Part shown: piece after piece, positions 1 through 64,000 of the stretch
How the letters are laid out: the number at the start of each line of letters is the position of its first letter
How positions within the stretch are numbered: the stretch's first letter is position 1
Assembly: GCA_964605205.1 (NCBI GenBank)
Contig: CAZSBL010000001.1
Span: 2,405 to 66,404, forward strand
Length of the DNA: 64,000 nucleotides
From: an uncultured Gemmatimonadaceae bacterium
Lineage (GTDB): Bacteria > Gemmatimonadota > Gemmatimonadetes > Longimicrobiales > RSA9
Reading direction: 5' to 3'
The notes under the pieces: generated by a model
Seen by the model: the letters and a program-made list of their open reading frames with translations, nothing else
What the model was told of the DNA's origin: nothing
Databases searched by the model: none
Translations under genes and position numbers: made by a program

Positions 1-1
1 C

Positions 2-451
2 GTGATGCCTCGGCCCGATGTGATCACGGTTGCGGCGGGCACGCTGGGCACGCTGGCCGGGATCGCCGTGGGGGTGTCCATGACCGACCTGGCCGACCGG
101 ATCGTGGGGATCCGGATCGTCCCTTCCACTATCGGGAACACGGTGGTCCTGGGCCGGCTGGTGGAGGGCGCGGTGCGGCGGCTGGCGGAGGCGGGCGTGC
201 GGACGCCGGATCCGCGCCTGGTCCTGGACCGGGTGGAGCTTCTGGGAGACTACCTGGGCGAGGGCTACGGCCACCCCACCGACCGGGGCGCGGCGGCCCG
301 GGATTGGTTCGCGCCTCGCGGGCTGACGCTGGACCCGACCTACACGGCCAAGACGGCGGCGGCGCTGCTGGACGGCCTGGGGGCGGCGCCCGACGCGGTG
401 CACCTCTACTGGCACACGCTGAGCAGCGTGCACCCGGAACCGTCGCCGTAG
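2..451 (+). CDS. PLP-dependent ACC deaminase / D-cysteine desulfhydrase family protein, C-terminal fragment (5' end outside window)
   Basis: Open from the window edge to a stop at 449-451. The C-terminal block GLTLDPTYTAKTAAALLDGL matches the conserved LDPxYTGK tail of this fold-type II PLP family. Assignment is from motif recall only. Confidence 0.5.
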   Translation: MMPRPDVITVAAGTLGTLAGIAVGVSMTDLADRIVGIRIVPSTIGNTVVLGRLVEGAVRRLAEAGVRTPDPRLVLDRVELLGDYLGEGYGHPTDRGAAARDWFAPRGLTLDPTYTAKTAAALLDGLGAAPDAVHLYWHTLSSVHPEPSP

Positions 452-519
452 ATCGGCCGGCCGGGGCCGTTCATCAGGCGCTTGCAGGTTGCGGGGCACC
501 GGGCTACATCCAAGGCACG

Positions 520-2778
520 ATGATGACCATACACCCGAGAGGACGGACCGGACCCATGTCGCGTATACGGAGGATCCCGATCATGCTGGCCGCGTCGCTG
601 CTGCTGGCGGCGTGCGCGTCCGGGGGCGCGGCCCCCACGGCCACCCTGCCCATCAGTGCGGAAGAGGCTCCGCAGCAGCCCCATGCCGAGGCAATGCAGG
701 GGCCGATGGTGCCCACGGAGGCGTCGTACCGCACCGCCGAGCGCGTGGAGCTGACCGGTATGGAGCTGGGACGGATGTGGACGTTCCAGGACCCGCCGAT
801 GGAGTGGTGGAAGGAAGCCTACGACTTCGAGCCGACGGAGGAGTGGCTGGAGCACGTGCGGCTGGCGTCGGTTCGCTACGGCGGCGGCTGCTCGGCGTCG
901 TTCGTCTCCGAGAACGGGCTGGTGATGACGAACCATCACTGCGCCCGGGGCTGTGTCGACCAGCTCTCCACGGCGGAGAACGACTACATCGAGGACGGCT
1001 TTTACGCCGCCTCGCCGGACGAGGAGCTGGTCTGCCCGGGGCTGTACCTGGACCAGCTCCAGAGCGTGGAGGACGTGACTGACCGGGTGCTGGGCGTCGG
1101 CCAGGGGCTGAGCTCCGACACGGCGCGGGCCCGGGCCCAGGACGGGGAGTCCGACGCCATCGTGGAGGCGTGTGAGGCGGAGACCGGACTCCGCTGCCAG
1201 GTGGTCTCCCTCTACCACGGCGGCCGGTTCCACCTGTACCGCTATCGGCGTTTCGAGCCGGTGAAGCTGGTCTTCGCGCCGGAGCTGCAGGCGGCGTTCT
1301 TCGGCGGTGAGCCGGACAACTTCACGTACCCGCGCTACGCCATGGACGTGGCGTTCGTGCGGGCGTACGAGGCCGACAGCGCCACCGCCGTGACCACCGA
1401 CCACTGGTTCGAGTGGGACGAGGACGGTGCCGCGGAGGGCGAGGCCGTGTTCGTGGTCGGGAACCCCGGCGGCACGAGCCGGCTCCTGACGCTCTCGCAG
1501 CTGATGTACGAGAAGTACCGGAACCACCCGTTCATCGTCAGCTACATCCACGACTACGTGGACATCCTTCACTGGATCGCCTCGCAGGGCCCGGACGCGG
1601 AGCGGTCGGTGCGGCAGCAGCTGTTCGGTTTCGAGAACTCGCTGAAGGCGTACTCGGGCCAGCTGGAGGGGCTCCAGGACACCGTGCTGGTGGGCCGGAA
1701 GATCAAGTGGGAGGCCGAGCTGCGGGAGGCCGTCATGGCCGACCCGGAGCTGCGGGCCGAGTACGGCGACGTATGGGGCGAGATCAGCGACCTGCAGCGG
1801 GCCAGGGTCCCGCTGGCGCAGCAGGCCTCCATCTACAACATCGGCTTCATCGGCGATCCGCACCTCGGGTTGGGGGGAACCCTGATCCGCTACGTCCGGG
1901 AGTCGGCGAAGCCGGCCGACGAGCGAGGCGAGGAGTACGGCGCCGAGGAGCTGGCGCAGATGGAGCAGCGGCTGCTGGGCCCGTCACCGGTGAACCCGGA
2001 GATCGCGACGCGGCTGCTGGCGGTGCGGCTGCGGCTGGCGCAGCGGTTCCTGGCGGAAAGCGATCCGTTGGTGGTGGCGGCGTTCCGTGATGGCGAGACG
2101 GCGGAGGAGGCGGCGAGCCGGATCGTGGGCAGCACCCGGATCATGGACCCCGAGTTCCGTCGTCAGCTCATCGAGGGCGGTGTGGACGCCGTGGAGGCCG
2201 AGTCCGACGTGGGGCTGGCGGTGGCCCGGGTCATGGACGGGGCCATCGACTCGATCCGGTCGCGGCTCTCCGAGATCGACGCGGCCGAGGCCGTCCAGGA
2301 CGAGCGGTTCGCCCGCGCCCTCTTCGCCGTGAAGGGCACCTCGATCCCGCCGGACGCCACCTTCACGCTCCGGATCACCGATGGCGTGGTGGCCCGCTAC
2401 CCGTACAACGGGACCATGGCGCCGCCGAAGACCACGTACTGGGGCCTGTTCGAGCGGGCCGCGAACTTCGACAACGAGAGTCCGTTCGACCTGCCGGCGA
2501 GCGCCGTGGCGGCGAAGGACCGGATCGACCTGGACACGCCCATCAACTTCGTCACCACCGATGACATCACCGGCGGGAACAGCGGCAGCCCGATGATCGA
2601 CCGGAACGCCGGGATCGTCGGGATCGCCTTCGACGGGAACATCGAGTCGCTCCCGAACGAGTGGCTGTTCCGGGAGGACAAGCCCCGGACGGTGGGCGTG
2701 CACAGCGCCGGGATCCTGGAGGCGCTCCGCGCCATCTACCAGGCGGAGGCGCTGGTGGCGGAGCTGATGGGGAACTAG
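520..2778 (+). CDS. S46-family serine peptidase (dipeptidyl-peptidase 7/11-like), predicted lipoprotein
   Basis: Track ORF 304..2778 trimmed to Met 520 (alternative Met 556), just before the signal/lipobox IMLAASLLLAAC. The His block LVMTNHHCARGC and Ser block DITGGNSGSPMIDRNAGIVGIAFDGN are S46 hallmarks. Confidence 0.85.
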   Translation: MMTIHPRGRTGPMSRIRRIPIMLAASLLLAACASGGAAPTATLPISAEEAPQQPHAEAMQGPMVPTEASYRTAERVELTGMELGRMWTFQDPPMEWWKEAYDFEPTEEWLEHVRLASVRYGGGCSASFVSENGLVMTNHHCARGCVDQLSTAENDYIEDGFYAASPDEELVCPGLYLDQLQSVEDVTDRVLGVGQGLSSDTARARAQDGESDAIVEACEAETGLRCQVVSLYHGGRFHLYRYRRFEPVKLVFAPELQAAFFGGEPDNFTYPRYAMDVAFVRAYEADSATAVTTDHWFEWDEDGAAEGEAVFVVGNPGGTSRLLTLSQLMYEKYRNHPFIVSYIHDYVDILHWIASQGPDAERSVRQQLFGFENSLKAYSGQLEGLQDTVLVGRKIKWEAELREAVMADPELRAEYGDVWGEISDLQRARVPLAQQASIYNIGFIGDPHLGLGGTLIRYVRESAKPADERGEEYGAEELAQMEQRLLGPSPVNPEIATRLLAVRLRLAQRFLAESDPLVVAAFRDGETAEEAASRIVGSTRIMDPEFRRQLIEGGVDAVEAESDVGLAVARVMDGAIDSIRSRLSEIDAAEAVQDERFARALFAVKGTSIPPDATFTLRITDGVVARYPYNGTMAPPKTTYWGLFERAANFDNESPFDLPASAVAAKDRIDLDTPINFVTTDDITGGNSGSPMIDRNAGIVGIAFDGNIESLPNEWLFREDKPRTVGVHSAGILEALRAIYQAEALVAELMGN

Positions 2779-2863
2779 ACGGCCCGGCCGTACTGATCAA
2801 GGGACCGGCGCTCCCCGGCACGGCCGTGGGGCGCCGGTCCGTCTCGCGACAGGAGAAGAATCG

Positions 2864-4222
2864 ATGGCGGACGTACACGGATATATCGATGAGCACATGG
2901 GGCGGTTCAAGGAGGAGCTCGACGACTTCCTCCGGATCCCGTCCATCAGCGCCAAGTCGGAGCACCGCGACGACATGCGCGCGGCGGCCGAGTGGCTGGC
3001 CGAGCGGATGGGCGAGGCGGGGCTCGAGGTCTCACTGGAGCCGACCGACGGGTTCCCCATAGTCCTGGGCGAGTACCGGGAGGCGGGGCCCGACGCGCCC
3101 ACGGTGCTGATCTACGGCCACTACGACGTCCAGCCGCCGGAGCCGCTGGACGAGTGGACGTCGCCGCCGTTCGAGCCGGAGGTCCGGGACGGCAAGCTCT
3201 TTGCCCGGGGCTCGGTGGATGACAAGGGCCAGCTGTACCTCCACGTCAAGGCCATCGAGGGCCACATGAAGGTGGACGGCTCGCTGCCGGTGAACGTGGT
3301 GGTGCTGGCGGAGGGCGAGGAGGAGATCGGAAGCGCGAACCTCATGCCCTTCGTGAAGGCCCACAAGGACCGGCTCGCGTGCGACTACGTGGTCATCAGC
3401 GACACCACGATGGTGGGCGAGAACGTGCCCACCATCGGAACCAGCCTCCGGGGACTGACCTACCTCGAGGTCCACGTCCGCGGTCCGAAGACGGACCTGC
3501 ACAGCGGGAGCTACGGCGGCGCGGTGGTGAACCCGGCCACGGCGCTGGCCCGGATCATCGGCAGCATGCACGATGACCGCTGGCACGCCACCATCCCCGG
3601 CTTCTATGACGATGTCGACCCGATGGAGGACTACCGGGCGAAGATCGCGGACGTGCCATTCGACCACGCCGGGTTCCAGGCCGACACCGGCACGTCGGAG
3701 CAGGGCGAGGCGGGGTACAGCACGCCGGAGCGGCTCTGGGTCCGCCCCACGGTGGAGGTGAACGGGCTGCTGAGCGGGTACACCGGTGAGGGCGCCAAGA
3801 CCGTGCTTCCGGCGAAGGCCATGGCCAAGATCAGCTTCCGCCTGGTCCCGGACCAGGACCCGAAGAAGATCGAGGAGCTGGTCACCGCCCATATCGAAAA
3901 GGTGGCGCCGGAGGGCGTGGCGGTGGATGTCCGGGCGCTGCACGGCGGGATGCCGTGGCGGGCCACCCTCGGCAGCGAGCTGTACGACGCGGCCGAGCGG
4001 GCGCTGGGCTCGGCCTGGGGCCAGGAGGTGGTCTACGCCGGCGAAGGCGGATCGATCCCCATCGTCCCGGAGTTCGAGGATGTCCTGGACGCGCCGGTGC
4101 TGCTCATGGGGTTCGGGCTCCCGGGCGAGAACGCCCACGCGCCCGACGAATGGATCAGCGTGGACAACATCGAGAAGGGCACCCACGCGGCGGCGCAGCT
4201 GCTGGAGGAGCTGGGCGGGTAA
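2864..4222 (+). CDS. M20-family metallo-dipeptidase
   Basis: Blocks IYGHYDVQPPEP, RGSVDDKGQ, LAEGEEEIGS and GEGGSIP correspond to the metal-ligand/catalytic blocks of M20A dipeptidases. Same strand as, and directly after, the S46 peptidase. Confidence 0.85.
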   Translation: MADVHGYIDEHMGRFKEELDDFLRIPSISAKSEHRDDMRAAAEWLAERMGEAGLEVSLEPTDGFPIVLGEYREAGPDAPTVLIYGHYDVQPPEPLDEWTSPPFEPEVRDGKLFARGSVDDKGQLYLHVKAIEGHMKVDGSLPVNVVVLAEGEEEIGSANLMPFVKAHKDRLACDYVVISDTTMVGENVPTIGTSLRGLTYLEVHVRGPKTDLHSGSYGGAVVNPATALARIIGSMHDDRWHATIPGFYDDVDPMEDYRAKIADVPFDHAGFQADTGTSEQGEAGYSTPERLWVRPTVEVNGLLSGYTGEGAKTVLPAKAMAKISFRLVPDQDPKKIEELVTAHIEKVAPEGVAVDVRALHGGMPWRATLGSELYDAAERALGSAWGQEVVYAGEGGSIPIVPEFEDVLDAPVLLMGFGLPGENAHAPDEWISVDNIEKGTHAAAQLLEELGG

Positions 4223-4234
4223 CGACCTGGCGGG

Positions 4235-5026
4235 TCAGGGCCCCGCGCCGACGGGGGAGACGGTGCCGAGGCGGAGCGCGTTATAGGCGTCGGGGGCCAC
4301 GCGCCTCCATTCGGCCCGAACCAGCTCGCGCATGCGGTGGACCTTGCTCGGGTAGGTGTGGCAGTTGGGGGTGTTGGTCCCGTTGACACACCCGTTGTAG
4401 GCCAGGAGCGCCCGCTGCTCATCGCCCTGGAACCGGGCGAGGTTCCACGCCAGGATCCGGGTCCCGTAGCAGAGGTTCGACTCGATGCCGTAGAGGTCGC
4501 CCTGGCAGCCCCAGTGGCCTTCGTGCATCGGCATCACCTGCATGAGCCCCCGGGCGCCGACGAAGCTGGTGGCGGTGGGCTTCCCGCTGCTCTCCACCAG
4601 CACCACAGCCACCACGGTGGCGGGGTCGAGCCCCCGGGCGTAGGAGTGCTCGACCAGTGGCCACGCCACCCTCCGGGCCAGCGCCGGGCTGATCCCCCAC
4701 CGCTCCAGCGACGACTCCACCGGCCGGACGTGGTTGCTGTAGAGGGTGACGTACTCTTCGGTCTGCTCGCCGTCGGCGCGGAGCGTGCCCATGTACGCGC
4801 TGAGCGCCTCGAGGTGGACCCGGGGGGTGAACCGGGCGGCGGCCACGCGGACGGGGGTGCCCTCGGGCAGGCTGATCCCCCGCGTCGTCGCCTCGCCGAG
4901 GGCCCAGCCGGCCAGGAACAGGATCGGCGCCGCGAGCGGCAGCAGCGCCGCCCGCTTCAGGAACGTCTCCAGCTCGTCCACCATGTCCCGGCGTCCATCA
5001 CGGTCACGACGTCGGAAGAGGCCCAT
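4235..5026 (-). CDS. membrane-anchored lytic transglycosylase (SLT domain)
   Basis: N-terminal hydrophobic helix LLPLAAPILFLAGWAL, then the SLT catalytic block VLVESSGKPTATSFVGARGLMQVMP and LLAYNG. Confidence 0.75.
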   Translation of the reverse strand: MGLFRRRDRDGRRDMVDELETFLKRAALLPLAAPILFLAGWALGEATTRGISLPEGTPVRVAAARFTPRVHLEALSAYMGTLRADGEQTEEYVTLYSNHVRPVESSLERWGISPALARRVAWPLVEHSYARGLDPATVVAVVLVESSGKPTATSFVGARGLMQVMPMHEGHWGCQGDLYGIESNLCYGTRILAWNLARFQGDEQRALLAYNGCVNGTNTPNCHTYPSKVHRMRELVRAEWRRVAPDAYNALRLGTVSPVGAGP

Positions 5027-5107
5027 GGGTTCGTGGTCAGGTTCAGGGGGGGAGACGGGTGGTAATTTGCCGCAGACCCGCGCGTCCGTGCAAGGGCGGG
5101 CGCGGGG

Positions 5108-5998
5108 TCAGTTCTTGAGCGCTTCGAGCTGGTCGAGGGTGAAGCGGTAGCTCTGTCCGCAGAACTCGCAGGTGACGGCGGCGTGGTCACGGTCCTGCTG
5201 GCTGGCCGTGATCTCGTCGATCTCGGCGGGGCCGAGGAGGATGAGGGCGCGCTCGGCCCGGTCGCGGCTGCACGGGCACCGGAACCGGGTCACGCTGCGC
5301 TCGAGGACGCGGACGCCGGTGTCGAAGACGCGGGCGAGCATGTCCTCCGGCGACTCGCCCGAGCGGATCATGGTGGTGGGGTGGGGGAGGGCGGCCACCC
5401 TGGCCTCGAGGGCCTCGAGCTGGTGGTGGTCGAGGCCGCCCATGGTCTGGATCAGGTAGCCGCCCGCCGCCTCGACCCGCCCGGTCCGGTCGACGTACAC
5501 GCCGAGCCCCACGGCCGACGGCTGCTGCTCGGAGCGGGCGAAGTAGTAGGCCATGTCCTTCCCGATCTCGCCGGAGACCAGCTCCACCGTGCTGTGGTAC
5601 GGCTCCTTGAGCCCCAGGTCCTTCACCACCGTGAGACGACCATGGGTGCCGACGGCGCCGGCCACGTTCAGCTTCCCGTTCACCGTCTCCCGTATCGCCG
5701 GCCGGGGATCGCCGACCAGTCCGCGGACCTCGCCACGTCCGTTGGCCGAGGCCAGGATCACGCCCAGCGGGCCGTCACCCTTGACCCGGACCGTGACCAG
5801 GTGGGTCTCTTTCTTCAGCGTGGCGCTGAGCAGGAGCGTGGCCGTGGCGACGCGGCCCAGCGCGGCGCTGGCGGCGGGGGCCGTGCCCTGGAGCCGGGCC
5901 AGCTCCCGGACCGCGTGGGTCGAGTCCACGGCCAGCGCCCGGACCTTGCCGTCCAGCGCGGTGGCCCGGACCAGGTAGTTCTCTCGATGGTTCAGCAT
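5108..5998 (-). CDS. hslO: redox-regulated chaperone Hsp33
   Basis: 296-aa ORF with an Hsp33-type C-terminal zinc centre, CPCS ... CEFCG. Confidence 0.9.
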   Translation of the reverse strand: MLNHRENYLVRATALDGKVRALAVDSTHAVRELARLQGTAPAASAALGRVATATLLLSATLKKETHLVTVRVKGDGPLGVILASANGRGEVRGLVGDPRPAIRETVNGKLNVAGAVGTHGRLTVVKDLGLKEPYHSTVELVSGEIGKDMAYYFARSEQQPSAVGLGVYVDRTGRVEAAGGYLIQTMGGLDHHQLEALEARVAALPHPTTMIRSGESPEDMLARVFDTGVRVLERSVTRFRCPCSRDRAERALILLGPAEIDEITASQQDRDHAAVTCEFCGQSYRFTLDQLEALKN

Positions 5999-6016
5999 GG
6001 GTCCCCGAAAGCAGAA

Positions 6017-6034
6017 CGGCCCCGGCGGGGGCCG
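6017..6034 (-). terminator. GC hairpin downstream of the GroES-like gene
   Basis: 7-bp stem CGGCCCC/GGGGCCG with a 4-nt loop. On the minus strand it is followed by the U-rich-ish stretch TTCTGCTTTC. Lies between the GroES-like stop (6061) and the hslO start (5998). Confidence 0.4.
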
Positions 6035-6060
6035 CGGTAATACAGCCGATCAGACGGCTA

Positions 6061-6438
6061 CTACCAACCCTCCTCGGGCTCCGATGTTCCCCGGAGCAGG
6101 ACCAGGATGGCGGCCTGGGGGACCACCAGGTACTTCTGGTTCTCGAACGTGATCTCCACCGCGGCGCGGCGGAAGAAGATGGCGTAGTCACCGACCTCGG
6201 CCTGGACGGGGAGGAACTTCGCCTCGCCGCCGGTGATCCGCCACGGCTCGTCGTCGAGCTCGGTGGGCGCGGAGATCGGCGTGCCCGGGCCCGTGGCGAC
6301 CACGGTGCCGGTCTGCACCGCCTGATTGTCGACCGCCGTGGCGGGGAGGTACAGCCCCACCTTGCTCCGGTCCTCGCCCTCTTCGGGCTCGATCAGGACC
6401 CGGTCTCCCACCACGATCAACTGCTTGCCGTTGCTCAT
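6061..6438 (-). CDS. divergent GroES/Cpn10-like co-chaperonin family protein (125 aa)
   Basis: Track ORF 6061..6615 trimmed to Met 6438. LIVVGDRVLIEPEEGEDRSKVGLYLP...GTVVATGPG follows the GroES pattern (GDRVLV..GGIVLP..G.VVAVGPG). It is longer than the canonical ~95 aa and no groEL is adjacent. Confidence 0.6.
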   Translation of the reverse strand: MSNGKQLIVVGDRVLIEPEEGEDRSKVGLYLPATAVDNQAVQTGTVVATGPGTPISAPTELDDEPWRITGGEAKFLPVQAEVGDYAIFFRRAAVEITFENQKYLVVPQAAILVLLRGTSEPEEGW

Positions 6439-6466
6439 GCCTGAATAGTGGCACGCCCGGTGGCCG

Positions 6467-6655
6467 TTGGGAAGAGTGGGACCGCGCCCGAAACCGGCCG
6501 CCGGCGGAATCGGGGCGGGGTACGTGAAGGTGAGGGGCTTCGTGCGCGACCGGCTCCGGTTCGTGGACGCGGTCCATGGCCGCAGGGCGCCGCTGGTGGC
6601 CGGGGTGGTGGCCACGCTGGCGGCCGGGCCCGTGGTGTGGGCGCTGCCGTATTAG
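6467..6655 (+). CDS. possible small tail-anchored protein (start uncertain)
   Basis: ORF inside a 294-nt gap. By hand count, about 88% G/C at codon position 3 versus about 58% at position 2, the bias of real genes here. Hydrophobic C-terminus LVAGVVATLAAGPVVWAL. No family recognised and no clear SD. Confidence 0.3.
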   Translation: MGRVGPRPKPAAGGIGAGYVKVRGFVRDRLRFVDAVHGRRAPLVAGVVATLAAGPVVWALPY

Positions 6656-6732
6656 TCCCATTCCGCCATGGCTCTGCCCCACTTCGACGGGCAGAGTGGG
6701 CCGAGTCTATCGACCCACGACAAGGAGGAGCC

Positions 6733-6921
6733 ATGGCAGCGGAGCGAGACGACCGTCGCCCCTACACCTTCACGCTGGACACGTCACTGGTGGAGCGCGC
6801 CCGTCAGGAAGTGGGCGAGCCGGACGTGGTGCGGAGCATCGAAACGGCGCTGGCCGCCGCCATCGACTACCGGAGCTGGGTGCGGGAAGTGCGGGAAGGC
6901 CGCCGCGACGTGCTCGGCTGA
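6733..6921 (+). CDS. small ribbon-helix-helix / VapB-like antitoxin-type protein (62 aa)
   Basis: Track ORF 6448..6921 trimmed to ATG 6733, which is preceded by AAGGAGG. YTFTLDTSLVERARQEVG resembles the N-terminal strand plus helix of RHH antitoxins. Confidence 0.45.
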   Translation: MAAERDDRRPYTFTLDTSLVERARQEVGEPDVVRSIETALAAAIDYRSWVREVREGRRDVLG

Positions 6922-6925
6922 CCGC

Positions 6926-7399
6926 TCAGCCGTCGAGGCTCGCGAGCGCCTGCTCGCCGCGGCCGCGGAGCGCCTCCAGGCGGTGGTGACCGGCGAGCTC
7001 GATCCCGACCCGGTAGAACTCTTCGGCCGCGAACGGCTGTCCGTCCTGTCGGGCGCCATCGCCCAGCGTGAGGATGGCATCGGCGATCGCCCCCACGTCG
7101 AGGTCGGGCGCCTCCTTGAGGAAGTCGGCCAGCCGCTGCCGCTCGGCGTCCCGGCTCGGGAGCTGTCCGAGCTCTTCACGGACGGCGTCACATTGACGCT
7201 GGAACGACTCCATATCGATGTCGGTGCCCCGCCGGACCAGGCGGTGCACCAGTCGCGAGACCATGAAGCGGAGCCGGGCGCGCCGGCCCAGGTCTGTGTT
7301 GCGCTCGTCCGCCTGCAGGTCGCGGAGCGCGAGCCAGCCGAGGTACGCCTCGTCGCGTCGGGGGGGCTCGATCCGGGCGATCCGGTCGTAACGTGCCAT
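6926..7399 (-). CDS. hypothetical protein (157 aa), translationally coupled to the upstream AraC-type regulator
   Basis: Track ORF 6926..7759 trimmed to Met 7399. Its ATG shares one base with the regulator's TGA (TGATG). Looks all-helical; no family recognised. Confidence 0.5.
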   Translation of the reverse strand: MARYDRIARIEPPRRDEAYLGWLALRDLQADERNTDLGRRARLRFMVSRLVHRLVRRGTDIDMESFQRQCDAVREELGQLPSRDAERQRLADFLKEAPDLDVGAIADAILTLGDGARQDGQPFAAEEFYRVGIELAGHHRLEALRGRGEQALASLDG

Positions 7400-8184
7400 C
7401 AGCGTGCTCCCACCAGGATCGCCGGGTCGCCGGGGCAGTCCCGGGCGAACCCGTCGATGGCGATTTCGAGGCCCTCGGGCTCCCGCATCGACCGGGCGCC
7501 GTTCGAGAGCGTGACCTTCACCGCCCGGCGGAACGCGGCGCCGGAGGAGTAGCCGATCTGGGCGGCTACCGACTCCACGCTCCGGCCCGGCTCCAGGAGC
7601 CAGTTGAGTCCGTAGATGATCCGGAGCCAGAGCAGGACCCGGCCGGGGGTGGTCAGCCCCCATTCCTGGCAGCGGCGCTCCAGCGTGGAGACGGAGAAGC
7701 CGTTGAGCTCCGCCAGCTCGGGCACCTGCACGCCGTCGGGGATCCGCGCGGCCGCGCACTGGATCAGCCGGCGACCATCAGCGCCGACCCGCGGGTTCAG
7801 CGCACGATCCACGTCCGCCGCGATATGGTCGGTGGTGGCGTCGGTGATCCGCTCGGCCAGCAGCGGCCCGTTGCCACCATCGGGCGTCACGATCACGTCG
7901 TAGGCGCCGGCCTTGCCCAGCCGGAAGAGGTCCCGTCCGTCGAGATCACCCCAGACCAGGAGTGGGGTGCGGGGGTAGCGGCGGGTGAACCGGAACACGC
8001 GCAGCACGCCGTCCTTCCCCGGCTCGGCGTGGAGGTCCGCGACCGCCGCCATGGCGGGCTCGCGTTTCACGGTGCCAAGGAGGTCCCGCCAGTCTTCGGC
8101 CCACAGCCACCGGTGCTCGGTGGTGACGGCCTCGAAGGTAGCCCGATCCGCCGGTTCCGGCAGCAGGGCGGCAATCAATGCCAT
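7399..8184 (-). CDS. AraC-family transcriptional regulator with N-terminal receiver-like domain
   Basis: C-terminal AraC HTH block SVESVAAQIGYSSGAAFRRAVK. The N-terminal ~120 aa alternate strand and helix like CheY (AAVADLHAEP, PLLVWGD, AYDVIVTP) but lack the N-terminal acidic pair and the conserved Lys. Confidence 0.7.
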   Translation of the reverse strand: MALIAALLPEPADRATFEAVTTEHRWLWAEDWRDLLGTVKREPAMAAVADLHAEPGKDGVLRVFRFTRRYPRTPLLVWGDLDGRDLFRLGKAGAYDVIVTPDGGNGPLLAERITDATTDHIAADVDRALNPRVGADGRRLIQCAAARIPDGVQVPELAELNGFSVSTLERRCQEWGLTTPGRVLLWLRIIYGLNWLLEPGRSVESVAAQIGYSSGAAFRRAVKVTLSNGARSMREPEGLEIAIDGFARDCPGDPAILVGAR

Positions 8185-8294
8185 AATCGCGCTTTTCAGG
8201 GGGCAGGTTACCTGGATTGTACGGATTTACTTGCCACTGGTGCAAGACCTCCGTTTCCGGAGGGGGCCGGCGGGCGGACTCCGCGTACCGACCG

Positions 8295-10175
8295 CTAGCT
8301 GCCGAGGTCGGTCCTGGGTGGGTGGGCGACGTCCTTTTCGAGCCACTCGTGCTCCCCTTCCAGAACCTCCTGGGCGAGCTCGTACGTGGCGGTGTCTTCG
8401 TTGTCGAACAGCTCCTCGAACGTGGTGTCGATCCGCCGCCGGGCGTGGCGGCAGAACACGTCCGCCATGTGGATCGGCCCGGCCTCGGAGCCGGTCCCGC
8501 CGGCGAGCTTCGTGGCGTAGGCGCACGAGGCAGCGATGGCGAAGATCTCGGCGCCGATGTCGACCATCCGGCCGAGGACGGCCTGCTTCTTCTCGAGCCC
8601 GCCGCCATAGCGGCTCATGGCGTAGGCCATGGCCCGGGCCAGCTTGCGGGAGCGGCGCTCCGCGAAGCCGATGTGCTCGGACAGCGGTCCGAAGTCGGAG
8701 TGTCGGGGCCAGCGGCTCCAGCCGGCCACGTTGCCGGAGAACCACCGGGCCATGTGGGCGCCGAGGCCGACGGCGTCCCTGGCCCGGTCGGTGAAATCGG
8801 CGTCCGGGTCGATGGACGTGCCGGCCTTCTGCAGGTGCGGGTCGACGGCCTCCCGTGCGATGAAGAGGCGCATGATCTCGCTGGAGCCCTCGAAGATCAT
8901 GTTGATCCGGAGGTCGCGCAGCAGCTGCTCCACCGGCACCGGTGCTTCGCCGCGGTTGCGGAGCGACTCGGCGGTCTCGTAGCCGCGGCCGCCCCGGATC
9001 TGCATGGCCTGGTTTGCCACGCGCCACGCCGTCTCCGAGTTCCACATCTTGGCGATGGCGGCCTCGAGCCGGATGTCGTAGTGCTCCGAGTCTGCCAGCA
9101 TGGCGGAGATCTCGGACATGGCGTCCATGGCGAAGGTGTGCGACGCCATCCAGCCGAGCATCTGGGCCACGGCGTCGTGCTTGCCCACCGGCTGGCCCCA
9201 CTGGACCCTCTCGGCGGCGAATTCCCGGGCCACGCGCGTGGACCACTTGCCAGCGGCGGCGCAGGTGGCCGGGATGGTGAGCCGGCCGGTGTTCAGCGTG
9301 GTGAGCGCCAGCTTGAGCCCCTGCCCCTCCTTCAGGATCACGTTCTCCCTGGGGACCCGGACGTTCTCGAACCTGACCAGTCCGTTCTCGATCCCGCGGA
9401 GCCCCATGAACTCACAGCGAGCCTCGAGGGTTACGCCTTCCCAGTCGTTCTCGACGATGAACGCGGTGATGCCGCGGCGCTTCTGGCCCTCCTTCGGTGG
9501 CGTGGTGGCCATGACCACGGTGATGTCGGCGATCGGGGCGTTGGTGCACCAGAGCTTCTCGCCGTTGAGGATATAGGCCTCGCCGTCGTCGGTGGGCTCG
9601 GCGGTGGCCTGCACCCGGGCCGGGTCGGACCCCACACCCGGCTCGGTGAGGGCGAACGCCGAGATCGCGCCCTCGGCGAACCGGGGCAGGTACTTCTGCT
9701 TCTGCTCCTCGGTGCCGAACAGCTTCAGCGGCTGGGGCACGCCGATGGACTGGTGGGCAGAGAGGAGCACACCGATGGCGGAAGAGTAGGTGCTGATCAT
9801 GGCGATGGCCCGGCCGTACATCACCTGAGACAGCTCGAGCCCACCGTACTTCGCGGGGATCTTCATGGCGAACGCGTTGTGCCGGCGCAGCCCCTCTATC
9901 ACGTCTTCCGGGACCTTGCCGTCGCGGTCGATCTGGAGCCCGTCGACCTCCTCCTCCATGAACGCCCTGATGTCGGACATGAACTTCTCGCCCCGCTCCC
10001 GGGCCCCCGGGTCGGGCTCGGGCAGCGGGTGGATCAGGTCCATCCGGAGGCTGCCGAGGAAGAGCTCCTTCACGAAGCTCGGCTTCACCCATTCCTTCTC
10101 CCGAGCGGCCTCGGTGACCTCCCGGGCATCCTTCTCGGTGGCCTGACCAGCACCCTGCGGTGCGCTCGTACTCAT
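8295..10175 (-). CDS. long-form acyl-CoA dehydrogenase (626 aa)
   Basis: Track ORF 8295..10865 trimmed to Met 10175. ACAD blocks AFALTEPGVGSD and QIRGGRGYETAES, plus a C-terminal extension. Confidence 0.85.
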   Translation of the reverse strand: MSTSAPQGAGQATEKDAREVTEAAREKEWVKPSFVKELFLGSLRMDLIHPLPEPDPGARERGEKFMSDIRAFMEEEVDGLQIDRDGKVPEDVIEGLRRHNAFAMKIPAKYGGLELSQVMYGRAIAMISTYSSAIGVLLSAHQSIGVPQPLKLFGTEEQKQKYLPRFAEGAISAFALTEPGVGSDPARVQATAEPTDDGEAYILNGEKLWCTNAPIADITVVMATTPPKEGQKRRGITAFIVENDWEGVTLEARCEFMGLRGIENGLVRFENVRVPRENVILKEGQGLKLALTTLNTGRLTIPATCAAAGKWSTRVAREFAAERVQWGQPVGKHDAVAQMLGWMASHTFAMDAMSEISAMLADSEHYDIRLEAAIAKMWNSETAWRVANQAMQIRGGRGYETAESLRNRGEAPVPVEQLLRDLRINMIFEGSSEIMRLFIAREAVDPHLQKAGTSIDPDADFTDRARDAVGLGAHMARWFSGNVAGWSRWPRHSDFGPLSEHIGFAERRSRKLARAMAYAMSRYGGGLEKKQAVLGRMVDIGAEIFAIAASCAYATKLAGGTGSEAGPIHMADVFCRHARRRIDTTFEELFDNEDTATYELAQEVLEGEHEWLEKDVAHPPRTDLGS

Positions 10176-10350
10176 AACCGTCTCTTTCCAGATGGGATTC
10201 GTTGGGAGGAGACCGACACTGCAAATTTCCGGCCGGTCAAGGGAGGGTCCACGCGAGGCGCCGGTCGGCCACCGGTCCGCCTCTTGCCCGGACCCCGGCC
10301 GCCACCTCACCTTCGAAGGGATCCGACCCACCGGTTTCCCGGGAGACGAC

Positions 10351-12087
10351 ATGCCGCTCGATCGCCGCACCTTCATGACCCAGCTCTCCGCCCTCGGCCT
10401 GGGCGCCACCTTCGTCGACGCCCTCTGGCTCGGGGTCCAGGAGCAGGAGGAGGTCACCGCCGCCATCGTACGAGACGCCGAGGTGGTGGCCGGCCTCGAC
10501 TTCAATGACGAGGAGCGGGAGATGATGGTCCGGGGGCTGAACCAGCAGCTCGAGGCGTACCGGGCGATCCGGGAGGTGCCGCTCCCGAACGGGGTGCCGC
10601 CGGCGGTGCGGTTCGATCCCCGGCTCCCGCACCGGGCCGAGCCCGGGTCGGTAGACCCGCCCGAGGACCGGTACGCCACGGTCCGCTCCGCCCGCCAGGG
10701 CCCGGTCCGCCGCCCGGCTGACCTGGAGGCGGTGGCGTTCTGGCCGGTCACGAAGCTGGCCGAGCTGATCCGGACGGGGCAGGTGACGGCGGTGGAGCTC
10801 ACGGAGATGTACCTGGGCCGCCTGCGCAGGCACGGCCCCACGCTGGAGGCCGTGATCACCCTCACCGACGACCTGGCGCTCCGCCAGGCCCGCCGGGCGG
10901 ACGCCGAGCTGGCGGCCGGCCACTACCGGGGCCCGCTGCACGGGATCCCGTGGGGCGCCAAGGACCTGCTCTCAACCGAGGGCTACCGCACTACCTGGGG
11001 CGCGAAGCCGTACGAGGAGCAGCGACTCGACGTGGACGCCGCCGTGGTCCGGCGGCTGGAGGAGGCCGGCGCCGTGCTGTTGGCGAAGCTGACGCTCGGG
11101 GCGCTGGCCATGGGCGACCGCTGGTACGGCGGTCGGACCCGCAACCCGTGGGACCTCGAGCAGGGCTCGAGCGGCTCGTCGGCGGGCTCGGCCGCCGCCA
11201 CCGTGGCGGGGCTGGTGGGCTTCGGGATCGGGACCGAGACGCTCGGCTCCATCGTCTCGCCGTGCACCCGGACCGGGGCGAGCGGGCTGCGGCCCACCTT
11301 CGGCCGGGTCAGTCGCCACGGCGCCATGGCGCTGAGCTGGACCATGGACAAGATCGGGCCGATCTGCCGGAGCGCCGAAGACTGCGCGCTGGTTTTCGCC
11401 GCCATCCACGGCGCCGACGGCGCCGATCCCACGGCCCGGACCGTATCCTTCCACTACGACGGCGGGCGCTCGCTGGCCGACCTGCGCGTCGGCTACCTCC
11501 GGGCCGGGTTCGAGCGCGAGCCCCAGGGCCAGGACCAGGAGGCCCGGGAGCGGTCGCGCCGGGCCATCGAGCTCGACAACCGGGCGCTGGACGTGGTTCG
11601 AGGGCTGGGTATCGACCCCATCCCCGTGGAGCTGCCGGACGGGCTCCCGGTCTCCGCGCTCCGGATCATCCTGAGCGCCGAGGCCGGCGCCGCCTTCGAC
11701 GAGCTGACCCGGAGCGGCCGCGACGACTTGCTGGTGGCGCAGGAGGCGTGGTCGTGGCCGAACACCTTCCGCGAGGCGAGGATGATCCCGGCGGTCGAGT
11801 ACATCCAGGCCAACCGGATCCGGACCATGCTCATGGGCGAGATGGAGAAGGCCATGGCCGACGTGGACGTGTTCATCACCCCGAGCTACGCCGGCAGCGT
11901 GCTTCTCACCACGAACCTCACCGGCCATCCGGCGGCCGTGGTGCCCCACGGGTTCGTCGAGGGCCGTCCGGCCAGCATCTCGTTCATCGGCGGCCTCTGG
12001 CGTGACGACGCGGCGCTCCGCCTGGCCGCGGCGTACCAGCGGGCGACGGACTTCCACAGCCGGGTCCCGGAGGCGGTTGCGGGGTAG
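10351..12087 (+). CDS. amidase-signature family amidase with Tat signal
   Basis: Track ORF trimmed to Met 10351, followed by the twin-arginine motif DRRTFMTQLSALGLGA. Amidase-signature block GSSGSSAGSAAATVAGLVGFGIGTETLGSIVSPC. Confidence 0.85.
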   Translation: MPLDRRTFMTQLSALGLGATFVDALWLGVQEQEEVTAAIVRDAEVVAGLDFNDEEREMMVRGLNQQLEAYRAIREVPLPNGVPPAVRFDPRLPHRAEPGSVDPPEDRYATVRSARQGPVRRPADLEAVAFWPVTKLAELIRTGQVTAVELTEMYLGRLRRHGPTLEAVITLTDDLALRQARRADAELAAGHYRGPLHGIPWGAKDLLSTEGYRTTWGAKPYEEQRLDVDAAVVRRLEEAGAVLLAKLTLGALAMGDRWYGGRTRNPWDLEQGSSGSSAGSAAATVAGLVGFGIGTETLGSIVSPCTRTGASGLRPTFGRVSRHGAMALSWTMDKIGPICRSAEDCALVFAAIHGADGADPTARTVSFHYDGGRSLADLRVGYLRAGFEREPQGQDQEARERSRRAIELDNRALDVVRGLGIDPIPVELPDGLPVSALRIILSAEAGAAFDELTRSGRDDLLVAQEAWSWPNTFREARMIPAVEYIQANRIRTMLMGEMEKAMADVDVFITPSYAGSVLLTTNLTGHPAAVVPHGFVEGRPASISFIGGLWRDDAALRLAAAYQRATDFHSRVPEAVAG

Positions 12088-12272
12088 GGTCGGGGCGTTC
12101 GCGGTGAAGGTTCGGCACGCTGAACGGGCGTTACCGGGCCGGCTTTCCGGTCGTCTTGATGGATGACACCGGAAAATTTCCTGTAAGATTTTGGTGCCGA
12201 GCGGCATCTATAGGGTAGAAGAACCCGCAGATCTCTCTCTCCCCACCTTCCTCGTACAGAAGGGGAGGAACC

Positions 12273-12683
12273 GTGCGCAGGCTGCTCCGAGCGCTATTTC
12301 TGGCGGTGCCGATGACGATCATCGTCCTGGCGGCGGTGATCCCCGCGCCGCTGCCGTGGACCATGGGCGGGATGATCTTCGGCCTCCTGTTCTTCCAGCT
12401 GGCGCTAGTGGGGACCTTCGACTCGCTGCTCCCTGACACCCGGGTCTACCTGGAGCTGCGGGAGGAGACCGATCAGCTGCTCGAGCTGGTCCGGGAGCTC
12501 AACGCCGCCGCCGTCGACGCCCGGTGTGTGGGGATGGAGCCGGGCGACTACACGGAGCCCATCATCCGGCAGCTCCACGAGACCGTGGACCGGCTGCCGC
12601 AGTTCGCCGGCAAGCCGGCCGACAGCCACTTCCACCTCACGCCGAGCTCCGGCCGGGGGCTGACCGGCGACGAGGTCCACTAG
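12273..12683 (+). CDS. hypothetical membrane protein (136 aa)
   Basis: GTG start. Two N-terminal hydrophobic helices (LFLAVPMTIIVLAAVIPAPL, GGMIFGLLFFQLALVG), then a helical tail. No family recognised. Confidence 0.45.
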   Translation: MRRLLRALFLAVPMTIIVLAAVIPAPLPWTMGGMIFGLLFFQLALVGTFDSLLPDTRVYLELREETDQLLELVRELNAAAVDARCVGMEPGDYTEPIIRQLHETVDRLPQFAGKPADSHFHLTPSSGRGLTGDEVH

Positions 12684-12777
12684 ACGGTCCGGCGCCTGAC
12701 GGCTCGATGGGGCCGCGGCCGGCCCGCTCGCGCGCCTGCCGGGGCGGTGCCGAACCGCGATCCCGTCAGACTCGCCG

Positions 12778-13932
12778 CTACTTCAACAGCAGCTTGGCGA
12801 TAGTCTGCCGCTGCATATTGCTGGTGCCCTCGTAGATCGTGCCGATCTTGGCGTCCCGATAGAGCTTTTCCACCGGGTACTCCCGGCTGAAGCCGTAGCC
12901 ACCGAAGAGGTCCACGCACTCCGACGCGATCCACTGGGCCACCTCGGAGGAGTAGAGCTTGGCCATGGCGGCCTCGTTGAGGAACGGCTTGTCGGCCTCC
13001 CGGAGCCGGGCGGCGTTGTAGACCATGAGACGGGCGGCCTCGAGGCGGGTCCGCATATCGGCGAGCTGGAACTGCACGCCCTGGAAGTCACCGATGGGGC
13101 GGCCGAACTGCTCCCGCTCCTGCACGTAGCGGACGGTGTGGTCGAGGGCGCCCTGGGCGAGCCCGACCATCTGTGCGCCGATCCCGATGCGGCCCTCGTT
13201 GAGCTGCTCGATGGCGATCTTGTAGCCCTTCCCGACCTCGCCGATCACGTTCGCGCCCGGGACCCGGACGCCGTCGAAGACCAGCTCCACGGTGGACGAG
13301 GCCCGGATCCCGAGCTTGTCCTCCTTCTTGCCGACGGTGAAGCCGTCCATCCCGCGCTCCACGACGAACGCGGTGATCCCCTTGTAGCCGGCGTCCGGGT
13401 CCACGGTGGCGAAGACGATGAAGATGTCGGCTTCATCGCCGCTGGTGATCCAGAGCTTGGTGCCCTCGAGGATCCAGTCGGCGCCGTCCCGGGTGGCGCG
13501 GGTGGTGAGGGAGAAGGCGTCGGAGCCGGCGCCGGCCTCGGAGAGGGCGTACGCACCGACCGCTTCGGAAGCGAGACGCGGCAGGTAGCGAGCGATCAGG
13601 TCGTCGCCGCCGTAGCGCTTGATGCCGGTGTCGACAAGCGTATTCTGGACGTCCACGAGCACCGCCACGGCCGGGTCGACGCGGGCGAGCTCTTCGACCA
13701 CGATCACCGACGCGAAGAAGGTGCCGCCAGTGCCGCCGTGCTCCTCCGGGATCTCGATCCCCATGAGCCCCAGCTCGAAGAGGCTCTCGATGAGGTCCGG
13801 GTCCATGCGGGCGTCCCGGTCCATGTCCATGACCCTGGGCGCGATCTGCTCTTCCGCGAACTGGCGGACCATGTCGCGGAACATGCGTTCCTCTTCGCTC
13901 AGCGCAGTGAGGGCCGGGCGCTCGATATCCAT
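12778..13932 (-). CDS. acyl-CoA dehydrogenase (short/medium-chain type, 384 aa)
   Basis: Blocks GAYALSEAGAGSDAFS and GGYGFSREYPVEKLYRDAKIGTIYEGTSNMQ are canonical ACAD motifs. Confidence 0.9.
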   Translation of the reverse strand: MDIERPALTALSEEERMFRDMVRQFAEEQIAPRVMDMDRDARMDPDLIESLFELGLMGIEIPEEHGGTGGTFFASVIVVEELARVDPAVAVLVDVQNTLVDTGIKRYGGDDLIARYLPRLASEAVGAYALSEAGAGSDAFSLTTRATRDGADWILEGTKLWITSGDEADIFIVFATVDPDAGYKGITAFVVERGMDGFTVGKKEDKLGIRASSTVELVFDGVRVPGANVIGEVGKGYKIAIEQLNEGRIGIGAQMVGLAQGALDHTVRYVQEREQFGRPIGDFQGVQFQLADMRTRLEAARLMVYNAARLREADKPFLNEAAMAKLYSSEVAQWIASECVDLFGGYGFSREYPVEKLYRDAKIGTIYEGTSNMQRQTIAKLLLK

Positions 13933-14037
13933 CGGTATTCGGGGTTCCGGGGAATGTGTCGGTGGCCGCCGTGATTATCCCGGCGACGTTGGCTATACTA
14001 GTCGTGGCGCACAGCTACGGAAAGTGAGGAGGCACGC

Positions 14038-14259
14038 ATGGATGATACGCGCTGCAAGGAGATAGTGGAGCTGGTCCGCAAGACCCGGCACGACGCGAAC
14101 AGCCCCATCACCGCGGCGCTCGGGCACGTGCAGCTGCTGCTCGACGAGCCGGCCGCGCAGGACGGGGAGGTCCAGGAGTCGCTGCAGCTGGTGGAGAGCG
14201 AGCTGAAGCGGTTGATGGACATCCTGTCCGATCTGAAGGAAGTCAAGTACGAGGAGTAG
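14038..14259 (+). CDS. stand-alone HisKA/DHp-like domain protein (73 aa)
   Basis: H-box-like RHDANSPITAALGHVQLLL followed by a second long helix. The ORF ends there, with no ATPase (HATPase_c) domain and no sensor domain. Confidence 0.5.
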   Translation: MDDTRCKEIVELVRKTRHDANSPITAALGHVQLLLDEPAAQDGEVQESLQLVESELKRLMDILSDLKEVKYEE

Positions 14260-14292
14260 GCCGCTGCGCCGCCCAGGGACCGGCGCCCAGGG

Positions 14293-14562
14293 AACCGCGG
14301 AGGCGCGGAGGCGCGGAGCGTACGCGGAGAACTGCTATTGAGTTTGGGTTCGCGGTGGAGGCGGAGTTCGGGGCGCAAGCCTCGGGGTTCCCGGCGGCTC
14401 CGTGCTTCGGATCCCGGAGGTTCGGGTTCGTGGTGTGGACGGGGTAGCGGCACGGAAGGCCGGCTTCGCCCGGTAACTCCCGTCTTCCGCCGCGACCGGA
14501 GACACCACCGGCACAACTCAAAATGCTCCGCGTGTACTCCGCGCCTCCGCGTCTCCGCGGTT
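14293..14562. repeat. MITE-like element A: ~50-nt imperfect terminal inverted repeats around a ~170-nt core
   Basis: Left arm AACCGCGGAGGCGCGGAGGCGCGGAGCGTACGCGGAG...TTGAGTT (14293-14345). The reverse complement of the right arm (14514-14562) is AACCGCGGAGACGCGGAGGCGCGGAGTACACGCGGAG...TTGAGTT. Near-direct repeats GACCGGCGCC / GACCGGGCGCC lie outside both ends. Confidence 0.5.
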
Positions 14563-14688
14563 GACCGGGCGCCGGTGGACGGAAGAGGCGGTGGACGGGA
14601 GAGGCGAACCGGGCAGTGCCTTGACGGCACCCGCTCGCCGCATCATCGTCCCTCGCTGGCCTAAACGAGACATCGATTGGAGGAATTG

Positions 14689-15075
14689 ATGGCTGATCTG
14701 CCTTCCGGGCTCCTGTACACGGAGGAGCACGAGTACCTTTCGAAGACCGACGAGGACGACATCTACACCATCGGCGTCACCGACTACGCGCAGGGAGAGC
14801 TGGGCGACGTCGTGTTCGTGGAGCTGCCGGCGGCTGGCGAGAGCTTCGGACAGGGCGATGCGTTCGGCACCGTGGAGGCGGTGAAGGCGGTGAGCGACCT
14901 CTACATGCCGGTGACCGGTGAAGTGGTGGAGGTCAACGAAGGGCTGAACGACGACCCGTCGCAGGTCAACTCTGATCCGTACGGCGACGGCTGGATGATC
15001 CGGATCAAAGTCAGCGAGCTATCGGAGCTGGATGGGCTGATGGACGCGGACGCCTACGCGGCGCACATCGAATAG
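14689..15075 (+). CDS. gcvH: glycine cleavage system H protein
   Basis: ATG 14689 preceded by GGAGGA (the track start 14677 is an upstream TTG). Lipoyl-lysine block GTVEAVKAVSDLYMPVTGEV. Confidence 0.9.
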   Translation: MADLPSGLLYTEEHEYLSKTDEDDIYTIGVTDYAQGELGDVVFVELPAAGESFGQGDAFGTVEAVKAVSDLYMPVTGEVVEVNEGLNDDPSQVNSDPYGDGWMIRIKVSELSELDGLMDADAYAAHIE

Positions 15076-15115
15076 CGACGGGCTACAGCGAATACAGCGA
15101 GTCCGGGAGGGAGCC

Positions 15116-15802
15116 ATGGCTCGACTTACCTGGCACGGCCACTCGACCTTCACGCTCGAGACCGACTCAGGTCATACCATCATGTTCGACCCGTTCCTGG
15201 ATGAGAATCCGAAGTCGGACATCAAGGTCGACGACGTGACGGAGCTGGACTACATTCTGGTCAGTCACGGCCACTTCGACCATTTCCAGGACGCGATCCG
15301 GCTGGCGAAGAAGACCGGCGCCACGCTGATCTCCACCTTCGAGATCGTGGGGTTCTGCCAGGAGAACGGCCTGGAGAACGTGCACCCGCTGCACATCGGC
15401 GGAGGCAACCACTTCGACTTCGGCTACGCCAAGATGACGCCCGCGCTGCACGGCGGGCAGGTCGATGGCGACGAGGAGGGTGCGTTCACCACCGTCCCCG
15501 GCGGCTGGTGGATCGATTTCGGGGACAAGACCCTGTACCACGCCGGTGACACGGCGCTGCTGATGGACATGCAGCTGCTGAAGGGGAAGGTGGACGTGGC
15601 GCTCCTCCCGATCGGGGACAACTTCACCATGGGGCCGGATGACGCCGCGCGGGCGGTGGAATTCATCGAGCCGCGCGTGGTGATCCCCATGCACTACTCG
15701 ACGTGGGAGCCCATCGAGCAGGACCCCAACGACTTCCGGGACCTGGTGGGCAGCCGGGCCGAGGTCGTGATCCTGGATCCGGGCGACAGCTACAACTTCT
15801 AG
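15116..15802 (+). CDS. metallo-beta-lactamase-fold hydrolase (UPF0173-like)
   Basis: LTWHGHSTF N-terminus and the metal motif VSHGHFDH. Length of 228 aa is typical of the UPF0173 family. Confidence 0.8.
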   Translation: MARLTWHGHSTFTLETDSGHTIMFDPFLDENPKSDIKVDDVTELDYILVSHGHFDHFQDAIRLAKKTGATLISTFEIVGFCQENGLENVHPLHIGGGNHFDFGYAKMTPALHGGQVDGDEEGAFTTVPGGWWIDFGDKTLYHAGDTALLMDMQLLKGKVDVALLPIGDNFTMGPDDAARAVEFIEPRVVIPMHYSTWEPIEQDPNDFRDLVGSRAEVVILDPGDSYNF

Positions 15803-15823
15803 CCACCTCACCGAGGGAGCCCC

Positions 15824-16168
15824 ATGGATATCATCCCCCTCGCCGGGATGCTCTTCTCGCTTCTGGTGATCCTCGTCATCGGCGGACTCATCCTCCTGTT
15901 CCCCATCTCCCGTCGGCTCGGGAAATTCCTCGAGATCCGCATCGATGAGCGGATGGAGTGGGACACGCTGCCCAAGGAGGCATTCACCGAGATGATGGAC
16001 GTGGTGGAAGAGCTGCAGGAGGAGGTGGCCCGGCTGAAGGACCGGCAGCAGTTCGTGGAGCGGCTGCTGGAGCCGGGTCGCCGGCCGGAAGGCGCGCGGA
16101 TCGAGGGACCGGCGTCGGAGGCGGCGGAAGACGAGACCGGCGCCGACCCGTCCACCGGCGGGCCATGA
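15824..16168 (+). CDS. hypothetical single-pass membrane protein with coiled-coil region
   Basis: SD GAGGGAG before the ATG. TM helix LAGMLFSLLVILVIGGLILLF. Its stop overlaps the msrA start (ATGA). Confidence 0.55.
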   Translation: MDIIPLAGMLFSLLVILVIGGLILLFPISRRLGKFLEIRIDERMEWDTLPKEAFTEMMDVVEELQEEVARLKDRQQFVERLLEPGRRPEGARIEGPASEAAEDETGADPSTGGP

Positions 16169-16707
16169 CCGCGCCGGCAACCGAGACCGCCACCCTCGGT
16201 GGCGGCTGCTTCTGGTGCCTCGAGGCCGTGTTTGAGCGGCTCCGGGGCGTCGCCTCCGTCACCTCCGGGTACGCGGGCGGCCACGTCGAGGATCCCACGT
16301 ACCGCCAGGTGTGCAACGGCACCACCGGGCACGCGGAGGTGGTGCGCATCGAATACGACCCCGCCGAGCTCACCTTCCGGGAGCTGCTCCGGGTCTTCTT
16401 CGCGACCCACGACCCGACTACGCCGGATCGGCAGGGCGCGGATGTCGGCCCCCAGTACCGTTCCATCATCCTGTATGCATCCGACGCGCAGCGGGAGACG
16501 GCGGAGGCGGTGATCACCGAGCTCGAGGCGGAGGGCGTGTTCGACGCCGCCATCGTGACGGAGGTCGAGCCGCTGGACGCGTTCTACGAGGCCGAAGCGG
16601 AGCACCAGGACTTCTACCGGGACAACCCGAGCTACGGGTACTGCCGGGCGGTGATCGATCCGAAGGTGGCGAAGCTGCGGAAGGAGTTCGCGGGTCGGCT
16701 GAAGTGA
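16165..16707 (+). CDS. msrA: peptide-methionine (S)-S-oxide reductase
   Basis: Track ORF 15958..16707 trimmed to Met 16165. Active-site GGGCFWC and TGHAEVVRIEYDP blocks. Confidence 0.9.
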   Translation: MTAPATETATLGGGCFWCLEAVFERLRGVASVTSGYAGGHVEDPTYRQVCNGTTGHAEVVRIEYDPAELTFRELLRVFFATHDPTTPDRQGADVGPQYRSIILYASDAQRETAEAVITELEAEGVFDAAIVTEVEPLDAFYEAEAEHQDFYRDNPSYGYCRAVIDPKVAKLRKEFAGRLK

Positions 16708-16748
16708 CAACGAACAACGAACAACGAACAACGAACAACGAACAACTA
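16707..16748. repeat. heptanucleotide tandem array 1: (ACAACGA)x5 + ACAACTA
   Basis: Read directly from the sequence. Begins on the last base of the msrA stop codon and ends 18 nt before the next start codon. Confidence 0.9.
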
Positions 16749-16766
16749 CGGTACCGCCCGTGGATA

Positions 16767-17384
16767 ATGGTGAGCTCTGAGGGTGTGGATCGGGCCGAGG
16801 ATGGCGGGGTCGGCCGGCTGACGGGTTCGGTCCGGGAGTGGGCGGCGGGACGGAGCTGGTGGGTCCGGGCGCCGGTGCTGCTGTGGATGGCGTGGATCCT
16901 GGTCCATTACTGGGATGCGCCGTGGTATTCGACGGTCTTCCACGGGATCGACCTGGCGATCCACGAGATCGGGCACATCCTGTGGGCGCCGGCGGGCGAG
17001 TTCCTGGGTTTCGCGGGCGGGACGCTGACGCAGCTGCTGGCGCCGGTGGCCGCGGGGGTGGTGTTCCTGCGGCAGCGGGACTGGTTCGCGGTTTCGTTTG
17101 CCGTCTGCTGGCTCGGGATCAACTGCTTCGAGATCGTGGAGTATGCCGGCGACGCGCTGACCCGGCGGCTGCCGTTGGTCTCACCGTCCACGGCGATGCC
17201 GATCCACGACTGGACCTACCTGCTCGGCGAGCTGGGGATCCTGCACCATACTGACGCGGTGGCGGCCGGGTGGCAGTGGGCGGGGCGAGTGGCCATGACG
17301 GCCGGGATCGCGTTCGGGGCGTGGGTGCTGTGGGAGATGCGGAACAGCGAACAACGAACAACGAACAACGAACAACAACGATGA
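16767..17384 (+). CDS. polytopic membrane protein with HExxH motif (M50B-like putative zinc metalloprotease)
   Basis: Track ORF 16311..17384 trimmed to Met 16767. Several hydrophobic helices and GIDLAIHEIGHILWAPAG. The last 12 codons (SEQRTTNNEQQR) are encoded by heptamer array 2. Confidence 0.55.
   Translation: MVSSEGVDRAEDGGVGRLTGSVREWAAGRSWWVRAPVLLWMAWILVHYWDAPWYSTVFHGIDLAIHEIGHILWAPAGEFLGFAGGTLTQLLAPVAAGVVFLRQRDWFAVSFAVCWLGINCFEIVEYAGDALTRRLPLVSPSTAMPIHDWTYLLGELGILHHTDAVAAGWQWAGRVAMTAGIAFGAWVLWEMRNSEQRTTNNEQQR
17344..17381. repeat. heptanucleotide tandem array 2: ACAGCGA + (ACAACGA)x3 + ACAACAACGA
   Basis: Read directly from the sequence. Occupies the 3' end of the HExxH gene up to its TGA (17382-17384). 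Confidence 0.9.
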
Positions 17385-17397
17385 GGCGCTGCGCGCC

Positions 17398-18111
17398 GTG
17401 CGGCGGCGGCCGCCGCCGGGCAGGTCCGTGAGGTTCAAGATCTGCTGCATTCGGGACGAGGACGAGCTGGCGACGGCGGTGATGGTGGGGGCGTCGGCGG
17501 TGGGGTTCGTGTCAGCCATGCCGAGCGGGCCGGGGCCCATCGACGACGACACCATCGCCCGTCTGCTCCGCCGCGTGCCGCCGGGGGTCTCGGCGTTCCT
17601 GCTCACCTGCGAGGCGGAGCCGGACGCGTTGATCGAGCAGTGGCGGCGGCTGCCGGCGGATACGCTCCAACTGGTGGACCGGGTGGCCCCGGAAGCCTAC
17701 CCGCGGCTCCGGGCCGCGCTGCCCGGCGTGCGGATGGTGCAGGTGATCCATGTGGAGGGTCCCGCAGCGGTGGACGAGGCCCGTACGTTGATCGGGGCGA
17801 CCGACGGTCAATCGGCGGGGTCCGACTCCGGGTCCGGTCCCGATGCCCTGCTGCTGGACTCGGGGCGACCCGGCGCGGAGGTCCAGGAGCTGGGCGGGAC
17901 CGGTCGGGTCCACGACTGGGCGGTGAGTCGGGCGGTGGTGGAGGCGGTGGACGTGCCGGTCTTCCTGGCCGGCGGGCTGAACGGCGGCAACGTGGCGGAG
18001 GCGGAGGCGGTGGTGGGGCCGTACGGGGTGGATGCGTGCAGCGGGGTGCGGACGAACGGCCGGCTGGACCCGGTGAAGCTGGAGGCGTTCGTGAGGGGGG
18101 CGGGGAGGTAG
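17398..18111 (+). CDS. trpF: phosphoribosylanthranilate isomerase
   Basis: FKICCIRDEDE (KICG-type N-terminus), LLDSGRPG...LGGTGRVHDW and FLAGGLNGGNV blocks. The start may instead be GTG 17428. No other trp genes are in the window. Confidence 0.8.
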   Translation: MRRRPPPGRSVRFKICCIRDEDELATAVMVGASAVGFVSAMPSGPGPIDDDTIARLLRRVPPGVSAFLLTCEAEPDALIEQWRRLPADTLQLVDRVAPEAYPRLRAALPGVRMVQVIHVEGPAAVDEARTLIGATDGQSAGSDSGSGPDALLLDSGRPGAEVQELGGTGRVHDWAVSRAVVEAVDVPVFLAGGLNGGNVAEAEAVVGPYGVDACSGVRTNGRLDPVKLEAFVRGAGR

Positions 18112-18119
18112 GGCGGAGA

Positions 18120-18133
18120 ACAACGAACAACTA
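18120..18133. repeat. heptanucleotide array 3 (short): ACAACGA ACAACTA
   Basis: Begins 9 nt after the trpF stop. Identical to the 3' end of array 1 (ACAACGAACAACTACG). Followed by a GCGGCTTGCG x2 tandem. Confidence 0.7.
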
Positions 18134-18201
18134 CGTTGGGCGGCTTGCGGCGGCTTGCGGCGGCGGAGCCGCCGCGGGTGTACTGGTCGATCAACACCGT
18201 C

Positions 18202-18786
18202 ATGAACGAACCTGATCCGGATCCCATCTTCTTCGAGACGCCCGCCGACTTCGGCGCGTGGCTGGCTGCGAATCACCGCTCGGTGGACGTGCAGTGGGTC
18301 GGGTTCTGGAAGGTGGCCACGGGGAAGCCGTCCATCAGATGGGAGGAGTCGGTGGAGCAGGCGCTGCGCTTCGGATGGATCGATGGGCTGCGGCGCTCCA
18401 TCGACGATGAGGCGTACATGATCCGGTTCACGCCCCGGCGGCCGGACAGCCACTGGAGCCGGAAGAACGTGGAGAGGTACCGGCGGCTGGAGGCGGAGGG
18501 GCGGATCGAGGCGGCCGGGCGCGCGGCGTGGGAGGCGAAGGACCCGAAGAAGGTGGGCCGGGCGTCGTATGAACGGGAAGAAGCCGAATTCAGCGACGAG
18601 CTTCGGGCCATGCTCGACGCGGATCCCGACGCCGCGGCGTGGTTCGACGACCAGGCGCCGGGCTACCGGAAGACCGCCACCTGGTGGGTGATGAGCGCCA
18701 AGCGGGAGGAGACCCGGGAGCGGCGGATGAAGCAGCTGGTGACGGACTCGGCGGCGGGGTTGAAGATCGGGCCGCTGCGGCGGTAG
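18202..18786 (+). CDS. YdeI/OmpD-associated family protein
   Basis: Track ORF trimmed to Met 18202. Blocks FGWIDGLRRSIDDEAYMIRFTPRRPDSHWS and WWVMSAKREETRERRMKQL match my recollection of this family. Confidence 0.7.
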   Translation: MNEPDPDPIFFETPADFGAWLAANHRSVDVQWVGFWKVATGKPSIRWEESVEQALRFGWIDGLRRSIDDEAYMIRFTPRRPDSHWSRKNVERYRRLEAEGRIEAAGRAAWEAKDPKKVGRASYEREEAEFSDELRAMLDADPDAAAWFDDQAPGYRKTATWWVMSAKREETRERRMKQLVTDSAAGLKIGPLRR

Positions 18787-18902
18787 CGGGGCGACCGTCG
18801 GGCACTGGGGCGGGCGGCCCGACCTGCCGTTATTCGACTCGCTCCGGGACTCAGCTCGGATCCGGGAGATCCCGGCGAAGCTGGAAGGCCAAGGAGCCGA
18901 CC

Positions 18903-19173
18903 ATGTGCCGTAATATCAAGACACTCTTCAGCTTCGACCCGCCCGCCACCGACGAAGGTCCGGGCGTCCGCGCTCCAGTACGTGCGGAAGATCAGCGGCT
19001 ACACGAAGCCGTCCCAGGCGAATGAAGAGGCGTTCGAGCGAGCGGTGGAGAGGGTGGCGAAGGTGACCCGTGAGCTGGTGGATTCGCTGGTCACCAGCGT
19101 GCCGCCCAAGGACCGGGAAGAAGAGGCGGCGAAGGCCCGGGCCGGGGCGGCGAAGCGGTACGGGTCGCGGTAG
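18903..19173 (+). pseudogene. DUF2277-family gene interrupted by a frameshift near 18957
   Basis: AAGGAG SD, then ATG 18903 encoding MCRNIKTLFSFDPPATDE (the characteristic DUF2277 N-terminus). The rest of the family sequence (VRASALQYVRKISGYTKPSQANEEAFERAV...) continues in the +1 frame to 19173. Total length of 271 nt is not a multiple of 3. Confidence 0.7.
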
Positions 19174-19221
19174 ACGGGCCCGCGGAGCCCCGCCACGCCG
19201 GCCCGGCTCGGTTGGAGAAGC

Positions 19222-20202
19222 TCACGTCTCCCGGGCCGCCGCCACCAGCTCGTCGATGATCTCGGCCACCGGCTTGATCTCGTGGATCCCGGCGACCGAC
19301 TTCCCGGCCTGCCAGAAGTCCTTCGTGCCCGACTCGTCGTAGGACGACCGCTTGAGCCGCCAGCCGGACCACAGGGCGTAGATGGTGCGCATGAGCCGCT
19401 TCCGCCGGCGGCCCTTGAGCATCCACCGGGCGATGGGCCCGGCTTCGGTTCCGAGCCGGTCGATATACGGCGTCTCGATCACGGACAGCGGCACGCCGGT
19501 GACGCGCTCGGTGAGGACGATGTCGTCCTCGTCGCTGCCCAGGATGGCCTGCTTGTACGGCTGCGCCGCGGTGCATTCCGGGGTGGCGATGAAGCGGGTG
19601 CCCATCTGGACGCCGTCGTAACCGAGCCGGAGCGCGTCGACGAACTCCTCGGGGGTGCCGATCCCGCCGGCGCAGACCATGGGCACGCCCAGGTCACCGA
19701 GCTCGTCCATCAGCTGTGCGGGCGTCTTCGGGCCCGCGTGCCCGCCGGCCCGGCTGTTGACCGCGATGAGCCCGTGGGCGCCGGACTCGAGGCCCTTGAG
19801 CGCCCACTTCCGCTCCGTCACGTCGTGGTAGACGACGCCGCCGTGGGGCTCCACGGCGTCCACCACCCACCGGGGCTTGCCCAGGCTCGTGACGAAGAAG
19901 CGTACGCCCTCTTCCAGCGCGATCTCGACCCACTCCCGCATCCGGTTCTCGTAGGTCCGCGACGACGCCTCGATGAGCGCGTTCATCCCGATGGGCTTCG
20001 ACGTCAGCGACTTGATGTGCCGGAGCCCCTCACGGAAGTCCCAGCCGTGCACGTAGGTCAGGGAAACGGGCTGGACGATCCCGATCCCGCCTGCCTCACT
20101 CGCGGCGGCCACGAGCTCGGGGTTCGAGCACGGGTACATGGCGCCGGCGATCACCGGGTACTCGATGTCCGCGGCTTCGGTGAGCTTCGTCTGCAGTTCC
20201 AT
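19222..20202 (-). CDS. nitronate monooxygenase / FabK-like FMN oxidoreductase (NMO family)
   Basis: YPVIAGAMYPCSNPELVAAASEAGGIGIVQP and VCAGGIGTPEEF blocks of the NMO TIM-barrel family. Confidence 0.75.
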   Translation of the reverse strand: MELQTKLTEAADIEYPVIAGAMYPCSNPELVAAASEAGGIGIVQPVSLTYVHGWDFREGLRHIKSLTSKPIGMNALIEASSRTYENRMREWVEIALEEGVRFFVTSLGKPRWVVDAVEPHGGVVYHDVTERKWALKGLESGAHGLIAVNSRAGGHAGPKTPAQLMDELGDLGVPMVCAGGIGTPEEFVDALRLGYDGVQMGTRFIATPECTAAQPYKQAILGSDEDDIVLTERVTGVPLSVIETPYIDRLGTEAGPIARWMLKGRRRKRLMRTIYALWSGWRLKRSSYDESGTKDFWQAGKSVAGIHEIKPVAEIIDELVAAARET

Positions 20203-20275
20203 AGTTCGTCGCCCTCAGCGCCGGCTTCGTAGTGGTAATCGTGCTTGTATTGGGGTGGCGTTTCACCCTCGCCCC

Positions 20276-20764
20276 TCAGTCCCCGCCCTCATCCCTCGGC
20301 CCCAGCCGCCATGTCACGACCACCTCCGCAACAACCTCGCCGGTCTCGTCGGTGAGGGTGGCGGACGCGGGGTCCTCGATGTCTTCCGGGATCGCCGGCG
20401 GCGGAGCAGCGCGGCCCGCGGCGGTGATGGTGCCCCGGGCCTTCTTGCGGTAGTCGACCTCGATCCGGACCGGGATGCCACGCACGTCCTCGGGCAGCGC
20501 CAGCGTCATGGCCAGCCCGCTGGCCAGCTCGCCGAGGTTGGCCAGAGCGATGGCGTGGACGGAGCGAAGGTGATTGCGCAGCCGGCGCCGCTCCCGGATC
20601 GAGACGGTGGCGCGCCCGGACTCGAGGGTGTGGACGTACGGCTGGATGGAGCCGGAGTAGGGCACCATCAGACGGATCAGCCAGCCGAAGACCCGGCGGC
20701 CACCGGGAAGGCGGGAAAGAGTGCGCCAGGCGGAGGCGAGGCGAGCGGTGGAGGTGTCGGGCAT
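20276..20764 (-). CDS. hotdog-fold thioesterase-like protein (DUF4442/PaaI-like)
   Basis: Track ORF trimmed to Met 20764. NHLRSVHAIALANLGELASGLA resembles the hotdog central helix. Weak, motif-level call. Confidence 0.5.
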   Translation of the reverse strand: MPDTSTARLASAWRTLSRLPGGRRVFGWLIRLMVPYSGSIQPYVHTLESGRATVSIRERRRLRNHLRSVHAIALANLGELASGLAMTLALPEDVRGIPVRIEVDYRKKARGTITAAGRAAPPPAIPEDIEDPASATLTDETGEVVAEVVVTWRLGPRDEGGD

Positions 20765-20780
20765 GGCTGGAAGATGAGGT

Positions 20781-20935
20781 GCGGACGGTGTTTGAAACAA
20801 CAGTTGACCCGTTGGAGTAGTGGTGCCGCCTGGCTCCGGGGCCGGCGGAAATGGCGTGGATCCATTCTTTTCCCGGATTCGGATTCGGCCGCATGTCTGT
20901 CCGGGACATCAACTGGCAATTCAAACACCGTCCGC
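20781..20935. repeat. 16-bp perfect inverted repeat pair bracketing 123 nt
   Basis: GCGGACGGTGTTTGAA (20781-20796) and TTCAAACACCGTCCGC (20920-20935) are exact reverse complements. The right arm runs into the first unit of the 15-nt array. Confidence 0.8.
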
Positions 20936-21027
20936 CATTCGCCCGTCCGCCACGCCATTCGCCCGTCCGCCATTCGCCCGTCCGCCATTCGTCCGTCCGC
21001 CATTCGCCCGCGTCCCGCCATTCGTCC
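20930..21027. repeat. 15-nt tandem array, about 6 copies of GTCCGCCATTCGCCC
   Basis: Three perfect units at 20930, 20965 and 20995. One unit has a 5-nt insertion (20945), one has one mismatch (20980), and one is degenerate (21010). Lies in the divergent intergenic region between the thioesterase-like gene and gcvP. Confidence 0.9.
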
Positions 21028-21166
21028 GCCGTCCGCCGCGGCGCGCGTCTTCCGCGCTGCGTGACATCCTTCACAAGCACTTTCAATCGCCTCCCGCCTT
21101 TGGTATCATCCAGTGCTCTGCCGCCCGCGGTGGGCGGCGGGATGAACGCTGAAAAGACACGGAGCC

Positions 21167-24088
21167 ATGTCCGTTACCGATAGACGTCATTCGCTGGCCC
21201 CCACCGACCTGTTCGTGCGCCGTCACATCGGCCCCGGCGAGATCCAGATCCGGGAGATGCTGGAGACGGTAGGCTATGACTCGCTGGACGCGCTGCTGGA
21301 CACGGCGGTTCCGGAGCAGATCCGATTGGACCGTGACCTGGACCTGGCACCGCCGCTCACGGAGCGGGAGGCTCTGCGGGAGCTCCGCCAGATCGCGGAG
21401 CGGAACGAGGTCTACCGGTCGTATATCGGGCTGGGCTACCACGGGACGCACACGCCGCCGGTGATCCAGCGGAACATCCTGGAGAACCCGGGCTGGTACA
21501 CGGCGTACACGCCGTACCAGGCGGAGATCAGCCAGGGCCGTCTGGAGGCGCTGCTGGTCTACCAGACCATGGTCATGGACCTGACGGGTTTCGAGATCGC
21601 GAACGCGAGCCTGCTGGACGAGGCCACGGCGGCGGCGGAGGCGATGGCGCTGGCCGAGAGCGCGGTGAAGGGGAAGCGCTCGACGTTCCTGGTCTCCGAG
21701 AGCTGTCACCCGCAGACCATCGACGTGGTCCGGACGCGGGCGAAGGTCCGGGGCTGGGAGATCGTGGTCGGGGACCACGGCGAGTGGGAGATCGACGACG
21801 ACGTCTTCGGCGTCCTGCTCCAGTACCCGGCCACCGATGGCGAGATCATCGATTACGGCGATGTGGTGGACGCCGCGCACGAGGCGGGCGCGCTGGTAAT
21901 CGTGGCGGCGGACCTGCTCTCGCTGACGCTCCTCTCGCCCCCGGGCGAGTGGGGCGCCGACGTGGCGGTGGGGAGCACGCAGCGGTTCGGTGTGCCCATG
22001 GGGTACGGCGGCCCGCACGCGGCGTACTTCGCCACGAGCGAGAAGTACAAGCGTCAGATGCCCGGCCGGATCATCGGCGTGAGTCAGGACAGCCGGGGCG
22101 AGGACGCCTACTACATGGCGCTTCAGACCCGGGAGCAGCACATCCGCCGGGAGAAGGCCACGAGCAACGTGTGCACGGCGCAGGTGCTGCTGGCGGTTAT
22201 CGCCGGGATGTACGCGGTCTACCACGGCCCCGACGGGCTCCGGAAGATCGCCACGCGGGTCCATCGCCTGACCCACGCGCTGGCCCAGGGGCTCGAGGAG
22301 CTGGGCCATACCATCGTCCACAAGCCGTACTTCGACACGCTCCGGGTGGAGGTCGGCGAGGGGGGCGTGGACACGATCCTGAAGGCGGCCCGGGACGCGA
22401 CGATCAACCTGCGGGTGCTGGACGAGTTCACCCTCGGCGTGGCGCTGGACGAAGCGGTCCGGCTCGAGGACCTGGTGGACCTGGTAACGGTGTTCGCGGC
22501 CGGTGAGGAGACGCCGGAGGTCGCCACCATCGAAGGGTGGCTGGAGCGCGCCGCCGCCGATGAGGCGCACCCGGACTTCCCGGCGCCGTTCGCCCGCGAG
22601 AGCGGCTATCTGACGCACCCGGTCTTCCACATCTACCACTCCGAGTCGGAGATGCTGCGGTACCTGAAGCGGCTGGAGAACCGGGACCTGAGCCTGACCG
22701 GCAGCATGATCCCGCTGGGTTCGTGTACTCTGAAGCTGAACGCCACGGCGGAGATGTATCCCATCAGCTGGCCGGAGTTCGCCGGGCTGCACCCGTTCGT
22801 CCCCGCTGACCAGGCGGAGGGATATCGGGAGATGATCGAGGGGCTGAACGGCTGGCTGGCGGAGATCACCGGCTTCGACGCCATCAGCATGATGCCGAAC
22901 GCCGGCAGCCAGGGCGAGCTGACGGGGCTGCTGGTGATCAGGGGCTACCACGAGGCCCGGGGCGAGGGGCACCGGGACGTGTGTTTCGTGCCGCAGTCGG
23001 CCCACGGGACGAACCCGGCCAGCAGCGTGATGGCCGGCTACGAGGTGGTGGTCATCAAGACGGATGAAGACGGCAACATCGACGTGGAAGACCTGCGGGC
23101 CCGGGCGGACGAGTACAGCGACCGGCTGGCCGCCATCATGGTCACCTACCCGTCGACGCACGGGATCTTCGAGACGGAGATCCGCGACATCTGTCAGATC
23201 GTGCACGACGCCGGCGGCCAGGTCTACATCGATGGCGCGAACATGAACGCCATGGTGGGCGTGAGCCGGCCCGGTGACTGGGGCGGCGACGTGGCGCACC
23301 TCAACCTGCACAAGACGTTCGCCATTCCCCACGGCGGCGGCGGGCCCGGGATGGGCCCCATCGGCGTGGCGGAGCACCTGACGCCGTTCCTGCCGGGCCA
23401 CCCGGTGGTGGAGACGGGCGGCGAGCAGGCCATCGGCGCGGTCAGCGCGGCGCCGTACGGCAGCCCGAGCATCCTGCCCATCAGCTGGATGTACATCCGG
23501 ATGCTGGGCGCCGAGGGCGTGACCCGGGCCACACGGCTGGCGATCCTGAACGCGAACTACGTGGCAAAGCGGCTCGAGGGGCACTTCGACGTGCTCTACA
23601 CCGGCCGGAACGGGACCGTGGCCCACGAGTGCATCATCGATCCGCGTCCGCTCAGGGAGACTTCGGGCGTGGACGCCATCGACATCTCGAAGCGGCTCAT
23701 GGACTACGGCTTCCACGCGCCCACGGTGAGCTTCCCGGTGGCCGGTACGCTCATGATCGAGCCGACGGAGAGCGAGTCAAAGAAGGAGCTGGACCAGTTC
23801 TGCGACGCCATGATCGCCATCCGTGACGAGATCCGGAAGATCGAGGCCGGCGAGTGGGACGCGGAGAACAACCCGCTCAAGGGCGCGCCCCACACCGTGG
23901 ACATGGTGGTGAGCAGCGAGTGGGACCGGCCGTACTCCCGGGAGCTGGCCGCCTTCCCGGAGCCGAATCGGGACAACAAGTTCTGGCCGTTCGTCGGCCG
24001 GATCGCGTCGGCCTACGGGGACCGGAACCTGGTCTGCGCCTGCCCGCCCATGGAGGAGTACGAGAAGTACGTGACCGTCGAGGCGTAA
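21167..24088 (+). CDS. gcvP: glycine dehydrogenase (decarboxylating), single-chain P protein
   Basis: 973 aa. N-terminal FVRRHIGP and PLP-lysine region [22 protein letters not shown]. Confidence 0.95.
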
Positions 24089-24238
24089 GCCGGCGACGGG
24101 GTCCTGGTGGGTTCGCGGGGCGTTCAGATCGCGTGACTGGGGGATGGCTCGCGGGGGGCTCGGGGTGACCGGGCGCTTCGCGGCCGTCCCTCTTCGTGTA
24201 GCTGGCGTTTCGGCCCTTGATCTCCCAGTCTCCCAGTC

Positions 24239-25183
24239 ATGGTTCCACCGGAAAGGAAGGGCATGAGCCGGGATCCCAGCCCCGCGACGGATGACCCCCA
24301 GTCGCGCCGCGTGCCGTGGCGGCTCGTTATCGGCGACGGTGGTACCCGCCCCGACTCGTCGGCCGCCATCTCGCCGCTGGGCGGCGCCGTCAACATGGCC
24401 ATCGACGTGGCGCTGCTGGAGTCGGTGAAGACCGGCGGGGCGCCGGTGCTGCGGCTCTACCGGTGGTCTCCGGCGTGCCTGTCATTCGGCCGGAACCAGC
24501 CCGCGCGCGGGCGTTACGACGCCGCGGCCGCGGCGGAGCGGGGGATCGACCTGGTGCGGCGGCCGACGGGCGGGCAGGCCGTGCTCCACGACGACGAGCT
24601 GACCTACGCGGTCATCGCGCCGGTGGCGGCGATCGGGAAGCCGCGGGCCGCCTACGCGGCCATCAACGAGGCGCTGGTGGTGGGGCTCCGGCGCCTCGGT
24701 GTGGAGGCGAAGATGGCGGGGCCCGAGCTCGCGGCGGGTGCCGGTGTGCCGGACGGCCCCGGCTCCGACGGCCCCGATTGGGACGCGGCGTGCTTCCGTT
24801 GGCCGGAGCGGGGCGAGGTTGTGGTGGGGGGCGCGAAGCTGGTTGGGAGCGCGCAGCGGATGGAGAGCCGCACGATCCTCCAGCACGGCTCGATCCTGGT
24901 GGGCGGCAGCCAGGCGCCGGCGGAGGAGCTGCTGATTGCGAGAGGGAGCGAGAGCGGGCGCGCCGCGTACGCCGGCGGCGGCCCCGGTGCGGGGTGGACT
25001 ACGCTGGAAGGGGAGCTCGGGGAGCGGCCGGGGATGGACGTGCTGGCGGAGGCCGTCCGGGCGGGGTTCGCGGAGGTGCTGGGTGCCACGATGGAGCCGT
25101 CGTCGCTGAGTCCGGACGAGGGGGAGGCGGCGGCCCGGGAGCGGGCGCGGTTCGCGTCGGACGAATGGACGTGGCGTCGATGA
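24239..25183 (+). CDS. lipoate-protein ligase / octanoyltransferase family protein
   Basis: NMAIDVALLES, LRLYRWSPACLSFGRNQ and RRPTGGQAVLHDDELTYAV blocks of the BPL/LplA/LipB catalytic domain. Directly downstream of gcvP. Start could be Met 24263. Confidence 0.8.
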   Translation: MVPPERKGMSRDPSPATDDPQSRRVPWRLVIGDGGTRPDSSAAISPLGGAVNMAIDVALLESVKTGGAPVLRLYRWSPACLSFGRNQPARGRYDAAAAAERGIDLVRRPTGGQAVLHDDELTYAVIAPVAAIGKPRAAYAAINEALVVGLRRLGVEAKMAGPELAAGAGVPDGPGSDGPDWDAACFRWPERGEVVVGGAKLVGSAQRMESRTILQHGSILVGGSQAPAEELLIARGSESGRAAYAGGGPGAGWTTLEGELGERPGMDVLAEAVRAGFAEVLGATMEPSSLSPDEGEAAARERARFASDEWTWRR

Positions 25184-26829
25184 GGAGGCGAGGCGTGGGC
25201 GAAGGACCCGGAGAGGCTCGGGTGGCCGGGGGGACCGGGGTCCGGTGGATGACGGCGGTCGGGCTGGTGGCGCTGCTGGGCATGGCGCTGGCGGCGTGCG
25301 GCGGAGATGGGGCCGCCGGTGGGGCCGGTGGCACCGTCGTCGTCGGGGTGCGTGCGGATTTCAGCGGGCTGAACCCGGTGACGAACAGCAGCATCGACAC
25401 CGACCAGGTGCTCAAGTACGGGCTGTTCACGCCGCTGATCCGCTACGACCATGACCTGCAACCGGCGCCGTACCTGGCCGAGTCGTGGGAGCTGCACGGT
25501 GATACGGCGGTGACGTTCACGCTCCGCGATGACGTGTCCTGGCACGATGGCGAGCCGGTCACGGCCGGCGACGTGAAGTTTACCTTCGACCTGGCGAAGG
25601 CGCCGGAGACGGGGTCGCTCATGGGGTCGGTCTACCTGGGCCGGGTGGCGTCGGCGGAGGTGGTGGACGCCCATACGATCCGGTTCGACTTCACGCGTCC
25701 CCACGCCCAGGCGCTCGAGGACTTCTGGTGGGCGCCGGTGCCCGAGCACCTGCTGGACGAGGTCGAGCCGGCGGCGCTGGCCAACGCGTCGTACAACCGC
25801 GCGCCGGTGGGGAGCGGGCCGTTCCGGTTCGCCGAGTGGCGCGCCAATGACCGCCTGGTGCTGGTCCCCGACACGGCGTTCCCCGAAGCGCTGGGCGGCC
25901 CGGCGGCGTCGCGGGTGGTGTTCCGGGTGATCCCGGAGCCGGCCACGCTGCTGACGGAGCTGCTGACGGGCGGCGTGCACGTGGACAACGCCGTGGAGCC
26001 GGACCAGACGCCGCAGATCGAGGCGTCGGCGTCGCTGGAACTCCATTCGTACCCGGGGACCACGCTCTACTACCTGGGGTGGAACAACCAGCGGGCTCCG
26101 TTCGACGACCCGGCGGTACGGCGGGCCATGACGGTGGCCATCGATCGGCAGGAGCTCATCGACGCGCTTCTGGCCGGGTACGGGACCCCGGCCGCGAGCA
26201 CGATCCCGCCGTGGCACCCCTACCACCCCGACATCGCGCCACTGCCACCCGACCCCGACCGGGCCCGGGTGCTGCTCCGGCAGGCGGGCTGGCGGGACCG
26301 CGACGGCGACGGCGTGCGGGAGGACGCGGCCGGCACGCCGCTGGCGTTCGAGCTCATGACCAGCGAGCGGCCGCTGAACCGGGCCATCGTGGAGGTTGTC
26401 CAGAACCGGCTGACGTCGGTGGGCGCGGACGTGGAGATCCGGGTGCTGGAGTTCCAGACCATGCTCAGCCTGCACCGCGGCCGGGACTTCGATGCCGTTC
26501 TCAGCAACTGGATCCTCGACAACTTCCAGATGGCCGCCGCGCCGTACGCGCTCTTCCACTCGAGCCAGGCGGCCATCGAGAACAGCGCCAACCGCAGCGG
26601 TGTGGCGAGCCCGCACCTCGACTCGCTGATCGAGGCAGGCGCGGCCGCTACCGACGCGGCGGCCGCCCGGCAGGTGTGGCGCGAGTTCACCGTGGCGCTC
26701 CAGGCGAAGCAGCCGTTCACGTTCATGTTCTGGCTCGATGAGCTGGCCGCGTCCAACGATGCCGTGGAGGGTGTGGCCATGGACCAGCGCGGCGAGTTCC
26801 GCACGCTCCCCCAGTGGCGACGACGGTGA
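25180..26829 (+). CDS. ABC transporter substrate-binding lipoprotein, family 5 (peptide/nickel, OppA/DppA-like)
   Basis: Track ORF 24316..26829 trimmed to Met 25180 (ATGA overlap with the upstream stop; alternative Met 25249). Lipobox LGMALAAC. Family-5 SBP architecture, followed by permease and ATPase genes. Confidence 0.85.
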   Translation: MRRRGVGEGPGEARVAGGTGVRWMTAVGLVALLGMALAACGGDGAAGGAGGTVVVGVRADFSGLNPVTNSSIDTDQVLKYGLFTPLIRYDHDLQPAPYLAESWELHGDTAVTFTLRDDVSWHDGEPVTAGDVKFTFDLAKAPETGSLMGSVYLGRVASAEVVDAHTIRFDFTRPHAQALEDFWWAPVPEHLLDEVEPAALANASYNRAPVGSGPFRFAEWRANDRLVLVPDTAFPEALGGPAASRVVFRVIPEPATLLTELLTGGVHVDNAVEPDQTPQIEASASLELHSYPGTTLYYLGWNNQRAPFDDPAVRRAMTVAIDRQELIDALLAGYGTPAASTIPPWHPYHPDIAPLPPDPDRARVLLRQAGWRDRDGDGVREDAAGTPLAFELMTSERPLNRAIVEVVQNRLTSVGADVEIRVLEFQTMLSLHRGRDFDAVLSNWILDNFQMAAAPYALFHSSQAAIENSANRSGVASPHLDSLIEAGAAATDAAAARQVWREFTVALQAKQPFTFMFWLDELAASNDAVEGVAMDQRGEFRTLPQWRRR

Positions 26830-26871
26830 GGGCCGGGCTCCTCGCACGCGCGCCGGCTTCCGGGTGGGGAT

Positions 26872-26893
26872 GCGTTGCCGGCGAGCGCAACGC
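26872..26893 (+). terminator. short hairpin after the substrate-binding protein gene
   Basis: GCGTTGC-(8 nt)-GCAACGC, 43 nt after the stop. No U-tract. Its right half overlaps the left arm of element B. Confidence 0.3.
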
Positions 26894-27063
26894 GGAACCA
26901 CGGAAGGAGCGGATCCGCGGAGCTCTCCTTCGCGAAACCCGCAGCCTTCGACGCCCCGACCGAAATCCGAAGTCATTGTTGGTGAGATCGGGTGCCCCGG
27001 AGAGGTCGGCCTTCGCCGCGAGCCTTCTGCGTTTCCGCGGGAGCATTCCGCGTTTCCGCGTTG
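26888..27063. repeat. MITE-like element B (shorter relative of element A) inside the opp operon spacer
   Basis: Left arm CAACGCGGAACCACGGAAGGAGCGGATCCGCGGAG. The reverse complement of the right arm is CAACGCGGAAACGCGGAATGCTCCCGCGGAAACGCAG. Its core shares GGTCGGCCTTCGCC with element A (GGCCGGCTTCGCC). Confidence 0.4.
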
Positions 27064-27107
27064 ATGGAAGTGTGGGTGCGCCCCGAAGGTCGGAGCGGTA
27101 GCGGCCC

Positions 27108-28091
27108 ATGCTCCGCTACGTCGGCCGTCGGCTGCTGGGCGCGATCCCGCTGGTGCTGGGGATCGCCACTATCATCTTCTTCGTGGTGAGCCTGGCACCC
27201 GGAGATCCCACGGCACTCTACTTCAACCGCAACGTGCCGCCGGAGGTACTGGACCAGATCCGGACCAACTTCGGGCTCGACCAGCCGTTGCACATCCGGT
27301 ACTGGAAGTGGCTGGCGGCGTTCCTGACGGGCGACTTCGGGTACTCGCACGCCCACGGCCGCCCGGTGGCCGCCGTGATCCTGGAAACGCTCCCGGCCAC
27401 GCTTGCGCTGGCGGGGTCGACGCTGGTGTTGATCTTCGTCCTGGGCGTAGCCACCGGCGTCTTCCAGGCGGTGCGGCAGCACAAGGTGAGCGACCGGGTG
27501 CTGAGCGTGATCTCGCTCTTCTTCTACTCGATGCCCAGCTTCTGGCTCGGGCTCATGCTCATGCTGCTCCTCTCGCTCAAGGCCCACGAGTGGGGGCTCC
27601 CCTTCGCGTTCCCACCCACGGGGATGACCAGCGTGGACTACGAGTTCCTCGGCTTCTGGGGGCGGGTGGGCGATCGGCTCGAGCACCTGGTCCTCCCGGT
27701 CCTCACCCTGACCCTGGTCATGGCCGCCGGGATCGCGCGGTTTACCCGGGGCCAGATGCTCGAGGTGATCCGGCAGGACTACATCCGGACGGCCCGGGCC
27801 AAGGGGCTGCCGGAGGCCCGGGTCATCCTGAAGCACGGGCTCCGGAACTCGCTCCTGCCGGTGATCACGCTGCTGGGGCTCTATCTCCCGCTCCTGTTCA
27901 GCGGGAGCGTGTTCGTGGAGGTGATCTTCAGCTGGCCGGGGATGGGCCGCGTCATCGTGGACGCCATCTTCCAGCGTGACTACCCGCTGGTCATGGCCAC
28001 CAGCTTCATCTTCGCCCTGGTGGTGATCCTCGGCTCGCTCATCGCCGACATCCTGTACGCGGCCGCCGACCCCCGGATCCGCTATGAATAG
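27108..28091 (+). CDS. ABC transporter permease (OppB/DppB type)
   Basis: N-terminus MLRYVGRRLLGAIPLVLGIATIIFF and a polytopic permease layout typical of DppB/OppB. Confidence 0.9.
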   Translation: MLRYVGRRLLGAIPLVLGIATIIFFVVSLAPGDPTALYFNRNVPPEVLDQIRTNFGLDQPLHIRYWKWLAAFLTGDFGYSHAHGRPVAAVILETLPATLALAGSTLVLIFVLGVATGVFQAVRQHKVSDRVLSVISLFFYSMPSFWLGLMLMLLLSLKAHEWGLPFAFPPTGMTSVDYEFLGFWGRVGDRLEHLVLPVLTLTLVMAAGIARFTRGQMLEVIRQDYIRTARAKGLPEARVILKHGLRNSLLPVITLLGLYLPLLFSGSVFVEVIFSWPGMGRVIVDAIFQRDYPLVMATSFIFALVVILGSLIADILYAAADPRIRYE

Positions 28092-29097
28092 CGCACGGAG
28101 GGCCCGCGGCGGACCCCGGACCGGGGATGCACGTCGCCGCACCTGGTGGGACCGGCTGAAGGGCGACCCGCTGGCCATGTTCGGCCTCGCGGTGGTGGTC
28201 GGGCTCGCCGTGGTGGCGGTCCTCGCCCCGCTCTTCGCGCCGTACGACCCGCTGGCCCAGGGCGACCTGTCCACCGAGGCGTACCTGCCGCCCGGGCCGG
28301 CGCACTGGCTGGGCACCGACCAGTTCGGCCGGGACCTGCTGAGCCGGATCATCTACGGCGCCCGGATCAGCCTGGCCATCGGGTTCGTGGCGGTGGCCAT
28401 CGCCGTGGTGCTGGGCTCGCTCCTCGGCGCGGTGGCCGGCTACCTCGGCGGCTGGATCGACGCCGTGATCATGCGCTTCACCGACATGGTCATGGCGTTC
28501 CCGCGGCTGGTGCTCCTGATCATGATCATCGCCCTCTTCCAGCCATCGCTGACACTGATCATCCTGGTGCTGGGGCTGACCCAGTGGCCGGGCACGGCGC
28601 GGCTGGTGCGCGGCGAGGTGCTGAGCCTCCGCGAGCAGGAGTACGTGGAGGCGGCCCGGGCGCTGGGCTTCGGCCGATGGCGCATCATCCGGCGGCACCT
28701 CCTGCCCAACGTCATGGCGCCGGTGATCGTGGCCGCCACGCTGGGGATCGGGAACACCATCGTGCTCGAGGCCGGGCTCAGCTTCCTGGGGCTCGGGATC
28801 CAGCCGCCCACGCCGAGCTGGGGCACCCTCGTGGCCGACGGGCGCCAGAATCTCCTGGGCGCCTGGTGGGTGGCCACCTTCCCGGGGCTGGCTATCGTCC
28901 TCATCGTGCTGGCGTTCAACCTGGTGGGCGACGGGCTCCGCGACGTGCTCGACCCGCGGCTCCGCGGCTCCAGCGGCCCGAGCGCCGCCGTCGCCGGGAC
29001 CGCGGCCGGAGGCGCGGGCGGCTCCAGCGCGGGCGGCTCCAGCTCGGGCGGCTCCAGCGCGGGCGGCTCGGGTGCGCCGGACGCGGGAGGCCGCTGA
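28084..29097 (+). CDS. ABC transporter permease (OppC/DppC type) with Gly/Ser-rich C-terminal tail
   Basis: 8-nt overlap with the upstream permease. DppC-like layout ([24 protein letters not shown]). Tail [24 protein letters not shown]. Confidence 0.85.
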
Positions 29098-30113
29098 TGG
29101 CGCTGCTGGAGGTGCGGGATCTACGCACGTGGTTCCATACCGACGAGGGCGTGGCCCGGGCGGTGGACGGGGTCACCTTCGATGTGGAGCGCGGCCAGGT
29201 GGTGGGGGTGGTGGGAGAGAGTGGCTCCGGCAAATCGGTGACGGCGCTCTCCATCATGGGGCTGGTGTCGGAGCCGGGGGAGATCCGGGCGGGGAGTCGG
29301 GTGGTGCTGGATGGCCGGGAGCTTACGTCGCTTTCCCCGAAGGCCATGCGCCGGGTCCGGGGCGCGGAAGTGGCGATGATCTTCCAGGAGCCGATGACGT
29401 CGCTGAACCCGATCTACCCGGTGGGCGATCAGATCGCGGAAGCGGTGCGGACGCACGCCGGACTGAAGAAAGCGGCCGCGCGAGAGCGCGCGGTGTCACT
29501 CCTCGCCCGGGTCGGGATCCCGGACCCGGAGGCCCGTGCCCACGAGTACCCGCACCAGCTGAGCGGCGGGCAGCGGCAGCGGGTAATGATCGCCATGGCG
29601 CTGGCCAACGAGCCAGCGCTGCTCATCGCGGACGAGCCGACCACGGCGCTGGATGTGACGATCCAGGCCCAGATCCTGGAGCTGCTGCTCGAGCTTCGCG
29701 CCGAGCTGGGGATGGCGGTCCTCCTCATCACCCACGACCTGGGCGTGGTGGCGGAGACGTGTGACAGGGTGGTGGTCATGTACGGCGGACAGGTGGTCGA
29801 GGAAGGACCCGTGGACACGGTATTCGACCGTCCGGCCCACCCCTACACCCGGGGGCTCCTGGACGCGGTGCCACGGCCCGACGCCCGGGGCCGCAGGCTC
29901 ACGACCATCCCCGGCGTGGTGCCCGCGCCCACGGCGTGGCCCGAGGGGTGCCGGTTCCGGCCGCGCTGTCCGTACGCGTGGGAGCCGTGCCGGCGGGACC
30001 CGTCGCTGCTTCGGGCCGGTGCCCTGCAGTACGCCCGATGCTGGCTCGTGGAGCGGCCGGAGCGACGGACCGAGGTCGACACCCATGGCTCCTCGCCGGA
30101 GGCTTCGCCGTGA
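29097..30113 (+). CDS. oligopeptide/dipeptide ABC transporter ATP-binding protein (OppD/DppD type)
   Basis: Track ORF trimmed to Met 29097 (TGATG overlap). Walker A GESGSGKS, signature LSGGQRQRV, Walker [14 protein letters not shown]-terminal [10 protein letters not shown]. Confidence 0.9.
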
Positions 30114-31087
30114 GCGCGCTGCTGGAGGTCCGGGAGCTGAAGAAGCACTTTCCCGTCCGCCGCGTCTTCGGCGGGGAGTCGGCCCCGCTCCGGGCCGTGG
30201 ACGGAGTCAGCTTCGAGATCCGGCGGGGTGAGACGCTGGGGCTGGTGGGCGAGTCGGGCTCCGGGAAGACGACGACGGGCCGGGCCATCCTCCGGCTGAT
30301 CGAGCCGACGTCCGGCGAGATCCGGTTCCGGGGCGCCGACGTCCGGGCCATGGATCCCGGTGCGCTGCGCGCGTTCCGGCGGAGCGCGCAGATCATCTTC
30401 CAGGACCCGTTCGGATCGCTGAACCCGCGGCTTACGGTGGGCGCCGCGCTGCGCGAGGTGCTCCGGGTTCACGACCTGGCGCAAGGCTCGGAGGGCCGTC
30501 GGGTCGCCGAGCTCCTCGAGCGGGTGGGGCTGCGGGCAGCGCACGGTGATCGCTATCCGCACGAGTTCAGCGGCGGGCAGCGGCAGCGGGTGGGGATCGC
30601 CCGGGCGCTGGCGGTGGAGCCCGAGTTCCTCGTGTGCGACGAGCCGGTGAGCGCGCTGGACGTGTCGGTGCAGGCCCAGGTGCTGAACCTTCTCGAGTCG
30701 CTCCAGGACCAGCTCGGGCTCGCCTACCTCTTCATCGCCCACGACCTCGGCGTGGTCGAGCACGTGAGTGACCGGGTGGCCGTCATGTACCTCGGCCGGA
30801 TCGTGGAGATGGCCGACGCGGACACGCTGGTCCGCTCGCCCCGGCACCCGTACACGCGGGCGCTCCTTTCCGCCGTGCCGATCCCCGAGCCGGGTCGGCG
30901 ACGGGAGCGGATCGTGCTCACCGGTGACGTGCCGAGCCCGGTAGACCCGCCGCCGGGGTGCCCCTTCCACCCCCGGTGTCCGCACCCCGCCAGGGACGAG
31001 GCGTGCACGCGGGCGATCCCGGCGCTGGAGCCGAAAGCGCCCGACCACGTGGCCGCGTGCATCAAGGAGCCGCGGTCCGGACGTTGA
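30110..31087 (+). CDS. oligopeptide/dipeptide ABC transporter ATP-binding protein (OppF/DppF type)
   Basis: GTG 30110 (GTGA overlap). [45 protein letters not shown]. Confidence 0.9.
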
Positions 31088-31219
31088 GGTGTACATCGGT
31101 CCACGGGCACCCAGCCGGCGGAGGGCGAGGAACAGGCCATGGCGCCGGGCGTTTCGGCTGTCAGAAACCTGCGCTGGTACGCGTTTTCCATGCGATGAAA
31201 CCCCGTGACCGGATCAGGG

Positions 31220-31248
31220 TTGACACCCCCCGGGGGTGCCTCTACCTT
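31220..31248 (+). promoter_or_regulatory. candidate sigma-70-type promoter for the exbB-like operon
   Basis: TTGACA-N17-TACCTT, about 85-97 nt upstream of the start. The -10 is weak. By-eye prediction only. Confidence 0.3.
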
Positions 31249-31332
31249 GCCCGATCCTGTAACAGGGTTTAGCATAATGCGCTCGTCGTCCGCAGCTCGG
31301 ACGGCACTGGCTGGTACGAATGGAGGCGAACT

Positions 31333-32031
31333 TTGAGCGGTGAAATGCTCCTGGATCTCGCGCTGCAGATTCCAGGCATGGAAGGGCCGGATCTCACGTT
31401 GTCCGAGTGGGCGGTCCAGATTTGGGAAGACGGTGGTTTCATGATGTGGCCTCTCGGGGCCGCGCTGGCCATCGGGATCGGAGTCATCATCTGGAAGCTC
31501 ATCGATCTCTCGATCACGGGCTCGCGCACCAAGAAGGTGCTGCGGCAGGTGGACGAGCGGCTCTCGGAGCGTGATATCCAGGGTGCCATGGACGCGGCGA
31601 GGGAGTCGGACAGCCCCGCGGGCGCGATCCTCCTGGCTGGCCTGGAGCGGCACGGCGAGGGCAGTGAGCGGGTGATGAAGGCCATCGAGAATGTCGGCCT
31701 GATCCAGATGGCCGGGCTCGAGAACGGCCTGGTCTGGATCGCCACCATCGCCAACGTGGCCCCGCTGCTCGGGTTCCTCGGGACGGTGATCGGGATGATC
31801 CAGGCGTTCCAGAACATCGAGGCGGCCGGTGAGGTGGAGGCCACGCTGGTGGCCGGCGGGATCAAGGTCGCGCTGATCACCACGGCCTCGGGGCTGGCCA
31901 TCGCCATCCCGATGAACATCATGCACAACTACTTCGTGACCAAGGTCGACCGGCTGGTCATCGACATGGAGGAGTCGGCGCAGAAGATGATCGACACGCT
32001 TCAGGAGATCGACGCCGGCGCCGCGGCGTGA
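31333..32031 (+). CDS. MotA/TolQ/ExbB-family proton channel protein
   Basis: Three TM helices and the conserved C-terminal block APLLGFLGTVIGMIQAF...GGIKVALITTASGLAIAIP. Start is TTG 31333 or ATG 31345. Confidence 0.8.
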   Translation: MSGEMLLDLALQIPGMEGPDLTLSEWAVQIWEDGGFMMWPLGAALAIGIGVIIWKLIDLSITGSRTKKVLRQVDERLSERDIQGAMDAARESDSPAGAILLAGLERHGEGSERVMKAIENVGLIQMAGLENGLVWIATIANVAPLLGFLGTVIGMIQAFQNIEAAGEVEATLVAGGIKVALITTASGLAIAIPMNIMHNYFVTKVDRLVIDMEESAQKMIDTLQEIDAGAAA

Positions 32032-32032
32032 T

Positions 32033-33391
32033 GTGAGCCGACGGTTCGCCGACAGCGCTGGAAAAGGCCACCGGATCGGTGGCCTTTTCCTGTTGGGGGC
32101 CCTGGCGTTCGGCTGCGTCCCCGCGGAGGGACCGCAAGCCGGGCCGGGGCCCTCCCTGCGTTTCACTCGCCCCCTGGAGCTCTACCGGGATCTGGGGCTG
32201 ATCACCGGGACCGCCGATTTCGCGGCGGTCGCCTCCATCACCACCCTGGCGGGACCGGCCGACTCCACCTACCTGCTGCTCGGGCTCTCCATGCCCACCA
32301 GCGCCCTCCGGTTCCAGCGGGAGGAGACGGGTTTCGTGGCTCGCTACGTGGTGACGCTGCGGGCGGTGCGTGACAGCCAGCGGGTGGCCGCCGTCGACCG
32401 CCACGAAACGGTCCGGGTGCACGGCTTCGCGGAGACGGCCCGGACCGAGGAGAGCGTCCTCTTCCAGACCGGGCTGACCCTCGGGCCGGGGGAGTACCGG
32501 CTGTCGCTGCGGGTCCGGGACGGGCTCAGCGCCCGGGGCTTCGAGGCGATCGATACCGTGGAGGTCCCGGCGTACGGGGCTGGCGGCCGAGCCTTCGCCC
32601 CGCCCGTGCCGGTCTTCACCGCCACGGCCCGGACCGACCGGGGCGAGAAACCGACGCTGGTGTTGAACCCGCGGCACACGGTGGCCTACGGAGACGCGGC
32701 GCCGCTGCTCTACGTGGAGGCGTACGACTCGGTGCCGGTCCGGGTCTCGCTCCGGGCCGACGGCGTGGAGGTGTGGGGCCGGGACACGGCCGGGACCGCG
32801 GTGGTGGCGCTGCCGGGCGACTCGCTCCCCATGGGCCGGCTGACGGTGGTAGCGGCGGCCGGCGGAGACAGCGCCGAGGTTCCCCTGGTGGTCACGCTGA
32901 CGGACCGCTGGGTGGTCTCGAACTTCGAGGAGGTGGCCGATATCCTCGGCTACATCGCCTCCACGAAGGAGCTGGCGGCGCTGCGGGAGGCCTCGCCGGA
33001 GGAGCGTCGCCACCTCTGGGACCACTTCTGGGAGGCCCGCGACCCGGTGCCCGCTACGCCGGGGAACGAGTACCGCGACGAGTTCTTCGACCGGGTCCGG
33101 GCGGCCACCCTCCAGTTCGGGGAGCCCGGGAGGGCGGGGTGGCGCACCGACCGCGGAGAGGTGTACATCGTATTGGGGCCGCCATCGCGGGCCATGGAGC
33201 TGCGCTACGAGAGTGCGCTGACCCCGGAGCCGCAGGCCGTCCGCTGGGTGTACCAGAGAGTGCCGGGCGGCGGCCGGCTGGGGGTGGTGTTCGTGGATCG
33301 GAACGGCTTCGGCACCTTCCGGCTCACGCAGGCGTCGGAGCTGGAGTTCCGGGCCGTGGCCCGTCGCATCAAGAACAGGGATCGTCGATGA
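32033..33391 (+). CDS. GWxTD-domain lipoprotein
   Basis: GTG start 1 nt after the exbB-like stop. Lipobox LGALAFGC. C-terminal GWRTDRGEVYIVLGPP is the eponymous GWxTD motif. Confidence 0.7.
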   Translation: MSRRFADSAGKGHRIGGLFLLGALAFGCVPAEGPQAGPGPSLRFTRPLELYRDLGLITGTADFAAVASITTLAGPADSTYLLLGLSMPTSALRFQREETGFVARYVVTLRAVRDSQRVAAVDRHETVRVHGFAETARTEESVLFQTGLTLGPGEYRLSLRVRDGLSARGFEAIDTVEVPAYGAGGRAFAPPVPVFTATARTDRGEKPTLVLNPRHTVAYGDAAPLLYVEAYDSVPVRVSLRADGVEVWGRDTAGTAVVALPGDSLPMGRLTVVAAAGGDSAEVPLVVTLTDRWVVSNFEEVADILGYIASTKELAALREASPEERRHLWDHFWEARDPVPATPGNEYRDEFFDRVRAATLQFGEPGRAGWRTDRGEVYIVLGPPSRAMELRYESALTPEPQAVRWVYQRVPGGGRLGVVFVDRNGFGTFRLTQASELEFRAVARRIKNRDRR

Positions 33392-35730
33392 AACGCGTCG
33401 TGATCGTCCTTACGCTGCTGGTCGCTGCCGTCGGGCTCCAGGCCCGGGGAGTCGAACGGGCCGCGGGCGATGACGGTCCCGCCGAATCGGTGCCCGAGGC
33501 CGTCCGCCTCGCCGCGGACCAGGGCCGCTACTGGCGCGCGGCCCGGCTCCTCGATGACCACCTGGCGGAGGCCGGGGACACGACCCCGGCCATGGTGGTC
33601 CTGGCCGCCCGGCTGAACGCCGGCTGGAGCGCCTGGGAGACCGTGCGGTCGCTCCTGGAGGGTCGTCCATGGCTGGACACGGTGGAAGAAGGTGAGGGGT
33701 GGGCGCTGCTGGGCCGGGCCCGGATCGCCCTCGGCGAGCCGGCGGCGGGCGCCGAGGCGCTGGACCGCTATCTCGAGAGCGCGGCCCCCATCGGTGAGGC
33801 GCGGGGGCGCGTCCAGCTGCGGCGGGGACTCGCCCTGTCCAGCGCGGAGGAGACGGCTGCGGCGCTGGATGCCCTCGACGAGGCCGCCGCGCTCCTGCCC
33901 TGGTTCGCCGACTGGGCCCACTACTTCGCCGCCGAAGCCGTGGCCCGGGCCGGCGACGCGGCGGAGGTGAACCGCCGACTGACGCGGGCGGTCTCCACGG
34001 GTCGCCACTGGCGGCTCCGGGTGGGTGCGGCGCTGACGGCGGCAGACACCATGGCGGCCCGGGAAGCGGCGCTGGCCGCGACCCGGCAGGGCTCGCGGAC
34101 CGACCGAGCGGAGGCGTGGGCGGAGCTCGGCCGCCTCCGGGTTGCCGCCGGCGACTCGGCCCGGGGGCGGGATGCGCTGCTGCGGGCCATGGAGAGCCGG
34201 GGCTCGCTGGGCGCGGTGGACGCCGCCCGTCATCTCTCGGCGCTGGAGCTCGGGCCCGAGGAGTGGCGCGCGGTGGCCGAGGTGTATCGGTGGCACGGGA
34301 ACGCGGCCCGGGCGGTGGAGGGGTACGAGACGTACCTCGACGCCGGGATCGGGACGGCGGCCGAGCGGGCCCGGATCCGGCTGGAGCTGGGCCGGGCGCG
34401 GTTCGATGCCGGTCGGTTCCGCCAGGCGGAGCGGACGCTCCTGGAGCTGGCGGCCGACCCGGTGCCCGACAGGATCGCGGCGGAGGCGCTGTATACGGCG
34501 GCCCGGGCCCAGTACCGGCAGGGGCGGAGCGCCGATGGGCGGGCCACGTTCCTGCGGTTGGCCGAGCGGTACCCGGGTCAGGAGGCGGTGACCCGGGGGC
34601 TGTACCTGGCCGCCGACCTGAAGCACGATGACCTGGAGCTCGATGGTCCCGACGGCGCCCGGGTCTTCTACCGCCGGGCGGCCGACGCTTCACCGGACCT
34701 GTACGAGGCGGGGCTCGCGCTGATGCGACTGGCGGGGCTCGCGTACCTGGAGGGCGACTACGCGGACGCCGCGGCGGTCTGGGAGGAGTACCGGACGCTG
34801 CACCCGGAGGGCCGGCGCATCGCCCAGGCCACCTACTGGGCCGCACGGTCGTACCAGCGGCTCGGCCGGGACTCGCTGGCGGAGGCCCGGCTGCGGCAGG
34901 TCCGCCGCGCGGACCCGCTCTCCTTCTACGGGATGCGGGCCGCCGAGGGGCTCGGCCAGTCGATCCTGGACCTCCCCATGGCGGATTCCCCCGCCCGGGA
35001 TCCGGCGGCTGAGGCCCGCATCGAGCCGGGGCTGCGCCGGGTGGACCTGCTGGCCGAGCTGGACCGGCGCGACGCGCTGGTGGAAGAGGTCGAGCGCCTC
35101 CGGCGAGCGGCTCAGGGGGAGGGCGGAGGTGGACAGGCCATGGAGTACGCCCTGGCGGAGGCGCTGAACGAGCGGGGCTACACCCTTACCGGGATCGGGA
35201 TGGGGTGGACGCTGTGGGAGGAGGCGGACGCGTGGAACCCGCGGCTCCTGCGGCTGGTCTATCCGTTCCCGTTCCGCACCCTGGTGGTCCCGGAGGCCGT
35301 GGACCGGGGGGTCGACCCCTACCTCGTGGCCGCCCTCATCCGGCGGGAGTCGGCGTTCAACCCCGTGGTGGTGAGTGGGGCCGGCGCCATCGGGCTCATG
35401 CAGATCGTTCCGGAGACCGGCCGGCAGCTGGCCCGGGCGGCGGGGCTGCGCTTCGACAGCGAGCTCCTGTACCGGCCGGAAGTCAATATCCACCTGGGTA
35501 CCCGGTTCCTCGCCCGGCTCCTGGGCCGGTACGACGAGTCGCTTCCGGTGGTCCTCGCCGCCTACAACGCCGGGCCCACCCGGGCCAACCAGTGGCGGGA
35601 ACTGCCGGAGATCGACCACCCGGAGCTCTTCATGGAGCGGGTGCCGTACCGCGAGACCCGCGACTACATCCGCAACGTGCTCGCCCACCAGGCCATCTAC
35701 CGGGCACTCTACCCGGCGGTGCTGCCGTGA
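33388..35730 (+). CDS. large soluble lytic transglycosylase (Slt70-like: helical-repeat N-domain + SLT domain)
   Basis: Track ORF trimmed to Met 33388 (ATGA overlap). Signal peptide MKRVVIVLTLLVAAVGLQA, a long Ala/Arg/Leu-rich helical-repeat region, and the catalytic block RRESAFNPVVVSGAGAIGLMQIVPETG ... AAYNAGPTRANQW. Confidence 0.8.
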   Translation: MKRVVIVLTLLVAAVGLQARGVERAAGDDGPAESVPEAVRLAADQGRYWRAARLLDDHLAEAGDTTPAMVVLAARLNAGWSAWETVRSLLEGRPWLDTVEEGEGWALLGRARIALGEPAAGAEALDRYLESAAPIGEARGRVQLRRGLALSSAEETAAALDALDEAAALLPWFADWAHYFAAEAVARAGDAAEVNRRLTRAVSTGRHWRLRVGAALTAADTMAAREAALAATRQGSRTDRAEAWAELGRLRVAAGDSARGRDALLRAMESRGSLGAVDAARHLSALELGPEEWRAVAEVYRWHGNAARAVEGYETYLDAGIGTAAERARIRLELGRARFDAGRFRQAERTLLELAADPVPDRIAAEALYTAARAQYRQGRSADGRATFLRLAERYPGQEAVTRGLYLAADLKHDDLELDGPDGARVFYRRAADASPDLYEAGLALMRLAGLAYLEGDYADAAAVWEEYRTLHPEGRRIAQATYWAARSYQRLGRDSLAEARLRQVRRADPLSFYGMRAAEGLGQSILDLPMADSPARDPAAEARIEPGLRRVDLLAELDRRDALVEEVERLRRAAQGEGGGGQAMEYALAEALNERGYTLTGIGMGWTLWEEADAWNPRLLRLVYPFPFRTLVVPEAVDRGVDPYLVAALIRRESAFNPVVVSGAGAIGLMQIVPETGRQLARAAGLRFDSELLYRPEVNIHLGTRFLARLLGRYDESLPVVLAAYNAGPTRANQWRELPEIDHPELFMERVPYRETRDYIRNVLAHQAIYRALYPAVLP

Positions 35731-36305
35731 CCCGGGCCGAGAAGGGCCGCAAAGCGCTGCACGCGGCCCTGTCGCTGGGGGCGGCCGGCGTGGCCGCGTG
35801 GCTCGCGCCGACGGCCGCCGCGGTAGTCCTCGCCGCGGCCACCTCCGTGGCGCTGATGGTGGAGCTCGGACGCCGGCTGAGCCGCTCCGTCGCCGGGGCG
35901 TTCCGCCGGCTGGCCCCGATGCTCAAGGAAGACGAAGCCGGGGGGCTCACCGGCGCCACCACCCTCTCCATGGGATTCACCGTCGCGGCGGTGCTCTTCC
36001 CCGGCACCCCGGCGCTGGCGGGCATCCTCTTTGCCGGGCTGGGCGATCCCGCCGCCGCGGTGGCCGGCCGCCGCTGGGGGCGGATCCGCTACCCGGGCGG
36101 GAAGAGCGTGGCCGGGAGTGGGACGTTCCTGCTGGTGGCGCTGGCCGTGGGGCTGGCGCTGGGGCTCCCGCCCCGGGTGACCGTGATCGCCGGGCTGCTG
36201 GTCACGGTGGTGGAGGCGTTCTCCCTCCGCCTCGACGACAATGTCTACCTCCCCGTGCTCGGCGCGGCCGCCATTTCCGCGGTGAGCTGGCTGACCGCCG
36301 TGTGA
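35727..36305 (+). CDS. dolichol/phytol-kinase-like CTP-dependent polyprenol kinase family membrane protein
   Basis: GTG 35727 (GTGA overlap). Polytopic, with LGDPAAAVAGRRWGRIRYPGGKSVAGSGTF resembling the GD..A...G..G....KS.EG block of the SEC59/DGK1/VTE5 family. Confidence 0.55.
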   Translation: MTRAEKGRKALHAALSLGAAGVAAWLAPTAAAVVLAAATSVALMVELGRRLSRSVAGAFRRLAPMLKEDEAGGLTGATTLSMGFTVAAVLFPGTPALAGILFAGLGDPAAAVAGRRWGRIRYPGGKSVAGSGTFLLVALAVGLALGLPPRVTVIAGLLVTVVEAFSLRLDDNVYLPVLGAAAISAVSWLTAV

Positions 36306-36313
36306 GACTTGTC

Positions 36314-36343
36314 TTGACGGTGCCGAATCCCGCTTTTTACCTT
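36314..36343 (+). promoter_or_regulatory. candidate promoter for the cold-shock gene
   Basis: TTGACG-N18-TACCTT, leaving a ~55-nt leader. The same TACCTT -10-like hexamer occurs upstream of the exbB-like gene. Confidence 0.3.
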
Positions 36344-36403
36344 GACAGGCGCTGGCGTAGTCGCAGTTCCGTAGACCCCCCCAGTATCTAGGAGGACAGG
36401 TTC

Positions 36404-36619
36404 ATGGCCAGAGGTAAGGTGAAGTGGTTCAATGACTCGAAGGGCTATGGGTTCATTGAGCAGCCGGACGGTGAGGACGTCTTCGTGCATTTCTCGGCGA
36501 TCACGATGGAAGGGTTCAAGACGCTCGCCGAGGGCGAAGAGGTGGATTTCGAGCTGAAGGAGACGGACAAGGGACTTCAGGCCATGAACGTTCAGCGAGG
36601 GGGCGCAGCGGAGGCCTGA
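36404..36619 (+). CDS. cold-shock protein (CspA family)
   Basis: GGAGGA SD. RNP1 KGYGFI and RNP2 VFVHFS in [33 protein letters not shown]. Confidence 0.9.
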
Positions 36620-36639
36620 CGAGCCGGACCCCCGAACAC

Positions 36640-36680
36640 AGCGCCCCGCCACGACCCGTCGTGGCGGGGCGCTTTCCGTT
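36640..36680 (+). terminator. rho-independent terminator of the cold-shock gene
   Basis: Perfect 15-bp stem AGCGCCCCGCCACGA / TCGTGGCGGGGCGCT with the 4-nt loop CCCG, followed by TTCCGTT. Confidence 0.8.
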
Positions 36681-36708
36681 GCATGGCACGCCGGGTGCGC
36701 GGTACAAT
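36679..36708 (+). promoter_or_regulatory. candidate polA promoter
   Basis: TTGCAT-N18-TACAAT ending about 33 nt before the polA ATG (36741). Confidence 0.45.
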
Positions 36709-36740
36709 CCCCACCCACGACCCCCGCTCCGAACGGTTGA

Positions 36741-39491
36741 ATGGTAGAGCTGCCCGAGAAGACCCGACCTCGCCTGTACCTCATCGATGGCTACGCCCTG
36801 ATCTACCGGGCGTTCTTCGCCATGATCAGCCGGCCGCTGATGACGTCGAAGGGGGAGAACACGTCGGCGGCGTTCGGCCTCACCCGGTTCCTGCTGAAGC
36901 TGCTGGACGAGTATCAGCCCGATTATCTGGGCGTGGTCATGGACTCGGGAGACAGCGAGCGGACGGAGATCTACCCCGAGTACAAGGCCACGCGGGAGAA
37001 GATGCCCGATGAGCTGCGGGCCAGCCTGCCGCGGATCCGGGAGCTGGTGGAGGCGTTCCGGATCCCGATCCTGGAGCTGGAGGACTACGAGGCGGACGAT
37101 GTGATCGGGACCATGGCCCGGCTAGCGGCGGAGGAGGGGGTGGAGACCGTCATCGTCAGTGGCGACAAGGACTTCTACCAGCTGATCAGCGACCACGTGA
37201 AGCTGCTGAACCCGGGCCGGGGCGGGCAGTCGAACGTGGACGAGGAGTGGGTGGGGCCGGAGAACGCATCGGAGCGGCTCGGCGTCCCGCCGGAGCACGT
37301 GCGTGACTACCTGGCGCTGATCGGTGACAGCTCAGACAACATCCCCGGCGCTAAGGGGATCGGGCCGAAGACGGCGGTCAAGCTCATCGACCAGTATGGC
37401 GGCATCGACGAGATCCTGGCCCACGCCGATGAGGTGAGCGGAAAGCGAGCTCGGGAGGCGCTCCAGGAGTACCGCGACGAGATCCTGCTGTCGAAGAAGC
37501 TGGTCACGATCATGGAGGAGCTGCCGGTGGAGCTGGACCTCGAGGCGCTGGAGGTGACCGGTCCGGACCGGGAGCGGCTCAAGGAGCTCTTCGCCACCCT
37601 CGAGTTCCACGGGCTGGTCCGGGAGATCGCGGCGCCCGAGCCCGAGACCGAGCGGCTCGAGGCCGACTATCGGCTGGTGGCGTCGGCGGACGGCGTGGCC
37701 GAGCTGGCCGGGAAGATCGCCGAGCGGGGCTCGGCCTCGGTCCACGTCCTCGGCACGGCCGCCTCACCGCTCCAGGCCGGTGCGGTGGGACTGGCCATCG
37801 GGTTGGAGCGGGGGCAGGGGTGGTACCTGCCGCTGGCGCACCGCCCGGCCGGCGAGCTTGACCTGGGCGGGCACCAGGGGATGAACCTCCCGTCGCTCTC
37901 CGAGGAGGCCATGCGTCCCTTGGCCGACGTCCTGGAGGACGATGTGGTCCGGAAGACGGGGCACGACCTGAAGTACGCGATGCTGGTGCTCCGGCGGGCC
38001 GGTGTGGAGCTGCGCGGGCTGGATTTCGACGTCATGATCGCGTCGTACCTGCTGGAACCGGGCCGGCGCGAACACGAGCTCGACTCGCTGGCGCTCCAGC
38101 ACCTGGGGCACAGCGCCACGACCCGGGAAGACCTGTGCGGGAAGGGCCGAAGCGCCACCCCGGTGGCCGAGGTGGAGCTGGGCCGCGTACGGAACTACGC
38201 GTGCGAGAAGGCCGATCTGGTGACACGGCTGCGGGAAACGCTGGAGCCGCGGCTCGACGAGTATCACCTCGGAGAGCTGTACGGCGAGATCGAGCGACCG
38301 TTGATCCCGGTGCTGGCCGACATGGAGACGGCGGGGATCGGGATCGATGTCGGGTTTTTCGGGGAGGTCTCGGAGAAGCTGGAGCGGGAGCTGGATCTCA
38401 TCGAGGAGGACATCTACAAGGAGGCGGGTGAGGAGTTCAACATCAACTCCACGCCGCAGCTGCGGGAGATCCTGTTCGAGAAGCTGGAGCTGCCGGTCAT
38501 CAAGAAGACCAAGACGGGACCGTCCACCGACGCGTCGGTCCTCGAGGAGCTGGCGCTGCAGGAACATCGGATCCCCACACTGATCCTCGAGTACCGACAG
38601 CTCGACAAGCTCAAGAGCACCTACGTCGACGCGCTGCCGGCGCTCGTGAACCCGGACACGGGCCGGATCCACACCAGCTTCAACCAGGCCGTGGCGGCCA
38701 CCGGTCGGCTCAGCTCAAGTGATCCGAACCTGCAGAACATCCCGATCCGTACGGAGGTGGGCGCGGCGCTCCGGAAAGGGTTCGTCCCCGCCGAGGGGAT
38801 GCGGTTCGTGTCCGCCGACTACTCCCAGATCGAGCTCCGCGTTCTGGCCCACCTCTCCGGCGACGAGACCTTCACCCGGGCGTTCCGGTCCGACGCGGAC
38901 ATCCACCGCGAGACGGCTGCCCTGGTCTTCGAGGTGGAGGTCGAAGACGTCACAGCCGAGATGCGGGCAGCGGCCAAGACCATCAACTTCGCCACCATCT
39001 ACGGCATCGGGCCGTACGCCCTCTCGAAGCAGCTGGGAACCAGCGTGCAGGAGGCCAAGGACTTCATCGAGGGCTACTTCGAGCGGCTGCCCCAGGTCCG
39101 GGAGTACCTGGATCGCCAGATCGAGCGGGCGTACGAGGAGGGCTACGTCGAGACGCTCACCGGCCGGCGTCGCTACATCCCCGAGGTGAAGAGCAACAAC
39201 TACAACGTGCGCCAGTTCGGGGAGCGGGCCGCCACCAACGCGCCCGTACAGGGGAGTGCGGCCGACATCATCAAGATCGCCATGATCGACATCCACCGGG
39301 AGCTGGCCGAGGGCGACGACGGCACCCGGATGCTCCTCCAGGTCCACGACGAGCTCCTCTTCGAGGCCCCGTCCGACGCCGTGGACGAGATCACGTCGCT
39401 CATCACCGAACGGATGGAAGCCGCCTTCGAGCTCGATGTGCCGCTGCGGGTGGAGGTGGGGGCCGGCGAGAGCTGGTACGAGTGCAAGTAG
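36741..39491 (+). CDS. polA: DNA polymerase I
   Basis: 916 aa. 5' nuclease N-terminus, then polymerase motif A DYSQIELR, motif B RAAAKTINFATIYG and motif C LQVHDEL. Confidence 0.95.
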   Translation: MVELPEKTRPRLYLIDGYALIYRAFFAMISRPLMTSKGENTSAAFGLTRFLLKLLDEYQPDYLGVVMDSGDSERTEIYPEYKATREKMPDELRASLPRIRELVEAFRIPILELEDYEADDVIGTMARLAAEEGVETVIVSGDKDFYQLISDHVKLLNPGRGGQSNVDEEWVGPENASERLGVPPEHVRDYLALIGDSSDNIPGAKGIGPKTAVKLIDQYGGIDEILAHADEVSGKRAREALQEYRDEILLSKKLVTIMEELPVELDLEALEVTGPDRERLKELFATLEFHGLVREIAAPEPETERLEADYRLVASADGVAELAGKIAERGSASVHVLGTAASPLQAGAVGLAIGLERGQGWYLPLAHRPAGELDLGGHQGMNLPSLSEEAMRPLADVLEDDVVRKTGHDLKYAMLVLRRAGVELRGLDFDVMIASYLLEPGRREHELDSLALQHLGHSATTREDLCGKGRSATPVAEVELGRVRNYACEKADLVTRLRETLEPRLDEYHLGELYGEIERPLIPVLADMETAGIGIDVGFFGEVSEKLERELDLIEEDIYKEAGEEFNINSTPQLREILFEKLELPVIKKTKTGPSTDASVLEELALQEHRIPTLILEYRQLDKLKSTYVDALPALVNPDTGRIHTSFNQAVAATGRLSSSDPNLQNIPIRTEVGAALRKGFVPAEGMRFVSADYSQIELRVLAHLSGDETFTRAFRSDADIHRETAALVFEVEVEDVTAEMRAAAKTINFATIYGIGPYALSKQLGTSVQEAKDFIEGYFERLPQVREYLDRQIERAYEEGYVETLTGRRRYIPEVKSNNYNVRQFGERAATNAPVQGSAADIIKIAMIDIHRELAEGDDGTRMLLQVHDELLFEAPSDAVDEITSLITERMEAAFELDVPLRVEVGAGESWYECK

Positions 39492-39653
39492 GTGGAGGCC
39501 GGCGGGGCGAGTGACGGGACGAGGATTCGGCGGCGAGTCACGCTCCGACCCCGATAGTCGTTATATTGTCAGCAGTCGCACCGGGTGCCCGACCCGGTGG
39601 GAGCCTCTGCCCCCGTGTGGATCCGGGCTCCGGTCCCTCTGATCCTCGCCATC

Positions 39654-41525
39654 ATGTCAGCAGCCCGTACACTCGTCCCCTTCCTGCTCGTCGCCTTCGC
39701 CGGTTGTGACGCCATCCTGGGTCCGCCCGATGACCCGGCCAGTATCCGTGTCCGGGCCGACCGGAGCTCCCTCGAATGGGTGGGCGAGACGGCGCAGGTG
39801 GAGGCCGAGGTGCGCAACGAGGACGGCGACGTCATCGGCAGCCCCACCGTGACCTGGACGAGTGGCGATTCCATCGTCGCGACCGTCGGTGAGACGGGGA
39901 CCGTGACCGGTCGAGCCAACGGCGAGGTGTGGATCACCGGCCGGGCCGGTGGGGTGCGGGACTCCGTGCGGTTCACCGTGGACAGCCCGATCCCGTGCCT
40001 CCCGACGGGCACGCTGGCCGTGCCGGACACGGTGGCCGACGAGCTCGTGCCGGGGGAGTGCGGCCCCGAGGCGCGCTATACGGAGGTCTGGCAGATCGAG
40101 GTGGAGGAGAGCGGCCTGATCACCCTCGACCTCACCAGCTCCGCGTTCAATGCGTTCCTCATGCTGCTGGATGACCAGGGCCAGGCGGTGGGCGCGGACA
40201 ACGACAGTGGCGTGGCGTTCAACGCCCGACTCATGGTGGACCTGTTTCCGGGCACGTACTACGCGCTGATCGGACCGTATGCGATGGGCGTGGGCGGTCC
40301 CTACCAGCTGAGCGTCATCAGGGGCGCGCACCCGAGCCCCTGCCCACCCTCGGCCACGGTCTCGTTCCCCGACACCGTCAGCGGCACGACCGCTACCGGG
40401 GCCTGCAGCTACGAAGGCTTCCTGATCGACGTTTGGCGGCTCGAGCTCGCCGACAGCACCGACGTGACGTTCCAGCTGGTGGGCGACGACTTCGGCATGT
40501 ACCTTGCCGTCACCGACACCATCGGCCGCTACCTCTTCGGCGGCTCACCGGGCCCGTCCGAAGGGAGCTGGGTCGAGCGCACGATCCCACCCGGCGCGTA
40601 CGACATCTGGGCCGGCGCACGGGAGCAGGGCGTGGCCGGAAGCTACACCCTCCAGGTCAAGCAGGGACCCGCCGCCCTGAACTGCCCGACCACGGGCACC
40701 GTGGCGATCAACGGGACGGGTACGGGCGCCCTCACAAACGAGGACTGCTATGTCTGGTTCGCGCCCTCCGACGGGTGGACGCTCGAGGTGACGGACACGA
40801 CCGAGCTGACCATGGCCGTCAACACCCCCGATCCTATCTATCCGGCCCTCCTGGTCGGGGACTCGGTGGGCGAGCTCGTGGGGATCGGGTTCCAGAACAT
40901 CGCCCGGTACGCCCGTCACGACACCACGCTGGTGCCGGGCAGCTACCGCGTCTGGATCCAGTCGGCCGACCTCGAGCCCGGCGACTACCAGCTGAGCGTG
41001 GTGGAGGCCGGGGAGATGGGTGCGTGCGAGCCGGGGGACGTGGCGGTCATCGACAGCACCTTCGAGGGCGCCCTCTCCACCACCGACTGCGCTCTCATCG
41101 ACGGACGCTACACTGACGGGTGGACACTCCAGGTCGACACCACCACTCACGTCACCATCGAGCTGGAAAGCGCCAAGTTCGATGCCTTCCTGATCGTGGT
41201 GGACTCGGCGGGCCACGCCGTGGGCCGCGATGATGACAGCGGCGATGGCACCGACGCCTCCATCACCCTCGAACTGGAGCCCGGCGCCTACACCCTCTGG
41301 GCTACGTCGTGGGCGGCCCACAGCATCGGCGGCTACCAGCTCACCCTGGCCACCGCCACCGCGAGCCTCCTCACCGATGGCGACGACGGCCAGGGCAAGA
41401 CCGCGAGCGCCTGGCCGCCCACCCGTACCGGTCAGGATGCCGGGCCACTCCTGCTCCGGGACCGCCCGACGTGGGTCGAACGCCTGCGGATCCGGTCCGC
41501 CGGAACCATCGACCCGGGACGGTAG
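39654..41525 (+). CDS. secreted lipoprotein: Big_2-like Ig domain + four PPC-like (pre-peptidase C-terminal type) repeats
   Basis: Track ORF trimmed to Met 39654. Lipobox LVAFAGC. Big_2-like segment (VTWTSGDSIVATVGETGTVTGRANGEVWITG). Four ~100-aa modules each end in a P(G)xYxxxx...YQL(S/T)(V/L) pattern. No catalytic domain seen. Confidence 0.6.
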   Translation: MSAARTLVPFLLVAFAGCDAILGPPDDPASIRVRADRSSLEWVGETAQVEAEVRNEDGDVIGSPTVTWTSGDSIVATVGETGTVTGRANGEVWITGRAGGVRDSVRFTVDSPIPCLPTGTLAVPDTVADELVPGECGPEARYTEVWQIEVEESGLITLDLTSSAFNAFLMLLDDQGQAVGADNDSGVAFNARLMVDLFPGTYYALIGPYAMGVGGPYQLSVIRGAHPSPCPPSATVSFPDTVSGTTATGACSYEGFLIDVWRLELADSTDVTFQLVGDDFGMYLAVTDTIGRYLFGGSPGPSEGSWVERTIPPGAYDIWAGAREQGVAGSYTLQVKQGPAALNCPTTGTVAINGTGTGALTNEDCYVWFAPSDGWTLEVTDTTELTMAVNTPDPIYPALLVGDSVGELVGIGFQNIARYARHDTTLVPGSYRVWIQSADLEPGDYQLSVVEAGEMGACEPGDVAVIDSTFEGALSTTDCALIDGRYTDGWTLQVDTTTHVTIELESAKFDAFLIVVDSAGHAVGRDDDSGDGTDASITLELEPGAYTLWATSWAAHSIGGYQLTLATATASLLTDGDDGQGKTASAWPPTRTGQDAGPLLLRDRPTWVERLRIRSAGTIDPGR

Positions 41526-41648
41526 CGCGCACTTCCTCGGTCGGACGTAGAATTTCGTCCGATTCCGCTATCGGAGTGCCCCATCCCGTGCGTTATCCCT
41601 GTAGGTGACCGGCCCCGACAGGCGGGGCCCCAACCAGAGGAGGTACGC

Positions 41649-42050
41649 ATGGCACGATCCGTCAACAAGATCATCCTGGTCGGCAACGTGGGCCGCGATC
41701 CCGAGGTCCAGGCCACGTCCAACGGCCACAAGGTGGCCCACTTCTCGCTGGCCACCAGCCGCCGGTTCCCCAAGGAGAACGGGTTCGATGAGCGGACCGA
41801 GTGGCACCGGCTCACCGTCTGGGATCGGCTCGCCGAGATCACCGAGGAGTACGTCCGCAAGGGCGACCGCCTGTACGTGGAGGGGCGGATGCAGTACGAC
41901 TCCTACGAGCGCGACGGCGTCACCATCCCCACCGCCGAGATCAACGTTCGCGAGCTGGTCATGCTCGGCTCCGCGTCCGGGCGCAACGTGAGCGGAGCCG
42001 ACGTGGAGGCCGAAGCGGGGGCGGAGGAAGAGGAGCTGGTCGAGGCCTAG
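41649..42050 (+). CDS. ssb: single-stranded DNA-binding protein (short, 133 aa)
   Basis: OB-fold N-terminus MARSVNKIILVGNVGRDPEVQATSNGHKVAHFSLATSRRF...TEWHRLTVW. Acidic tail ends EEEELVEA. Confidence 0.9.
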   Translation: MARSVNKIILVGNVGRDPEVQATSNGHKVAHFSLATSRRFPKENGFDERTEWHRLTVWDRLAEITEEYVRKGDRLYVEGRMQYDSYERDGVTIPTAEINVRELVMLGSASGRNVSGADVEAEAGAEEEELVEA

Positions 42051-42066
42051 GGGCTTCGGCAGGAAA

Positions 42067-42111
42067 CACGGAGGCACGGAGCGGGCTCACCCCCAACTCC
42101 GTGCCTCCGTG
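42067..42111. terminator. bidirectional terminator-like hairpin between convergent ssb and sigma genes
   Basis: Perfect 15-bp stem CACGGAGGCACGGAG / CTCCGTGCCTCCGTG with a 15-nt loop. The stem is built from the same xCGGAG units as elements A and B. Confidence 0.6.
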
Positions 42112-42135
42112 CCCTCTATGAGCTGTTCCGTTCCC

Positions 42136-42996
42136 CTACTCGGCCGCCCAGAAGGTGCTCAGCGCCTCGCCGTCCGCGCTCTCCCGCAGCTTCTCGAATG
42201 CACGGTTCCGGATCTGGCGGATCCGCTCGCGGGTTACGCCGAGCAGTGAACCGATCTCTTCCAGCGTCCGCTCCTCGCCGTCATCCAGTCCGTAGTACAG
42301 GTAGAGGATCTTTCGCTCCCGCTCGGTCAGGTACTTCTCGAACATCCGGTCCAGGAACTCCCGCCGCGCCTGGCTCTCGACGCTCTCCTCGATATCGTCG
42401 CTCTCGGCACCGGCGAAGCGCTCCCCGAACGAGGCGCTGTCCCGGTCACCCCGGTCGATGGGGGCGTCCAGCGAAAGCTCGGAGGCCGCCACGCGTCGGA
42501 GCGCCCGCACCGTCTCGATGGGCTCCTCCATGTGCTCCGCGATCTCCTGGTCCGTGGGCGAGCGGCCCAGCAGCTGCGTCAGCGCCGTCTCCGTGCGGCT
42601 CAGCTTCACCAGATTCGAGTTCTGGTTCAGCGGGATCCGCACCGAGCGAGTCTGCTCGGCCAGCGCCTGAAGCACCGTCTGACGGATCCACCAGACGGCG
42701 TAGGAGATGAACTTCACGCCCTTGTCGGGATCGAACTTCTTCACCGCCTTCAGCAGGCCCTCGTTCCCGATGCACACCAGCTCCGCCAGGCCCAGGCCCC
42801 GGCCCTGGTACTTCTTCACGTACGAAATTACGAACCGTAGGTTCGCCGTCACCAGACGCTCCGCCGCCTCCTTGTCTCCCTCACGGGCCCGGGCGGCCAG
42901 CTCGCGCTCCTCCATCGGGTCTTCGATGAGCGGGTACTTCTCCACATCGAACAGGTACTGATCGAAAGAATCCGTCGCGCGCGAGTTCACGAACAT
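42136..42996 (-). CDS. RNA polymerase sigma-70 family factor (compact, 286 aa)
   Basis: Region 2 ANLRFVISYVKKYQGRG...KFDPDKGVKFISYAVWWIRQ, region 3, and region 4 LGVTRERIRQIRNRAFEKLRE. Confidence 0.85.
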   Translation of the reverse strand: MFVNSRATDSFDQYLFDVEKYPLIEDPMEERELAARAREGDKEAAERLVTANLRFVISYVKKYQGRGLGLAELVCIGNEGLLKAVKKFDPDKGVKFISYAVWWIRQTVLQALAEQTRSVRIPLNQNSNLVKLSRTETALTQLLGRSPTDQEIAEHMEEPIETVRALRRVAASELSLDAPIDRGDRDSASFGERFAGAESDDIEESVESQARREFLDRMFEKYLTERERKILYLYYGLDDGEERTLEEIGSLLGVTRERIRQIRNRAFEKLRESADGEALSTFWAAE

Positions 42997-43020
42997 AAAG
43001 CGTTACCTCTCTCGGGAGAA

Positions 43021-43061
43021 CGAAAAAGCAGCGAGCACGCTGGGCGATGGATGCTCGCTGC
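43021..43061 (-). promoter_or_regulatory. intrinsic-terminator-like leader hairpin (possible attenuator) in the sigma gene 5' UTR
   Basis: Minus-strand RNA reads GCAGCGAGCA-(14 nt)-UGCUCGCUGC-UUUUUCG. A 10-bp perfect stem plus a U5 tract, ending 26 nt before the ATG and upstream of the SD GAGAGAGG. Confidence 0.5.
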
Positions 43062-43149
43062 CTCTTGGGTTGGAATCCGAATGTTTGGACCGCAGACAGA
43101 GCATCCGCACCCGGAAGCCGTTGTGGGTAATCGGCCTGAAGAACACGCC

Positions 43150-43178
43150 AATATATACGAAACTGAAAAACGTGTAAA
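43150..43178 (-). promoter_or_regulatory. candidate promoter of the sigma-factor gene
   Basis: Minus strand reads TTTACA-N17-TATATT inside a locally AT-rich island. It would give a ~147-nt leader containing the hairpin above. Confidence 0.4.
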
Positions 43179-43434
43179 CCCTCCCGGGCCCGCGCCGGCT
43201 CCTCCCCCCGGGCCAGTGCGGGGCAGGGTGCCAGATCGCGCCCGTGAAAACAGATGTTTTTGCGCGCGCTTTCGCGCGGCGGGCGGCGCGCGCGGTGCCC
43301 GGCTCTGGATGCGGCCTATGATGGCTGCGAGCCCCGCAGCTCGTCGAGGGCGAAGAAGCGTTTGATCTCGAGGTTGCCGGCCTCGAGGATGCGGTCGTTC
43401 ATGCGCTCGCGGAACTCACAGAATTCGTTGACGC

Positions 43435-44400
43435 TCAAGCGGTTGCGGGGATCAGGTGTTGGATGGCCAGCTCGATCTCGGGTCCGTCTTTCAGGAGGAA
43501 GAGGGTGTAGGTCGAGTCGTCGTCGCCTTCGACGTGCAGGATCTCGGCCCAGACGCCGGGCCGGTGTTGGATCCGTCGGGGAGCGGGGAGGGCGATGCGT
43601 CGTGCCCCGAACAGGGTTCGGTAGACGAATACGAGCCCGTGGACGGTGAGGACGAGCCAGCCGTTGCGGAAGGCCCCGGAGCCTTTCCGGCCGTGGAGTG
43701 CGGCGCGGGTCCCGTGGGGTGGCGCGGCGCCGAGGGGTGTATCATCGAGGAGGTGGCGGGCATAGCGCGGCATGTCTTCGAGCTCGCGCCATCGGGCGGG
43801 ACGGAAGATGGAGCGGAGCCAGGCGGCGGTGGCGCGGGACCCGAGGCGGAACGCTCTCCAGATCCGGGGCCCGAAGAGGGTGGCGATGAAGAGGAGCACG
43901 CCGGCGGCGATGAGGGTGTAGGTGGGGAAGCGGAACGCGAGGACGGCGAAGGCGGCGGCGAGGATGTCCTCGCCCACGCTGATCCAGGGGTGCCAGCGAG
44001 TGCGGAGGGTGGCGTTGAGGGCCATGCGGCTTCCGGCCTTGGTGCCGTGGGCGGCGAGGGCCACGACGAGGGCGAGGGCGGCGCCGCCGGCCATGATGGC
44101 GGCGGGCTGTCCCCACAGCGCGGCCACGGCCAGGAGCGCGGCGCCGGGGGCCCGGATGAAGGTGTGGACGGTATCCCAGAGGGAGTCGGCGTGGCGGATC
44201 TTGTCGATGACGGCCTCGACCATGTAGAGGGCCACGGCGCTGGCGATGACGATCCACCCTTCGAGGCCCTGGAGGCCGGTGGGGAGGGCGGGCAGGAGGT
44301 CGAAGCGGGAGAGGATGCCGAGGGCGGCCACGGTGAGGTAGAGGTTGAGGCCGCAGGCGACGGCCATGCCGACGAGCTGGCCGGCCATCACGAGGGTCAT
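43435..44400 (-). CDS. DUF4126-like polytopic membrane protein with C-terminal PH-like beta-rich domain
   Basis: Track ORF 43435..44982 trimmed to Met 44400 (ATGA overlap with the KS stop). N-terminal ~190 aa are hydrophobic helices (GLNLYLTVAALGILSRF, AALLAVAALWGQPAAIMAGGAALALVVALAAHG). The C-terminus NGWLVLTVHGLVFVYR...YTLFLLKDG looks PH/GRAM-like (inference). Confidence 0.55.
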   Translation of the reverse strand: MTLVMAGQLVGMAVACGLNLYLTVAALGILSRFDLLPALPTGLQGLEGWIVIASAVALYMVEAVIDKIRHADSLWDTVHTFIRAPGAALLAVAALWGQPAAIMAGGAALALVVALAAHGTKAGSRMALNATLRTRWHPWISVGEDILAAAFAVLAFRFPTYTLIAAGVLLFIATLFGPRIWRAFRLGSRATAAWLRSIFRPARWRELEDMPRYARHLLDDTPLGAAPPHGTRAALHGRKGSGAFRNGWLVLTVHGLVFVYRTLFGARRIALPAPRRIQHRPGVWAEILHVEGDDDSTYTLFLLKDGPEIELAIQHLIPATA

Positions 44401-45662
44401 GGGGCCCTCCGGATCACCAGCGACGCGTTGATTCCGCCGAACCCGAAGGAGTTGGAGAGACAGACCCGGGAGTGGTGGTCGCGGCCGGAGCCGGTGACGT
44501 AGTCGAGGTCGCACTCGGCGCCCCCGTCGTGAAAGTTGACGGTGGGCGGGACCCAGTCGTGTTCCATGGCCAGGCAGGCGATGGCCACCTCCATGGCGCC
44601 GGAGGCGCCGAGGGCGTGGCCGTGGTAGGCCTTGGTGCCGCTCACCGGCACGTGGTAGGCGTGGTCCCCGAGGACCTGCTTGATGGCGTCGGTCTCGGTA
44701 CTGTCGTTGAGGGGCGTGGACGAGCCGTGGGGATTCACGTAGTCGACCGTTTCGGGGGTCAGGCCGGCGGAGCGGAGCGCCAGGCGCATGGCCCGTGCGG
44801 CCTGGCTCCCATCGGGGCGGGGCGCGGTCATGTGATGGGCGTCGTTGGTGGTGCCGTAGCCGGCGAGCTCGCCGTAGATCCGGGCGCCTCGCTCCACGGC
44901 CCGGTCCCAGCGCTCGAGGACCACGGTGCACCCGCCCTCGCCCATGACAAACCCGTCGCGGTCCTTGTCGAACGGGCGGCACGCGGCTTCGGGCTCGTTG
45001 TTCCGGGTGCTCATGGCGCGGATCAGGGAGAAGGCACCGAAGGAGAGGGGCGCCAGCGGCGCTTCCACACCGCCGGCCACGGCCACCTCACTGGTGCCGT
45101 CGCGGATCAGGCGGAACGCCTCACCGATGGCGATGGTGCCGGAGGCGCACGACATGGCGTTGGTGGCGTTGGGGCCGGTGAAGCCGAACTCGATGGCCAC
45201 GCCACAGGAGGCGGCGCCTCCGAAGGTAGTGAGGGCGACCCGGGGGTCCACGGCCCGCTTCCCGCCCCTGACCAGGTTGACCACCTGCTCCTCGGCGTAC
45301 GCCACGCCGCCGAGGGCGGAGCCGAACTGCACCGCCACCGCATCCGGATCGATGTGGTCGGGCTCGAGGGCGGCGTCGGCGAGGGCCATGCGGGTGGTGG
45401 CCACGGCGAAGTGCATGAACCGATCGAGGCGCCGGACCTTCTGCGCGTCCATGAAGTCGGCGGGGTCGAAGTCGTCGACCTCGGCCACGAGGTGGGAGCG
45501 CCACTGGCTCGGGTCGAAGCGGGTGGCTCGCCGGATCGGGGACCGGGCCGCGCGCAGGCCGGCCAGCAGCCCGTCGGGGCCGGAGCCCACGGCGGTGATG
45601 GGTCCGATGCCGGTGATCGCCACCCGGTGCGGCGCGCCATTGGGGTCCACATCGTCACGCAT
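44397..45662 (-). CDS. FabF/FabB-type beta-ketoacyl synthase (accessory, non-fab context)
   Basis: Track ORF trimmed to Met 45662. RVAITGIGPITAVG N-terminus. Cys-His-His triad in AMSCASG, DAHHMTAP and NPHGSSTPLND. Also SGTKAYHGHALGASG and the C-terminal SNSFGFGGINASLV. Confidence 0.85.
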   Translation of the reverse strand: MRDDVDPNGAPHRVAITGIGPITAVGSGPDGLLAGLRAARSPIRRATRFDPSQWRSHLVAEVDDFDPADFMDAQKVRRLDRFMHFAVATTRMALADAALEPDHIDPDAVAVQFGSALGGVAYAEEQVVNLVRGGKRAVDPRVALTTFGGAASCGVAIEFGFTGPNATNAMSCASGTIAIGEAFRLIRDGTSEVAVAGGVEAPLAPLSFGAFSLIRAMSTRNNEPEAACRPFDKDRDGFVMGEGGCTVVLERWDRAVERGARIYGELAGYGTTNDAHHMTAPRPDGSQAARAMRLALRSAGLTPETVDYVNPHGSSTPLNDSTETDAIKQVLGDHAYHVPVSGTKAYHGHALGASGAMEVAIACLAMEHDWVPPTVNFHDGGAECDLDYVTGSGRDHHSRVCLSNSFGFGGINASLVIRRAP

Positions 45663-46227
45663 CCGGGCCCTCCGCCCTCGGCTCCGTCTGGCCGTCGCCG
45701 GGCTCCGCCTGCGCCTGGCCGGTACCGGAGTGGAGCGTATCACCAGTGCCGTCCGGCTCCAGGGCCGCCTGGCGCTGGGCCTCGGCGCAGATGCCGTCGA
45801 GCGTACGCTGCGCGATGAAGCTGACGAAGTGCGGTCCGATGACGCGGTTCGCGGCGAAGCGGCTGATGAGCGGCCAGTCCGGACCGTCCCATTCGTGGGT
45901 GATCCGGACCACGGTGCCCTCGGTGGCGGGGAGGAAGATCCAGGCGACCTTCATCCCGGTGGTGATCCCATCGATGTGGTTGTAGCGGACGATGGGCTCG
46001 TCCGGGTCGGCCTCCATGTGAGACTTCCACCAGGTCGGCCACCGGAACGGCCCCGGGAAGTCGCGCCAGGCGGCCATCTCCACCACGCCGCGGCCGAAGC
46101 CGCGCTTTTCGCTGAAACGGACCCATCGGTAGTGGGGGAGGATCTCGGGCCACCGCTCGACGTCGGCGGCCACGCGGAAGACGATGTCGGCGGGCGCGAC
46201 GGTCACCTGCTGGTCGATGCGGATCAT
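45655..46227 (-). CDS. SRPBCC-superfamily protein (polyketide cyclase/dehydrase, START/Coq10-like)
   Basis: Track ORF trimmed to Met 46227 (ATGA overlap). VAADVERWPEILPHYRWVRF and VVRITHEW blocks are typical of Polyketide_cyc2-type SRPBCC proteins. Low-complexity acidic/Gly tail. Confidence 0.65.
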   Translation of the reverse strand: MIRIDQQVTVAPADIVFRVAADVERWPEILPHYRWVRFSEKRGFGRGVVEMAAWRDFPGPFRWPTWWKSHMEADPDEPIVRYNHIDGITTGMKVAWIFLPATEGTVVRITHEWDGPDWPLISRFAANRVIGPHFVSFIAQRTLDGICAEAQRQAALEPDGTGDTLHSGTGQAQAEPGDGQTEPRAEGPDA

Positions 46228-47489
46228 GGACGCTCCGGGTCGGGGGGAAAGAGGAAGCTCGATACCACGGCGGTCGAAAGCAAGGACCGGGGTGGGCGCA
46301 GGTCGCCGGTGACATCGATGAGCCGATCCATGGCGGGCCGTGCGTCGGCCAGGCGGCCGATTACCGGATTGGCGAGCCACGGTCGGGAGACCACGGCCTC
46401 GACCAGTCGCTGGACCCGCCGGACCGGGCGGGTCAGGGAGCGCCTGGCGGTGGCGTAGCGCCGGAGGGCCGTATCGAGGGCCCGGTGTTCGGCCTCCACA
46501 CGGTCGGCGGCCCGGGGGGTCCCGGCCAGCACCGGGCCGACGAAGCTCGCCAACCGCTCGGCGGCCGCCATGGCGTGGTAGATCCCCTGGCCGGTGAACG
46601 GGTCGTAGTAGCCGGCGGCATCGCCTACGAGGGCCGCGCCGTGGGCCACGGGCGATCGGGTCGGCCAGTCGAAGGGGCCGGAAGCCAGAAGGCCGTCGAT
46701 GGGCAGGTCGCCGAACCGTTGTCGCACCGACGGCACGCGCTCGAGCCAGCCGCGGAAGAAGGGCTCGGCGCCAGCGCGGAGACCTTCGCTGTGGTCGTCG
46801 TCGACCACCAGCGTGAGGTTGTACCGGGGCCCGGCCGGTGCCACGCCGAGCACGCCGCCGCGCAGGACGTGCATCTCGCCGTGCCGCATGAGAGTCGCTC
46901 CGGCCTGGCCGCCGGGTTGGGTCATGTGGGCGGTGAGGGAGACCTTGCGGAGCCGGGGCGGGCGGCGGATCACGCCGAGCTGTCGTGCCACCACGGACCG
47001 GAGCCCGTCGGCGCCCACTACCAGGCGGGCCGTGAGGCGCTCCCCTTCGCGGGTGACCACGCCACGCACCCGGCCCGGGGCCGGACCCGACGGATCGGCG
47101 CCGTCTTTCTCACGGGCCAGGCCGGTGACGTGGGCCTGCCGCAGGCGGCACCCCGCCTCGACGGCCGCGTCGACCAGGATGGCGTCGAGGATCCGTCGCT
47201 CGAGGGCCAGCGCGGTACGGTCGAGCCGGCCCGTGGCGACGCCGCCATCGGGCGCCACGATCTGCCACCGCTCGATGGGAGTGGCGGGTTCCCGGACGCG
47301 CGCGAGGAGCCCGATCCGTTCCAGGAGGAGCGTGGCGGCGGCGCTCATGCAGTCACCGCACGGCTTCGGCCGGGGGAACCGGGCGCGGTCGAGAAGGAGC
47401 ACGTCGAGGCCCTGCCGGGCCAGGAGGAGCCCGGTGATGGCGCCGCCCGGCCCGGCGCCGACCACGATGACATCGGCCGTGGGGCGCAT
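46224..47489 (-). CDS. FAD-dependent oxidoreductase (geranylgeranyl-reductase / flavin monooxygenase-like family)
   Basis: Track ORF trimmed to Met 47489. Dinucleotide fold DVIVVGAGPGGAITGLLLARQG, plus PKPCGDC, VGADGLRSVVAR and LVGDAAGYYDPFTGQGI blocks. Confidence 0.75.
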   Translation of the reverse strand: MRPTADVIVVGAGPGGAITGLLLARQGLDVLLLDRARFPRPKPCGDCMSAAATLLLERIGLLARVREPATPIERWQIVAPDGGVATGRLDRTALALERRILDAILVDAAVEAGCRLRQAHVTGLAREKDGADPSGPAPGRVRGVVTREGERLTARLVVGADGLRSVVARQLGVIRRPPRLRKVSLTAHMTQPGGQAGATLMRHGEMHVLRGGVLGVAPAGPRYNLTLVVDDDHSEGLRAGAEPFFRGWLERVPSVRQRFGDLPIDGLLASGPFDWPTRSPVAHGAALVGDAAGYYDPFTGQGIYHAMAAAERLASFVGPVLAGTPRAADRVEAEHRALDTALRRYATARRSLTRPVRRVQRLVEAVVSRPWLANPVIGRLADARPAMDRLIDVTGDLRPPRSLLSTAVVSSFLFPPDPERP

Positions 47490-47490
47490 G

Positions 47491-48210
47491 TCAGGCCTCC
47501 GCCCGGAGCACGAGCCGGTAGAAGGGGTGGCGGTGGACGGTGGCCCGGAGCTCGGCCGTGTGGGCGAGCTCGAGGAGCTCCGTGGGGGTGAACGACCGGC
47601 GCACCGAGAGGGGTCCATCGTGCCGCGTCACGAGGTTGCCGCGCCAGACCGTGGCGGCCAGGAGTCGGGCGCCGAGGTAGTTCGGCAGCGCACGCTCCAG
47701 CTCCCCCACCAGGATCCGCCCGCCCCGGGCGACCCGGGCCGCCTCGCGCAGGAGGGTGGTGAGGTCGGGCCCGTCCATGTGGTGGAGCGTCATCCCGAGG
47801 TGGACCAGGTCGAAGGCGCCGTCCCGGAAGGGGAGGCGGAGCCCATCGCCGCGGACCAGCCCGATACGGGGCTCCCGTTCGCGGGCAGCGGCGAGGGTCC
47901 GGGCATGGACGTCGAGGCCGGTCACGTGGGCCGGCCGGCCCCGGCGCCGTGCCCAGCGGGCGATGGCGGCGGCCAGGTCGGCGGCGCCGGTCCCCACGTC
48001 GAGGACCCGGGCCGGCCCGGACGCCGGAGCCACCGCCTCGTCGCCGGGAGCCGGGAGCGCCCACGGCAGGTGGCGCAGGAGCGCGCGCCGGGCGCCGAGC
48101 CAGCGGTTCACGGCCACGATGTGCCCGAGGGCCGAGCGGAGCGCGTCCGGATCCACGTCCGCCGCGTCCATCCGCTCCGGCGTCTCCACGGCGCGGTCGA
48201 GGCGCGTCAT
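47491..48210 (-). CDS. class I SAM-dependent methyltransferase
   Basis: Motif I VLDVGTGAADLA, post-I HVTGLDV, motif II/III FDLVHLGMTLHHM and GGRILVGE. Confidence 0.8.
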   Translation of the reverse strand: MTRLDRAVETPERMDAADVDPDALRSALGHIVAVNRWLGARRALLRHLPWALPAPGDEAVAPASGPARVLDVGTGAADLAAAIARWARRRGRPAHVTGLDVHARTLAAAREREPRIGLVRGDGLRLPFRDGAFDLVHLGMTLHHMDGPDLTTLLREAARVARGGRILVGELERALPNYLGARLLAATVWRGNLVTRHDGPLSVRRSFTPTELLELAHTAELRATVHRHPFYRLVLRAEA

Positions 48211-50036
48211 CAGTGGGGGAAGTGCAGGAGGCTACCGGTGATCGGCGGGATGCGGGAGCGGCCGATCCGCGGATCGAGGAACGGCGCGGACACGCCCAGG
48301 TACTCACCGACTCCGATCAGGAGCTGGAAATCGCCGAGGCGCGAGTCGGGGCCGATGGGGACCGCGACATCGATCCGATAGGTGTTCGTCCCGCCGGCCG
48401 GGAAGTTGATCCGGAGCCCGGTCCCGAGGGTGCCGCGCCAGCCGGAGTCGATCCCGAACGGCGCGTCGCCGGGCCACATCCGGCCCACGTCCAGGAAGAG
48501 CGATGTACCGATGTCCGCTACGTCCGGCAGCAGCCACTCCTGGTGCCAGCGGTCCTCTACGTTGAAGACCAGGCGGCGCCCCCCGGGAAACGCCTCGTCC
48601 GCCCAGCCGCGGAGAGCCTGCCTGCCGCCCAGCGTCAGCTGGAACGGGATCTCGGAGTTCCAGCCGCCGGCCGCGGCCGCGCGGAAGAGGAGCGTGTGAT
48701 TCCGGACCGCGTCGGGCTCCAGGTAGAGCAGCACCTCCCCTTCGGTCAGGAGGTCCCTCATCTCCGGCTCGCCCGGCTCCGTGTGGTAGTCGCGGCGGCT
48801 GTCGAACCGGACCCGGGACGCGACGAAGAGCTCCGGCGGGCCCGCGGCCACGTAGAAGTCGCTGGCCAGGTACATGTCGTTGTCGGTCCGGAACCCGGGC
48901 AGCGCCCGGGCCACGGCCAGGTCGATCTCGGCGCCCAGCCGAACGTCCTCGTCGCCGTCGAAGCTGTCGAGGCCCGATCGCTGCTGCCAGGTGATGTTCC
49001 GCTTCCCGAGCAGGAACACGCCCCGGACGTTCTCCAGCGGTCGGGTCAGCTCGAGCACCGGCTCCCGCAGCGCGGGTGATACGAGCTCGCGCTCGTCGTA
49101 GGCGCTTCCCATCACCCTGGTGATGGCGGTGGCCGGGTCGTGCGGATAAGAGAGCCGCTGCACGCTGACCCCGCCGCCCAGCATGGTCAGGTTGCCCCGC
49201 TCGCCGAACCGACGGATCCCGGCCACGTGGAACCCCTGCCGCCGGAGCGGGACGAGGATCCGGCAGCTCGGGCCGTCGGCCGGGCAGTCGGGGCCCCGGG
49301 GCAGCACGTAGTCGAACAGACGGTCCCGGTAGTGGAACCACTCCCGCATCGCCCAGGTGCCCATCTCCCCCAGGAAGGGGTAGCGGATCTCCTGGTGGAT
49401 CAGGTTCCCGGCCCGGGTCTTCCCGGCGGCCACCGTCAGGTCCCATCGCGTACGGAAGAGCTGCGGGGTGTTGTACCGTAGACCGTACGCCCGCGTGGGC
49501 TCCATGGCCTCGTAGAAGAACTCGAGCATCTGCCCGGTCCCCAGGATGTTCTTTTCCCGGACCGCCAGCTTCTCGAATTCGAGCTCACCACTTATGTCGT
49601 ATTGGATCTCGACCTGCGTGGTCCACTCGTCCTCGGTGTCCACAATCACGTGCCAGCTGCCGTCTTCCTGCCGAATGCCGTAGACATCGGCGTGCGCGAT
49701 GAAGTCGTAGGCCCGCAGCAGGCGCCCGGACTCCTCCAGCAGGACGGGATCGTAGCACTGGCCTCGCCCGAAGAGCAGCTCGCGACCGATGAACTCCTTG
49801 CCGGTCCGGACGTGGAGCTTGTTCGCCAACGAGTACGCCCACCGGAACCGGGCGTCGAGACCCGGGTCCGAGGTGTCGAAGATCGAGTGGTTGTCTACGA
49901 AGATCTCCTCGATCACCCCGTTCGCACACGTGTCCGCGGCCCCCTCCTGCCCCGCCGCCGGCACCGCCACGAGAACGGCCAGTACGGTGGCAGAAAGGAG
50001 CCCGAGACGGCGCACGCTGGCAGCTCGAAAGCTCAT
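48210..50036 (-). CDS. Omp85-family outer-membrane beta-barrel protein with a single POTRA-like domain
   Basis: Track ORF trimmed to Met 50036. Signal peptide LLSATVLAVLVAVPAAGQ. One POTRA-like module (IEEIFVDNHSIFD...VIVDTEDEW). Barrel with an RGW loop motif (QALRGWADEAFPG) and terminal strands GTLGTGLRINFP...TYRIDVAVPI. Its stop shares a base with the methyltransferase ATG. Confidence 0.65.
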   Translation of the reverse strand: MSFRAASVRRLGLLSATVLAVLVAVPAAGQEGAADTCANGVIEEIFVDNHSIFDTSDPGLDARFRWAYSLANKLHVRTGKEFIGRELLFGRGQCYDPVLLEESGRLLRAYDFIAHADVYGIRQEDGSWHVIVDTEDEWTTQVEIQYDISGELEFEKLAVREKNILGTGQMLEFFYEAMEPTRAYGLRYNTPQLFRTRWDLTVAAGKTRAGNLIHQEIRYPFLGEMGTWAMREWFHYRDRLFDYVLPRGPDCPADGPSCRILVPLRRQGFHVAGIRRFGERGNLTMLGGGVSVQRLSYPHDPATAITRVMGSAYDERELVSPALREPVLELTRPLENVRGVFLLGKRNITWQQRSGLDSFDGDEDVRLGAEIDLAVARALPGFRTDNDMYLASDFYVAAGPPELFVASRVRFDSRRDYHTEPGEPEMRDLLTEGEVLLYLEPDAVRNHTLLFRAAAAGGWNSEIPFQLTLGGRQALRGWADEAFPGGRRLVFNVEDRWHQEWLLPDVADIGTSLFLDVGRMWPGDAPFGIDSGWRGTLGTGLRINFPAGGTNTYRIDVAVPIGPDSRLGDFQLLIGVGEYLGVSAPFLDPRIGRSRIPPITGSLLHFPH

Positions 50037-50127
50037 GGGATCGGGTGGATTCCAGGTCCTCGGGGTCGGGGTGGGAGAATCGCGCAACCGGACGCCGCAC
50101 GCAAGCGCGGAACGGCGCCTGATCGCC

Positions 50128-50156
50128 TTGCCATGGGCTGGCGCCAGCGATAGCCT
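50128..50156 (+). promoter_or_regulatory. candidate maeB promoter in the divergent region
   Basis: TTGCCA-N17-TAGCCT about 55 nt upstream of ATG 50212. By-eye prediction only. Confidence 0.25.
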
Positions 50157-50211
50157 TCGCATGCTCGAGTACGCGCACGATACAGACACGCGCAATGGAT
50201 AGAGGCACACC

Positions 50212-52491
50212 ATGTCAGACCGTAAGCGGGAAGCGCTGGAATATCACATCCAGGGGCGGCCCGGCAAGATACAGGTAGTACCGACGAAACCCGTCAGCAC
50301 GCAGCGCGACCTCTCCCTGGCGTACAGCCCCGGGGTGGCGGAGCCGTGCCTGGCGATCCAGGAGAACCCGGAAGACGTGTTCAAGTACACCGCCCGGGGG
50401 AATCTGGTGGCGGTGGTCTCGAACGGCACCGCTGTGCTGGGGCTGGGCAATCTCGGGGCGTTGGGCTCGAAGCCGGTGATGGAGGGGAAGGGCGTGCTGT
50501 TCAAGCGGTTCGCCGACATCGATGTCTTCGATATCGAGGTGGACACGGAGGATCCGGATGAGGTAGTGGATTTCTGCACGCTTATGGAGCCCACGGTTGG
50601 CGGGATCAACCTGGAGGACATCAAGGCGCCGGAGTGTTTCCATATCGAGGAGGCGCTGAAGGAGCGGCTCGAGATCCCGGTGTTCCACGATGACCAGCAC
50701 GGGACGGCGATCATCAGCGGCGCAGGCTTGATGAACGCGCTGGAGATCGTGGGGAAGAAGATCGAGGACGTGAAGATCGTGTTCAGCGGGGCGGGCGCAT
50801 CGGCCATCGCCACGGCCAACCACTATGTGACCATGGGAGCCCGTCGCGAGAACATCTGGATGTGTGACAGCACGGGGCTGATCACGAAGGAGCGAGAGGG
50901 GTCGCTGAACAAGTACAAGGCGGCGTACGCCCAGGACTCGCCGGAGAGTGATCTCCGGGCGTGCATGGAGGGAGCCGACGTGTTCGTGGGGCTGAGCGTG
51001 AAGGGTCTGGTGGACGGCGAGATGGTGAAGTCGATGGCCGACAAGCCGATCATCTTCGCCCTGGCCAATCCGGACCCGGAGATCCTGCCGGAAGAGGTGA
51101 ACGCCGTTCGGGACGACGCCATCATGGCCACGGGCCGGAGCGACTACGACAACCAGGTCAACAACGTGCTCGGCTTTCCGTTCATCTTCCGGGGCGCGCT
51201 GGATGTGCGAGCCCGGGCCATCACCGACAACATGAAGCTGGCGGCGACCCACGCGCTGGCGGAGCTGACGCGGCAGGACGTGCCGGAGTCGGTGGCGCAC
51301 GCGTACGGCGAGGAGAAGTTCGAGTTCGGGCCCCGCTACATCATCCCGAAGCCGTTCGACTACCGGGTGCTGCTCTGGGTGGCGCCGGCGGTGGCGCGTG
51401 CGGCGATCGAGGATGGTGTGGCCCGACACGAGCTGGAGCCGGAGGAGTATCGGACCATGCTGGAGGCGCGGCTCGGGCGTCGCCGCGAGGTGATGCGGGA
51501 CCTGATGCTGATCGCGAAGCGGGATCCCCACCGGATCGTGTACCCGGATGGGGAGAACGACCGCGTGATCCGGGCGGTCCGCCAGGCGGTGGATGAGGGG
51601 ATCGTGCGGCCGGTGCTGCTGGGCCGAGGGGATCGGATCCGCGAGCGCGCCGAAGAGCTGGGGGTCAGCCTGGACGGCGTGGAGGTGGTGGATCCGAACG
51701 CGGAAGAGGAGGTGCAGGAGCGGTATGCCCGGAGGCTGTTCGAGGCTCGGCAGCGGAAGGGCCTCACGCTGGGCGAGGCCCGGGAGCGGCTCCGGCAGAC
51801 CAAGTACTTCGGCTACATGATGGTGGCGGAGGGTGACGCGGATGGCGCCGTGGCCGGTGTGGACTCGCACTATCCGGAGACGATCCGGCCCGCGCTGGAG
51901 TGTATCGGTACGGCCCCGCCGGTGGACCACGTGGCGGGGCTCTACATCATGGCGCTCCAGAACGACCTGATCTTCTTCGCCGACACCACCGTCAACATCG
52001 ATCCCGATGCGGAGACGCTGTCGGAGATCGCGCTGATGGCGGCGGATTTCGTCGAGCGGCTGGGGATCGCCCCCCGGATCGGCATGCTGTCGTTCTCCAA
52101 CTTCGGCTCGAGCCGTGTGCCGGAGGCGCAGAAGGTGCGTGATGCCGTCGCACTGGTACGGGAGAAGCGACCGGAGCTCAAGATCGATGGCGAGATGCAG
52201 GCGGATACCGCCGTGGTCGAGGAGATCCTGGAGGAGCGCTATCCGTTCAACACCATGGGCGGGACGGCGAACGTGCTGATCTTCCCGAACCTGGGCGCGG
52301 CGAACGTGGCGTACAAACTGCTGTCCCGGATCGGGGGTGCCGAAGCCATCGGCCCGGTGCTCATGGGGATGGCGAAGCCCGTCCATACGCTGCAGCGCGG
52401 GAGCGAGGCGGCGGATGTGGTGAACCTGACGGCGCTGGCCGTGGTGGATGCACAGCGGAGCAGCCGTCTGGCCGAGATCGAGGACAACTAG
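50212..52491 (+). CDS. maeB: NADP-dependent malic enzyme (malic enzyme + PTA-like domain)
   Basis: 759 aa. N-terminal malic enzyme blocks (LSLAYSPGVAEPC, VFHDDQHGTAII, GAGASAIA) and a C-terminal phosphate-acetyltransferase-like domain. Confidence 0.9.
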   Translation: MSDRKREALEYHIQGRPGKIQVVPTKPVSTQRDLSLAYSPGVAEPCLAIQENPEDVFKYTARGNLVAVVSNGTAVLGLGNLGALGSKPVMEGKGVLFKRFADIDVFDIEVDTEDPDEVVDFCTLMEPTVGGINLEDIKAPECFHIEEALKERLEIPVFHDDQHGTAIISGAGLMNALEIVGKKIEDVKIVFSGAGASAIATANHYVTMGARRENIWMCDSTGLITKEREGSLNKYKAAYAQDSPESDLRACMEGADVFVGLSVKGLVDGEMVKSMADKPIIFALANPDPEILPEEVNAVRDDAIMATGRSDYDNQVNNVLGFPFIFRGALDVRARAITDNMKLAATHALAELTRQDVPESVAHAYGEEKFEFGPRYIIPKPFDYRVLLWVAPAVARAAIEDGVARHELEPEEYRTMLEARLGRRREVMRDLMLIAKRDPHRIVYPDGENDRVIRAVRQAVDEGIVRPVLLGRGDRIRERAEELGVSLDGVEVVDPNAEEEVQERYARRLFEARQRKGLTLGEARERLRQTKYFGYMMVAEGDADGAVAGVDSHYPETIRPALECIGTAPPVDHVAGLYIMALQNDLIFFADTTVNIDPDAETLSEIALMAADFVERLGIAPRIGMLSFSNFGSSRVPEAQKVRDAVALVREKRPELKIDGEMQADTAVVEEILEERYPFNTMGGTANVLIFPNLGAANVAYKLLSRIGGAEAIGPVLMGMAKPVHTLQRGSEAADVVNLTALAVVDAQRSSRLAEIEDN

Positions 52492-52526
52492 GACAACTAG
52501 CGAGACGATAGACAAAGGACAGGCAA

Positions 52527-54113
<1,587 letters not shown>

Positions 54114-54158
54114 TACCTGGGTGCGCCCTCCTCTTGATGGGGGATGAAGGTCCAGGCG

Positions 54159-55595
54159 TCAGCCCGGGGCTCCTCCGAGGAGTGGGCGGCTCTCGTCGAG
54201 TCGGGTGCGGAGGTCGGCCTCCGGCAGCGTCAGCAGCGCGGTGACGGCGTCGGGGTCGAGGCGGCGTCGGCCGCCGAGGGTGAACACGCGGAGCACCCGG
54301 GCGGTGCGGTAGAGCTCGTCGGCCACGGCGGGCAGCCCCATGAGACCGGCCCGGCCCCGGGCGCCCAGGCGGAGCACCTCGCCGCCGCGACGGTGGACCA
54401 GGAGGTCGAGGCGGAACATGGCGGGCTTCTCCGGATAGTCGATGAAGACGCACCCCGGCGGCAGCTCGAGCTCCTGGGCGAGGCGGTCTTCCGCGCGTCG
54501 CTTGAGGGGGGTATCGCTGGTGGCCCAGCCGCCGGGCTCCGAGCCCAGATCGGCGGCCACCACCTCCAGCGCCCGCTTGGGGAGGCGTCGGCGCTGGAGG
54601 GCGTCCACGAAGCCGGCGACGCGCTGCCGCGCGGTGTCGGCCCCGTCGGCGCCCGCCGCGAGGCCACCGGGTGGCGGGGCCGGGGCCCGGCCGGCGTCGT
54701 GGGTGCCAGCCCGGTCGGCCAGGAGGAAGAGGAGCGCCTCGTCGGTCTTGCCCACCAGCTCGTCGGCGTCGATGAGTCCGGCTTTCAGGGCATCGAAGAC
54801 GATCCGCTTGTAGAGCACGGTGCCCGCGCGCACGGCGTGGTGCCAGTAGACGTTGCGGAACATCTGGTACTTGGCGAAGAGCAGCGACTCGAGGGCCGCG
54901 ACGCCCTTCTCGTGGACGCCGATCTCCGGCGGCCCGCCGTCGGGCGGGGTGAGCACCATGAGCGCGTGCAGGAGCCGGTCCACGTCCACCTCGCCGTAGG
55001 GGACACCGCAGAACCGGGCGTCACGCTTGAGGTATTCGACCTTGTCCAGGTCCAGCGACCCGCTAACCAGCCCCTGGAGCGGTGAGCCGCTCCGGCCCCG
55101 GATCAGCGACTCCACCCGCTCCACGCCGTCGGGCGCCACCGACTCCAGCGCGGCCCGGACATCCGGGTCGCGGAGGAACCGTCCGGTGAGCGCTTCGTGG
55201 TGCCCCGGGATCAGCGGCTCCTCGATCTCCTCCAGTGCGTGGGAGAACGGGTAATGGCCGACATCGTGGAGGAGACCGGCCAGCGGTACGAGACGTCGCT
55301 CGACCGGATCGATCTCATCCAGGGCGCCCCGCTCCGCCATCCCGTCGATGGCCCGGCGCATGAGGTGGTAGACGCCCAGGGCGTGGTCGAACCGGGAATG
55401 GTGCGCGCCCGGGTAGACCAGGTGGGCGAGGCCGAGCTGGCGTATGTAGCGCAATCGCTGGAACGCGCCACTGTCCACCACGGCGCGGGCGGTCGGCGCA
55501 AGGGTTATGGTGCCCCAGAGGGGGTCGCGGACCACCACCTCGTTGGTGGCGGCCGGCTGGTCGGCGGCCGGTCGCGATGGGGGGATGGCGTTCAT
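54159..55595 (-). CDS. HD-domain phosphohydrolase (dNTP triphosphohydrolase / SAMHD1-like architecture)
   Basis: FQRLRYIRQLG, HSRFDHALGV, LLHDVGHYPFSH and DLDKVEYLKRD blocks. Confidence 0.75.
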   Translation of the reverse strand: MNAIPPSRPAADQPAATNEVVVRDPLWGTITLAPTARAVVDSGAFQRLRYIRQLGLAHLVYPGAHHSRFDHALGVYHLMRRAIDGMAERGALDEIDPVERRLVPLAGLLHDVGHYPFSHALEEIEEPLIPGHHEALTGRFLRDPDVRAALESVAPDGVERVESLIRGRSGSPLQGLVSGSLDLDKVEYLKRDARFCGVPYGEVDVDRLLHALMVLTPPDGGPPEIGVHEKGVAALESLLFAKYQMFRNVYWHHAVRAGTVLYKRIVFDALKAGLIDADELVGKTDEALLFLLADRAGTHDAGRAPAPPPGGLAAGADGADTARQRVAGFVDALQRRRLPKRALEVVAADLGSEPGGWATSDTPLKRRAEDRLAQELELPPGCVFIDYPEKPAMFRLDLLVHRRGGEVLRLGARGRAGLMGLPAVADELYRTARVLRVFTLGGRRRLDPDAVTALLTLPEADLRTRLDESRPLLGGAPG

Positions 55596-55831
55596 GGCGT
55601 GAGCCGGGCTCGCGGGGTGGGGTCGGCGGCCCGGTGGTTCGTGGTGGTCTCTTCGTTCACGGCACGCTCCTCGTTGCAGCTCGTTGGGGCGCCCTGCGGG
55701 CGCCGCAGCGCCAGGGGCGCTGGGGCCGCCTGGACCAAGATAGTGCCGCGAGGGCGGACCCGCCGCAAACCGCGCCCGCAGCCTCGCCGCGAATCCTCAT
55801 CCCCCGATCGGGAAGTGAGACGAAGTCGGCG

Positions 55832-56548
55832 TTACTTTGCGCGCACCAGGCCCACCGTGATGTTATCCGGTCCCCCCGCCGCGTTCGCCGCGTCCACGAG
55901 GGCCCGGGCGGCGGCGTCGAGGTCGTCTGCGTCCTGGAGGACGGCCAGGATCTCGGGGTCGGAAAGGGGGCCGGTGAGGCCGTCGCTGCAGAGGAGGAAG
56001 GTGTCACCGGCCTCGATGGCGAGCTGATGGAGCTGCACGTCGAGCTCCCGGTCCTCGATCCCGAGGGCGCCGGTGAGGACGGACGAGAGCGGGTGGCTCC
56101 GTGCGCGTTCCGGGGGGAGGACGCCGGCGTCGACCTGCTCCTGCACCCAGGACTGGTCCTTCGTGATCTGGTCCAGGCTATCGTCGCGCCAGCGGTAGGC
56201 CCGGGAGTCGCCGACGTGGGCGATGAAGGCGCCATCGTCGTGCACCCGGAGGGCGGTGACGGTGGTGCCCATCCCCTGGAGTTCCGGGTCGGCCCGGGCG
56301 GCCTTGTGGATCGCTTCGTGGGCAGCGCGGACGGCGTCGGCCAGCGTTTCCGCGGCGTCGGGGCCCGGGTCGCGGGTGCGGTCGTCGAGCACGTCGACGG
56401 TGATGCGGCTGGCCACGTCGCCCGCGGCGTGCCCCCCCATCCCGTCGGCCACCACCACCAGGCCACGGAGAGGGCGCTGGAGGAGTGCGTCCTCGTTCCG
56501 GGCACGAACCCGGCCCACATCGGTATGTCCGGCGAAGGTGAAATCCAT
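55832..56548 (-). CDS. PP2C-family Ser/Thr protein phosphatase
   Basis: GHTDVGRVRARNEDA, VVADGMGGHAAGDVAS, LLCSDGL and GGPDNITV blocks. Confidence 0.85.
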   Translation of the reverse strand: MDFTFAGHTDVGRVRARNEDALLQRPLRGLVVVADGMGGHAAGDVASRITVDVLDDRTRDPGPDAAETLADAVRAAHEAIHKAARADPELQGMGTTVTALRVHDDGAFIAHVGDSRAYRWRDDSLDQITKDQSWVQEQVDAGVLPPERARSHPLSSVLTGALGIEDRELDVQLHQLAIEAGDTFLLCSDGLTGPLSDPEILAVLQDADDLDAAARALVDAANAAGGPDNITVGLVRAK

Positions 56549-56845
56549 GGGTGAAGGCTAGATGCGGGATCGAGCGCGGGCAAGGCGGGAACCTCGCGCG
56601 CGCGAGGAGTATTAGGAGGGTGAGAGGGTGGCCGTGCCGCGACGGGAGCCCGGGGAACACCGTCGTCGGACTGGGGTTACTACCAGCCACGGCGAGGGTT
56701 CTTCCGTCCCCCGCGGGGCCCGCGACGGGGACGCCGTACCCTCGGCAGAGACTTTGCAGATAAAGCGTTATAGCGATAAAGAAGCGAGGCCCGTGACCGA
56801 TACTGGGGTCGAGGGCATCGATCAACGAACGGATACGGTACCGAG

Positions 56846-57730
56846 ATGGCAACTGCGACGAAGAGCCGGAAGAAGAAGGCGAAGGGGTTCCGGCCGAAGT
56901 ACCCCGACAACAGCGCTCTCGACCACTATCTGAGCGATGTGAGCGAGCACGAGCTCATCTCGCCGGAACGTGAGATCGAGCTGGGGAAGCGTGCGCAGGC
57001 CGGTGACGAGGAAGCGGTCATGGAGCTGGCGCGGGCGAACCTGCGGTTCGTGATCAGCGTGGCGAAGAAGTACCAGAACCGCGGCGTCTCGCTGGCGGAC
57101 CTGATCCAGGAGGGCAACGTGGGGCTGGTGACGGCCGCGCGGAAGTTCGATCCGGACCAGGGCGTGAAGTTCATCTCCTACGCCGTGTGGTGGATCCGAC
57201 AGGCGATCCTGGCGAGCCTGGCGAATCACGGCCGGAGCGTGCGGGTTCCGCTGAACCGGGCGAGCGACCTGGCGCGGATCTTCCGCGAGCGGGAGCGGCT
57301 GAAGCAGGAGATGGGTCGCGACCCGACGCTGGAGGAGGTGGCTGAGGCCGCGGACCTGAAGCCGAACATCGTCCGGCAGCTGCAGACGCTGAACTCGGCC
57401 GAGGTGCGGCTGGACGCGCCCATCGGCGACAGCGATGACAGCTACCTGGTGGAGCGGTTCGTCCTCGACGAGGCCGAGGAGCCCGAGGAAGACGTGGAGG
57501 ATCGGCTCCTGGCGGAGCAGATCAACCGGGCGCTGGACCAGCTGAACCCGCGGGACGCGAAGGTGGTGCGGCTCTACTTCGGGCTGGATGGCGGCGACAC
57601 GCACACCCTCGAGGAGATCGGGAACATGCTGGGCGTGACCCGGGAGCGGGTCCGCCAGCTGCGTGACCGGGCGCTGAAGCGCCTGCGCGAGGGCGAGCTG
57701 GGTCCGGCGCTGGAGAGCTTCGCCGCCTAG
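56846..57730 (+). CDS. RNA polymerase sigma-70 family factor (compact, 294 aa; paralog of 42136-42996)
   Basis: ANLRFVISVAKKYQNRG...KFDPDQGVKFISYAVWWIRQ and LGVTRERVRQLRDRALKRLRE. Lys-rich N-terminus. Confidence 0.85.
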   Translation: MATATKSRKKKAKGFRPKYPDNSALDHYLSDVSEHELISPEREIELGKRAQAGDEEAVMELARANLRFVISVAKKYQNRGVSLADLIQEGNVGLVTAARKFDPDQGVKFISYAVWWIRQAILASLANHGRSVRVPLNRASDLARIFRERERLKQEMGRDPTLEEVAEAADLKPNIVRQLQTLNSAEVRLDAPIGDSDDSYLVERFVLDEAEEPEEDVEDRLLAEQINRALDQLNPRDAKVVRLYFGLDGGDTHTLEEIGNMLGVTRERVRQLRDRALKRLREGELGPALESFAA

Positions 57731-57733
57731 AGC

Positions 57734-58681
57734 ATGCCGTCCGAGCACGGACAGCTACCCGGCCTCGTACGCTCCGCCGTCGGCGGGACGTACGAGGTCG
57801 AGCTGCATCCGGGAGGCACCTCCGGGGCCGAGGGCGGGGCCCATGAGGTGGTGGAGGCGTCGCTCCGGGGCCGGCTTAAGCAGGAGCAGCGGACGGGGGA
57901 TGCGGTGGTGGTGGGCGACCGGGTCCGGGTCCGGCGTCACGAGGATGGCGGCCACACCATCGAGGCCGTGGAGGAGCGGCGCACCCAGCTGGCCCGACGG
58001 GCGCCGGGTCCGAGGGGCCGACACCGGCCCAAGGTGGTGGTGGCGAACGTGGAGCAGCTGGTGCCGGTCTTCTCGGTCACGCACCCGGAGCCGAGCCTCC
58101 GGATGCTCGACCGGTTCCTGGTCCTGGCGGAGGCCAACCGCCTCGACGCGGCGATCATCGCGAACAAGATCGACCTGGACCCGGACGCCGCGGCGGCGTT
58201 CGCGCCGTACGAGTCCATCGGCTACCCCGTGGTCCACGCCAGCGCGGAGACGGGCGAGGGCGTGGACGCCCTCCGGGACCTCTTCCGCCATCGGATCAGC
58301 GTGCTGGCCGGCCCGTCGGGGGTCGGCAAGTCGAGCCTGCTGAACGCCATGCAGCCGGGGCTGGGGCTGCGGGTCGGCGACGTGAGCGACGCCGTGCGGA
58401 AGGGGCGCCATACCACCGTCTCGTCGCTCCTGATCCCGCTGGAGGCCGGCGGGCACGTGGCCGACACGCCGGGGCTCCGGGAGCTGGGGCTCTGGGGCGT
58501 GGACCTCGAGGATCTCGATGCCTGCTTCCCGGAGATGCGCCCGTACCTGGGCGGCTGCCAGTTCCGATCGTGCACCCACACCCACGAGCCCGGCTGCGCC
58601 GTGCGGGCCGCCGTCGAGGCGGGCGAGGTCACGCCGGCCCGGTACGAGAGCTACGTCGCGCTGCTCGAAGGGGACGACTGA
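57734..58681 (+). CDS. rsgA: ribosome small-subunit-dependent GTPase A
   Basis: ANKIDL, GPSGVGKSSLLNAM, GRHTT, DTPG and the zinc knuckle CQFRSCTHTHEPGCAV. Starts 3 nt after the sigma gene stop. Confidence 0.9.
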   Translation: MPSEHGQLPGLVRSAVGGTYEVELHPGGTSGAEGGAHEVVEASLRGRLKQEQRTGDAVVVGDRVRVRRHEDGGHTIEAVEERRTQLARRAPGPRGRHRPKVVVANVEQLVPVFSVTHPEPSLRMLDRFLVLAEANRLDAAIIANKIDLDPDAAAAFAPYESIGYPVVHASAETGEGVDALRDLFRHRISVLAGPSGVGKSSLLNAMQPGLGLRVGDVSDAVRKGRHTTVSSLLIPLEAGGHVADTPGLRELGLWGVDLEDLDACFPEMRPYLGGCQFRSCTHTHEPGCAVRAAVEAGEVTPARYESYVALLEGDD

Positions 58682-58852
58682 GGGGACCACGGAGACCGGG
58701 TTCGCCGGGGATCCGGAGGCCCCGACGTCGTCTTGACGGGGTCTGACCAGTTACCCATCCCGGGGTACGCTCGTCCATACCAATGAAAGGGGCGGACTCC
58801 GGTACAGATCCCGGCCGCCAGTCGATGGAATCACTGACCGAGGAGCAAGATC

Positions 58853-59776
58853 ATGAAGCTCGTTCGCACGATGGGCGCCGCGACGCTCGCCCTCCTGCTG
58901 ACTCTCCCCATGGCGGCGTGCGACGGCGGCACCGAGACGGAATTCGGCACCATGTCGATCCAGCTCACCGACGCGCCCGGCGAGGAAGTGGTGGAGGCGT
59001 GGGTGACGATCACGGACATTTACCTGCAGGAAGAGTCCGGCGAGAACGATCCGGAGGGCAGCCGGGTGTACCTGCTCGAGGGTGTGGAGGAGACCCACGA
59101 GCTGCTGAGCCTGGCCAACGACGTGGCGGACCTGGTAGTCGGCCAGGAGGTGCCCACGGGCACGTACGGCCAGCTGCGGATGGTCATGTCCGGCGGCTGC
59201 CTGGTGACGGACACGGGCTCCGTGTTCGCCACCGACGGCTACACGGAGTGCGGCGCGGCCGACGGCCTGCTGAACATGCCGAGCTTCGCGCAGAGCGGCG
59301 CGAAGGTGCTGCTGAACGGCCTGCAGGTGACGGGCGGGCAGCAGATCCTGCTCCTGGACTTCGACGTCGAGGACTCTTTCGGCCAGGAGGCCGGCATGAG
59401 TGGCATGTGGGTCATGCAGCCGGTCATCCACGCGTCGGAGATCGGCCTGACGGCCGCCATCGACGTCACGCTGAGCGACGGTGACGTGACGCTGCCCACT
59501 GGCTACGAGCTGGGGCAGTTCAGCGCCACCATGCTGCCGGCCGAGGGCGACAGCTCTCGCGTCGCTTTCACGGACAACGACGGCGACGGCACCTTCGAGC
59601 TGGCGTTCCAGTTCCTGATCCCCGACAACGGCCCGTTCGATGTGCGGCTGAACGCGCCGGACGGCCTGACGGTCACGGTGGATCCGACCTCGCCGGCCAC
59701 GATAGAGCCGGCCAGCGGCCAGACGGCCAACCTGGACTGGGTGCTGCAGAGCGCGTCGGAGACGGCGGGCAACTAA
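58853..59776 (+). CDS. DUF4382-like lipoprotein
   Basis: GAGGAG SD. Lipobox LLTLPMAAC. MSIQLTDAPGEEVVEAWVTITDIYLQ resembles the DUF4382 N-terminal pattern. Motif-level call. Confidence 0.5.
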   Translation: MKLVRTMGAATLALLLTLPMAACDGGTETEFGTMSIQLTDAPGEEVVEAWVTITDIYLQEESGENDPEGSRVYLLEGVEETHELLSLANDVADLVVGQEVPTGTYGQLRMVMSGGCLVTDTGSVFATDGYTECGAADGLLNMPSFAQSGAKVLLNGLQVTGGQQILLLDFDVEDSFGQEAGMSGMWVMQPVIHASEIGLTAAIDVTLSDGDVTLPTGYELGQFSATMLPAEGDSSRVAFTDNDGDGTFELAFQFLIPDNGPFDVRLNAPDGLTVTVDPTSPATIEPASGQTANLDWVLQSASETAGN

Positions 59777-59822
59777 CGGGTCGGCCGGGCGCGTATCGGT
59801 GCCCTCCACCCCACCATGCTAC

Positions 59823-59851
59823 GAGGCCCCCGCCGGAGCGGCGGGGGCCTC
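59823..59851. terminator. bidirectional terminator hairpin between convergent genes
   Basis: Perfect 12-bp stem GAGGCCCCCGCC / GGCGGGGGCCTC with a 5-nt loop, between the DUF4382 stop (59776) and the TonB-receptor stop (59880). Confidence 0.6.
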
Positions 59852-59879
59852 CGTTCATCCCGGGCGTGCCCGGCCTCGC

Positions 59880-62027
59880 CTACCACACCTTCATGCGCAG
59901 GCCCAGCCGGATGACCCGCCCGAGCCCCGGGAAGCCTGCGATGGACTGGTACCCGGCGTCCAGCGCGTTCTCGACCCGGAGCAGCGCCGTAACGGCGGGG
60001 CCCGGCAGCGGGACCACGTGCTCGGCCGACAGGTCGAGGGTGGCGTAGCCGGGCAGCGTGACCCGGGGCGCCGGGAACCCGGCGGCGAAGTCCAGGTCCT
60101 CGCGGTCGCCGACGGCGTTGACCGAGAGGCCCACCGCGCCGTTGGCCAGACGGTAGCGGGCGTCGAGGGTGCCGGCGTGGGCCGGTCGGCGGAGCAGCGG
60201 CTCGCCCTCCACGAAGCCGGCGTCGGTGGCGAGGCCCGGATCGAGGACCTCCGTCTCCAGGTAGGTATACGACGCCGTCACGGACACCCGGCCACCGCGG
60301 GCCCGGGCTTCGACTTCGAGGCCCCGGGACCGGGCGGCGCCCACGTTGTAGTAGCTCGGTCCGCCCGGCTCCGGCGGCGAGAAGGTGTACTGGATCAGCT
60401 GCTCGAACCGCTGGTCGAACCAGGTGGCGGCCGCGGATCCGCCGGCCAGCGATTGCTCGACGCCCACTTCCCAGCTCCGGGCGCGCTCCGGCTCGAGGGC
60501 CGGGTTGCCCACGTCGCCGAAGCCGCTGCCGAACACCTGCATGAACGACGGCTCCTTGAAGCCGCGCCCCAGTGCCCCGCGCACGCGGGTGCCGGCCAGC
60601 GGCTCGACGGCGAGCCCGACCCGGTACGTCTCGAACGTGCCGTAGGTGTCGCTGTCATCCAGCCGGCCGCCGAGGGTCAGATGCACGCCGTCCACGGGCT
60701 CCGAGAGGAGCTGACCGTAGTAGCCGAGCGTGCTCCGGCCGAAGTCGGCGTCGTTCTCGAACGGACCGAACGATGTCTCCGCGCTGTACGTGCTCGATGC
60801 CTCGGCCTCCTCCCACGATACGCCGGCGCTGATCACGGCCGCCGGTGAGCCGGGCCTCAGCCACGCCGGCGCCTCCCAGTCCAGCCGGCCGTCCACCGTG
60901 CGACGGGTCATGTCCCAGCCGAGGGTGGAGGCGTACGTGCCGAGGGTGTCGGCCGGGCTGTCTGGCTCGTCGGTGGTGAGCTGGCTCCGGTCCATGAGCC
61001 CGGCGCGGAGCCGGGCCTCGAGGCCCGACAGCAGTCGGAAGCCGGCCGTGACGGAGGTGGACCAGAGCGTCCGGTCGAGGCGGGCGTTCTCGTCCACCAG
61101 CGCGCCGGCGCCATCCGTGGGAAAGTGGGAGCGGCTGTCGCTGTACCGGGTGCTCACCGCCAGCTCCGTCGTGCCCGGCGTCCACGCCGCCCTGACCGTG
61201 CCCGTGGTGTGGTCCCGCTCGTTGTTCAGCGGGTACAGCCCGTCGGACCACGACCGGCTCCCGCCCACCGTGTACGTCACGTCACCGGCCGCGCCGGTGG
61301 CCGTGGCCTCGGCGTCCCAGGTCGGGTAGGTCCCGGGGCCAGGCGCCTCGCCGCCGGGGCCCGTCGAGCCCGGAGAGCCGGAGCCCGACCTCGCCGAGCC
61401 CGCCGCCCCCCGCTCCTGCCCCAGGCCGCCCGTCAGCTGCGCCGTGATACTCGGGGCGCCGGCGCCTCGCCGCGTGAAGACCTGGACCACGCCGGCCACC
61501 GCGTCGCTGCCGTAGAGCACGCTCACCGGCCCCCGGACCACCTCGATCCGCTCGACCTGGTCGGTGCCGAGATCGGCGAGGTCCACCGCGCCGCCCGGGT
61601 CGTTCACCGCCACGCCGTCGATGAGGACCTTCACGTAGTCCGACTCGCCGCCCCGCAGGAAGAGGGACGTCTGGGCGCCCGGCGAACCGGCCCGGGCCAC
61701 CGTCGCGGCGGGGGTGGTGGAAAGGGCCTCCGCCACCGTGCGGATCCCCCGGCTCCGCAGCTCCTGGCCGGTCCATACCGTGACCGGCGTCGGCAGCGCT
61801 TCCCGGGGCAGCGGGACCCGGGTGGCGGTCACCACGAGCTCCGGCAGCGCGAAGGTGTCGGAGGGCAGGGTGTCGCCGGCCAGGGTGTCGCCGGGGAGGG
61901 TGTCGCCGGGGAGGGTGTCGCCGGGGAGGGCTTCGGCGGACCGCGTGCCGGCGGACTGGGCGGGTACGGGCGTGGCTGCGGCCGCGCAGAGGAAAAGGGC
62001 TGCTGCGGTGGTCATCAAGCTGTTCAT
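59880..62027 (-). CDS. TonB-dependent outer-membrane receptor
   Basis: Signal peptide, plug region ELVVTATRVPLPR...LFLRGGESDYVKVLIDGVAVNDPGG, a 22-strand-sized barrel, and C-terminal RLGLRMKVW. Confidence 0.85.
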   Translation of the reverse strand: MNSLMTTAAALFLCAAAATPVPAQSAGTRSAEALPGDTLPGDTLPGDTLAGDTLPSDTFALPELVVTATRVPLPREALPTPVTVWTGQELRSRGIRTVAEALSTTPAATVARAGSPGAQTSLFLRGGESDYVKVLIDGVAVNDPGGAVDLADLGTDQVERIEVVRGPVSVLYGSDAVAGVVQVFTRRGAGAPSITAQLTGGLGQERGAAGSARSGSGSPGSTGPGGEAPGPGTYPTWDAEATATGAAGDVTYTVGGSRSWSDGLYPLNNERDHTTGTVRAAWTPGTTELAVSTRYSDSRSHFPTDGAGALVDENARLDRTLWSTSVTAGFRLLSGLEARLRAGLMDRSQLTTDEPDSPADTLGTYASTLGWDMTRRTVDGRLDWEAPAWLRPGSPAAVISAGVSWEEAEASSTYSAETSFGPFENDADFGRSTLGYYGQLLSEPVDGVHLTLGGRLDDSDTYGTFETYRVGLAVEPLAGTRVRGALGRGFKEPSFMQVFGSGFGDVGNPALEPERARSWEVGVEQSLAGGSAAATWFDQRFEQLIQYTFSPPEPGGPSYYNVGAARSRGLEVEARARGGRVSVTASYTYLETEVLDPGLATDAGFVEGEPLLRRPAHAGTLDARYRLANGAVGLSVNAVGDREDLDFAAGFPAPRVTLPGYATLDLSAEHVVPLPGPAVTALLRVENALDAGYQSIAGFPGLGRVIRLGLRMKVW
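61854..61928 (-). repeat. in-frame 15-nt tandem repeats encoding (LPGDT)-type pentapeptides x5
   Basis: Protein residues 34-58 read LPGDT LPGDT LPGDT LAGDT LPSDT. The DNA shows GGTGTCGCCGGGGAG-type units. Confidence 0.9.
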
Positions 62028-62184
62028 GGGGTATCCGGTTCGGGTGAAAGATCGATCGTGAACGATCTATTTCGGGGCGTCAGGGCGTAAGTGGTTGTCA
62101 CGGAATCATTTATGGTATTCGTTGACGTGGATGATCGTTCGAGCTCGATGTTTCTGCCGGGAGGAGAGGGGCTCCATCGCGGGC

Positions 62185-63021
62185 TCATGGGGTGCCTCCG
62201 GGGTCCGAGCTGTCGTGGCCGCCGGGGGCGCCGTTGCGGAGGGGGGTGACCTGGGGCGCGCCGGCATCGGGGCCGGGACCGCGGTGCCGGGAGACGGTGA
62301 TGGGCCACCGGTAGACGGCCTCGAGGGTCTCGGCGGTGAAGACATGGGCCGGGGTGCCTTCGGCCACGGGCCGGCCGCGGTCCATGAGGAGGAGACGGTC
62401 GGCGTAGCGGGCGGCGACGTTGAGGTTGTGGGTGACCATGAGGATGGTCACACCGCTGTCGGCGAGGCCTCGAAGGAGCTCGAAGATGCCCATCTCGTGG
62501 GCGATGTCGAGGGAGGCGGTGGGCTCGTCGAGGACGAGGGTGTCGGGCTCCTGGGCGAGGGCGCGCGCGAGGCGTGCGCGCTGGCGCTCGCCGCCGGAGA
62601 GGGTGCCCATGGGTCGTGCGGCGAGGTCGACGACGTCGCAGCGGGCCAGGGCGGATCCGACGGCGGAGCGGTCGGCGGTGCGCTCGCCGTGCCAGGGTCC
62701 GAGGTGGGGGTATCGGCCCATGGCCACGAGCTCCCGGACGGTGAGGGGGAAGACCAGCTCCTCGGACTGGGGCACGACTCCGACGCGGCGGGCGAGCTCG
62801 CGGCGGTCCCAGCCATCCATCGGCCCTCCATCGTATTCGATGGAGCCGGCGTCGGGCTGGAGGGCGCCGAGGAGGAGGCGGAAGAGCGTCGTCTTGCCGC
62901 AGCCGTTGGGTCCGATGATGGCGTAGAAGGCGCCGCGGGGGACGGCCAGGTCCACGCCGCGGACGGCGGGTCGTCCGGCGCCTGGGTAGCGGTAGCGGAG
63001 GTCGGAGGCGCGGTAGATCAT
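62185..63021 (-). CDS. iron-siderophore/cobalamin-type ABC transporter ATP-binding protein (FecE/BtuD-like)
   Basis: Track ORF trimmed to Met 63021 (ATGA overlap). Walker A GPNGCGKTT, signature LSGGERQRARLARAL, Walker B LVLDEPTASLD. Confidence 0.85.
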   Translation of the reverse strand: MIYRASDLRYRYPGAGRPAVRGVDLAVPRGAFYAIIGPNGCGKTTLFRLLLGALQPDAGSIEYDGGPMDGWDRRELARRVGVVPQSEELVFPLTVRELVAMGRYPHLGPWHGERTADRSAVGSALARCDVVDLAARPMGTLSGGERQRARLARALAQEPDTLVLDEPTASLDIAHEMGIFELLRGLADSGVTILMVTHNLNVAARYADRLLLMDRGRPVAEGTPAHVFTAETLEAVYRWPITVSRHRGPGPDAGAPQVTPLRNGAPGGHDSSDPGGTP

Positions 63022-64000
63022 CCGGCGGCTCCGGGTCGTCGGGTAAGGAGGACCACGAAGACGGGCACGCCGATGAGGGCGGTGACCACGCCTACGGGCA
63101 GCTCGACGGGCGCGGCCACGGTTCGGGCGGCGGTGTCGGCCAGGAGGAGGAAGGCGCCGCCGGCGATGGCGCTGCCGGGGAGGAGGAACCGGTGGTCGCC
63201 GCCCCAGATCAGCCGGAGCGCGTGGGGCACGATGAGCCCGACGAACCCGATGACGCCGGCGGCCGCCACGCCGGCGGCCACGAGGAGCGAGGCGACCACG
63301 TAGGCCACCCGCTTGACGCGCTCGACCCGGGTCCCGAGGTAGAGCGCCGTCTCCTCCCCGATGGCCATGAGGTTGAGGGGTCGGGCGAGGGCCAGGAGGA
63401 CGGCCAGCGCCGGGAGGGTGTAGAGGGCGAGGAGCCCTACGGAGGACCACGTCGCTGAGGCCAGGCTCCCCATCATCCAGAAGACGGCGGACCGGAACGT
63501 CTCCACGTCTGCCAGGGTGAGCAGTAGCAGGATCACAGCGTTGAAGAAGGCGCCCACCACCACGCCGGCCAGGAGCAGGACGCGGGTGTCGAGGGTGGTG
63601 CCGACGGAGGCGGCGATCCGGAAGACCAGGACGATGGCGCCGATCCCGCCGGCGAACGCGGCCACGGGCACGAGCCAGCCGGGGGCCGCGGCGAAGAAGC
63701 CGATGACCGCCACGGCGCCCACGGCCGCGCCACCTGAGACGCCCAGGATGTACGGCTCGGCCAGGGGGTTCCGGAGGAGCGCCTGGAAGACGGTGCCGGC
63801 CACGGCCAGCGCGGCGCCGATGATCACGGCCAGCGCGGCCCGGGGGAGGCGCAGGTCCACCACGATGGCCCGGGTGGTGGCGTCGGCATCGCCGGCCAGC
63901 GCGCCGAGGATGTCCCCCGGCGAGATCGGTACGGCACCCACGCCCACGGCCAGGAGCACGGTGGCGCCCAGGAAGACGGTGAGGAGCGCGAGCCGGGCGG
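63018..64000 (-). CDS. FecCD/BtuC-family ABC transporter permease (5' end beyond window)
   Basis: VVDLRLPRAALAVIIGAALAVAGTVFQALLRNPLAEPYILGVSGGAA is the FecCD signature region. The reading frame stays open to the window edge. Confidence 0.8.
   Translation of the reverse strand, partial: ARLALLTVFLGATVLLAVGVGAVPISPGDILGALAGDADATTRAIVVDLRLPRAALAVIIGAALAVAGTVFQALLRNPLAEPYILGVSGGAAVGAVAVIGFFAAAPGWLVPVAAFAGGIGAIVLVFRIAASVGTTLDTRVLLLAGVVVGAFFNAVILLLLTLADVETFRSAVFWMMGSLASATWSSVGLLALYTLPALAVLLALARPLNLMAIGEETALYLGTRVERVKRVAYVVASLLVAAGVAAAGVIGFVGLIVPHALRLIWGGDHRFLLPGSAIAGGAFLLLADTAARTVAAPVELPVGVVTALIGVPVFVVLLTRRPGAAG

Follow-up and report, generated by a model that had tools for sequence, protein, structure and literature searches.

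Does a beta-ketoacyl synthase (KS) gene, lying in a string of closely packed genes in a Longimicrobiales genome, belong to a dedicated biosynthetic pathway, and which of its neighbours belong with it? The locus is part of a stretch of 64 kb, here called the window, and its features are reported in Table 1. Reading of the sequence bore out the preliminary description, which had placed six minus-strand genes at these positions, divergent from maeB, and had given their junctions, from the Omp85-like gene onwards, as TGATG, a 1-nt gap, ATGA, an 8-nt overlap of the SRPBCC stop by the KS start, and ATGA.

Table 1. Features of the six-gene string and of its borders, in window coordinates
Feature	Position	Strand	Description
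Omp85-like gene	48210-50036	-	608 aa, signal-peptide-like N-terminus
MT gene	47491-48210	-	239 aa, class-I SAM-dependent methyltransferase
Flavoprotein gene	46224-47489	-	421 aa, FAD-binding, geranylgeranyl-reductase (GGR) superfamily
SRPBCC gene	45655-46227	-	190 aa, helix-grip, aromatase/cyclase-like
KS gene	44397-45662	-	421 aa, FabF-derived beta-ketoacyl synthase
DUF4126 gene	43435-44400	-	321 aa, membrane protein, C-terminal PH-like beta-sandwich
CMD/AhpD-like gene remnant	43316-43438	-	40 aa, overlaps DUF4126 stop (TTGA)
Divergent intergenic region, Omp85-like gene/maeB	50037-50211	.	presumed to hold the promoter of the string
maeB	50212-52491	+	divergent from the string, across 175 bp

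No promoter-like site was found on the minus strand inside 43435-50036, and no convincing terminator-like site, a single weak consensus match falling within the Omp85-like gene; no Rfam match was found inside the block either. The overlapping junctions and the lack of convincing internal signals suggest that the string is a single transcription unit here. Neither a sigma-70 consensus nor a Rfam match was detected in the divergent intergenic region. At the other border, the translation of the remnant, LSVNEFCEFRERMNDRILEAGNLEIKRFFALDE..., aligns with the N-terminus of an intact CMD/AhpD-domain gene of 112-126 aa present in relatives (loci L001/L002 and L019), and gene calling gives the same 40-aa gene on two more contigs from this organism.

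Comparison with loci from other genomes revealed that the conserved unit consists of four genes, coding for MT, flavoprotein, SRPBCC protein and KS, and is smaller than the six-gene pathway initially proposed. This cassette was found in Gemmatimonadota, Chloroflexota and other metagenomic lineages, one locus being read as Planctomycetota. The KS gene directly follows the SRPBCC gene at 75/76 Gemmatimonadota loci and at 50/55 distant ones (Chloroflexota and others). Among loci with enough flanking sequence, all four genes are found together at 47 of 54 in Gemmatimonadota and at 17 of 28 elsewhere, and the MT gene lies within 3.2 kb of the SRPBCC gene at 49/54 and 21/28, respectively. Four different gene orders occur across lineages, as well as MT::SRPBCC (P0132) and FAD::SRPBCC (P0203) fusions, and the flanks of the cassettes outside Gemmatimonadota are wholly different. 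Staying together across phyla in shuffled order, and joined by fusions, the genes form a genuine conserved set with linked functions, which is what had been proposed for the core. Overlaps of 4-8 nt between SRPBCC and KS genes were observed at five of six gene-called loci from different lineages, and a translationally coupled SRPBCC-KS pair would be the obligatory core of the cassette. Reduced forms also exist: SRPBCC-KS pairs without MT and FAD genes (L121, L127, L164), MT-SRPBCC-KS sets without FAD, and occasional lone SRPBCC homologues (L124, L136 and L006, where KS, MT and FAD are all absent). Full-text literature searches gave no description of the cassette, in agreement with the initial impression that it had not been described.

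The two membrane-protein genes are local, Gemmatimonadota-specific neighbours, located outside the conserved cassette. An Omp85 gene is found within 6.5 kb at 47/53 Gemmatimonadota loci, with a TRZ/ATZ amidohydrolase gene inserted between it and the MT gene in many relatives, and a DUF4126 gene is near the cassette at 24/49; each is found at 0/28 distant loci. The proposal that the pathway is wired to a barrel and to DUF4126 therefore applies to Gemmatimonadota alone. In this phylum pck, maeB, ssb, polA and a sigma factor gene belong to the same conserved synteny, so that being neighbours argues only weakly for a common function. The families predicted for the six proteins agree with Pfam and NCBIfam, except that Omp85 is matched only weakly (28.3 bits at residues 462-562, the cut-off being 24) and that the POTRA Pfam models gave no match; the BamA model TIGR03303 scores 37 bits, in the POTRA region, against a cut-off of 297. 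Pfam confirmed DUF4126 (112.9 bits, residues 10-175), and the AlphaFold model (pLDDT 91.7) has, besides six long helices, seven strands between residues 229 and 303 and a further helix at 309-316. The resulting seven-strand sandwich with its C-terminal helix matches nearly exclusively PH or PH-like structures in Foldseek, at E values of 4.7e-3 or higher; the PH half of the proposed "DUF4126-PH" assignment is thus backed by weak fold matches, but not by Pfam. The protein has 207 homologues, and all organism-named matches are from Gemmatimonadota. The Omp85/DUF4126-PH/decayed AhpD-like string would be compatible with an envelope destination of the product in this Longimicrobiales genome, as a lineage-specific arrangement.

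The KS retains an intact Cys-His-His triad (Cys172/His277/His312), since the motifs AMSCASG, DAHHMTAP and NPHGSSTPLND, already pointed out in the preliminary description, align to the catalytic residues of solved FabFs; C172, H277, H312, K344 and F408 are invariant among 55 cassette KSs. The N and C ketoacyl-synt domains score 151 and 131 bits in Pfam. The protein falls just below the cut-off of the fabF model TIGR03150 (490.8 against 493.75 bits) and above that of the "beta-ketoacyl-ACP synthase II" subfamily PRK07314 (478.6 against 387). Among PDB sequences, a true FabF, that of Synechocystis, matches it at 390 bits, far ahead of actinorhodin KS-alpha at 295. Its identity to three canonical FabFs is 43-46%, whereas these share 54-56% among themselves, and the cassette KSs separate from the three in 100/100 neighbor-joining bootstraps. 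Fifteen signature columns distinguish the two sets, concentrated at residues 116-117 and 141-150, with changes also at 169-171, 278 and 411, in segments that line the acyl pocket of E. coli FabF. The cassette KS thus appears distinct from FabF while keeping every FabF catalytic and gating residue; its absence at L006 and L089 points the same way. Ordinary single-step fatty-acid elongation, however, fits this level of identity, and the greater closeness to FabF than to KS-alpha, at least as well as a dedicated pathway does.

The SRPBCC protein matches Polyketide_cyc in Pfam (39 bits) and no curated NCBIfam family; its homologues form 350 clusters at 50% identity (E <= 1e-10). The family profile detected the aromatase/cyclases (ARO/CYCs) BexL (4.8e-15), WhiE ORFVI (1.7e-12) and TcmN (6e-8) in the PDB, and the Coq10-like structure 1t17 at 1.6e-4. 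An AF2 model (pLDDT 87.8, with a disordered tail from about residue 160) gave TTHA0849, WhiE, ZhuI, TcmN, BexL and StfQ as top Foldseek matches. By sequence profile and predicted fold, the protein is therefore closest to type II polyketide synthase (PKS) ARO/CYCs, as originally suggested. Twenty residues are invariant, including H32-Y33-R34, R55, H84 and H111.

The MT is related to Methyltransf_25 and Methyltransf_11 (66 and 64 bits). Its best NCBIfam match is PRK06202, a "hypothetical protein" (135.5 bits, cut-off 243), and MenG/UbiE models score 50 bits at most; it is predicted to be a tailoring enzyme of the cassette. For the flavoprotein, FAD_binding_3 was matched at 83 bits, and the best score was obtained with TIGR02032 GG-red-SF (137.9 bits, cut-off 158.8), with lower scores for QhpG (89 bits), Ubi-OHases and MenJ (65 bits each). 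Its family keeps the motifs GxGPxG, FPRxKxC44, DG and GDAAxxxDPFTGxG. Two halogenases, CmlS and CndH, come closest to it in the PDB, but the WxWxIP motif is missing in 35/35 family members. Because the protein carries the GGR-type motif K-x-C-G-[DE], a role as hydroxylase, like that of the srs flavoprotein cited at first, is not established: the motif points away from ring hydroxylation and towards C=C reduction, and the protein may be a tailoring reductase or monooxygenase. A 4Fe-4S ferredoxin gene adjoins the FAD::SRPBCC fusion and an HpaC/HsaB-type flavin reductase gene adjoins the cassette in 9-10 loci; judging from this adjacency, either product could be the electron donor in some lineages.

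Carrier and partner genes were searched for in several sets. Neither an ACP nor a second KS was detected by tblastn around 171 cassette loci (1.89 Mb) or in the window, nor in nine Pfam-annotated contexts; KR, DH and AT were not seen in these nine contexts or in the window. In 38 further large window ORFs, a set that skips stretches such as 34.7-36.7 kb, Pfam scans at E <= 1e-5 did not detect any PP-binding, adh_short or acyltransferase domain. The earlier statement that the window is devoid of ACP, chain-length factor (CLF), KR, DH, AT and thioesterase genes holds to this extent, with the caveat that a FabK-like NMO protein (19222-20214) and a DUF4442 protein (20276-20908), presumably of hot-dog fold, are encoded some 23 kb from the string.

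The explanation we prefer, with a probability of about 0.5, is that the four-gene cassette is a dedicated biosynthetic unit working on the housekeeping ACP. Its product would probably be a modified lipid or polyketide, and all catalytic steps after the condensation are ones that we infer. The housekeeping ACP would supply a KS homodimer with an acyl chain and with malonyl units, for one or a few decarboxylative condensations; the SRPBCC protein would capture the beta-keto or poly-beta-keto product in a polar pocket lined by His, Tyr and Arg, and cyclise, dehydrate or release it. MT and flavoprotein, the latter fed in some lineages by the ferredoxin or the HpaC-type reductase, would then tailor it to a hydrophobic, methylated and redox-modified end product.

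The same genes might instead serve fatty-acid synthesis. SRPBCC and KS would correspond to FabA/FabB (or FabN/FabO, FabX/FabF) as a non-orthologous pair, in which an SRPBCC "dehydrase" makes or isomerises an enoyl-ACP and a specialised FabF elongates it to an unsaturated fatty acid, whose double bond MT and GGR-like flavoprotein turn into a mid-chain methyl branch. It is well established that an MT and a flavin reductase can together make methyl-branched fatty acids, the BfaB/BfaA pair making the mid-chain branch of tuberculostearic acid. This precedent favours the proposal, as do the very FabF-like KS, with its changes in presumed acyl-pocket segments, the C=C-reductase motif and top TIGR02032 score of the flavoprotein, and the loci lacking FAD, or both MT and FAD; moreover, neither ACP nor CLF is required. 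The top profile match of the SRPBCC protein also favours it, being BexL, the ARO/CYC of a reducing system, which acts in dehydration. However, the MT belongs with the UbiE-like class-I enzymes and not with the lipid methylases of the CFA-synthase type (no PF02353 match in Pfam), the SRPBCC fold is not a hot-dog, and we know of no SRPBCC enoyl isomerase. The fusions would be odd if SRPBCC acted on C10-ACP and MT and FAD on phospholipid chains, fab genes adjoin the cassette at 0/171 loci, and HpaC-type partners are typical of two-component monooxygenases. Overall, we consider this route unlikely.

Two further readings are much less probable. In one, the substrate would be menaquinone: the MT would act as a UbiE/Coq5-like C-methyltransferase, the flavoprotein as a MenJ/GGR- or UbiH/Coq6-like enzyme and the SRPBCC protein as a Coq10-like quinone binder, with no more than a loose connection to the KS. 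The best known-function matches of the MT are indeed to MenG/UbiE, albeit weak, and the flavoprotein matches MenJ and Ubi hydroxylases, yet every quinone-enzyme model scores far under its cut-off. The Pfam family of the SRPBCC protein also includes Coq10/RatA, and RatA is the JGI label of many members, but the profile is 8-11 orders of magnitude better for ARO/CYCs than for 1t17. A gene read as YceI-like, matching 0 NCBIfam families, lies between MT and FAD at L019, and UbiA and DoxX genes lie near a KS-less cassette (L089); men, mqn and ubi genes are nevertheless not recurrent in the neighbourhoods, and the tightest and widest linkage is SRPBCC-KS, a pair that occurs alone, rather than MT-FAD. 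In the other, equally improbable, the KS would be a housekeeping FabF, and the string would reflect conserved Gemmatimonadota gene order and not shared function. The score above the PRK07314 cut-off, nearly reaching the fabF equivalog one, and the phylum-wide synteny agree with it; the recurrence of the four genes in Chloroflexota and others, with other flanks and orders and partly fused, does not, nor do the bootstrap split from the three canonical FabFs, to which the KS is 10 points less identical than these are among themselves, and its absence from the otherwise intact locus L006. Housekeeping fabF normally adjoins acpP, yet an ACP was found by tblastn at 0/171 loci.

Compared with known systems, the proposed dedicated cassette shares with type II PKS pathways, whose parts list had been recognised in it, an SRPBCC protein nearest to ARO/CYCs, but has a KS nearer to FabF than to KS-alpha, and we know of no type II system that works without KS-beta/CLF and a dedicated ACP. 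W26, Y33, W67 and S69, conserved in the SRPBCC family, align with W28, Y35, W65 and S67 of TcmN, whereas Met71 stands where TcmN has its catalytic Arg69, which is therefore not conserved. TcmN is itself, according to its PDB molecule name, an ARO/CYC-methyltransferase fusion. By analogy with the alkylresorcinol and alkylquinone lipids of the srs operon, we would guess first at an alkyl lipid of phenolic or quinone-like nature as the product. The methyltransferases of the two systems are not homologous, SrsB being of the ICMT type and not a class-I enzyme like the cassette MT (PMC6669644), and the likeness to srs noted at the outset is therefore no more than functional.

In the best-supported interpretation, the window holds one member of a widespread, undescribed four-gene cassette, encoding a methyltransferase (MT), a FAD flavoprotein, a helix-grip cyclase-like SRPBCC protein and a FabF-derived ketosynthase (KS). 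Full-text searches of the literature gave no description of such a cassette, the related papers found being on the srs operon. In the window, the cassette is part of a string of six minus-strand genes, reported in the table below, which starts with an Omp85-like gene and ends with a DUF4126 gene. The gene coordinates of the preliminary description were reproduced, and its junctions (TGATG, a 1-nt gap, ATGA, an 8-nt overlap and ATGA) were read directly, as was the divergent orientation relative to maeB, at a distance of 175 bp. The start codons chosen fit the lengths and N-termini of the homologues, and Pfam and NCBIfam searches of the proteins gave the expected families. The DUF4126 protein has a 100% match in the homologue set (P0397).

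Features of the window, with positions in nucleotides
Feature	Position	Strand	Remarks
Omp85-like gene	48210-50036	-	608 aa; ORF listing and direct reading
Methyltransferase gene	47491-48210	-	ORF listing and direct reading
Flavoprotein gene	46224-47489	-	ORF listing and direct reading
SRPBCC gene	45655-46227	-	ORF listing and direct reading
Ketosynthase gene	44397-45662	-	ORF listing and direct reading
DUF4126 gene	43435-44400	-	ORF listing and direct reading
CMD/AhpD-like remnant ORF	43316-43438	-	40 aa; overlaps DUF4126 stop codon (TTGA)
Putative promoter of sigma factor gene	43178-43150		consensus-like, TTTACA-17-TATATT, upstream of the gene
Sigma-70-family factor gene	42136-42996	-	286 aa; regions 2-4 only
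DUF4442 protein gene	20276-20908	-	adjoins NMO-family gene
NMO-family protein gene	19222-20214	-	about 23 kb from the cassette
Acyl-CoA dehydrogenase gene	12778-13974	-
Acyl-CoA dehydrogenase gene	8295-10922	-

The string had been described as an envelope operon. Its overlapping junctions are compatible with a single transcription unit in this genome, but the system as a whole does not conserve this arrangement. Within the six-gene block no promoter-like site, convincing terminator-like site or Rfam match was detected, a single weak match to the terminator consensus lying inside the Omp85 gene; upstream of the string, neither an Rfam family nor a riboswitch was found. The remnant ORF is what is left of the N-terminal part of a CMD/AhpD-like gene that relatives (loci L001/L002 and L019) carry in intact form (112-126 aa) at this position, indicating that the ancestral string had seven genes and that the peroxidase-like seventh decayed in the window. 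The sigma factor encoded nearby is 85-100% identical, as a protein, in all Gemmatimonadota loci examined, far above its neighbours.

The Omp85-like protein barely passes the Pfam Omp85 model (28.3 vs 24), the only barrel family that it passes; its identification as BamA, which has five POTRA domains and a barrel, was ruled out (TIGR03303, 37.4 bits vs a cut-off of 297; length 608 aa). The DUF4126 protein matches PF13548 over residues 10-175 (112.9 bits vs a gathering threshold of 27.5), and its AlphaFold model (pLDDT 91.7) consists of six long helices and a seven-strand sandwich with a helix cap. The label 'PH', initially given to the C-terminus, is plausible only at the level of the modelled fold, which shows the PH-like topology of seven strands and a C-terminal helix, since nearly all Foldseek matches are PH or PH-like; however, none of them is significant (E of at least 4.7e-3), and no Pfam match was obtained for this region even at E <= 10. 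For the DUF4126 protein 207 homologues were detected and, among the matches listed, those named by organism are all from Gemmatimonadota; the closest SRPBCC and DUF4126 homologues, again among the matches listed, are from named Longimicrobiales or Gemmatimonadota MAGs.

Conservation within the phylum was evaluated by comparing ten window proteins, using tblastn, with 84 Gemmatimonadota loci. The KS gene directly follows the SRPBCC gene in 75 of 76 loci, and all four cassette genes are present in 47 of 54; an Omp85 gene is located within 6.5 kb in 47/53 loci and a DUF4126 gene in 24/49. Variants include the absence of the FAD gene (L003, L012) and the order FAD-MT-SRPBCC-KS (L068, L072, L078, L084). 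In many Gemmatimonadota a gene for an amidohydrolase, an unspecific hydrolase of the TRZ/ATZ family, often sits between the Omp85 and MT genes, while DUF4126 and KS are sometimes parted by genes read by eye as OmpA-like. Insertions were recorded in L015 (3751-5148) and L019 (3845-5227 and 6089-6742); in L019, a gene read as YceI-like, with no NCBIfam match, separates MT and FAD. The TRZ/ATZ family also holds MTA/SAH, 5'-deoxyadenosine and aminofutalosine deaminases. Since pck, maeB, the sigma factor gene, ssb and polA are also syntenic with the block across the phylum, adjacency within Gemmatimonadota is weak evidence of shared function. One Longimicrobiales MAG locus (L006, JAWODW010000044.1, 5908-9539) has Omp85-SRPBCC-DUF4126 and lacks MT, FAD and KS; its SRPBCC protein is intact, being 78% identical with every invariant residue kept, so that either SRPBCC may act independently of KS in some role or the genes may have been lost recently.

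A SRPBCC profile, run against 1.84 billion representatives, detected 350 clusters (50% identity) at E <= 1e-10; a second search, including distant members, yielded 4057 proteins at E <= 1e-10, placing the family at thousands of members, and the organism names among the matches listed were Chloroflexota, Chloroflexia and Dehalococcoidia. A profile search of genome contigs with the close SRPBCC alignment was too specific and returned Gemmatimonadota only, so distant members derive from the representative library and from a metagenome scan; SRPBCC had no tblastn match in plasmids. Distant contexts comprise six Pfam-annotated loci and 80 further metagenomic ones. KS directly follows SRPBCC in 50 of 55 of these loci; MT and FAD are each present in 21/28, Omp85 and DUF4126 each in 0/28. 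The KS-SRPBCC-FAD-MT core thus recurs in Gemmatimonadota, Chloroflexota and metagenomic loci in shuffled orders, most commonly MT-FAD-SRPBCC-KS outside the phylum, but also MT-SRPBCC-KS-FAD and SRPBCC-KS-MT-FAD. SRPBCC-KS pairs without MT and FAD also occur, one of them in a locus that we take to be from Planctomycetota, judging from prepilin/DUF1559-type neighbours.

In one lineage (L132, L143, L144, L145, L148, L152, L158, L167, L170; e.g. L143, 2008-6898) the order is FAD-flavin reductase-MT-SRPBCC-KS-aquaporin, with a HpaC/HsaB-type flavin reductase gene abutting FAD and an aquaporin-family gene following KS; L167 and L170 have no MT match and L152 ends before KS. L160 has the same order, starting at the flavin reductase. 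Natural fusions were found of MT to SRPBCC (P0132, 403 aa) and of FAD to SRPBCC (P0203, 520 aa), P0246 being a further fusion protein; in L086 P0203 (9001-10563) lies between a 4Fe-4S ferredoxin (FdxA-like) gene and KS. In L090, a metagenomic locus, the FAD position between MT and SRPBCC is occupied by a BchE-like B12-binding radical-SAM gene, scoring 155.7 bits on the BchE model, under its cut-off, which may be an oxygen-independent substitute. A second B12 radical-SAM gene is located just downstream on the opposite strand (L090 coordinates 7579-8997 and 11509-12975). In both L086 and L090, KS is followed by a gene coding for about 255 aa, for which Pfam and NCBIfam gave nothing meaningful. 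A P450::SRPBCC fusion (P0219, L171) was discarded as a probable assembly chimera, as it lies on a 987-bp contig with about 2x coverage.

Maintenance of MT, FAD, SRPBCC and KS together through rearrangements and fusions is strong evidence that they work together. The pattern of retention at distant loci identifies SRPBCC-KS as the core, and the proposed wiring of the pathway to Omp85 and DUF4126 must be given up as a general feature, both genes being lineage-specific.

The KS has an intact triad, C172, H277 and H312 aligning with those that are catalytic in solved FabFs, in agreement with the initial reading; these residues, K344 and the gating F408 (GFGG) are invariant in 55 cassette KSs. On the TIGR03150 fabF equivalog the window KS scores 490.8 bits, marginally missing the cut-off of 493.75, and it passes the broader PRK07314 subfamily (478.6 bits vs 387); against PDB, it scores 390 bits with Synechocystis FabF and 295 bits with actinorhodin KS-alpha. 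Among three canonical FabFs, each from a different phylum, pairwise identity is 54-56%, but only 43-46% to the window KS, to which cassette KSs are 48-60% identical. In a neighbor-joining tree the cassette KSs are separated from the FabFs of Synechocystis, Thermus and Listeria in 100/100 bootstraps; these three are the canonical FabFs of the tree, and the split is to be read relative to them. Fifteen signature columns were identified at residues 116-117, 141-150, 169-171 (just before Cys172), 278 and 411, with changes from GI to AL at 116-117, from FxxPMMIxxM to xxxLxVFxxA at 141-150 and from GFGGH to GFGGI at 411. Residues 116-117 and 141-150 presumably correspond to I108 and F133-I138 of E. 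coli FabF, which we take to line the acyl-chain pocket. In our reading, the KS is FabF-derived, with decarboxylative condensation chemistry and ACP dependence probably kept and the acyl pocket probably remodelled.

The SRPBCC protein is covered by no NCBIfam model. Its profile matches, in PDB, BexL (4.8e-15), WhiE ORFVI (1.7e-12), TcmN (6e-8) and ZhuI (2.6e-6), and a single-sequence search also places type II PKS aromatase/cyclases on top. Ranked by fold from the AlphaFold model (pLDDT 87.8), the order is the same: Foldseek matches WhiE, ZhuI and TcmN with E values between 5e-10 and 1e-8, and TTHA0849, an uncharacterised Thermus protein, ties for the top. By sequence and predicted fold the nearest relatives of the protein are the helix-grip aromatase/cyclases of TcmN/WhiE/ZhuI type. 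Conserved W26, Y33, W67 and S69 align to TcmN W28, Y35, W65 and S67, which we take, with their numbering, to be pocket residues; the catalytic Arg69 of TcmN, numbered on the same assumption, is replaced by Met71 in the window protein and by Gln in the consensus of the family. A set of polar residues specific to this family (H32, R34, R55, H84, H111) is invariant, which argues for an enzyme with its own kind of active site rather than for a passive lipid binder.

The MT is a class-I enzyme, best matched by the uncharacterised model PRK06202 (135 bits, under cut-off), with no close solved structure. It was rejected as UbiE/MenG (TIGR01934, 43 bits vs 158; MenG models, 46-50 vs 235-420), BioC models also scoring far under their cut-offs, and as a homologue of SrsB, which is an isoprenylcysteine-carboxyl-MT-type enzyme (PMC6669644). 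For the flavoprotein, the best model is the geranylgeranyl reductase (GGR) superfamily TIGR02032 (137.9 bits vs a cut-off of 158.8). The motifs GxGxxG, K42-x-C44-G-[DE] and GDAAxxxDPFTGxG are found in at least 90% of 35 members, and a DG motif is also conserved; the GGR-type aromatic motif Y-x-W-x-F-P was not seen on reading the sequence. The nearest PDB sequences are the FADH2-dependent halogenases CmlS and CndH (E 2e-12 and 7e-10), but WxWxIP is absent in 35/35 members and a halogenase function was rejected; the conserved catalytic Lys of halogenases was likewise not noticed, on reading the sequence, where it would be expected. The partner genes for 4Fe-4S ferredoxin or HpaC/HsaB-type flavin reductase show, in some lineages, a putative need of the flavoprotein for an external reductant. 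The flavin reductases, like the single BchE-like replacement, point rather to an oxygenase, and the Cys motif rather to a C=C reductase.

Partners typical of polyketide synthases were sought around the cassette. No ACP was found by tblastn in 1.89 Mb (171 loci and the window), using as query an E. coli AcpP sequence that we assume to be correct; no second KS was found, by tblastn with the KS, in about 8 kb around each of 171 loci and in the 64-kb window. PP-binding domains and ketoreductases are absent from the Pfam-annotated contexts, and scans with Pfam of 38 further large ORFs of the window (E <= 1e-5) revealed none of the domains PP-binding, adh_short and acyltransferase. In L141 and L169 the genes inserted between SRPBCC and KS were read as unrelated mobile, toxin-antitoxin or SMI1-like genes and not as an ACP. 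Clustering of all ORFs revealed no other widely recurring family at distant loci, where additional neighbours (aquaporin, flavin reductase, ECF sigma factor, ABC ATPase) are lineage-restricted. The KS-alpha/KS-beta heterodimer and own ACP of the type II PKS minimal set are therefore lacking at 171 loci and in the window. The initial statement that no ACP, CLF, ketoreductase or acyltransferase is encoded in the 64 kb agrees with these searches; taken to exclude anything fab- or PKS-like, it is slightly qualified by the NMO-family gene, whose best NCBIfam model is FabK (137 bits vs 453), by the DUF4442 gene, whose product we take to have a hot-dog fold, and by two acyl-CoA dehydrogenase genes.

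The best-supported reading of the core is that a FabF-derived KS is coupled to a SRPBCC enzyme resembling ARO/CYCs; the cassette would work on the host ACP, with MT and flavoprotein as putative tailoring enzymes. A phenolic or quinone-like alkyl lipid is the favoured product, by analogy, because the SRPBCC protein is akin to ARO/CYCs, the MT fusion resembles TcmN and srs offers a parallel. A serious rival is that SRPBCC and KS are a FabA/FabB-type pair, MT and the GGR-like flavoprotein forming a methyl branch. FabA/FabB, FabN/FabO and FabX/FabF each join a specialised FabF/B-type KS to one dedicated partner on the housekeeping ACP for the anaerobic synthesis of unsaturated fatty acids, and in 10-methyl fatty acid synthesis the BfaA/BfaB pair, together a methyltransferase and a flavin reductase, acts on a lipid double bond; the Cys motif of the flavoprotein would suit such a role. 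However, the cassette partner is a helix-grip SRPBCC protein and not, as with FabA, FabN and FabX, a hot-dog dehydratase or NMO-type flavoenzyme, and the MT is outside what we take to be the CFA-synthase family of the Bfa system.

Quinone tailoring is less likely: the SRPBCC profile matches the Coq10-like structure 1t17, at 1.6e-4 only. Less likely, too, is that the KS is just the housekeeping FabF, with which it shares fold, length, triad, Lys344 and Phe408, and by alignment, an implied use of the host ACP; it differs in scoring under the equivalog cut-off, in its presumably remodelled acyl pocket and in being always paired with SRPBCC and, at 171 loci, never with acpP.

The ARO/CYC reading can be extended to the proposal, to which we assign a probability of roughly one in five, that SRPBCC-KS is an unrecognised minimal PKS. 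A homodimeric FabF-derived KS, with neither CLF nor own ACP, would use the housekeeping ACP to assemble a short poly-beta-keto chain, this chain would be folded into an alkyl-aromatic ring by a new ARO/CYC subfamily, and MT and flavoprotein would turn the ring into a methylated quinone-like membrane lipid. If so, type III PKSs and DarAB would be joined by a third, independent way of making alkylresorcinols or alkylquinones, widespread among the Gemmatimonadota and Chloroflexota of soils and, in the former, connected with an Omp85 barrel, and it would alter the accepted minimal requirements for the synthesis of aromatic polyketides and phenolic lipids. A FabA/FabB analogue would instead fill a gap in the making of unsaturated or branched fatty acids in these phyla. 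Both phyla abound in soil and are poorly cultured, and next to nothing is known of their specialised lipids and metabolites. Either way, the cassette is a compact four-gene target, directly testable by heterologous expression. Having neither ACP nor CLF, it would, in our judgement, probably be missed by mining rules for biosynthetic gene clusters that need the full type II PKS parts list.

All components are from known superfamilies, and a KS combined with a cyclase and tailoring enzymes follows a familiar logic. Clusters for aryl polyenes, flexirubin and xanthomonadin resemble the cassette in FabF-like KS, methyltransferase and flavoenzyme genes and in an outer-membrane destination, which the cassette may share; they also carry ACP, KS/CLF pairs, KR, DH, LolA-like and MMPL genes, whereas neither an ACP nor a second KS was found with the cassette at 171 loci and the other families are absent from the Pfam-annotated contexts and the window. 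With type II PKSs, whose mono-domain (whiE ORFVI, TcmN, ZhuI) and di-domain (BexL/StfQ) cyclases were compared, it shares a Cys-His-His thiolase-fold KS beside a helix-grip ARO/CYC-like protein, a SAM methyltransferase and a flavoenzyme, and the MT::SRPBCC fusion parallels TcmN, itself a cyclase-methyltransferase fusion. It differs in having no KS-beta/CLF or dedicated ACP at 171 loci and no ketoreductase in Pfam-annotated contexts, in a KS nearer to FabF than to KS-alpha, in the replacement of TcmN Arg69 and in its hosts, Gemmatimonadota and Chloroflexota as against the Actinomycetota of the type II PKSs compared.

In the Streptomyces griseus srs operon, SrsA is a type III PKS, SrsB a methyltransferase and SrsC a flavoprotein hydroxylase, and in srs and the mycobacterial polyketide quinones fatty-acyl starters are converted into membrane phenolic lipids or alkylquinones (PMC6669644, PMC8086630). 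The analogy, already drawn in the preliminary description, is partial. The condensing enzyme is type III in srs and FabF-type in the cassette, SrsB is from another methyltransferase family, srs has no SRPBCC, and the cassette flavoprotein, unlike that of srs, is of the GGR superfamily with a Cys motif; what the two systems share is the same three enzyme roles, a condensing enzyme, a methyltransferase and a flavoprotein, combined by the same parts-list logic.
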